Source of the DNA: Eubacteriales bacterium
Lineage (GTDB): Bacteria > Bacillota > Clostridia > Oscillospirales > CAG-272
DNA length: 34,761 nt
Assembly: GCA_045636245.1 (NCBI GenBank)
Contig: JAZTXA010000094.1
Location: 1 to 34,761, forward strand
Direction: 5' to 3'
How positions within the stretch are numbered: position 1 is the first letter of the stretch; each line of letters begins with the position of its first letter. Below are positions 1 to 34,761 of the stretch, one piece after another. The translations under genes were made by a program, and so were the position numbers. The notes below the pieces were generated by a model, which worked only from the letters and a program-made list of their open reading frames with translations, was not told the origin of the DNA and ran no database searches.

Positions 1-29
1 ATTTTTTTATCAAATATTACAAATAACCG

Positions 30-1148
30 TTAAAACGGGTTGCAGCATCCTGCCGGATTGGCATCGGAGTATTCTGCCTTGAGCTCGTCAAGCGTACCCG
101 TGAAGATGATCTTGTTTTCTTCCTTTATGCCTTTGCCGTTGCCGCAGTCGGCTTTGTGTACCTTGTGATTATTCTTGTTCACAATATACTCTGTGGGAAC
201 TGTGGGGTCGATCGTGGGAGGACCGTTAGGGTCTGCGTGGTTATCTCCCGTTTTATAATCAATGATAACGCCCGGCTGAACATTATAGGAATATACGTTG
301 AAGCAAATGCCGTCGCCCTCATCCTCTACTGACCAGCCTTCGATAAGCACGCCGCTTGCAAGCAGGTTGTTTCCGTCAAAGATAGGTGTTACACGGTACA
401 TAACGTGGTTGCCTGTTTCCTCTACGTAGTCACCGACCATTTCTTCAAACGGGATCATACCCTGAACGTTCAGATATCTTGTACCTGTGATAAGATTTTG
501 CTTGTTGTTATTTTCGCCCGTCAACTGCCATGCGATAAGGTGGCAACGGTTGTAAAGGTTCTGACTTTCAACAAAGCTGTACTGGTTCTGCTTCCAGCCT
601 GTAGGCTTGTGCGATATATTTCCTCTGTTACCTGTCGGCATTATTTCACGTCCGACACAAGCGAAGGTATATCCGCATCTTCCGAGTGAATCAAGTGTAC
701 TGTAATACTCAAAGGCAACTGTTGTCTTTTCGTCTTCTGTAAAGAACGGCTCGTTACCGTTTACCGCAACGTATGCCTTGCCCGAATATTCGGGAACATT
801 GAGTACAGGCTTGTATTCGGCAGACGGTGTGATCGGTCTGTCATAGGGATTGTTCTGTATGGGTGCGTCTGTTTCGGGTGCATCAGTCTGCGCTGTCGTA
901 CCCTGAGGCTTCTGTGTTTCCTGCGGTTCTTGTGTTTCCTGGGGTTCCTGTGTTTCCTGAGGTTCCTGTGTTTCTTGAGGTTCCACGGTTTGCTCTGTCG
1001 GTTTATTTGTTTCACTGTCTGTCACGCCTGCGGTTATATCCGAGCTTGTTACCGAATCACTTGTGTCTGTGGTAACCTCGTCACATGCTGCGAAAAGCAT
1101 GCACAAGACCGCAAGCAAAGCAATAATTCTTAATTTTATGTGTTTCAT
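30..1148 (-). CDS. Lipoprotein DNA/RNA non-specific endonuclease (DNA-entry nuclease/Endonuclease_NS-type) with C-terminal Ada-like metal-binding tail
   Basis: Signal peptide with lipobox (LFAAC), low-complexity linker, then LDSLGRCG and YNRCHLIAWQL...NLITGTRYLN catalytic motifs and HVMYRVTPIF. Start moved to ATG 1148, which forms an ATGA overlap with the upstream stop (1145-1147). Confidence 0.9.
   Translation of the reverse strand: MKHIKLRIIALLAVLCMLFAACDEVTTDTSDSVTSSDITAGVTDSETNKPTEQTVEPQETQEPQETQEPQETQEPQETQKPQGTTAQTDAPETDAPIQNNPYDRPITPSAEYKPVLNVPEYSGKAYVAVNGNEPFFTEDEKTTVAFEYYSTLDSLGRCGYTFACVGREIMPTGNRGNISHKPTGWKQNQYSFVESQNLYNRCHLIAWQLTGENNNKQNLITGTRYLNVQGMIPFEEMVGDYVEETGNHVMYRVTPIFDGNNLLASGVLIEGWSVEDEGDGICFNVYSYNVQPGVIIDYKTGDNHADPNGPPTIDPTVPTEYIVNKNNHKVHKADCGNGKGIKEENKIIFTGTLDELKAEYSDANPAGCCNPF
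903..983 (-). repeat. 18-bp coding tandem repeat (about 4.5 copies) encoding EPQETQ linker
   Basis: Units such as ctgaggttcctgtgtttc and ctggggttcctgtgtttc repeat with synonymous variation; protein reads EPQETQ EPQETQ EPQETQ EPQETQ KPQ. Confidence 0.9.
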
Positions 1149-1549
1149 CTTTTCCATACTTCCTTTGTTATTTTGTCGTGCGATGTACCCTCAAAGTCTG
1201 TTGAGCTTTCCATTTTAAAGCCGTTTTTGGAAAGAGAAATGTTAAAGGACACATCCTGCGGATAAAGCTTATTCCAACGGTAAATTACAAAGCCCTCGGC
1301 TTTATCGACCGCTTCTTGAGTTATTTCACACTCAGCAAAGCAAAAATCCCCCTCGTTTTCGGAAAAAGGAAAAACTTCGCCTACTGTAATATTGTCATAG
1401 TCTTGGAAAAGCTTTTTTGAATATTCGCTCATATACAGCTTTTCTCCCGCCATATCCACAATATCTTTAACTATGACGCTGTCGCGGCTCTGGCGTCTGT
1501 TGTTGAAAAGAATACCGCCTGTTGTATCAAGGCATACAATAATATACAT
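1145..1549 (-). CDS. Conserved hypothetical protein with remote DHFR-like fold
   Basis: ATG at 1549 with GGAGGTG RBS; 134 aa. The N-terminus YIIVCLDTTGGILFNNRRQSRD and C-terminus VIYRWNKLYPQDVSF resemble DHFR strands. The longer 1786 start overlaps the divergent gene and is rejected. Confidence 0.65.
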   Translation of the reverse strand: MYIIVCLDTTGGILFNNRRQSRDSVIVKDIVDMAGEKLYMSEYSKKLFQDYDNITVGEVFPFSENEGDFCFAECEITQEAVDKAEGFVIYRWNKLYPQDVSFNISLSKNGFKMESSTDFEGTSHDKITKEVWKR

Positions 1550-1580
1550 ACTGCACCTCCGTTTTGTATTTACGGCTATA

Positions 1581-1609
1581 ATTATAAAGCATATGTCCCG
1601 ATTTGTCAA
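1581..1609 (-). promoter_or_regulatory. sigmaA promoter for the DHFR-like/nuclease operon
   Basis: Perfect TTGACA (1609-1604), 17-bp spacer, TATAAT (1586-1581) on the minus strand. Confidence 0.85.
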
Positions 1610-1652
1610 TATACAAAGAATTAACAATAATAGATAAAGGATTGAAAATAAA

Positions 1653-2195
1653 ATGATGTATGAAGAACTGTTTACGGCTCCACTGATGTCGGCGGCTTTT
1701 ACGGGGTATAGAATATCAAAGCTGCCGTTCACACCGACAGAAGAAAACATCGGAAAACTGAAAGAAAAGATTAAAAGCACCGTCAAAGCGCTGTACTGTG
1801 AGGGCTTCCGATTTTTTTACAGCGGAATGTGTGACGGTGTCGATATCTGGGCGGCAGAAGCCGTACTTGAAGTGAAAGAGGAATTTTCCGACATATCCCT
1901 TATATGCGCTGTGCCGTTTGAGGGGCATGCCGACAGACTTCGAGGTTATGAGCTTGAGGAATATAACCGAATACTGTCGAAAGCGTACCGTGTCGATATT
2001 TTGAAGGGGCGCATAACATATAGAGAGATTGCGCGGGCATTCAATGAAAGAAACAAATATATGGTCGATAATTCCGATGCGCTTATCGCCGTGTGCAACG
2101 GCGATAATATGACCCCCGGCGGTACGGCAAATACCGTAAAAATGGCAAAGAAAAAAGGGATAGAAATAATATTTATTGATCCCGAAGCGATATAA
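1653..2195 (+). CDS. SLOG superfamily YspA-like (DUF1273-type) protein
   Basis: AFTGYR, FYSGMCDGVDIWAAE, LICAVPF, RNKYMVDNSD and GGTANTVKMA motifs. Confidence 0.85.
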   Translation: MMYEELFTAPLMSAAFTGYRISKLPFTPTEENIGKLKEKIKSTVKALYCEGFRFFYSGMCDGVDIWAAEAVLEVKEEFSDISLICAVPFEGHADRLRGYELEEYNRILSKAYRVDILKGRITYREIARAFNERNKYMVDNSDALIAVCNGDNMTPGGTANTVKMAKKKGIEIIFIDPEAI

Positions 2196-2239
2196 CGCAA
2201 TATACGCCGTGCAATATGAAATGAACAAAAGCGGGTATA

Positions 2240-2370
2240 TTTTTTCAGGGGGCGTCACGTTTCGCATATGCGAAACCGACGGTGCGCACAGTATCGTGTG
2301 ACTTTTAAAATAATACGGTGAAGGCGCCCGCGTCAAATTCGCGAAGCGAATTGTGACGCCCCCGAAAAAA
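2240..2370. repeat. 131-bp element closed by terminal inverted repeats, with multibranch hairpins
   Basis: T6-C-(A)-GGGGGCGTCAC (2240-2258) pairs with GTGACGCCCCC-G-A6 (2353-2370). Internal perfect palindrome GTTTCGCATATGCGAAAC (2259-2276) and hairpin AATTCGC-GAA-GCGAATT (2336-2352). Confidence 0.75.
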
Positions 2371-2520
2371 CGAACTGCAATGGGCTCATACGGCATACAA
2401 ATCTCGGGTGCTGTATTGCCAATCCCGCCGATTTTTAATACACGTCCTATATTGTAACAAAATATATCATTTTTCTTTTAAAATAATTTAATTAAAAAGT
2501 CATTTTAAAAAATCGTTATG

Positions 2521-2529
2521 TGATATAAT
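2521..2529 (+). promoter_or_regulatory. Extended -10 promoter (TGnTATAAT) for the dockerin/cohesin operon
   Basis: TGATATAAT about 40 bp upstream of ATG 2570; AGGAGG RBS follows. Confidence 0.55.
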
Positions 2530-2569
2530 CTAACAGCATTTATATATTATTTTAGGAGGGGGATAAAAA

Positions 2570-3961
2570 ATGAAAAAAACACGGTTTTTGTGCTTTTGTC
2601 TTGCATTTTTGGCATGCATTATGGCATATCCCGTATCGGCATCCGATTCCCCCGCGTACAAACAGCTTTTGGCTGAAAACCCCGTTTATATCAAAAATGT
2701 AACACTTGATGAGCTGTACGGTTTTTACGAAAATGCATCTGTTGATGAAATATTTGACCCCGCGGAAAACAATTTCACAATGGGCGATGTGACAGTCGGC
2801 GGTGTCCCCGTTGAATGTTACGTATATATGCGTACTTTTTCGATAACGGATATTTCAAATTATACTATTGACGAAGCAAAAGCTTTGGCGGACGAAATGT
2901 TTTCTTCCATCAAATCATCACTTTCTTCAAAATATGTCAAATGCATCGCACGCTCTTACAGCATCAATATTTCCGGTGTGCCGGATAAGCTGAACAACGT
3001 ATATAAATCGTTCACCGTGAAGTTTCTTATCGCAACAGGCGAAAGTAACGAAGAAAGGGCAGAGGTCATTACAGACTTTGTGCGCCCGACGCTTGCACAG
3101 TGGGAGGGCTTTTCCGAGGGTGACAAATTCAAAAAGCTTAATGCGTTTATCTTAAACGGACAGTTTTCTTACGATATGACGTTTTTCAACCGTTCAAGCG
3201 TGTATTCCTTTATAACCGATAAAAAGGGCGTTTGTGAGGAATATGCAGGGCTGACAGCACTGTTTCTTGATGAAATGGGGTACAAGAACCGCATTATCAC
3301 GGGCGTATCGGGAGATCTTATGCACGTATGGAACATCGTTTATATAAACGGCCGTCCGTATCATCTTGACATTTTGCACAACGGTCCGATTAATGAAAAC
3401 GGTGAACATGTTAAAACAACAAGGGATTACCTGTTGGTTTCGACCGAGGCTGTCATGAATAACAGAGTGCCGGATGAAAAGCACAGTGAGATATGCAATG
3501 TGGCTGTGTATGACTATATTTTTGAGGGTGCACCGACTCATATACCGAGCGAGTTTTTCAAAGTGGAAAACGGAATGATGTCGCGTATTCCGCTTTTTTC
3601 AAGTGTTTCGTATATAAAAACACAGCTCTCGCTTGATGGTGAGTTTTTCAAATTTATCGGAACAGACGGAAACGAAATGAAGGACGAAGATACTGTCGGC
3701 TCCGGCTGCAGGCTTGTGCTTGCGGTAAACGGCGGCGTTGTTCAGTCGCTTACCTTGTGTATTGACGGCGATGTTGACGGTGACGGAATCATTACCGACA
3801 GCGATATTGCACTTATTAAAGATGTGATTTTGAGGAAAAACACGGAAACTGTGTCACGTTTTTCGCCGTTTTGCGATATAAACGAGGACGGCGCTGTGAC
3901 TGTAAGCGACTTTCTTTGCTTTTCAAGACTTAAAGATTCAATAACAACTTATCACGGATAA
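2570..3961 (+). CDS. Secreted transglutaminase-like (Cys-His-Asp) protein with C-terminal dockerin
   Basis: Signal peptide (..PVSA). GVCEEYA...HVWNIV...YHLD triad. Duplicated dockerin repeats GDVDGDGIITDSDIALIK and DINEDGAVTVSDFL. Confidence 0.85.
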   Translation: MKKTRFLCFCLAFLACIMAYPVSASDSPAYKQLLAENPVYIKNVTLDELYGFYENASVDEIFDPAENNFTMGDVTVGGVPVECYVYMRTFSITDISNYTIDEAKALADEMFSSIKSSLSSKYVKCIARSYSINISGVPDKLNNVYKSFTVKFLIATGESNEERAEVITDFVRPTLAQWEGFSEGDKFKKLNAFILNGQFSYDMTFFNRSSVYSFITDKKGVCEEYAGLTALFLDEMGYKNRIITGVSGDLMHVWNIVYINGRPYHLDILHNGPINENGEHVKTTRDYLLVSTEAVMNNRVPDEKHSEICNVAVYDYIFEGAPTHIPSEFFKVENGMMSRIPLFSSVSYIKTQLSLDGEFFKFIGTDGNEMKDEDTVGSGCRLVLAVNGGVVQSLTLCIDGDVDGDGIITDSDIALIKDVILRKNTETVSRFSPFCDINEDGAVTVSDFLCFSRLKDSITTYHG

Positions 3962-3964
3962 ACG

Positions 3965-4897
3965 ATGAAAAGGATATTAATTTTATTTGCGGTGATTTCC
4001 GCACTTATTTTAAACACTTATGCGCACAGCGCATTTTTTACCCTGTCCGGGGAAAGTGTAACGGCAAATTCCGTTTTCAAGGTCCGCATCTCTGCACGTA
4101 TTTCCGAAGCGGAAGTGATGCCGGATACCGAAACGGATGTAGTCCTCCCCGATGTTACAGGTGACACGGAACAGCTTCCCGAGATATCTGATACGCAGGA
4201 AGAAACGCTGTTTGATGAAACGGTATATGCTGAAATTCCTGAGTTTTACACAGATCAAACAGAATTACTCACCGAAACGGCGGAAGATACCGATATTGAC
4301 ACCGATACAGGTGCTCACACGGGTGTGCTCGGCGGTGAGGGTACGCTCGTTTTCGATAAAGCAAAGCTTAAGATAGTTTCAGTAACTGCGTGCGCACCCG
4401 AAGGTATAACGGTCGAACACGGAAATGCGGACGGCTTTTACAGATTTATGTTTTATTCCGATGAGGAAATAGAGTCAGATATTCCGCTTATGGATATAGA
4501 ATTTCAGATACTTACAGGTGAAGGGACTGTGTCGGTTATCATTTCCGAGGGGCTTTTTTCCGATGGCAACTATGACACTCCTTCCGAAAATGTATCTTTC
4601 ACAGTTATTTACGGCACAGCTGAAACAAATACGCCGTCAACCCACGACCCGCAGGATTCAACGGTGTTCCCTGTGACATCCGTCATATCCGAATTTTCGC
4701 CCGATACTGAGGGAAAAGACGGTGATACGCACAAAAACACCGATACACCGACGCTTGACCGTTTATCAACATCATCCGATCCCACCGATGTTACCGATGA
4801 AAGATCGGTCTTGCCCGTTATAATCGCTGTTACAGCCGCGGCTGTTGCTGCTGTCGGTGCAGCGGTCATACTGATAACCAAGAAAGTGAAAAAATAA
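3965..4897 (+). CDS. Membrane-anchored cohesin-like protein
   Basis: Signal peptide; cohesin-like beta-strand pattern (FKVRISA / GVLGGEGTLVFDKAKLKIVSV / YRFMFYS / LMDIEFQIL / SEGLFSDG); S/T/D/P-rich stalk; C-terminal hydrophobic helix plus KKVKK. Starts 3 bp after the dockerin gene. Confidence 0.65.
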   Translation: MKRILILFAVISALILNTYAHSAFFTLSGESVTANSVFKVRISARISEAEVMPDTETDVVLPDVTGDTEQLPEISDTQEETLFDETVYAEIPEFYTDQTELLTETAEDTDIDTDTGAHTGVLGGEGTLVFDKAKLKIVSVTACAPEGITVEHGNADGFYRFMFYSDEEIESDIPLMDIEFQILTGEGTVSVIISEGLFSDGNYDTPSENVSFTVIYGTAETNTPSTHDPQDSTVFPVTSVISEFSPDTEGKDGDTHKNTDTPTLDRLSTSSDPTDVTDERSVLPVIIAVTAAAVAAVGAAVILITKKVKK

Positions 4898-4913
4898 TTT
4901 ATAACATCTTAAA

Positions 4914-4946
4914 AAGGACTTGTACCGATTTATCGGACAAGTCCTT
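4914..4946. terminator. Probable bidirectional intrinsic terminator
   Basis: AAGGACTTGT(A)CCGA-TTTA-TCGGACAAGTCCTT hairpin flanked by A and T tracts between convergent genes. Confidence 0.75.
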
Positions 4947-4960
4947 GAATTTTTTATATA

Positions 4961-6184
4961 TTATGCTGCGGATCTTACGTCGGATACACCGTCTTTGAGT
5001 ATGTCGATGATATATTCAAGACAGCGCCTTGATGCAAAGTCATTATCTGTGCCTGCTGTTCCGCCGTGTGTTGCGTTCTGCAGGCAGTAGCGTGTAGTGT
5101 CAAGTTCAAACACAGCGCCGAGGATAGATGCCGAATCAAGCGTTACGGTACCGTCGCCGAGTGTTGTTTTGAATTTGTCGGCGGTAAGCCTTACGCCCTT
5201 GCCGCTGTAATAGATGCTCGAAAGCGTTTTCTGCTCTGTACCGATAACGAAATATCCATTGTCATAGTCAAGTAACTGACTGTATACATTGTTATAAAGA
5301 TCGTTCTGGACAGCTGCAGCAGCCTCGTATTTTGCCCCGAAAAGCTCCTTACAAAGCGCTTTGTATTCGGTAAGACTTGTGGGCTTATACATAAATGAGG
5401 GTTTAATGAATGCTGAAAGACCCTTGTATTTCATCATGGGAGTCTTTTCTGCGCTTTGCGTGAAGGGAAGAAGCTCAGCACAGGCAATAAGTGATGTGCG
5501 AAGCTCTTTGTCAAGACCGAGAGGCCCTGAAACAAAGTAATCGGCAACTTTAAGTATCATGCCTTCAATTCCGTCTGCAACAGCATCGTTTGTCAAAAGA
5601 TCCTTACCGAATGAAGCATTCAGCATGGAAGTGGAACCCATATAAGGTGTACCGCAGGAGATCATCTTGTTTACGCTTTCAAATCCGTACTTACCGACGT
5701 AATTTGCAACGACAAGACCTCCCATACTGTGGGAAACGAAATCAACCTTGCCGAAGCCCGATTCTTCAATGAAAGCGTTGAGTTTTTCGGCTGCGTCAAC
5801 CGTGCTCTTTCTGAAATCGTATGAGAAGAAATAAATTTCTCTGTCGGGAAACTGCTCACAAAGTGCATCTATTGTCGTTTTGTACGAGTCAAATGTGCCG
5901 TATTCCTTCCTTGCGCCCTTGGCATTCATGTTGACGGGCGGTATAACGTGAAGATCTCCGTTTTTAACTATTGAAGCAAATGTCGATATGAAAAACACGG
6001 AGGGCTCCCAAACACGTGTGAAATCGTTGAATACTTTATCGGATGTGAAAAGTCTGCTTCCCATGATACCCGGAACAAAAATTATTGGGCAGTCATCCTC
6101 TGATGCAAATGCGGAAAAGGGGATGATCGCCAAAAGCATGATAACTGCAAGAAATGCGGATGTAAATCTGAGAGCTTTTTTCAT
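4961..6184 (-). CDS. Secreted alpha/beta hydrolase, LCAT/lipase-like
   Basis: Signal peptide (..SAFA); PIIFVPGIMGS, FSYDFR, SHSMGG nucleophile elbow, GTPYMGS, GDGTV and a late His (ATHG). Confidence 0.85.
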   Translation of the reverse strand: MKKALRFTSAFLAVIMLLAIIPFSAFASEDDCPIIFVPGIMGSRLFTSDKVFNDFTRVWEPSVFFISTFASIVKNGDLHVIPPVNMNAKGARKEYGTFDSYKTTIDALCEQFPDREIYFFSYDFRKSTVDAAEKLNAFIEESGFGKVDFVSHSMGGLVVANYVGKYGFESVNKMISCGTPYMGSTSMLNASFGKDLLTNDAVADGIEGMILKVADYFVSGPLGLDKELRTSLIACAELLPFTQSAEKTPMMKYKGLSAFIKPSFMYKPTSLTEYKALCKELFGAKYEAAAAVQNDLYNNVYSQLLDYDNGYFVIGTEQKTLSSIYYSGKGVRLTADKFKTTLGDGTVTLDSASILGAVFELDTTRYCLQNATHGGTAGTDNDFASRRCLEYIIDILKDGVSDVRSAA

Positions 6185-6204
6185 AACGATAACTCCTTTT
6201 GAAG

Positions 6205-7020
6205 TTAATTTATTGCGAATTTAGCCTTTATTCCTTCGTTGGAGGCAGTACAGCCGCCTGTAATTCTTATGATATTTTTTTTCAACTCATCGTATGCATC
6301 GTCTGTTTTGATGTCAGCACAGATCTCGGACACCATTTTAACGGATTCTGTACATACGTATTCGTACTGACTTTTCTCATAATGCTTCTCGTTCATTGCT
6401 TGCAATATTTTTTTTGTATCTTTTGCTCTGGGATTTTCAGATGCACATACAAGTGCCGCGCACATTATTTTCAAGTTTCTCGCATTTTCGGGAATATTTC
6501 CCAAAACGTACATTTTTTTCAGAATATCCTCGCTTTGCGCCTTCGTTTCCTTTATCTTATCACAGCAAAAGGTCACGATGTTTGCGCTTTTCATTGAAGC
6601 GACAAACGATTCGGTGCGGTGCTTTGCGTAATAGTCGTCAAGTGCGCTTTTGTATTTTAACATTGCGCGTTTTTCGAGTGTATTTTCTTTTTGCCGTCTG
6701 TATGCCATAACGATAAGCCCTGACGATGCACCGAGCAGCACAAGAATAAGCGACGGGAGCATTGCATCAAACTTGAATTTTTCGCCCAAAAACAGCAAAA
6801 TAGCCGCACAAGCAACGCCGATGATACCGCCAACCAAAGAGTATTTATAGCTTTCTGTACGGTATCTGTGCCCTTTCGGAGTGAAGTCGCACAATCTCGG
6901 TTCAAACTCTTTTGGAACCTTATGATGCAGATTGTCAAGTGCATTCAAAAATTCATCACACAATTTCACGGTCGTTTCAAGCGAAACGATGCCGTCAAAG
7001 AAAGTGTTTGCGTTTTTCAT
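6205..7020 (-). CDS. Hypothetical membrane protein (two TM helices)
   Basis: 271-aa ORF with GGAG RBS and two hydrophobic segments; 20 bp upstream of the hydrolase, probably co-transcribed. Confidence 0.7.
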   Translation of the reverse strand: MKNANTFFDGIVSLETTVKLCDEFLNALDNLHHKVPKEFEPRLCDFTPKGHRYRTESYKYSLVGGIIGVACAAILLFLGEKFKFDAMLPSLILVLLGASSGLIVMAYRRQKENTLEKRAMLKYKSALDDYYAKHRTESFVASMKSANIVTFCCDKIKETKAQSEDILKKMYVLGNIPENARNLKIMCAALVCASENPRAKDTKKILQAMNEKHYEKSQYEYVCTESVKMVSEICADIKTDDAYDELKKNIIRITGGCTASNEGIKAKFAIN

Positions 7021-7061
7021 TTTATCTTTAACTCCAAAATTTCAATAACATAATATAAATA

Positions 7062-7089
7062 ATTATATATTTTTCTGTCGAAATGTCAA
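7062..7089 (-). promoter_or_regulatory. sigmaA promoter
   Basis: TTGACA (7089-7084), 16-bp spacer, TATAAT (7067-7062). Confidence 0.6.
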
Positions 7090-7136
7090 TAGATTATTTC
7101 TAAAAAAATTACTTTAGTATAGAAAATTACACGATA

Positions 7137-8720
7137 TCAAAGGCGTTCCGATGCATATTCGTCATATGTTGTTGCCTTGTCGTAGAAGCTTCCGGGGGTA
7201 AGATCGATTATTCTGTTTGCTATCGTTTGCACAAACTGATGGTCGTGAGAGGTAAACAGAACTGTCTGCGGATATTTTATAAGCCCGTCGTTAAGTGCTG
7301 CGATGGATTCAAGATCAAGGTGGTTCGTCGGCTCGTCAAGTATAAGAACGTTTGCGCCCGACAGCATCATCTTGCAAAGCATACAGCGTACGCGCTCGCC
7401 TCCTGAGAGGACACCGACACTCTTAAGCGCCTCATCTCCCGAGAAAAGCATTCTGCCCAGCCAGCTTCTGACATCTGCTTCATATATAAGATCACTGCAG
7501 TTTCTTATCCAATCAATAAGGTTTTCCGTGTGTCCGTCAAAATATTCGGAGTTGTCAGACGGCATATACGCCTGCGTTGTGGTAACGCCCCACTTGTAAG
7601 TACCTGAATCGGGCTCAAGCTCACCGCAGATTATCTTGAAAAGCGTCGTTATTGACACGGGATCGCCGACAAATGCAACCTTTTCGCACGGACGGAGCGT
7701 GAAGCTTACGTTGTCAAGCACCTTTTTGTCACCGACCGTTGCGGTGATTCCGTCAACCGTGAGCATATCCTTGCCCGCTTCTCTGTCAGGCTTGAATGCA
7801 ACGTACGGGAAACGGCGGGAGGAAACGGGCATTTCGGCAAAATCAAGGGAGTCAAGCAGCTTTTTTCTGCTTGTTGCCTGCTTTGATTTTGAAGCGTTTG
7901 CCGAGAAACGCGCAATAAATTCTTTAAGTTCAGCCGCCTTAAGCTCCGCCTTCTTGTTCTGCTCACGCATCTGTCTTTGGCGTATCTGTGTGTATTCGTA
8001 CCAGAAATCATATCCGCCGACGGTCATTGTTATCTTGCCGAAGTCAACGTCAACTGTGTGCGTGCAGACGTTGTTGAGAAAGTGACGGTCATGCGATACG
8101 ACAATAACAACGCTGTGCAGATCCATGAGAAATTCCTCAAGCCATGCGATGGTCTTGAGATCAAGGTGGTTGGTCGGCTCATCCATCAGAAGTATGTCGG
8201 GATTGCCGAAAAGTGCCTGTGCAAGCAGTATTTTAACCTTTTGGTCACCGTTTAAGTCCTTCATTAAAGCGTAGTGAAGGTCGTTGGGGATGCCGAGGGC
8301 GTTGAGCAGTATCTCCGCATCGCTTTCTGCGGAATATCCGTCAAGCTCCGCATATCTTGTTTCAAGCTCGCAAAGGCGTATGCCGTCCTCATCGGTCATT
8401 TCTTCCTTTGCATAAAGAGCTTCCTTTTCGTCCTCTATCTCGCAAAGCTCGGGATTTCCCTTAAGCACCGTTTTTATAACGGTGTATTCATCAAATGCAA
8501 AGTGATCCTGCTTGAGAATTGAAATTCTTTCTCCCGGGGTAACGGATACCGTGCCGCTTGACGGCTCCACTTCTCCCGATAAAATCTTCAAAAACGTGGA
8601 TTTACCCGCACCGTTTGCACCTATTATGCCGTAGCAGTTGCCCTTCGTGAATACAAGATCGGCACCGGAAAAGAGCACCCTGCCGCCATACTGTAAAGAA
8701 ACATCATTTGTTGATATCAT
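7137..8720 (-). CDS. ABC-F family ATPase (YkpA/YbiT-like)
   Basis: Two ABC domains and no TM helices: GANGAGKST, DEPTNHLD twice, LSGGE; linker ARFSANASKSKQATSRKK. The second Walker A is degenerate. Confidence 0.93.
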   Translation of the reverse strand: MISTNDVSLQYGGRVLFSGADLVFTKGNCYGIIGANGAGKSTFLKILSGEVEPSSGTVSVTPGERISILKQDHFAFDEYTVIKTVLKGNPELCEIEDEKEALYAKEEMTDEDGIRLCELETRYAELDGYSAESDAEILLNALGIPNDLHYALMKDLNGDQKVKILLAQALFGNPDILLMDEPTNHLDLKTIAWLEEFLMDLHSVVIVVSHDRHFLNNVCTHTVDVDFGKITMTVGGYDFWYEYTQIRQRQMREQNKKAELKAAELKEFIARFSANASKSKQATSRKKLLDSLDFAEMPVSSRRFPYVAFKPDREAGKDMLTVDGITATVGDKKVLDNVSFTLRPCEKVAFVGDPVSITTLFKIICGELEPDSGTYKWGVTTTQAYMPSDNSEYFDGHTENLIDWIRNCSDLIYEADVRSWLGRMLFSGDEALKSVGVLSGGERVRCMLCKMMLSGANVLILDEPTNHLDLESIAALNDGLIKYPQTVLFTSHDHQFVQTIANRIIDLTPGSFYDKATTYDEYASERL

Positions 8721-8762
8721 TTTTATTTTTCCAAATCCTTTATTACATTATTACTCCATTAT

Positions 8763-8791
8763 ATTCTATCACACACCTTTTGAAATGTCAA
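8763..8791 (-). promoter_or_regulatory. sigmaA promoter of the ABC-F gene
   Basis: TTGACA (8791-8786), 17-bp spacer, TAGAAT (8768-8763) with an extended TG. Confidence 0.7.
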
Positions 8792-8914
8792 GGGATGCTG
8801 TGCCGTGTTTGAGCGCACATAAGTAAATAAATGTTAAAATTTATTTTTACCCTTGAAAAAAATTTTTCTCTGTGGTATTGTATAAACTGCAATATTTTTT
8901 GGGAGGATGTTTTT

Positions 8915-9730
8915 TTGGAGTTTATAACAAGCAAAAGCAACCCTAAAGCAGTACATGCATCAAAGCTTTTACAGAAAAAATACAGGGAAGAATACGGTGA
9001 ATATACTGTCTCGGGCAGAAAGCTCACAAAGGAAGCCGCACTGTGCGGAATTGATGCAAAAACAATTTTTGTCACAAAAAAATTTTTGGATAAAAATGAA
9101 GAATTTTGTAATGATATTTTTAAAAAAATTGGTCAATCTGCCGAAATTATTGCGACAGATGATGATATTTTGAAAAAAATAAGCGGTGAAGAATCGCCCG
9201 ACGGCATACTGTGCGTTTTTAAGTGTATTGACAAATCCGAAAAAATAGATAAAATATATAATAATACATTATGTGACGGTATAACGGGCGGAGTCATAAT
9301 TCTTGACAGCGTGCGCGATCCCGGAAACATGGGTACTGTAATACGTACGGCGTATGCCCTCGGTACAGGTCTTATCATCGCATCGCCCGACTGTGCGGAC
9401 ATCTATTCGCCAAAGGTACAAAGAGGCGCTATGGGCGCGGCGTTCTCGCAAAGCATTGTTACAATGAAAACAGCCGATGCCATACGTGATCTGCAAAGCA
9501 ACGGCTTTTCGGTTTACGCCACGGCGCTTCATAAAGAAAGCGTAGATATACGCGATGTGAAGATTACACCCAAAACGGCATTCGTCATCGGTAACGAAGG
9601 AAACGGACTGTCCGATGAAATCATAAACCTTTGTACAGGTTCGGTCATAATTCCTATACAGGAGCATTCAGAGTCGCTGAATGCCGCTGTCGCCGCATCG
9701 ATAATAATGTGGGAAATGGCGAAAAAATAA
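8915..9730 (+). CDS. TrmH/SpoU family RNA methyltransferase
   Basis: DSVRDPGNMGTVIRTA, IGNEGNG and ESLNAAVAA SPOUT motifs. Start reassigned to TTG 8915 after GGGAGG. Confidence 0.92.
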   Translation: MEFITSKSNPKAVHASKLLQKKYREEYGEYTVSGRKLTKEAALCGIDAKTIFVTKKFLDKNEEFCNDIFKKIGQSAEIIATDDDILKKISGEESPDGILCVFKCIDKSEKIDKIYNNTLCDGITGGVIILDSVRDPGNMGTVIRTAYALGTGLIIASPDCADIYSPKVQRGAMGAAFSQSIVTMKTADAIRDLQSNGFSVYATALHKESVDIRDVKITPKTAFVIGNEGNGLSDEIINLCTGSVIIPIQEHSESLNAAVAASIIMWEMAKK

Positions 9731-9758
9731 ACGCAAGCGGTGGATGAGGTGTCAATAA

Positions 9759-10112
9759 AATAAGCACAAATGGGTTTCACCGTCTTGGATGAATTGCCTT
9801 CGGCATGAATTGTTATTCGCACGGAGAATAACATTATAACCGTAGGGGCGTGCACCGCACGTCCGCACGAAATGAGCGTAAATGGGTTTCAAACGGGCGG
9901 ATTGCAGTTGGCTTTGCCAACTGCTTGAATCACGCCCCCATGGCATCATGTTGAATGAATAAAAATCATATTTCCGTTGGGAAATATGTGCGCGTTCGCC
10001 TGTGGCGGTTGACGTTGTCAACCGATGGGGGACAGGCGAGCGCACCGTCACCACGTTGAATCAGATGAGCACAAACGGGTTTAAAACGGCGGGAGTAAAC
10101 CCCCGCCCTACG
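9759..10112. repeat. REP/BIME-like mosaic cluster
   Basis: GTAG-tagged hairpins at 9842-9864 (+) and 10088-10111 (-), with a degenerate third at 9895-9940. Three copies of a linker like ATRAGCRYAAAYGGGTTTMA (about 9760, 9873, 10065). An ATATTTCC element at 9967-10044. Confidence 0.75.
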
Positions 10113-10162
10113 AATCACGCCTGAGTGAAACGAACGAAAATAATAAACAGAAAGGGACAGAA

Positions 10163-12382
10163 ATGTCAAAACTTGTTATTATAGAGTCTCCCGGTAAGGC
10201 GGGAACGATTAAAGGCTATCTCGGCTCGGGATATAAGGTCGTGGCATCGGTAGGCCACGTAAAGGACCTCCCCAAGAGTACGCTGGGAGTTGATATTGAA
10301 AACGGCTTCAAGGCGAAGTATGTCAATATAAGAGATAAAAGCGAGCTTATAAACAACCTTAAAAAGGAAGTAAAGCAGGCTGACGAAATATTCCTCGCAA
10401 CGGACCCTGACCGTGAGGGTGAGGCTATCGCATGGCACCTTGCAACAGCACTTGAATGTGACGAGGCGAAAACAAGCCGTGTGACGTACAATGAGCTGAC
10501 AAAGGAAGCCGTGTGCCGTGCCATTGAAAATCCGGGCAAGATAAATATGGATCTTGTCGATTCACAGCAGGCAAGACGTATTCTTGACAGGATCGTGGGC
10601 TACAAGCTCAGTCCGTTTTTGTGGAAGACTGTCAAAAGCGGTCTTTCCGCAGGACGTGTGCAGTCTGTTGCCACAAAGATAATCGTTGACAGAGAAAACG
10701 AGATAAGAGCCTTCGTTCCGAAGGAATATTGGACTATTGAAAGTGAACTTGAAACAGACAAAGGCGACGTTTTCAAGGCACGCTTTTTCGGTATAAACGG
10801 CGCAAAGACAGAGGTGACAAGTGCCGAGGAAGCACTCTCCGTGGTTGAAGGAAGCAAAAAAGAGGATTTTGTGGTATCATCCGTTAAAAAGACTCTGAAA
10901 TACAAGAATCCCCAGCCTCCGTTTATCACCTCGACCCTCCAGCAGGAGGCATCAAAAAAGCTCAACTTCCGTTCACAGAGGACGATGAAGGTAGCTCAGG
11001 AGCTTTACGAGGGTATCAACCTCGGCGCTGAGCTTGGCGGAACGCAGGGTATTATCACGTATATGAGAACTGACTCGCTCCGTATATCCGATACGGCGCT
11101 GGCATCGCTCCGTGACCATATAGACCGTGAATACGGAAAGAAATATCTTCCCTCAAAGGCAAGAATATTCAAGGCAAAGGCGGGCGCACAGGATGCACAC
11201 GAAGCCATCCGTCCGTCGTCGCTCGAATTTCCCCCGAAGCTTATAAAAGACAAACTCTCGGCTGATCAGTACCGCCTTTACAAGCTCATCTGGGACAGAT
11301 TTGTCGCAAGCCAGATGTCACCTGCGGAGCTTGATACGGTAAGCCTTGATATAAATGCGGGTATATACACGTACCGTGCAAGCGGATATACCGTCAAATT
11401 CAAGGGCTATATGGCTGTGTATGAGGAAACAGAGGACAGCGTTGACGAGGAAAGAGGCATAAAGCTTCCCGAAGTAAATGAGGGCGACAGCATGAAGCTT
11501 CTTGACCTTGTCAAAAAACAGCATTTTACAGAACCTCCGGCAAGATTTACCGAAGCTTCTCTTATCAAACAGCTTGAAGAAATGGGAATCGGACGTCCCA
11601 GTACGTTCACACCCATCATCACAACTATCGTTGCAAGAAATTATGTCAAGCGCTCGGGCAAGTCGCTTGCGCCGACATCGCTCGGTGAAGTGACAACACA
11701 GCTTATGACTGACTTTTTCTCCGATATAGTTGACTATAAATTTACGGCAAATATGGAAAACTCCCTTGACAATATATCCCACGGCACGGAAAGCATGCAG
11801 GATGTTTTAGGCAATTTCTGGCGTGATTTCAGTGTAACATTGGAAAAGGCAGAGGAAACTGTTAAGGGTAAAAAATACAAATACGCGGATGAAGAAACGG
11901 ATATAATCTGCGAAAAATGCGGCGCGACAATGGTTATAAAGTCGGGAAGATACGGCGACTTTGCCGCATGTCCCAATTATCCGTCGTGTAAAAATACAAA
12001 GAAGATAGACAAAAACGGCAACGTTGTACCCGAAAAGGAAAAAACGCCCGTTGTCAAAACCGATATGAAGTGCGAAAAGTGCGGCGGTATGATGGTGATA
12101 AGAAGCGGTCCTTACGGCGAATTTTACGCATGCGAGAACTTCCCCGCATGTAAAAACACGCTCCAGAAGACCGAACCCACAGGTGCCGCCTGTCCCAAGT
12201 GCGGCGGCAGTGTTGTAAAGAAAAAGCACGGACGCCGTGAATATTTCGCATGTTCAAATGCACCGAAATGCGATTTTACAACATCGCACGCACCGTCAAG
12301 CGAAAAATGTCCCAAATGCGGCTTGTCGATGTTCACGAAAAAATCGGGCGAAAACGTATGCCTGAACGAAAAATGCCAATGA
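10163..12382 (+). CDS. topA: DNA topoisomerase I
   Basis: [50 protein letters not shown] and four C-terminal Zn ribbons. Confidence 0.98.
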
Positions 12383-13695
12383 ACCGTTCATATGTAAACG
12401 TGATCGGCGCAGGTCTTGCGGGATGCGAGGCGGCATATCAGATTGCAAAGCGCGGTGTCAAGGTAAGGCTTTACGAAATGAAGCCCGAAAAAAAGTCACC
12501 TGCGCATAAAAGTAATATGTTCGCGGAGCTTGTTTGCTCAAACTCCCTGCGCTCGCTTCAGATATTCAACGCCGTCGGACTTCTTAAAGAAGAAATGCGC
12601 CGTCTTGACTCGCTTATAATGCGTGCGGCGGATGAAACAGCCGTGCCCGCAGGCGCATCACTTGCCGTTGACAGAGATAAATTTTCCGCATATATAACAA
12701 ACGAAATAAAAAATAACGAAAATATTGAAGTCATATCAGGTGAGGTCACGGAAATTCCAAAGGATGAAATAACCGTTATTGCGACGGGACCACTGACCTC
12801 CGATGCTTTGAGCGAAAAAATAAAAGCGCTTGCAGGTGAAGGACTTCACTTCTTCGATGCCGCCGCCCCTATCGTGTCGGCAGATAGCATTGACCGTGAC
12901 ATCACCTTTGAGCAGTCGCGCTACGACAAGGGTGAGGCGGCATATATAAACTGCCCGATGACGAAGGAAGAGTACGAAGTGTTTTATAACGCTTTGATAA
13001 CTGCGGACACAGCTGAGCTTCACGGCTTTGAAAAAGAACCGAATGTTTTTGAGGGCTGTATGCCTGCCGAGGTTATGGCAAAGCGCGGGTTTGAAACGCT
13101 TTTGTTCGGCCCGATGAAGCCCGTCGGACTTACAGACCCGAAAACGGGCAAAGAACCGTATGCCGCAGTTCAGCTAAGGGCTGAAAACCTTGAAAAAACG
13201 ATGTACAATATCGTCGGTTTTCAGACGCATCTGACGTTTGGTGAGCAAAAAAGGGTGTTTTCAATGATACCCGGCTTGCAGAATGCCGAATTCTTACGCT
13301 ACGGCGTGATGCACAGAAACACATATATCAATTCCCCCGGCTTTCTTGATGAAACATATATGGTTAAAAACACCCCCGGACTGTTCTTTGCAGGACAGAT
13401 AACGGGTGTTGAAGGGTATGTGGAGTCATCCGCCTCGGGTCTTCTTTGCGGAATAAATGCCGCAAGATTTGCAAAAGAGTCGGAACCGTTTGTTTTCTCC
13501 GATGTGTCTGTCATAGGCTCCATGGCGAAGTACGTGTCAAGCTATAACGGCGCTGATTTCCAACCTATGAATGCCAATTTCGGCATCATCGCCCCGCCTG
13601 ACAGAAAAGTAAAGGGCGGCAAACGCGGCAGATACGATTATTACGCCGTGCGTGCGCTTGAATATATTGATTCTTTAAAGGATTTAATTCCTTAA
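12379..13695 (+). CDS. trmFO: FAD/folate-dependent tRNA (uracil-54-C5) methyltransferase
   Basis: [46 protein letters not shown] 12379 forms an ATGA overlap with the topA stop. Confidence 0.97.
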
Positions 13696-13698
13696 ACC

Positions 13699-13793
13699 GT
13701 GATCGCCGAAGGCGATTACTTCACAGTGCGTAAGCACTGCTTCACACAGCGCAGCTGTGCTTCATATCACGAGCGTGCGAGTGCTGCTTCATT
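13699..13793. repeat. Array of four mini-hairpins each followed by CTTCA
   Basis: GATCGCC-GAA-GGCGATT, CAGTGC-GTAA-GCACTG, CACAGC-GCA-GCTGTG and an imperfect fourth. CTTCA at 13719, 13740, 13760 and 13787. Confidence 0.8.
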
Positions 13794-13811
13794 AAACAAA
13801 CCAAACTCGAA

Positions 13812-13900
13812 TTGAATGAAAAAACATATTTCCGCAGGAAATATGCGCGCTAACACCCGAGGCAATTTGCTTCGCAAATTGTGGGGGGCGGGCAGGCGCA
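13812..13900 (+). repeat. ATATTTCC-GNA-GGAAATAT dispersed element (copy 2)
   Basis: TTGAATGAAAAAA-CATATTTCC-GCA-GGAAATATG-CGCGC matches 9951-9993; inner hairpin CAATTTGC-TTC-GCAAATTG. Confidence 0.8.
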
Positions 13901-13932
13901 CACCCGAATTAAATGAATAACAAACAAAAGGT

Positions 13933-14637
13933 ATGTACAACGAAAATTTAAACGATCTTTATAAAACGTGTGGGTACACGTTTCAAAAAACCGAATATCT
14001 TTCGCTTGCGCTCACACACTCCTCATTTGCCAACGAAAACAAAAAGTCGAAGACGGAATGCAACGAAAGACTTGAATTTTTCGGTGACTCCATACTCAGT
14101 ATTCTTGTGAGCGAATATATGTTTTTCAAATATCCCGATCTTCCCGAAGGGGAGCTTACGCGCACACGTGCATCGGTGGTATGTGAGGAAACGCTGTTTT
14201 CGCTTGCCGAGAAGATCGACCTTTGCTCTCACATAAAGCTTGGCAAAGGTGAGGAACAAAACGGCGGACGTCACAGAAAGTCTATCCTTGCCGATGCATT
14301 TGAGGCATTTCTTGCCGCCGTATACATCGACGGCGGACGCGGTGCGGCAGAAAAGTTTTTATATCCGCTTATAATTCCCGAAATTGAAAAGCATATAGAG
14401 CCCGGAAGCAACATCGACTACAAAACGGTGTTACAGCAGTTTGTGCAGGGATCGCCCAACGCGGTGCTTGAATACATAGTTACAGGTGAAGAAGGTCCGC
14501 ACCACGACAAGGTGTTTCACGTCGATGCAATACTTGACGGCACGGTCGTCGGAAAAGGCTCTGGCAAGTCGAAAAGACGTGCGGAGCAAGAAGCGGCGAG
14601 GGGCGCACTTCTTTTGTTCAGCGTTATAAAAGAATGA
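13933..14637 (+). CDS. rnc: Ribonuclease III
   Basis: ALTHSS, NERLEFFGDSIL, ADAFEAF and a C-terminal dsRBD (DYKTVLQ...GKSKRRAEQEAA). Confidence 0.97.
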   Translation: MYNENLNDLYKTCGYTFQKTEYLSLALTHSSFANENKKSKTECNERLEFFGDSILSILVSEYMFFKYPDLPEGELTRTRASVVCEETLFSLAEKIDLCSHIKLGKGEEQNGGRHRKSILADAFEAFLAAVYIDGGRGAAEKFLYPLIIPEIEKHIEPGSNIDYKTVLQQFVQGSPNAVLEYIVTGEEGPHHDKVFHVDAILDGTVVGKGSGKSKRRAEQEAARGALLLFSVIKE

Positions 14638-15662
14638 AGCATGTAAATATCCCCATTTTTATCCCGCACCTCGGATGCCCGAATGACTGTGTATTCTGCA
14701 ATCAAAGAAAAATTACGAAAACTGCCGAATTTGATCCCGACACCGTAATACCGCAGATAGAAGCGGTGTTGAAAACAACAGACGGGTGTGAGCGAGAGAT
14801 CGCATTTTTCGGCGGCTCGTTTACGGGAATTGACAGGGCGCTTATGATAAAGCTCCTTGAAATAGGACACAGCTATATAAAAAACGGTGATGTGACAGCG
14901 CTGCGCTGTTCCACCCGCCCCGACTATATAAATACCGAAATCCTTGACATACTGAAATTTTACGGTGTAAAAACCGTTGAGCTCGGCATACAAAGCACAG
15001 ACGATGATGTGCTTAAAGCGTGCAAACGAGGGCATACAAAAGAGCAGTCAATAAATGCGATGAAATCCGTCAAAGCGCACGGATTTGATCTTATCGGGCA
15101 GATGATGACGTCTTTGCCGTCGTCTTGTATTGAAAGTGAAATTAAAACTGCACAGGATATTTGCCTGTGTCACGCCGACGGTGCAAGAATTTACCCGACT
15201 GTGGTGTTTTGTGACACCGCCCTTGCCGAAATGACAAAGCTCGGACTTTATACGCCGAGTACAAGGGAAGAAACGGTACTTCGTGCAAAAGAAGTTAAAA
15301 AGGTGTTTATTTCCCGCGGAGTACCCGTAATACGGCTCGGACTGCAGGCACAGGACAATTTGGGTGCTGACGGCGATATTTTCGCAGGAGAGTACGACCC
15401 GTCGGCAGGGCTTGCGACAGACTCCGCGATTTATCTTGAAAAAACAGAAAAACTGCTTGGTGAACAGATAGTAACACTCAAAAACGCTTTTGTAACATTA
15501 TATGTTGCAAAAGGGCATACATCATCGGCAGTAGGTATAAATAAATCAAACAAAGAAGCATTAATTAAAAAGTACGGCATATACAGAATAAAGGTTATCG
15601 AGGAGGAAAATTTGACTCCTTACGAAATAAAAATAAAAGTCGTTCCCGACACAAGGAGGTGA
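14634..15662 (+). CDS. Elp3-like radical SAM protein lacking an acetyltransferase domain
   Basis: IPHLGCPNDCVFCNQ (CxxxCxxC), FFGGSFT, STRPD, VELGIQS, RIYPT; overlaps rnc by 4 bp. Confidence 0.88.
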   Translation: MKHVNIPIFIPHLGCPNDCVFCNQRKITKTAEFDPDTVIPQIEAVLKTTDGCEREIAFFGGSFTGIDRALMIKLLEIGHSYIKNGDVTALRCSTRPDYINTEILDILKFYGVKTVELGIQSTDDDVLKACKRGHTKEQSINAMKSVKAHGFDLIGQMMTSLPSSCIESEIKTAQDICLCHADGARIYPTVVFCDTALAEMTKLGLYTPSTREETVLRAKEVKKVFISRGVPVIRLGLQAQDNLGADGDIFAGEYDPSAGLATDSAIYLEKTEKLLGEQIVTLKNAFVTLYVAKGHTSSAVGINKSNKEALIKKYGIYRIKVIEEENLTPYEIKIKVVPDTRR

Positions 15663-15666
15663 CTGT

Positions 15667-18600
15667 GTGTATTTAAAATCAATAGAGCTTCAGGGATTTA
15701 AATCATTCCCCGACAAAACAACTCTTTCGTTCAATGAGGGCATAACAGTCATCATCGGCCCTAACGGAAGCGGTAAATCGAATATCGCAGATGCGATGCG
15801 CTGGGTGCTCGGCGAGGTATCGTCCCGAAATATCAGAGGAACAAAGATGGAGGATGTTATCTTCGGCGGATGCGAAAGCAGAAAACCGGGCAGCTTTGCG
15901 CAGGTAACACTGTGCCTTGACAATTCATCCCCCGTCGGACGTCTTAATATCGATTATGACACCGTCACCGTCACAAGAAGATATTTCAAAGGCGGTACAA
16001 GCGATTATCTTATAAACGGCAAGGCGTGCCGTCTAAAAGACATACACAAGCTTTTTATGAACACGGGTATAGGACGTGAGGGATATTCCGTCATCGGTCA
16101 GGGTAAAATTGCCGAGATCGTGTCGAGAAAAAGCGAGGAAAGAAGAAGCGTATTTGAGGAAGCCGCAGGTATTTCAAAATACAAATTCTCAAAGAATGAA
16201 AGCGCCAAAAAGCTTGCACAAACAGAGGACAACCTCTCCCGTGTGCTTGATATTTTGGGTGAGCTTGAAGGGCGTGTCGGCCCGCTTGAAAAGGAAGCGG
16301 AAAAGGCAAAAAAATACCTTGTGCTTCATGAGGAGAAAAAATCGCTTGATATTGCAATATGGCTTTACGATATGACACTTCTTGCCGAGGAGATAAAAAA
16401 AATCCGAGGCACGTATGAGCTTTATAAAACAGAGCTGGAGCTGACAGAAGGCGAGCTTTCCATCCTTGAGGAAAAAACGGAGGGCTTAATGGCTGAAAGC
16501 ATTGAGCTCAAGCGGGCACAGGAAGCTGAAAACAAGCTCCTTTCCGATAAAACCGAGGAAAAATTCAGAAAAAGCAACGCAAAGAGCATGGCGCTTAAGG
16601 AAATCGAGCATTTGAAAAATGACATCTTAAGCACCGAGGAAGCAATAAAAACAACGACTGAGGAATTTAATGAGCTTTCCGAAAAGATAAAGGAAAAGCT
16701 TTCGCTGTCAAATTCCCTTGCAAAGACGTCCGAAGAGCTTAAAGCACAGCATGCAGAGGTTTTGAAAGCCCATACTGAAATAACCGAAAGCCTTGAAAAA
16801 ATGAGCATGCTTGCAGATGATATTGCAGAGGAATCCGAAAAGCTAAAGGAAAAAATTACGGATATCCGCATAAAGCTTTCCGTTGCCGATACGGGCGACG
16901 GGGAGGATTCCGTAAAAGACACGGCGCTTGACGAGGAAATTGCCGAGCGTTTGGTAAATTTAAAGCTCATAGAAGACCGTGCAAGAAAAGCCGAGGAGGT
17001 TATTGCAGGGTACGAGGAAAAGCTTTCAAAAACAGCGGATTCTGCAAGAAAAGCAAGAGAAGAAGCGGAGAAAGCGGGAAAAGAGGCTTCAGCACTCCGC
17101 GAGCAGATAAATGAGGTATATATCGACATTTCCTCCAAAAATCACAGGATAGAAAACCTTAAAAGAATGGAGGAGCTTCTTGAAGGCTACTCCCACAGTG
17201 TAAGATTTGTTGTGGAGGAATACAAAAAGGGCAATATAAAGACACGTGACGGAAGTGCTTGCGGTGAAATTTACGGCCCTGTTTCACGTCTTATAAAGGT
17301 CGATGCCGCGTATACAACGGCAATCGAAACCGCACTCGGTGCGGCGATGCAGAATATCGTCTGCAAGGACGATAATTCGGCAAAGGATGCAATAAGACAC
17401 TTGCAAAAAAACGGTGCGGGACGTGCCACGTTCTACCCTATATCAACTGTAAAGCCGATGTATCTTTCGTATAACGAAAATGAGCTTTCCGGAAATGACG
17501 GATATGTAGGTGTTGCATCGTCACTTGTAATGTGTGATGAAAAATTCCGCGGCATTATCGGAAATCTGCTTGGCAGAACGGTAGTTTTTGTAAATATGGA
17601 TAAGGCATCCGTATTTGCAAAAAAATATGACCATAAGATAAGAATAGTCACCCTTGACGGTCAGCTTATAAATGCGGGCGGTTCATACACGGGCGGTTCG
17701 GCAAGAAACGACAGCGGAATGCTGTCCCGAAAGGCGCAGATAGACACGCTTTCAAAGCGGATAAATGCGGGCAAAGCGAAGATGGACACCTTGAAAAAAC
17801 AGCTTGATGAAGTTACCGAGAGGATAAAAGAGCTTGAAAACGGTGCCTCTGATACCGACGGACATGTGTCTATCATCACATCGCTTTTAAATGCCGAAAA
17901 TACACAGCTTCAGGTGCTTAAAACACAGATAGGCCGTGACTCTGACCGTCTTGAAGAATTAAAGGCAGAAAAGAATGACATCGGCAAGAGGGCAGAACGC
18001 AGAAGACTTGAAAAGGAAGCCCTTGAAAATGAGCTTGCAAATCTTCATAAACAGCTTGAACAGCTTGCAGTATCCCTTGAAAAGACGGAAAAAGACATAG
18101 CAGAGGGCAACAGTAAGCAGGAAGAGTTGCGTGCAAGCCTTGCGTCGTTTGACATAAAGCTTGCCGAAAATGCAAAGGAAAAGGAAGCAGTCGACACAGC
18201 AGGGGCAGAGCTTACAGAAAGATGTAACGATGTCAAGGCAAGAAAAGAAACAGCGGAAGAAAAGCTTTTAACATTCAAAAATAAATTCGAGGAAAATATA
18301 AAGACTGCCGAGGATTCTTCAAGCACGGCAGATGCGCTTGAAGAGGAAATAACAGCGATAAAAGCACGTATCGAGTCGCTTTCCTTAAGATCGCTTTCTC
18401 TTGAAGGTGCGCTTAATTCTTCACGTGCCGCCGAAAAGGAAAAGGCACACAAGAAGGAGCTTATGTTCCGTGAGTTTACTTCAGCCGAAACAAAGCTCGG
18501 CAATGCCGAGGAAAAGCGTGAAAAGCTTACACAGTCGCTTAAAGAGGAATACGACCTTACGTATTCCGAGGCAAAGGAAAAAACAAGCGATATAACCGTG

Positions 18601-19287
18601 ACACCCGCTACACGCGGTGAGCATGTGAAACGTCAGACAGAGCTTAAAAATAAGCTCCGCGCCCTCGGACACGTCAATGTCAATGCGGCGGAGGAATATA
18701 AAGAGGTCAAGGAAAGATACGATTTCATGACAGCCCAGACGGAGGACCTGAAGGCGGCAAAGACAGAGCTTGAAGAAATAATCTACAAGCTTGATGAGGA
18801 AATGAAGTCGAGCTTCTCAGAGGCAATAGAAGAAATAAATGTTTGCTTCAGCAGGGTATTTTCACACCTGTTCGGCGGCGGACATGCAGAAATAAAGATT
18901 GCAGAGCCCGATAACATTTTAGAGTCAGGTATCGACATAAACGTAGCGCCCCCCGGAAAGATAGTAAAGAGCCTTTCGCTTTTGTCCGGCGGTGAGCAGT
19001 CGTTTGTTGCAATTGCGCTTTATTTCGCACTTCTTGAAGTAAACCCCACGCCGTTTATCTTGCTTGACGAGATAGAAGCGGCGCTTGACGAGGTGAACGT
19101 TGACCGTTTTGCCGACTACCTTACGGACAACAAAGCAAAAACACAGTTTATACTTATCTCCCACAGACGAGGCACGATGGAAGCGGCAGACCGTCTTTAC
19201 GGTGTAACGATGCCCACAAAGGGTATATCAAAGATTCTTTCAGTTGACATAAATGAAATTGAACAGAAGATAGGTAAGCTTGACTGA
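15667..19287 (+). CDS. smc: Chromosome segregation protein SMC
   Basis: GFKSF, GPNGSGKSN, long coiled coils, hinge (GRATFYP, GGSYTGG), LSGGE and LDEIEAALD; GTG start after AGGAGG. Confidence 0.98.
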   Translation: MYLKSIELQGFKSFPDKTTLSFNEGITVIIGPNGSGKSNIADAMRWVLGEVSSRNIRGTKMEDVIFGGCESRKPGSFAQVTLCLDNSSPVGRLNIDYDTVTVTRRYFKGGTSDYLINGKACRLKDIHKLFMNTGIGREGYSVIGQGKIAEIVSRKSEERRSVFEEAAGISKYKFSKNESAKKLAQTEDNLSRVLDILGELEGRVGPLEKEAEKAKKYLVLHEEKKSLDIAIWLYDMTLLAEEIKKIRGTYELYKTELELTEGELSILEEKTEGLMAESIELKRAQEAENKLLSDKTEEKFRKSNAKSMALKEIEHLKNDILSTEEAIKTTTEEFNELSEKIKEKLSLSNSLAKTSEELKAQHAEVLKAHTEITESLEKMSMLADDIAEESEKLKEKITDIRIKLSVADTGDGEDSVKDTALDEEIAERLVNLKLIEDRARKAEEVIAGYEEKLSKTADSARKAREEAEKAGKEASALREQINEVYIDISSKNHRIENLKRMEELLEGYSHSVRFVVEEYKKGNIKTRDGSACGEIYGPVSRLIKVDAAYTTAIETALGAAMQNIVCKDDNSAKDAIRHLQKNGAGRATFYPISTVKPMYLSYNENELSGNDGYVGVASSLVMCDEKFRGIIGNLLGRTVVFVNMDKASVFAKKYDHKIRIVTLDGQLINAGGSYTGGSARNDSGMLSRKAQIDTLSKRINAGKAKMDTLKKQLDEVTERIKELENGASDTDGHVSIITSLLNAENTQLQVLKTQIGRDSDRLEELKAEKNDIGKRAERRRLEKEALENELANLHKQLEQLAVSLEKTEKDIAEGNSKQEELRASLASFDIKLAENAKEKEAVDTAGAELTERCNDVKARKETAEEKLLTFKNKFEENIKTAEDSSSTADALEEEITAIKARIESLSLRSLSLEGALNSSRAAEKEKAHKKELMFREFTSAETKLGNAEEKREKLTQSLKEEYDLTYSEAKEKTSDITVTPATRGEHVKRQTELKNKLRALGHVNVNAAEEYKEVKERYDFMTAQTEDLKAAKTELEEIIYKLDEEMKSSFSEAIEEINVCFSRVFSHLFGGGHAEIKIAEPDNILESGIDINVAPPGKIVKSLSLLSGGEQSFVAIALYFALLEVNPTPFILLDEIEAALDEVNVDRFADYLTDNKAKTQFILISHRRGTMEAADRLYGVTMPTKGISKILSVDINEIEQKIGKLD

Positions 19288-19308
19288 TAAAGAAAGGAAC
19301 ATATTAAA

Positions 19309-20214
19309 ATGGCATTTTTTGATAAACTCAAAGCAGGTCTTGCAAAAACAAAGGACGCACTTTTCGGCAAAGTCAAAGATCTGTTTATAAACATGAGAGA
19401 GGTCGATGAGGACCTGTTCGACGAGCTGGAGGAAATACTCATAACAGCCGATGTAGGCGTTGCGGGCACAGAGAAGATACTTGAAAAGCTCCGTTACATC
19501 GTAAAGGCTGAAAAAATAACGGATAGCGAAAGAGTATACGATGAGCTTAAAAAAATAATTGCAGAGATGATAGGCGACGGCGACGGACTTGATCTTTCAA
19601 CGACTCCCTCCGTTATCCTCGTTATCGGCGTAAACGGCGTCGGCAAAACGACATCTATTGCAAAAATTGCAAACAACCTCAAATCCGAGGGTAAAAAGGT
19701 CGTTTTGGCGGCGGCGGACACATTCCGTGCGGCGGCAATTGACCAGCTTCAGATCTGGGCTGACAGAATCGGGGTTGACATAATCAAGCATGCAGAGGGC
19801 TCCGACCCTGCGGCGGTCGTATACGATGCCGTCAATGCCGCAAAGGCAAAGCGTGCCGACGTGCTTATCGTTGACACTGCAGGACGTCTTCACAACAAGA
19901 AAAATCTTATGGATGAGCTTGCGAAGATAAACCGTGTTATCTCGCGTGAAGCACCCGACTCATCCCGTGAAACGCTTCTTGTTCTCGATGCCACAACAGG
20001 ACAGAATGCGATAATTCAGGCAAAAGAATTCAAAAATGCCGCAGATATTACAGGTCTTGTGCTTACAAAGCTTGACGGTACGGCAAAGGGCGGTATCGTA
20101 ATTTCCATTAAAGAGGAGCTCGGTATCCCCGTTAAATACATCGGCGTCGGTGAAAAGGCGGACGATATGCAGCCGTTTGCCTCAGAAGATTTTGTGAGGG
20201 CTTTGTTTGAATGA
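19309..20214 (+). CDS. ftsY: SRP receptor FtsY
   Basis: GVNGVGKTT, DTFRAAA, DTAGRL, TKLDGTAKGG. Confidence 0.98.
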   Translation: MAFFDKLKAGLAKTKDALFGKVKDLFINMREVDEDLFDELEEILITADVGVAGTEKILEKLRYIVKAEKITDSERVYDELKKIIAEMIGDGDGLDLSTTPSVILVIGVNGVGKTTSIAKIANNLKSEGKKVVLAAADTFRAAAIDQLQIWADRIGVDIIKHAEGSDPAAVVYDAVNAAKAKRADVLIVDTAGRLHNKKNLMDELAKINRVISREAPDSSRETLLVLDATTGQNAIIQAKEFKNAADITGLVLTKLDGTAKGGIVISIKEELGIPVKYIGVGEKADDMQPFASEDFVRALFE

Positions 20215-20801
20215 CGGAATTTGTACTTGCTTCAAACAATAAGAAAAAAATAAAGGAGCTTTACGATATCTTATCAGAAAAGCTTCCGGATATAAAAATT
20301 CTGTCCTTATCCGACATAGGTTACACCGACGACATTGTTGAAGACGGAAAAACATTTGCCGAAAACGCCAGAATAAAGGCAAGCGTGCCGGCAAGACTCG
20401 GATATATCGGAATTGCCGATGATTCGGGGCTGTGTGTCGATCATTTAGGCGGTGAGCCGGGAATATATTCAGCCCGTTATTCGGGAAATGGCGACAAAGC
20501 GAATAACGCAAAGCTTCTGGAAAACCTCAAGGGTGTACCTGCCGAGCGTCGAACAGCCCATTTTATGTGCGCCATCTGCTGTGTTTTCCCCGACGGACGT
20601 GTGATTGAAGCCGAGGGACGGGCAGAGGGGATAATACTTGAAGAGGAAAAGGGTGACGGCGGCTTCGGATACGATCCGTTATTCTACTTCCCCGGACTTT
20701 CAAAAACATTTTCAGAGCTTTCCTCCGAGGAAAAAAATAAAATAAGCCACAGGGCAAACGCACTTAAGCAGTTTGCAAAGAAAATAGGAGAATTATGTTA
20801 A
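20211..20801 (+). CDS. rdgB: Non-canonical purine NTP pyrophosphatase (HAM1 family)
   Basis: ASNNKKK, ADDSGL, PGIYSARY, GFGYDP, SHRA. Confidence 0.95.
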   Translation: MTEFVLASNNKKKIKELYDILSEKLPDIKILSLSDIGYTDDIVEDGKTFAENARIKASVPARLGYIGIADDSGLCVDHLGGEPGIYSARYSGNGDKANNAKLLENLKGVPAERRTAHFMCAICCVFPDGRVIEAEGRAEGIILEEEKGDGGFGYDPLFYFPGLSKTFSELSSEEKNKISHRANALKQFAKKIGELC

Positions 20802-21100
20802 CATCAAAGCAAAGGGCATTTTTAAGGGCTAAAGCACAGCCGCTTGCCCCCATTTTTCAGATAGGCAAAAATGAAATCGGCGAAAATATGATAAAGCAGA
20901 TATCGGATGCACTGACCGCGCATGAGCTTGTAAAGGTTCACGTTTTGGAAAACTCACCCTACACAGCAAGAGAAGCGTGTGATATCGTGTGCGAGGAAAC
21001 GGGCGCCGACGGCGTTTCCGTGCTCGGCGCAAAGTTTGTCATTTACCGTGAAACACAGGATAAAAAACGCCGCGAAACACGCATAATACTTCCCAAATGA
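20795..21100 (+). CDS. yhbY: CRM-domain RNA-binding protein
   Basis: MLTSKQRAFLR, QIGK, HELVKV. Confidence 0.93.
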   Translation: MLTSKQRAFLRAKAQPLAPIFQIGKNEIGENMIKQISDALTAHELVKVHVLENSPYTAREACDIVCEETGADGVSVLGAKFVIYRETQDKKRRETRIILPK

Positions 21101-21708
21101 GGAAGGAAAGAATAGGCATTTACGGAGGCACGTTTGCCCCGCCCCACAATGGACATATAAAGGCGGCACGGCATTTTATAAAATGTGCAAAGCTTGATAA
21201 GCTTTTGATCACTGTCACATACACCCCTCCGCACAAGCAGGTCAGGGGCGATGATGATCCCGATATGAGGCTCGATATGGCGCGCCTTGCCTTCGGAAAA
21301 ATCAAAAAAGCCGTAGTTTCCGATTATGAGATAGAAAAAGAAGGGGTAAGCTATACAAAGGACACACTCCGCCATTTTAAAAGCGAGGATAATGAGCTTT
21401 ATTTGCTCGTCGGTGACGATATGTTTTTAACTCTTGACGAGTGGAAAGCCCCCGAGGAAATATTTGCCCTTGCCACGGTTGTCTGCTTTCCCAGGGAAAA
21501 GGATGGGGACATATATGATGCCATACAAAGAAAAAAATCGGAATATGAAGAAAAGTTTTCCGCACGTGTTATGACACCCGAATACCCGCCTTACGAAATG
21601 TCGTCAACAGAGATCAGAAATGACGTTAAGTGCGGGCGCAGTATTGCAAAAAAAGTGTCAAAAGAAGTGCGTGAGTATATAAACGAACATGGACTTTACA
21701 GAACTTGA
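21097..21708 (+). CDS. nadD: Nicotinate-nucleotide adenylyltransferase
   Basis: GIYGGTFAPPHNGH, PPHK, SYT, SSTEIR; lies in the yhbY-nadD-yqeK-rsfS order. Confidence 0.93.
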   Translation: MRKERIGIYGGTFAPPHNGHIKAARHFIKCAKLDKLLITVTYTPPHKQVRGDDDPDMRLDMARLAFGKIKKAVVSDYEIEKEGVSYTKDTLRHFKSEDNELYLLVGDDMFLTLDEWKAPEEIFALATVVCFPREKDGDIYDAIQRKKSEYEEKFSARVMTPEYPPYEMSSTEIRNDVKCGRSIAKKVSKEVREYINEHGLYRT

Positions 21709-22327
21709 TTATATAAATGAGCTTCACAGGACGGCAGCCCGTGAGCTTTCGGAAAAACGCCTTGCCCACGTTGTGTCGGTTGCAAAAACAGCATTTGAAA
21801 TATGTCAGCTTTTAAACCTTTCGTATGAAGAAACACGAAAAACGGTCACAGCGGCATATTTACACGATATAACCAAAGAAAAAAGCAAAGAAGAGCATTT
21901 TGAAATTTGCAAAAGAAACGGAATCGTTTTAAGTGACGACGACAAACGTGCCGATGAGGTACTGCATCAGATAACGGGCGCACCTTACGCGCGTGAGCTT
22001 TTGAAGGGTGCTGTCTGCCCGACAGTTTACGGGGCAATATCCCGCCATTGTACGGGAGAGTGCGGAATGAGCATTTACGAAAAAATAGTGTTTTTGTCCG
22101 ATTATATCGAGCCGACACGGCAAAACGAATACTGCAAGTCTTTAAATAACTTCTTTTTTAACGAATGTCATGACGGAAATATAGAAAAACATCTTGACAA
22201 AGCAGTGCTTATAGCTTACGATAATACTGTAAGCTATCTTAATAAAAAAGGCGGATTTATACATCCTTCCACCATGCGCGGAAGGTGCGACCAATCAGAA
22301 ACTGTAAACCGAGAAAGGAACGGATAA
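21689..22327 (+). CDS. yqeK: HD-domain Ap4A hydrolase
   Basis: KRLAH, LHDITKE, LH, HCTG, LSDYIEP. Confidence 0.9.
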   Translation: MDFTELDYINELHRTAARELSEKRLAHVVSVAKTAFEICQLLNLSYEETRKTVTAAYLHDITKEKSKEEHFEICKRNGIVLSDDDKRADEVLHQITGAPYARELLKGAVCPTVYGAISRHCTGECGMSIYEKIVFLSDYIEPTRQNEYCKSLNNFFFNECHDGNIEKHLDKAVLIAYDNTVSYLNKKGGFIHPSTMRGRCDQSETVNRERNG

Positions 22328-22330
22328 AAT

Positions 22331-22747
22331 ATGGAAAATATATTTGAAAACATCAGCGAAAATGATCTTCAGATAATCCCAGAGGATCTGACAGATGCCG
22401 AGCCGAAGAAAATAGCCGACAAGATAGTGAACATTCTTGACGTCAAAAAGGGCGGTGACATAAAGCTCCTTGAGGTGCATTCGCGCACGGTAATTGCCGA
22501 TTATTTTGTTATCTGTACGGCAAACTCCACAACGCAGGTAAAGTCGCTTGCTGACGAGCTTGAATATCAGATGACACTCTGTAACACTCCCCCCGCACAC
22601 ACCGACGGAATGGGCAGAGGCGAATGGTCGGTGCTTGATTTTTCATCGGTCATCGTGCACATCTTCATCAAATCGGCAAGAGAATTTTATAAGCTTGATA
22701 AGCTCTGGGGCGAAGCTGTCCCGATTGATATAAGTAACGAAGAATAA
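22331..22747 (+). CDS. rsfS: Ribosome silencing factor
   Basis: [33 protein letters not shown]. Confidence 0.95.
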
Positions 22748-22766
22748 CCCAAGAAAGGCAAGAATA

Positions 22767-25169
22767 ATGAAATACGATTACACAGGTATTGAGAAAAAAT
22801 GGCAGGACAGATGGGAAGAAAACCACGCTTTTGAAGCGAAGAACGATTATACGCTTCCCAAGTATTACGCGCTTATCGAATTCCCCTATCCCTCCGGACA
22901 AGGTCTTCACATAGGACATCCCCGTCCTTACACAGCACTTGACATCGTTTCGCGTAAGAAGCGTATGCAGGGCTACAACGTCCTTTTCCCTATGGGCTGG
23001 GATGCTTTCGGTCTGCCGACTGAAAACTATGCTATCAAGAACAAAATTCACCCCGCAAAGGTTACGGAAGTAAACGTCGCAAAATTCAAAAAGCAGCTCA
23101 AAATGCTCGGTCTTTCCTTTGACTGGTCACGTGAAATTGACACAACAGACCCGAACTACGTAAAATGGACACAGTGGATATTCCTCCAGCTTTACAAAAA
23201 GGGCTTGGCATACAAAAAGGAAATGTCCGTTAACTTCTGTACATCCTGTAAGGTCGTTTTGGCAAACGAAGAGGTTGTAAACGGCGTTTGTGAGCGTTGC
23301 GGATCGGAAGTAATCAGAAAGGTCAAGAGTCAGTGGATGCTCAAAATTACAGAGTATGCAGACAGACTTATCGACGACCTTGAAGGTCTTGACTTTATTG
23401 AAAGAGTAAAGACACAGGAGATCAACTGGATCGGCCGTTCTTACGGTGCGGAGGTCAAGTTTGAAACGACAGAGGGCGACACAATAACTGTCTACACAAC
23501 ACGCCCCGATACGCTTTTCGGTGCAACATATATGGTTATCGCACCCGAACACGCACTTGTTGAAAAGTGGAAGTCCTCCCTTAAAAATTACGATGATATC
23601 ATCAAATATAAAGAAGATGCCGCAAAGAAGTCCGACTTTGAAAGAACAGAGCTTGTTAAGGACAAAACCGGCGTTATGCTTGACGGTGTCAAGGCAATTA
23701 ACCCCGTAAACGGCAAGGAAATTCCGATATTCGTTTCCGACTACGTGCTTGCTACATACGGCACGGGTGCTATCATGGCGGTTCCCGCACACGACACACG
23801 TGACTGGGAATTTGCAAAGAAATTCGACCTTCCCATAATCGAGGTAGTTGCAGGCGGCGACGTTCAGAACGAAGCTTTCACAGACGTTGAAACAGGTGTT
23901 ATGGTAAACTCGGGCTTCCTTGACGGTATGCAGGTTGCAGAAGCAAAAGAAGCAATAATCAAGTTCTTAACAGAAAAAGGCATAGGCGAAAAGAAGACAA
24001 ACTATAAGCTCCGTGACTGGGTATTCTCCCGTCAGAGATACTGGGGCGAGCCCGTGCCGCTTGTATACTGTGAAAAGTGCGGCTGGGTGCCGATACCCGA
24101 AGAACAGCTCCCCTTAACGCTTCCCGATGTTGAAGCGTATGAGCCTACGGATACGGGCGAATCCCCCTTGGCAAAGGCAACGGATTGGGTAAATACAACT
24201 TGTCCCGCTTGCGGCGGCCACGCAACAAGAGAAACTGACACAATGCCGAACTGGGCAGGCTCGTCATGGTACTTCTTGCGCTACTGTGACCCGAAGAACA
24301 ACGATGCACTTGCCGCAAAGGAAGCGCTTGACTATTGGATGCCCGTTGACTGGTACAACGGCGGTATGGAGCATGTAACACTTCACCTTCTTTACTCACG
24401 TTTCTGGGCAAAGTTCCTTTATGATATCGGCGTTCTTTCCTGTAAAGAACCGTACAAGAAGCGTACAGCGCACGGTATGATACTCGGTGAAAACGGCGAA
24501 AAAATGTCGAAATCGAGAGGAAATGTTATCAACCCCGATGATATCGTAAGAGATTACGGCGCTGACTCCCTCCGTCTTTACGAAATGTTTATAGGTGACT
24601 TTGAAAAGTCCGCACCCTGGTCACAGGCAAGCATCAAGGGCTGTAAGAGATTTTTGGAAAGAGTTGCATCTATCCCCGATATGGTTAAGGGTGAAGGTGT
24701 AACACCGTCACTTGAGGTATCGTTCCACAAGACAATAAAGAAGGTCACAGAAGATATTGACAATATGAAGTTCAATACGGCTATTGCCGCTATGATGAGC
24801 CTCTTGAATGAGATATCCGACGCAGGTTCACTTACAAAGGACGAGGCAAAAACATTCGTAACGCTTCTGTGTCCGTTTGCCCCCCACCTTTGTGAGGAGC
24901 TTTGGGAATACTTCGGCGGCGAGGGCTTCTGTTCCTACGCAAAATGGCCCGAATATGACGAAGCAAAGACAGTTGACAGCACGGTTGAAATAGGTGTTCA
25001 GGTCAACGGTAAAATGAGAGGAACTGTAACGATTCCGAAGGATTGCGATAAGGACACTGCTATGGCGGCAGTTATGGCAAATGAAAGAATTGCAGAGCTT
25101 ATTACGGGAAAGACAGTCGTTAAAGAGATCTACGTCCCCGGAAAGATATTCAATATCGTTGTAAAATAA
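22767..25169 (+). CDS. leuS: Leucine--tRNA ligase
   Basis: [18 protein letters not shown], editing domain TTRPDT/GTGA, KMSKS, VQVNGK. Confidence 0.98.
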
Positions 25170-25219
25170 GCGTTTGTCATATATTTGTCGCATTTTCTGA
25201 AAAAAATAGAAAAAAATAC

Positions 25220-25248
25220 TTGACAATTTAGCGTTTTCGTTATATAAT
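25220..25248 (+). promoter_or_regulatory. Consensus sigmaA promoter of rpsU
   Basis: TTGACA (25220-25225), 17-bp spacer, TATAAT (25243-25248), with an A-rich UP-like tract upstream. Confidence 0.88.
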
Positions 25249-25288
25249 AACACGCAGATGGTTTAAATGCGAAGGGAGGGAATACAAA

Positions 25289-25465
25289 ATGGCAGAAGTC
25301 AGAGTTAAAGAAAACGAAACACTTGACAGTGCTCTTCGCAGATTTAAAAGACAGTGCGCACGTTCCGGAGTTCTTACGGAGCTTCGCAAGAGGGAGCATT
25401 ACGAAAAGCCCAGCGTAAAGCGTAAGAAGAAGTCCGAGGCAGCGAGAAAGCGCAAGTACAAGTAA
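25289..25465 (+). CDS. rpsU: 30S ribosomal protein S21
   Basis: Translated by hand: [58 protein letters not shown] (58 aa, absent from the ORF track); GGGAGG RBS. Confidence 0.97.
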
Positions 25466-25498
25466 TTCGTACACCGAAAGCTTTTAAACTTGAACTTA

Positions 25499-25536
25499 AA
25501 AAGCACTTATGATACAAATGTGTCATAAGTGCTTTT
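25499..25536 (+). terminator. Intrinsic terminator after rpsU
   Basis: AAAAGCACTTATGATAC-AAAT-GTGTCATAAGTGCTTTT. Confidence 0.8.
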
Positions 25537-25876
25537 GCGTTTTATAAGGTGATTTGAAAGTATATGTCACAAAAATTCCGCAAGCTCATACAATAAAATC
25601 GGTACCGTAAAAGAAAAATGATTTTTTGACTTATATAATAAAACACATTTTTGGATAAAATATGCAAATAACGCCGTGTTTCGGCAAACTGTTTTTTATG
25701 CCTCATAATATGTAAAATAATCGTTAATTTATCTAACTGCCCCTTTTAAAAATTATACAAATATGGTATAGTTATGTAGAATGTGTTTTTATGCTTTTTT
25801 CATGGTGCCGTAATACGGCGGCTTGCGTGCACCTTTATATATATTACGTGTTTTGCTGTCGGGAAACGGACTTTTT

Positions 25877-27166
25877 ATGGAGAATATTGTTATAAACGGC
25901 GGAAATAAGCTGTTCGGCGAAATAGAAGTCAGTGGAATGAAAAATGCCGCTGTGGGAGTTATTCTTTCCTGCTTGCTCGTCAAGGATACCTGTACCATTG
26001 AAAATCTTCCGAACATAAGCGATGTTATGGCATCGTTTGATATACTTGAAAGCATGGGTGCTGTTGTCAAGCGCCTGTCCGAAACAACTATACAGGTGAA
26101 CTGTACGAACTGTAAATGCGGTACATCCCCGTATGAGCTTGTGCGTAAAATGCGCGCATCATATTATCTTATAGGTGCGGAGCTTGGCAGATTCCACCGT
26201 GCTTCCGTTGGCTGTCCCGGCGGATGCGATTTCGGTGTACGCCCGATTGACCAGCATATAAAGGGCTTTGAAGCACTCGGTGCAAAGGTTTCTGTTGAAG
26301 GCGGATACGTTGAAGCTGTGGCTGAAAACGGTATGATCGGCAATCAGGTGTATTTTGACGGTGTTTCAGTCGGCGCAACGATGAATATCATTATTGCTGC
26401 CGTGCTTGCACAGGGCACAACCGTGATTGAAAATGCGGCAAGAGAGCCTCATATTGTCGACCTTGCAAACTTCCTCAATACGTGCGGTGCAAAGATAACG
26501 GGCGCAGGTACGGATGTTATCAAGATAAAAGGTGTTGAAGCCCTCCACGGCTGTACGTATGCGATAATCCCCGATATGATAGAAGCGGGCACATTTATGA
26601 TCGCGGCGGCGGCAACGGGAGGCAGACTTAAAATAAATAATGTTATTCCCAAGCACCTTGAATCCATAAGCGCAAAGCTTGAGGAAATGGGTGTCACTGT
26701 TGAGGAGCTTGACGATGCCGTTATCGTTTCACGCGACGGTGAGCTTACAAATGTAAATATAAAAACCATGCCGTATCCCGGCTTCCCCACTGATATGAAT
26801 CCGCAGATGTGTGCGCTTTTGTGCCTTGCCAGCGGTACGAGCAGGCTTACAGAAAGCGTATGGGATACGAGATTCCGTTATGTTGAGGAGTTGAAGCGCA
26901 TGGGCGCCTCCATAAAGGTTGACGGTAAGGTTGCTGTTGTGGAAGGTCCCGTTACATTTTCCGCGGCACCCGTCAGGGCGGTTGACTTGCGCGCAGGGGC
27001 GGCTGTCATAATTGCAGGTCTTGCTGCAAAGGGCAGAACGGTGATTGACGACATATACCACATCAAGCGCGGATATGAGGATATCGTAGGCAAGCTCAGG
27101 GCTGTCGGCGCGGATATAAAGGAAGTCACAAGACCCGATCCCGTGCATTACGAAAAAGCAAATTAA
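25877..27166 (+). CDS. murA: UDP-N-acetylglucosamine 1-carboxyvinyltransferase
   Basis: SGMKNA, MRASY, PGGCDFGVRP (active-site Cys retained), PGFPTD, DLRAGA; start set at ATG 25877. Confidence 0.97.
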   Translation: MENIVINGGNKLFGEIEVSGMKNAAVGVILSCLLVKDTCTIENLPNISDVMASFDILESMGAVVKRLSETTIQVNCTNCKCGTSPYELVRKMRASYYLIGAELGRFHRASVGCPGGCDFGVRPIDQHIKGFEALGAKVSVEGGYVEAVAENGMIGNQVYFDGVSVGATMNIIIAAVLAQGTTVIENAAREPHIVDLANFLNTCGAKITGAGTDVIKIKGVEALHGCTYAIIPDMIEAGTFMIAAAATGGRLKINNVIPKHLESISAKLEEMGVTVEELDDAVIVSRDGELTNVNIKTMPYPGFPTDMNPQMCALLCLASGTSRLTESVWDTRFRYVEELKRMGASIKVDGKVAVVEGPVTFSAAPVRAVDLRAGAAVIIAGLAAKGRTVIDDIYHIKRGYEDIVGKLRAVGADIKEVTRPDPVHYEKAN

Positions 27167-27176
27167 CAATTAATAT

Positions 27177-27202
27177 AAAAAATCCCCCGGCGGGGATTTT
27201 TT
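27177..27202 (+). terminator. Intrinsic terminator after murA
   Basis: AAAAAATCCCC-CGGC-GGGGATTTTTT. Confidence 0.85.
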
Positions 27203-27240
27203 GTTTGTTTTATTAAATGTTTGCTTGAGATTTGACATTA

Positions 27241-27293
27241 TATATTTCCGAAGGAAATATGCGCACCCCCGCCGTGGGGGGGCGGGGATGCGC
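27241..27293 (+). repeat. ATATTTCC-GNA-GGAAATAT dispersed element (copy 3)
   Basis: TATATTTCC-GAA-GGAAATATG followed by a GCGCA-CCCCCGCC...GGCGGGG-ATGCGC stem. Confidence 0.8.
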
Positions 27294-27347
27294 TTGTTTG
27301 AAAATGATGTGATTTAAAAATCAATGATGTGCCGCAAGCGGTTTGAT

Positions 27348-27428
27348 GTATTTACCTCGCAAATGTGAAGCAAGCTCCGTTTTTGAAACGGAACTTGTGA
27401 TTTAAGGAATAATTATTGTCTATTATTT
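27348..27428. repeat. Left direct repeat of the 1.22-kb cassette
   Basis: Core 27359-27417 matches 28579-28637 at 57/59 nt; contains the hairpin CAAGCTCCGTTT-TTG-AAACGGARCTTG. Confidence 0.9.
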
Positions 27429-27476
27429 ATTTCAGTGATAACACGGGATATATCATTTGTTTAAGTGAGATAATAA

Positions 27477-28203
27477 TTACCAAGAAAGATCAAAGCTTGC
27501 CCGAAAAGGTTTTCTTTCTTTGTTTACAAGAAAGTCGATCGTAATGTCAATATTAGTAGGTTTTTGTACGCCTAAATCCTTCAAAGGAATTTTTACCCCG
27601 AATCCTGTCAGTGATCCATCATTATACACCTTTTTGGAGGTGTAAATTACCTTTATCGGAATGGTTTTGTCAAATGTATCATTGATCGACGCAGTGCCGA
27701 AATCTCCGTAAAATTCTATTTCATATTTCGATTTACATCCAAGATACATATTGACATTCAGATATCCGTTTTCTACCCATACATCAGAAAAACCTTTTGT
27801 ACCTCGACTGTCATCTGCATCTGACTGCCAAATAAAATCTTCGATACCTTCGATATTCGACATTCTACCGACAGAATCGGAAAGAACATAATAAGCAGGT
27901 CCTTTGCACACATAAAGTGTAACGGGGATACCTTCTTCCACTTCACTGCCGATGGCAGGTTCGGTGCGGATAACCAAATTGCAGTGATAATCGTTATTGT
28001 ATTCATATTCCACTCTTGGTATCAAGCCCTTATTTAATAAAAGAGTTTTGGCGGTGTTTACATCTGATTTTTCAATATCGGGAATTTTTACTGTTTTTAC
28101 AGTCGGTAAATTTGTTTCATGAGTTTTCAGACATGCACATATGCTTGTACAACAAAAAAAACACCATTACTAAAGAAATCATACGATAAAATGCTTTAAC
28201 CAG
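27477..28203 (-). pseudogene. PASTA-domain lipoprotein, frameshifted (+1) at a T8 tract in the signal peptide
   Basis: The frame continues upstream of ORF 28025 as VKIPDIEKSDVNTAKTLLLNKGLIPRVEYEY...VIRTEPAIGSEVEEGIPVTLYVCKG (PASTA). The signal peptide MISLVMVFF is in another frame; removing one base from A8 (28154-28161) joins it to CCTSICAC (lipobox). Span is 727 nt = 3n+1. Confidence 0.75.
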
Positions 28204-28222
28204 TTAAATCACCCTTATAAGA

Positions 28223-28277
28223 TTTATGTAACAAAATGTTACATAAACAGCATAACATAATGTTACAATAAAGTCAA
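28223..28277 (-). promoter_or_regulatory. sigmaA promoter overlapped by twin palindromic operators
   Basis: Minus strand TTGACT (28277-28272), 17-bp spacer, TG-n-TATGCT (28254-28249). Operators TTTATGTAACA-AAA-TGTTACATAAA (28223-28247) and TAACA-TAA-TGTTA (28253-28265). Confidence 0.75.
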
Positions 28278-28288
28278 GGGGTGATTAT

Positions 28289-28492
28289 GTGATCGGGTTG
28301 AAAAAAATTCGCAAACAACGAAAACTCAGCCAGCAAAAGATTGCTATGGATTTGAATATTTCAAGAGAAGCGTTGTCATATTATGAGAACGGAAAACGAG
28401 AACCGTCTTTAAGGCTTTTACTCCAAATGTCGGATTATTTCAATGTGTCAATAAATTATTTGATAACAGGCGAAGAATTTGAGAAAAAATGA
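28289..28492 (+). CDS. XRE-family HTH transcriptional regulator
   Basis: LKKIRKQRKLSQQKIAMDLNISREALSYYENGKREPS...YFNVSINYLITG; GTG start after AAGGGGTGA. Confidence 0.92.
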   Translation: MIGLKKIRKQRKLSQQKIAMDLNISREALSYYENGKREPSLRLLLQMSDYFNVSINYLITGEEFEKK

Positions 28493-28527
28493 ACCTATTT
28501 TTCTGAAGAAAATACAGGTTCATTTTT
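28485..28527 (+). terminator. Probable terminator after the XRE gene
   Basis: AAAAATGAACCT...AGGTTCATTTTT imperfect hairpin followed by a T tract. Confidence 0.6.
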
Positions 28528-28536
28528 GTTTTTTAG

Positions 28537-28648
28537 TGAAGCATCACTCGCACGCTTGTGATGAGAAGTATTTGCTTTGCAAATGTGAAGCAAGCTCCGT
28601 TTTTGAAACGGAGCTTGTGATTTAAGGAACAATTATTCTTTCTTATTT
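28537..28648. repeat. TGAAG-spaced hairpin array plus right direct repeat of the cassette
   Basis: 28537-28568 is an inverted near-copy of 13760-13791; 28568-28648 repeats 27348-27428 and probably contains the terminator of the NAGPA operon. Confidence 0.85.
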
Positions 28649-29878
28649 TATTGACAGCACAACTGCGTTTATGACAGGGCGGGGCTCGTCTCCGGGGTCA
28701 CAGGGGGTGTTTATGACTTTATATGCTCCGTCCTCTGTGCGTGCAACGAGCGTGGCAGAGCCGCCGCCGTCAACCAAAAACGCATTGTAAAGGTCAAGGT
28801 CGCGCGCCAAAACGGGCAGGTTTTGGGGATTTGAGCCGATGGAATCTTCACGGCGTCCGTCCATTGTGATGAACATCATAGTACCCTCTTTATCGCATCC
28901 GATGATAGTCGCGGGGTAGTTACAGCTCGGATCCTCGCCCGTGAGTACGCCTTGTTTTGCAAAGCAGATATGACCGCCGACAGCGTTTGTAATTTCCTGC
29001 CAGATTTTTGTGTCAATGTCTGCTGTGTCAACGACATTTACCGAAATTTCGATTTCGTCGTTTACATCGAAACTGTTTATAAGCGGTATTGCCTCACCCC
29101 TTGCGGTGAGAACTATTTGGTGTTCCTTTATTTTTTCGGGGTTTTCAGGTGTATCGGGTGAGAAAATCTTATCGACCTTTCCCGTTATAATTTCGCCGTG
29201 GCGCACCGTGTAGTCACAGCCTGTATTGATGCGCACTTCATACGCATCGTCAAGCGCATAGTCGCCCTCCGAAAGCAGTCTGTCCGTGTACATAATAAGC
29301 GCATTGTTTGCGGGCAGACGATTGAGTCCTTCAACCTCAACGGTAAGCCCTTTTGTAATGTTTTTCACCGTTATCTCGGCTGTGGGATTGCCCATTGCCA
29401 TACGTCCGTCGTCTGTGAAGCCGTATGCCCAGAACTCACCCTCAAACGGCGTTTCTTTAACGATATGTGCTGTTGAGATTATTTCACCGCCGTATATATT
29501 GAAGCCTCTCGGTGTTGTCATTGATTTTTTAACAACGGGGTCTGATGCGCCGCCGTATGACGTGCCCTTGCCCTCGACTCTTGCGTGCGCATACGAAACC
29601 ATCCACAAGTCGCCGTTTACGGCGGCTATAGGTGTCATGTCCGTTTCTTTGTCAAGTCTTTCGCAAAGCGTAGTAACCACGCGAAGCTCATTTGCGTATG
29701 TTGCGCAGGGCAAAACATCAACACGGAATTTTTCGTTTTTGGGGTCAAATTCAACAATGTTTATTTTGTTCGGACCGTAGGGCGAATCCTTCGGTGTCTG
29801 CACAAATGTTTTTCTTACGCCATCGCAAAGCATTACCGACTCGTTTTTGATCTGTCCTTGTAATTTTATATTTTTCAT
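28643..29878 (-). CDS. Phosphodiester glycosidase (NAGPA) family protein
   Basis: AAVNGD, AVGG, PATIIG, ITMDGR, NAFLVDGGGSATL, RPVINAV. Confidence 0.85.
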   Translation of the reverse strand: MKNIKLQGQIKNESVMLCDGVRKTFVQTPKDSPYGPNKINIVEFDPKNEKFRVDVLPCATYANELRVVTTLCERLDKETDMTPIAAVNGDLWMVSYAHARVEGKGTSYGGASDPVVKKSMTTPRGFNIYGGEIISTAHIVKETPFEGEFWAYGFTDDGRMAMGNPTAEITVKNITKGLTVEVEGLNRLPANNALIMYTDRLLSEGDYALDDAYEVRINTGCDYTVRHGEIITGKVDKIFSPDTPENPEKIKEHQIVLTARGEAIPLINSFDVNDEIEISVNVVDTADIDTKIWQEITNAVGGHICFAKQGVLTGEDPSCNYPATIIGCDKEGTMMFITMDGRREDSIGSNPQNLPVLARDLDLYNAFLVDGGGSATLVARTEDGAYKVINTPCDPGDEPRPVINAVVLSIK

Positions 29879-29891
29879 ATCAAACTCCGAT

Positions 29892-30311
29892 TTATTTACT
29901 TGTTAATGTGGCAAGCGCCTTTTTAAGCATTGTTGACGATGTGCCCTCGGTATAGGGGAAATATACGATTTCAACGCCGAAGGGCTTGAATTTTTCCTCA
30001 AGCTCATTGAAAAGGGGGGAGCCCTTCCAATCGTCTCCGACAAACATACGGTCGAACTTATATTCCTCCCAAGCCGCAAATTTATCACGGTGTGTCTGCG
30101 GTACGACCTTATCAACGTACTTTATTGCCTCTACTATCTGTACTCTTTCCTCAAATGAAATTACGGGAGTCTTGTTTTTGTACTGCATAACAAGCTCGTC
30201 TGTGCTGACACCGACGATGAGAAAATCGCATTTTTCTTTCGCGCGCTTCAAAATGTTCAGATGTCCTATGTGAAACAGATCGAATACGCCCGTTGTGTAA
30301 CCTATTATCAT
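29892..30311 (-). CDS. tagD: Glycerol-3-phosphate cytidylyltransferase-like protein
   Basis: TTGVFDLFHIGH, VGVSTDE, VGDDWKG, YTEGTSST; adjacent to a TagF-like gene. Confidence 0.85.
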   Translation of the reverse strand: MIIGYTTGVFDLFHIGHLNILKRAKEKCDFLIVGVSTDELVMQYKNKTPVISFEERVQIVEAIKYVDKVVPQTHRDKFAAWEEYKFDRMFVGDDWKGSPLFNELEEKFKPFGVEIVYFPYTEGTSSTMLKKALATLTSK

Positions 30312-30324
30312 TTTGGTACCTTCT

Positions 30325-31473
30325 TTACTTTGTTATTTCTTCTATTTTTTCGGAAAGTCTGCGGCACGATGTACCGTTTTCGTAGCTTCCTACATCCGCA
30401 AGAAATTTGTCGATTTTTTTTGTATAGCCCGCCTCGTCAAATTCCGTTATGCTTTCTATAAGTTTTGTGTTATCAAGCGCATAGGGGAAGGGCAGGTCGT
30501 TTATGTTAAAATAAAATCCTCTTTCATCCGAGAGGTATTTTTCCATATCGGGAACAAACAAAACGCACGGCTCTTTGCGTATTGCCATATCAAACATACA
30601 GGAAGAATAGTCCGTTATAAGCAGATTGCACGAGGCAATAAGCTCCTGTATATCTGGGTATGAGGTGGCATCGTATGCACCCTCACACGGTGGTGTTATA
30701 TCCTTCGCAACATTCGGATGCAAGCGGTACAGAAATGCCCAATTTCCGCCAAATTTTGCACGCAAAGCTTTTATAATTCCCTCACAGTCTATGCCGTGAA
30801 GCGCATCACATTCCGAATCCCTGAATGTCGGTGCGTAAAGTACGGTTTTTGTACCGTTTTCAAGGTTAAAATATGCACGCACCTTTTCCGTGCTGTCGCG
30901 GTTATCCTTAAAAAATATATCACACCTCGGTGTGCCGCTTTCCAAAATATCCCCGTCATACCAAAAGGAATTTTTGAAAATATTCGTGCTGAATTTACAG
31001 CCCGAAACGATGAGATCGCATTTGTCGGAATCCTCTTTTGCGTGTTTAGCGTAATCTTCACCGAGAAATTGTACGGCATCGCCCTCGATTTTCTTAAGTC
31101 TTATGGAGCTGTGCCACGTCTGTATGTAAAACTGTCCTTTTCTTTTGTTCCAAAAATGTATCTTGCCTGTTCTGATGTTGGAAATTATTATTTTTGCCGT
31201 TGAAATTTCTTTAAGATACTGTGTTGAAAAGTGCGGTACGGTACGCACACCCTTCGGAAGATCCACAGGCGGTGATTTTGTTCTGTCATATACCCACACT
31301 ATATCGTATTTACCGGGGTAATTTTTACATAAATATTCAATTATATACTTCGGACTGTCGCCAAAGCCCTTGAAAACACTGTTCCAAGCGATTATTTTGT
31401 TCTTTTTTATCGGTAAAAGCCCGTAAAATCCAAGATATGCTTTATGCCGTAACTCTTTAATTTTCGCAATCAT
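30325..31473 (-). CDS. CDP-glycerol glycerophosphotransferase family protein (TagB/TagF-like)
   Basis: DSPKYI, IQTWH, GTPRCD, LYAPTFR, RLHP, ITDYSSCMFD. Confidence 0.92.
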   Translation of the reverse strand: MIAKIKELRHKAYLGFYGLLPIKKNKIIAWNSVFKGFGDSPKYIIEYLCKNYPGKYDIVWVYDRTKSPPVDLPKGVRTVPHFSTQYLKEISTAKIIISNIRTGKIHFWNKRKGQFYIQTWHSSIRLKKIEGDAVQFLGEDYAKHAKEDSDKCDLIVSGCKFSTNIFKNSFWYDGDILESGTPRCDIFFKDNRDSTEKVRAYFNLENGTKTVLYAPTFRDSECDALHGIDCEGIIKALRAKFGGNWAFLYRLHPNVAKDITPPCEGAYDATSYPDIQELIASCNLLITDYSSCMFDMAIRKEPCVLFVPDMEKYLSDERGFYFNINDLPFPYALDNTKLIESITEFDEAGYTKKIDKFLADVGSYENGTSCRRLSEKIEEITK

Positions 31474-31479
31474 TTTAAT

Positions 31480-32514
31480 TTATTTTCCGTATTTTAAAAG
31501 GAAAAGCACCTTTCTGAAAATTCTTATGAAAATATTTGACTGATGAGTAAAAATGAATGTCGAAAGCCTCGGCGACATCATTGTAAGGTCCAAGTAATAT
31601 TTGTCATCACCGTTTGTATTTTTATACCAAACGGTCTTTTTATAGTCGGGAACACGCTTTTTTATACTTTCCTTGATATTGTAAAGCTTGCCTATTTCCT
31701 CGCGGTCGTAATTTGCAAAGCAGGTGTAAAGAATGTTCGATGTGCTCATACCCAAAAATTTTGCGTTGACCGCATCTTTGTGTTTTTCGTAAAGATCTCT
31801 TTCGACACAGTCGTCAAAAATTCTGTCGGTGATTTTGAGACGCTCAAATTTACGCTTGTCCTTTTTGTTTCTTGTCGTGGAGTTCGGGCTTTGGTAATAG
31901 CAATAGAAAAATCCGTCTGTTTTGCGTATTTCCTCAGCGTAAATACCTGTCATAAAGTTAAACCATGCATCCTCAAAAAACAGCTTTTCGGGGAAAAATA
32001 AATTGTTTTTGATAAGAAAATCGCGTTTATATATCCTTGTCCAGAAAAGACCGCATGAGGATATATATTTGAGTCTTTTTTTCTCATCCATAATTCCCAC
32101 ATCGTCTGATGTATACGGCAAGACTTTGTTTTCCTCTTGTCCGTTTTTCTCGAATATGCAATAGTCCCCGCCCGATAAATCCGCACCTTTTGCGTTTTCA
32201 TACAGTGCTCGGCACATATCATCTTTTATAAAGTCATCGCTGTCCAAGAAAAGCAGGTATTCACCCCTCGCTTCTCTTATTCCGACGTTTCTTGCCCCTC
32301 CCTGACGCAGGTTTTCGGGCAGATATATTCCACGGAATCTGCCGGAGTACTTTTCGGCATACCGCCTTATTATATCGGCGCTGTTATCTGTCGATAGATC
32401 GTCAATGGCGATTATCTCAATTTCGCCAAGAGTCTGTGAAAGACAGCTGTCGAAACATTTGTCCAAATACTGTGAGGTATTGTGAACGGGAATTATTATG
32501 CTGACCTTAACCAT
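31480..32514 (-). CDS. Family 2 glycosyltransferase
   Basis: KVSIIIPVHN, IDDLSTD, GGARNVG, FLDSDD, FFED; ATG 32514 after GGAGG. Confidence 0.92.
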   Translation of the reverse strand: MVKVSIIIPVHNTSQYLDKCFDSCLSQTLGEIEIIAIDDLSTDNSADIIRRYAEKYSGRFRGIYLPENLRQGGARNVGIREARGEYLLFLDSDDFIKDDMCRALYENAKGADLSGGDYCIFEKNGQEENKVLPYTSDDVGIMDEKKRLKYISSCGLFWTRIYKRDFLIKNNLFFPEKLFFEDAWFNFMTGIYAEEIRKTDGFFYCYYQSPNSTTRNKKDKRKFERLKITDRIFDDCVERDLYEKHKDAVNAKFLGMSTSNILYTCFANYDREEIGKLYNIKESIKKRVPDYKKTVWYKNTNGDDKYYLDLTMMSPRLSTFIFTHQSNIFIRIFRKVLFLLKYGK

Positions 32515-32552
32515 ATTTCCTCCGTAAAATACAGTATAATTATCCATATTCT

Positions 32553-32581
32553 ATGATACCACATAAAATTGCATTATGCAA
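32553..32581 (-). promoter_or_regulatory. Putative sigmaA promoter of the GT2-tagF-tagD-NAGPA operon
   Basis: TTGCAT, 17-bp spacer, TG-n-TATCAT. Confidence 0.5.
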
Positions 32582-32660
32582 TAGTTATTTGTAAAAATTG
32601 AATATTCGTGTTATTTATCGGAAATAATAGCTGTACCTATTTTAAAGGGAGGTTTTTTAT

Positions 32661-33329
32661 ATGTTTAAACACGAAAAAATGTTATTTCACCCTGTGGAGG
32701 TGGAGAAAGCAAATCCCGGCTATGCGGCTCTGCTTCAGGAACAGCTCGGCGGCGGCAACGGAGAACTGAAGGCGGCAATGCAGTATATGTCACAGAGCTT
32801 CAGAATAAAGGACCCCGAGATAAAGGATCTTTTCCTTGACATCGCCGCCGAGGAGCTTTCACATATGGAAATGGTGGCGCAGACCATAAATCTTTTGAAC
32901 GGGCACGATGTTGATGCATCAAAGGTTCCCGCGGGTGAAATACAGACGCACGTCATTCTCGGACTCAATCCGGGTCTTATCAACGCATCGGGATATTCGT
33001 GGACGAGTGATTATGTAACCGTCACGGGTGACCTTTGTGCGGATCTGCTTTCAAATATCGCATCGGAGCAGAGAGCAAAGGTCGTTTACGAATACCTTTA
33101 CCGTCAGATAGACGACAAAAAGGTGAGAGAAACGATCGATTTTCTGCTCAACCGCGAGGAAGCGCACAACGCACTTTTCCGCGAGGCGTTCAATAAGGTG
33201 CAGAACAGCGGCTCAAACCGTGATTTCGGCACGACAAAGGCGGCAAAAATGTATTTCAGTATGTCAGAACCTTCACCCGAGGACAGCCGCTTTACGCAGT
33301 TCAATGCCCAGCCTCCGTCCTTCACGTGA
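32661..33329 (+). CDS. Manganese catalase family protein
   Basis: EQLGGGNGEL, DIAAEELSHMEM, NIASEQRA, REEAH metal-ligand motifs. Confidence 0.92.
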   Translation: MFKHEKMLFHPVEVEKANPGYAALLQEQLGGGNGELKAAMQYMSQSFRIKDPEIKDLFLDIAAEELSHMEMVAQTINLLNGHDVDASKVPAGEIQTHVILGLNPGLINASGYSWTSDYVTVTGDLCADLLSNIASEQRAKVVYEYLYRQIDDKKVRETIDFLLNREEAHNALFREAFNKVQNSGSNRDFGTTKAAKMYFSMSEPSPEDSRFTQFNAQPPSFT

Positions 33330-33347
33330 AAATAATAATCTTAAATC

Positions 33348-33376
33348 ATGATCTCAGTTTTTAAAACGGGGATCAT
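33348..33376 (+). terminator. Possible terminator after the Mn-catalase gene
   Basis: ATGATCTCAGTTT-TTA-AAACGGGGATCAT imperfect hairpin with a weak T tract. Confidence 0.45.
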
Positions 33377-33403
33377 TTCATAAGGTTAAATATGTTGTAA
33401 AAA

Positions 33404-33500
33404 GCGCCTTGTCTGTCCCACCACGGTTCGTATGCGTAACAGTGGTTCGCCATGTGAACTGCCCGCAGGCAAAAGGCACATATATTCTGCGGAAATATAT
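33404..33500 (-). repeat. ATATTTCC-GNA element (copy 4, inverted and degenerate)
   Basis: Minus strand ATATATTTCC-GCA-GAATATATG-TGCC...GGG-ACAGACAAGGCGC. Confidence 0.65.
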
Positions 33501-33527
33501 TTTATTATCCCGTATGAAATAACAAAG

Positions 33528-33562
33528 AAAGAGAAGATTTGCTTATCACAAATCTTCTCTTT
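33528..33562. terminator. Intrinsic terminator downstream of htpG (possibly bidirectional)
   Basis: AAAGAGAAGATTTG-CTTATCA-CAAATCTTCTCTTT. Confidence 0.8.
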
Positions 33563-33575
33563 TTTATACCATAGA

Positions 33576-34760
33576 TTAAATATCAAGAAGCATATCAAAG
33601 CTTTCGTCAAGGAATGTTTTAAGTTCCTCTGCGTTAAGCTGTCTTTGGGCGATCAGTGAAAGAGTGTATATCTGCTTCGCTATTTTTTCAGCTTTTGCTT
33701 CGTCTTCAGATGCTGTTTCGGAAAGCTTCTTTATGAGTGTGCTGTTTGTGTTTACAATAAGCGTCATATCGGTAGGCATATCGGGCATACCGTCCATTTT
33801 GTACATTTTCATCATGTCCTCAAAACGGCGTGACTGCTCGTTAATATTGATAAGTGCGGGTGTTTTCTCGTCCTTAAGGCACTCGTAGGATACCTTAAGG
33901 TCTTCTTTTCCGCTTATCTTTTTGAAAAGCGCTGTTATTTTTTCGTCTTCAAGCGCTTCGCCCTCGCCCTTGAGCGCTCCCGCAACATCTGCATCTATTC
34001 TTACGAATTTAACATCACTGTTGTTTGATTCCACCGTGTGGATATACTGCGTATCAAGCATACGGTCAAGCAAAACTATCTTGATACCTTCTTTGTCAAA
34101 CATCGAAATATACTGTGCCTGTGCCGTTACATCCGTGGCGTAATATACGGTGTTTTCGTGCTTTTCCTTGGCGGTCTCAAGGTACTCGTCAAGCGTTTTG
34201 AAGCCGCCGCCGCAAAGGGGCAGAAGCATTGCGCTTTCGGCACGGTCAAAGAACTTCGGATCGCACATACAGCTGTATTCCGCAAAGGTCTTGATATCCT
34301 GCCAGATCTCCTCGTACCTTTCGCGCTGATTTTCCATCATATAAACGAGCTTATCTGCGACCTTTTTGGTGATATGAGCCGCTATCTTCTTAACGTAGGT
34401 GTTGTTCTGCAGATAGGAGCGGCTTACGTTCAGCGGAAGCTCGGGGCAATCGAGCACGCCGCGGGGCATCAAAAGATGCTCGGGGATGACCTCGCGGATG
34501 TTATCGGCTACGAACATCTGATTATAGTATAGCTTGATCTGCCCCTCTGTGTTCTCAAACTCGTTTTCCCTGCGCGGGAAGAACAAAATTCCCCTGAAAT
34601 TGAGGGGGTAGTCCGCGTTGATATGAACGGTGAGAAGCGGCTCGCGCCAATCGTTAAATACCTTGCGGTAGAAGTCCTTATACTCCTCCTCGGTGCATTC
34701 GGAGGGGCTTTTTTGCCAGAGGGGTGCGGTATCGTTTATGGGAGTTTTGCACTCGCATTC
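33576..34760 (-). CDS. htpG: Chaperone HtpG (Hsp90), 5' part outside the window
   Basis: Frame is open to the window edge: PINDTAPLWQKSPSECTEEEYKDFY...DYPLNFRGILFFP, IKLYYNQMFV, DCPELPLNVSRSYLQ. Confidence 0.95.
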   Translation of the reverse strand, partial: ECECKTPINDTAPLWQKSPSECTEEEYKDFYRKVFNDWREPLLTVHINADYPLNFRGILFFPRRENEFENTEGQIKLYYNQMFVADNIREVIPEHLLMPRGVLDCPELPLNVSRSYLQNNTYVKKIAAHITKKVADKLVYMMENQRERYEEIWQDIKTFAEYSCMCDPKFFDRAESAMLLPLCGGGFKTLDEYLETAKEKHENTVYYATDVTAQAQYISMFDKEGIKIVLLDRMLDTQYIHTVESNNSDVKFVRIDADVAGALKGEGEALEDEKITALFKKISGKEDLKVSYECLKDEKTPALININEQSRRFEDMMKMYKMDGMPDMPTDMTLIVNTNSTLIKKLSETASEDEAKAEKIAKQIYTLSLIAQRQLNAEELKTFLDESFDMLLDI

Positions 34761-34761
34761 G

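Follow-up and report, generated by a model that had tools for sequence, protein, structure and literature searches.

Several described systems resemble the locus reported here. For hairpin repeats of the REP/BIME kind, the REPIN/RAYT concept set out in PMC3337134 and PMC3116915 offers a frame. The minimal mobile elements (MMEs) of Neisseria are described, in the corresponding part of PMC3898611, as whole-gene cassettes without a recombinase of their own that lie between conserved genes, and for which transformation and homologous recombination are presumed. The dusA-specific islands enter a gene at its 5' end, for which they bring a substitute, and encode a dedicated integrase, as far as the account in PMC4482086 goes.

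The window analyzed here is a stretch of 34,761 nucleotides from the genome of an Eubacteriales bacterium, for which the assembly comprises 1.84 Mb at 86% completeness. An initial annotation had noticed a low-GC pair of genes between direct repeats, proposed that this cassette was captured by recombination at the repeat and could be excised as a circle, and suggested that the hairpin family to which the repeats belong may act as gene-capture sites.

Gene content and regulation of the islet

The following features were located in the window.

13677..13800, minus strand: third TGAAG array copy in the window (nhmmer E 4.4e-13 and alignments)
25823..27166, plus strand: murA (UDP-N-acetylglucosamine 1-carboxyvinyltransferase family; PF00275, E 1.9e-97), the left conserved neighbour
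27175..27204, plus strand: terminator-like hairpin and T-run 3' of murA (13 pairs, T-rich tail)
27230..27293, no strand assigned: unrelated higher-copy intergenic repeat, with hairpin ATATTTCCGAAGGAAATAT and a G+C-rich hairpin at 27261-27293
27293..27428, plus strand: left hairpin array (nhmmer E 3.3e-26), with repeat copy 27345-27428 and last hairpin 27371-27397
27477..28182, minus strand: PASTA-domain lipoprotein gene, frameshifted, in two frames (PASTA E 1.5e-8)
28229..28266, no strand assigned: pair of operator-like palindromes TAACA(A/T)AATGTTAC, separated by 24 nt within the region of the divergent promoters
28289..28492, plus strand: XRE-family HTH regulator, 67 aa (HTH_3 E 9.4e-18)
28485..28527, plus strand: inverted repeat (18-nt arms, 89%) followed by a T-run, 3' of the XRE gene
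28528..28648, plus strand: right TGAAG hairpin array (nhmmer E 3.4e-30), with repeat copy 28565-28648 and last hairpin 28591-28617
28643..29878, minus strand: NAGPA (phosphodiester glycosidase) family gene (PF09992, E 4.6e-21), the right conserved neighbour

ORFs and domain searches agree with the initial annotation that the 1.1-kb interval between the repeats contains only the XRE gene and the divergent PASTA-domain gene. The low GC content noted for this interval was also found here, at 0.32-0.39 compared with 0.43-0.54 in murA (0.48-0.54 over most of the gene) and 0.426 in the genome. Orthologs of murA in same-genus genomes stand at 75-91%; the listed start of murA is TTG, and its true start may be further downstream. 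The NAGPA gene is the first of a cell-wall glycopolymer gene cluster and has orthologs at 82-85%. Its last codon and stop (28643-28648) are supplied by the tail of the right repeat copy. In the region 27167-27476, positions 64-107 belong to the higher-copy repeat listed above and have counterparts at 93-100% on more than 20 further contigs. Searching 26500-29500 against Rfam gave nothing near the gathering score.

The palindrome TAACAnAATGTTAC was found twice in the divergent promoter compared with 0.06 occurrences expected, and an operator-like palindrome is also present between both genes in L022/G009 and in L048, which comes from another genus. These conserved operator-like palindromes support the earlier suggestion that the pair is a self-regulated module. 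The XRE protein matches phage regulator families. The inverted repeat at 28485..28527 is part of the segment conserved with G009, where homology spans 27456-28534.

The PASTA lipoprotein gene described initially is present but not intact. A frameshift at an A8 run (28154-28161) splits the signal-peptide/lipobox frame, which extends from 28182 down to a stop at 28119-28117, from the mature frame, which runs down to 27477. The gene looks like either a pseudogene or a phase-variable gene. Its ortholog in G009 is an intact lipoprotein of 241 aa, to which the mature part is 85% identical over 213 aa in alignment and 82% by homology search. The predicted structure (pLDDT 85) consists of an N-terminal PASTA fold like that of PrkC/PknB and a C-terminal beta-sandwich, for which the fold search returned weak matches only (CBM21, NEAT and adaptin-ear type; TM <=0.3). 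The lipoprotein had no match in PHROG and no full-length match in the phage and plasmid collections, each of which gave one partial match to the PASTA domain. A PADLOC search yielded PASTA-region matches to PD-T4-6 models and generic HTH matches, and nothing more.

Direct repeats and the hairpin array family

The direct repeats had been described as identical at 57 of 59 nt, 1220 nt apart and extendable, and this description is accurate. The copies at 27345-27428 and 28565-28648 are 84 nt long with 89% identity and a start-to-start distance of 1220, and they contain a core of 59 nt (27359-27417 and 28579-28637) with 96.6% identity (57/59). The longest exact run is 34 nt and ends at 27392. It had also been stated that each repeat joins the end of a TGAAG array to a hairpin. 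This holds for the right copy but not for the left one, where the 5' part of the array is made of TGATG-spaced hairpins unrelated to the right array. Identity between the two arrays is 71% over the whole length and 96.6% in the last hairpin module, the only module common to both, while the full-length right array has a nearer relative on contig C114 (80%) than the left array. Unique 5' parts joined to a shared 3' module would also result if an array carried by the cassette underwent one crossover with an array in the chromosome. The last hairpin has a perfect 13-bp stem in the right copy, and in the left copy it has one C/A mismatch when folded on the plus strand and 12 pairs on the minus strand. 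For the right array, the computed folding energy is -22 kcal/mol (z -5.0).

A chimeric assembly through the repeat was considered and rejected, mainly because the repeat is short and imperfect at the length and identity given above. When the two intergenic regions were compared by BLAST with the complete set of 197 contigs, only C94 itself and other members of the family were returned, with no alternative junction contig. Contig names of related records point to assemblies made with k=141; the k used for the source genome itself may differ.

A full TGAAG array consists of four hairpins, each preceded by TGAAG, which all point in the same direction and have four different stems. Eight copies were found in the source genome using nhmmer. 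Within the genus, array matches are present in 5 of 11 genomes including the source genome, the other four having 1-3 each. Lone single modules also occur in relatives, and a related TGAAAT-type family is commoner in G008 and G009, where it makes up most of 19 and 17 matches, respectively, in counts that include gene matches. The stems are supported by covariation: 11 of 28 pairs show compensatory changes, 92.9% of cells are paired compared with 28-49% when the partner is slid, and none of 500 shuffles reached the observed score. In most other copies read, one gene ends before the array and the tail of the array abuts the 3' end of a convergent gene; at least the copy on C65 departs from this, with a gene start on the other side. 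The initial annotation had named as refuting evidence a high-copy element inserted independently twice, together with synteny of the two genes in relatives. This is not what we see, since the repeat is low-copy, and the gene pair is not syntenic in relatives.

Near-identical repeat pairs were also found around other genes of the source genome. One pair, on C100, brackets recF-dnaN-dnaA with 131 nt at 93.9% (99.1% over 109 nt) and has two full copies genome-wide. A second pair of 65 nt at 92%, on C67, brackets spoIIIAA-AB, and an inverted pair of TGAAG arrays, 134 nt at 92.5%, brackets a gene for a 697-aa protein. Because such sister repeats bracket core genes, bracketing is a general property of these repeats and not the mark of a captured cassette. 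These findings point to repeats that tend to give rise to closely matching copies in adjacent intergenic regions, those next to dnaA included. In a genome rich in repeats, the mere presence of direct repeats on both sides of a low-GC pair of genes is no evidence for site-specific capture.

At least four RAYT-like proteins are encoded in the source genome, among them proteins on contigs C191, C137 and C114. Three of them match NF047646 at 68.8, 59.3 and 60 bits (E 1e-16 to 1e-19), below the cut-off of 80, and the fourth has a weak Y1_Tnp match. No array was found directly beside the three RAYT-like genes checked; on C114, two arrays are located at a distance of 1.8-3.4 kb from a RAYT-like gene. 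A single tyrosine recombinase (PF00589) match was obtained in the whole assembly, on contig C197, and no PF00589 or IntI-type integrase was found among the ORFs at 24000-32000 of the window.

The regulator-lipoprotein pair in related genomes

On sequence grounds, the XRE-PASTA pair is a real accessory module. It is present at no fewer than six different loci in relatives, with GC content below that of most neighbouring genes. Full-length homologs were identified in 5 of 301 family genomes; among the 10 other genomes of the same genus, G009 alone has the pair, and at another locus. The XRE homolog adjoins the lipoprotein gene in L044, L046, L048, L050 and L055-57. A metagenome scan gave 8 loci, few of them informative. 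In the ORF lists of six related loci inspected, where most neighbours were judged from those lists and not by family searches, there was no recombinase, integrase or phage gene.

Direct repeats bracket the pair at 5 of 9 distinct loci and are absent from the other four. The repeats correspond to the TGAAG array in the window, a TGAAAT-type array in L044, and the spoVT 5' coding end with its promoter region in L045 (34 nt), L046 (83 nt) and L051 (101 nt). Arrays flanking the pair in G009 come from a different family and have the opposite orientation relative to the cassette. The two match each other at 98% over 102 nt, and no other copy in G009 exceeds 89%. Since the flanks differ between loci, the cassette has no conserved site of its own. 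Bracketing at 5 of 9 loci exceeds what would be expected if it were incidental; G009 is repeat-rich, however, and the four spoVT loci may share one ancestral event.

At the spoVT loci, a duplicate of the 5' coding end and promoter of the gene delimits the island, and spoVT stays intact. The repeat-bounded island in L051 is larger, at 4.4 kb, and contains Fic-family and permease genes. In genus g63, other islands upstream of spoVT are likewise bracketed by spoVT 5' repeats in G155, G326 and G313; G328 has no such repeats. We saw no integrase in the spoVT-associated islands examined. In genomes with spoVT loci, spoVT/AbrB-type 5' ends are multi-copy.

Capture at the repeat led to the expectation of an empty site between murA and the NAGPA gene in relatives. 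No such site was found, and the two genes are adjacent in none of the genomes that have both. In G002 they are separated by 12 kb of core genes, a block found on C158 and C137 in the source genome; in eight other same-genus genomes with both genes, including G010, they are on different contigs, and G005 and G007 gave no NAGPA match. The sequence 3' of murA and of the NAGPA gene differs in every species read. By all appearances, the junction between murA and the cell-wall polysaccharide cluster is rearrangement-prone. Compared with G009, G008 shows 96% identity starting within the last hairpin but has neither array nor cassette. It is no clean empty site, because on the other flank there is no synteny between the two genomes.

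Origin of the bracketed islet

Our preferred reading, to which we assign a probability of about one half, is that of an accessory islet flanked by two repeat arrays that were copied or homogenised locally. Homologous recombination could delete the islet; capture there is not demonstrated. The recurrence of bracketing at 5 of 9 loci and the closeness of the two flanking arrays in G009 speak against this reading, and the mosaic arrays would equally fit a single crossover. The islet may be horizontally mobile or simply accessory, and would encode an XRE repressor that has operators of its own and, in the divergent direction, a surface lipoprotein that combines a PASTA domain with a beta-sandwich and whose gene was probably inactivated by the frameshift. 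It could have arrived by transfer followed by homologous or illegitimate recombination. The flanking repeats would be neighbouring members of a small, mosaic, REP/BIME-like family of hairpin arrays. As these arrays typically occupy convergent-gene junctions, a divergent pair placed between convergent genes would create two such junctions, and each of the two carries an array. Near-identity of the last module alone could mean that neighbouring repeats were copied locally or exchanged sequence by gene conversion, a process deduced from sequence patterns that may also be at work around the core genes of the source genome. A RAYT-like enzyme or gene conversion may have spread the arrays. Deletion of the islet by homologous recombination between the repeats, presumably of the RecA type, is plausible because of the 34-nt exact run.

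A possible but unlikely alternative is recombination between an array in the chromosome, 3' of murA, and a TGAAG array that came with the pair on incoming or circular DNA, by a homologous single crossover in the last module or by Y1/RAYT-type cleavage and joining at TGAAG, as in IS200/IS605-like palindrome-associated elements. The arrays on both sides would then be hybrids, and reversal of the reaction would release the pair as a circle. The unrelated 5' parts next to a last module with 96.6% identity would fit such hybrids, as would the first TGAAG hairpin lying to the left of the right repeat as if the array were cassette-borne; the flanking copies are each other's closest relatives both in the source genome and in G009, and the source genome encodes RAYT-like proteins. 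The ends of IS200/IS605 elements have hairpins in direct orientation with a short oligonucleotide before each, and both ends of the islet similarly have direct-orientation hairpins after the same pentanucleotide. Against this, the array family and orientation are different in G009, and elsewhere the pair is flanked by spoVT fragments or by nothing. Sister repeats bracket essential core operons of the source genome, where the inverted pair cannot come from a single crossover, the assembly offers no alternative junction contig, and the three RAYT-like genes checked have no array directly beside them. The capture inference is weak because the copies have a single module in common, sister repeats bracket core genes and flanks are different in other genomes. 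The initial proposal that the repeat was the site of capture is not supported here, and neither is the wider proposal that the hairpin family serves as gene-capture sites. Similar pairs also flank essential genes, which makes it probable that the repeats are commonplace local copies and no dedicated site of gene capture.

We regard as improbable that islets insert with duplication of 34-130 nt of any target, by filled-in staggered breaks or replication template switching at hairpin-stalled forks, so that the repeats would be target duplications. The flank repeats are locus-specific sequence at 5 of 9 loci, and the other g63 islands upstream of spoVT in G155, G326 and G313 are bracketed in the same way. 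However, 4 of 9 loci have no repeat, the spoVT cases may go back to one ancestral event and involve 5' ends that are multi-copy, and both arrays in the window are complete and differ 5' of the repeat, which a simple duplication does not predict. Nor does G008 have an array at the place matching the G009 insertion, so the array would not have been a pre-existing target there, in a comparison where the left flank is not syntenic. We know of no enzyme that yields target duplications of 34-130 nt. A broader version appears rather improbable: a recombinase-free process, at work throughout this family of uncultured gut Firmicutes, that inserts DNA with a local direct duplication of 34-130 nt, copies arrays to nearby sites, moves islets and makes arrays and the spoVT 5' end hot spots. 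It might act through Y1/RAYT-type cleavage at motif-plus-hairpin sites or through hairpin-provoked template switching.

The XRE regulator with its phage-family matches next to a lipoprotein is reminiscent of prophage lysogeny modules. The repeats could then be decayed attL/attR sites of a larger prophage or island of which the repressor and a superinfection-exclusion-type lipoprotein remain, and the 4.4-kb island in L051, with its Fic-family and permease genes, is a larger repeat-bounded example. We consider such a relic highly improbable. The two-gene unit stands at six or more loci with no integrase or phage gene in the six ORF lists inspected, the lipoprotein has no PHROG match, no full-length phage or plasmid match and PADLOC matches in the PASTA region only, and the sole tyrosine recombinase gene of the genome is on another contig. 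Under our preferred reading of an islet between locally copied arrays, the useful outcome is a small, widely scattered regulator-lipoprotein islet. If the arrays were truly capture or excision sites, they would represent an integrase-less analogue of integron attC in Firmicutes and a notable route of gene flow.

Comparison with known systems

Among prophage or integrative remnant features, no integrase or phage genes lie between the repeats, and homology to phages and plasmids is limited to partial PASTA matches. Islands at the spoVT loci resemble dusA-specific islands in being bounded by a duplicated 5' end and promoter with an intact target gene. They differ from the published account of those islands in that no integrase was seen in the examples examined, and the likeness concerns related loci and not the site in the window.

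Like integron cassettes with attC sites, the islet is small and lies between imperfect palindromes of about 60-130 nt that form hairpins, and the circle excision proposed initially matches integron behaviour. An integron was rejected since no IntI-type integrase is nearby and the one PF00589 gene in the assembly is on another contig. Integrons have an adjacent integrase gene and an attI site with a common promoter. Their cassettes are promoterless, co-oriented and single-gene, each ending in an attC, whereas the islet has two divergent genes with their own promoter/operator region, forms no cassette array and has flanking sites that are not conserved between its copies. The direct-orientation subterminal hairpins beside a short conserved oligonucleotide recall IS200/IS605 and PATE elements, and Y1 (HUH) relatives are encoded elsewhere in the source genome. 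In contrast to such elements, ends of the islet are not conserved among copies in other genomes (another family and orientation in G009, spoVT, or none), and TGAAG arrays mostly stand alone and not as element ends.

Presence of only the XRE and lipoprotein genes between the repeats, with no recombinase or mobility gene, is shared with MMEs, and the site upstream of spoVT in g63 holds different cassettes in different species. While MMEs, in the account considered here, are alternative cassettes between the same flanking gene pair, the same cassette is found here at different loci, and the murA-NAGPA interval of relatives holds a 12-kb core block (G002) and no alternative cassettes. Direct repeats also fall outside the MME definition as worded in that account.

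There is also a likeness to REP/BIME repeats. TGAAG arrays are short extragenic imperfect palindromes, occur in mosaic intergenic clusters, have stems conserved by compensatory change and coexist with single RAYT-like genes in the source genome. REPs number tens to hundreds per genome, compared with 8 array copies here and 0-3 in same-genus genomes, and REP doublets are inverted while the array hairpins are co-directed with four different stems. Classical REPs have the motif GTAG, to which the conserved TGAAG before each hairpin may be an analogue in position but not in sequence. RAYT genes are typically flanked by their REPs; the RAYT-like genes here fall below the NCBIfam cut-off, the three checked have no array directly beside them, and the host is an uncultured Eubacteriales-type Firmicute. 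A full-text literature search for RAYT and Firmicutes returned incidental mentions, and no study of the subject, among the matches listed. The observations point to an uncultured lineage of Eubacteriales in which a structured, REP/BIME-like family of multi-hairpin repeats occurs together with RAYT-like genes.

The XRE-lipoprotein pair

Between murA and a phosphodiester glycosidase family gene (NAGPA gene) lies a pair of divergent genes encoding an XRE regulator and a PASTA-domain lipoprotein, bracketed by direct repeats.

28289-28492, + strand: XRE gene, 67 aa (HTH_3, E 9.4e-18)
Mature frame to 27477, divergent from the XRE gene: PASTA-domain lipoprotein gene
27345-27428 and 28565-28648: direct repeat, left and right copies
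27371-27397: long hairpin of the left copy
28591-28617: long hairpin of the right copy
13677-13800, 27293-27423 and 28528-28643: hairpin arrays on this contig
Contigs C114 (three), C65 (one) and C171 (one): hairpin arrays elsewhere in the genome
C191 (two genes), C137 and C114:2340-2858: genes related to REP-associated tyrosine transposases (RAYT-like) or IS200-like Y1 genes

A frameshift at an A8 run (28154-28161) interrupts the lipoprotein gene. Its signal-peptide frame reads MISLVMVFFLLYKHMCMSENS*, and its mature frame is open from just past a stop, via a lipobox-like CCTSICAC, to 27477. The ortholog in the same-genus genome G009 is intact (241 aa), and the protein of the source genome, G000, is probably inactive or phase-off. 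AlphaFold (pLDDT 85) models the intact ortholog with a signal helix, a PASTA fold that agrees with the PASTA domains of PrkC/PknB, and a C-terminal beta-sandwich for which no convincing fold match was found. Two copies of the operator-like palindrome TAACAnAATGTTAC occur in the divergent promoter where 0.06 are expected, and G009 and relative locus L048 carry it at the corresponding position. Homologs of the XRE gene diverge from an adjoining lipoprotein gene in G009 (L022/L044), L046, L048 and L050/L055-57. The two genes are a conserved module, and the lipoprotein may be a self-repressed surface protein that binds peptidoglycan or another glycan.

Distribution of the pair

A search with 3.3 kb of DNA matched the cassette in one of 40 relatives, G009 (84%, window 27456-28534). 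Lipoprotein matches at E 1e-5 or better were detected in 20 of 301 family genomes and were full-length only in G000, G076, G268, G113 and G240; the remainder are PASTA domains within proteins of 236 to 791 aa. Further loci, L046, L047, L048, L053 and a few distant ones, came from scanning public contigs. The pair or the lipoprotein gene occupies six or more different loci: it lies between murA and the NAGPA gene in G000, adjoins a sodium:alanine symporter-like gene in G009, lies just upstream of spoVT in L045, L046, L048, L051 and L053, and is found in three further contexts in L047, L049 and L050. In L047-L050, the four loci computed, its GC content is below that of most neighbouring genes.

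Repeats and hairpin arrays

Direct repeats 1220 nt apart and low GC content between them had been described in the initial annotation, and both descriptions held. A repeat search of 26000-30000 returned this as the sole long direct-repeat family (84 nt, 89% identical), with a 59-nt core at 96.6% (27359-27417 and 28579-28637, BLAST within the genome) and a longest common exact run of 34 nt. GC is 0.32-0.39 between the copies versus 0.43-0.54 across murA (mostly 0.48-0.54) and 0.426 genome-wide. The right hairpin has a perfect 13-bp stem; the left has a single C/A mismatch on the + strand, equivalent to a G-T pair on the - strand. The last codon and stop codon of the NAGPA gene come from the right copy (28643-28648). 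Its G009 ortholog runs seven codons further into unrelated sequence (window 28643-28648 compared with L014 1-45), so the original 3' end of the G000 gene appears to have been replaced by array or repeat.

The repeat forms the 3' portion of a larger mosaic array, with a TGAAG ahead of every one of its four different hairpins and a conserved tail, TGATTTAAGGAATAA, after them. The hairpin described for each repeat is present in both copies, while the array relationship described needs correcting, the left and right arrays being unrelated upstream of the shared part. A profile search found eight members in G000 (a 1.84-Mb, 197-contig, 86%-complete assembly). A high-copy repeat together with genes syntenic in relatives would have refuted the annotation's reading; the family is low-copy and the pair is not confined to one locus. 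Across the genus, five of 11 genomes have matches, G000 with seven in this search and the other four with one to three each, several of these being single modules standing alone. In an alignment of ten copies the four helices were 92.9% paired, compared with 28-49% for slid partners; 11 of 28 pairs had changes on both sides and none of 500 shuffles reached the observed covariation score, for copies that are related and a structure drawn from one of them. Rfam gave no match to the array.

In most of the other copies read, the array follows the end of one gene and its tail meets the 3' end of a gene that converges on it; at least the C65 copy adjoins a gene start on its other side instead. Three G000 proteins match the RAYT model NF047646 (68.8, 59.3 and 60 bits, E 1e-16 to 1e-19), all below its 80-bit cut-off, and a fourth relative has only a weak Y1_Tnp match. 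No arrays directly flank the three RAYT-like genes checked. The core block that houses the C137 gene contains a RAYT-like remnant in the same-genus genome G002, which suggests vertical inheritance.

Sister repeats elsewhere in the genome

Genome-wide, 34 direct and three inverted repeat pairs lie 200-8000 nt apart. recF, dnaN and dnaA are bracketed by a 131-nt repeat (C100 4191-4321 and 8675-8805, L089; 93.9% over 131 nt, 99.1% over 109 nt) with only two full copies in the genome, and spoIIIAA-spoIIIAB by a 65-nt repeat (92%), each copy having the other as its best match. Inverted TGAAG arrays (92.5% over 134 nt) stand on either side of a 697-aa gene on C114. Essential operons did not arrive as captured cassettes, and inserting DNA by one crossover cannot yield an inverted pair. 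It is therefore a general trait of this genome's repeats to have near-identical sisters in neighbouring intergenic regions, presumably through local copying or gene conversion.

Several other repeats were observed. TGAAAT-type arrays adjoin the C100 repeat at about 8561-8643 and 12797-12882. A short hairpin repeat just downstream of murA (27230-27273, ATATTTCCGAAGGAAATAT...) has matches of 93-100% identity on over 20 other contigs and is the commonest small repeat seen. An 85-nt segment (C137 103-187), duplicated with its flank inside C137:1-289, recurs at 100% identity on the ends of about 15 other contigs; it looks like a library adapter, which we presume from its resemblance to one, or another assembly artefact. 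On C138, the first and last 131 nt (1-131 and 4873-5003) are identical, which would fit either a circular small plasmid or phage of about 4.87 kb or an overlap left by assembly.

Repeats around the pair at other loci

Direct repeats bracket the cassette in five of nine distinct loci.

Repeats flanking the cassette
Window: 59 nt, 96.6%, spacing 1220 nt
L044 (G009): 102 nt, 98%, spacing 1289 nt (extended, 121 nt at 93%)
L045: 34 nt, 94%, 3707-3740 and 4835-4868, spoVT 5' end
L046: 83 nt, 82%, 3395-3477 and 4761-4843, spoVT 5' end
L051: 101 nt, 97%, 3453-3553 and 7825-7924, bounding a 4.4-kb island that also holds Fic-family and permease genes

L047-L050 have no flanking repeat, and L053 has spoVT-like fragments on either side of the cassette. 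The G009 arrays belong to another, TGAAAT-spaced family in the opposite orientation to the window's, and next to spoVT the repeat consists of that gene's 5' coding end and promoter region. The flanking repeats are locus-specific.

Where species of genus g63 lack the pair, different islands precede spoVT and have repeats of the spoVT 5' end at their borders (G155, 40 nt at 100%; G326; G313); no such repeat was found at this site in G328. In several genera, judging from L051, L046, L045 and relatives L064, L066 and L067, a duplicated spoVT 5' end (the first ~30-100 coding nt and promoter region) bounds variable recombinase-free islands. Their cargo by species is the XRE-PASTA pair, Fic-family and permease genes, an 857-aa protein, a 605-aa protein or an acyltransferase-like gene. 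The spoVT 5' end appears to be a hot spot for the insertion of islands with repeats at their borders.

Origin of the islet

The murA-NAGPA junction is rearranged among relatives. In G002 it holds 12 kb of core genes (L015 1642-13669), named by sequence reading as aminoacyl-tRNA synthetase-like genes, a RAYT-like remnant and, at the end, an rlmH-like gene. Orthologs lie on C158 and C137 in G000, with another gene after the last. By the same reading, the rlmH-like end adjoins murA, inverted, in G004 (L020) and G006 (L018). The block ends carry small repeats, including a AGTTGAAAGT-type microsatellite. Beyond the 3' ends of murA and the NAGPA gene, the sequence differs in every species and contains many other small repeats. 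The clean empty site sought in relatives was absent from the genomes examined, G002 holding its core block instead, BLAST of the intergenic regions found no alternative junction contig in the G000 assembly, and no public sequencing runs were listed for the locus.

The flanking repeats would make the islet deletable by homologous recombination and do not indicate how it arrived. We favour, at a probability of about 0.5, an accessory, recombinase-free regulator-lipoprotein islet lying in a rearrangement hot spot, with REP/BIME-like arrays on either side that were copied locally or homogenised. Two divergent genes set between convergent ones would create two convergent junctions, and arrays mostly occur at such junctions. 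The initial annotation had proposed the repeat as a capture site, and recombination at the array, homologous or Y1/RAYT-mediated, seems to us a doubtful explanation. A crossover between two arrays would leave the mosaic pattern observed, with 71% identity for the arrays as a whole and 96.6% for their last module, and bracketing at five loci seemingly favours capture. However, the repeats differ between loci, G000 and G009, whose flanks differ, share no conserved site borne by the cassette, and sister repeats also surround the dnaA operon and spoIIIAA-AB, alongside the inverted array pair. Moreover, single modules stand alone in relatives, so that the mosaicism can be explained without a crossover involving an array carried by the cassette. 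An insertion that duplicated a long target is improbable, and a relic of an integrative element more improbable still; the pair had no specific match in phage, plasmid and PHROG collections or defence-system models, and no recombinase gene appears among the ORFs listed for the six loci inspected.

The arrays and the accessory islet are close to known kinds of element, REP-like repeats and small islets, and the main lead is that small islands in this bacterial family are repeatedly flanked by direct repeats. Together, the array family and RAYT-like genes of G000 resemble REP/BIME-type elements (PMC3337134, PMC3116915). The G000 arrays differ from such elements in their low copy number, co-oriented hairpins and other motif.
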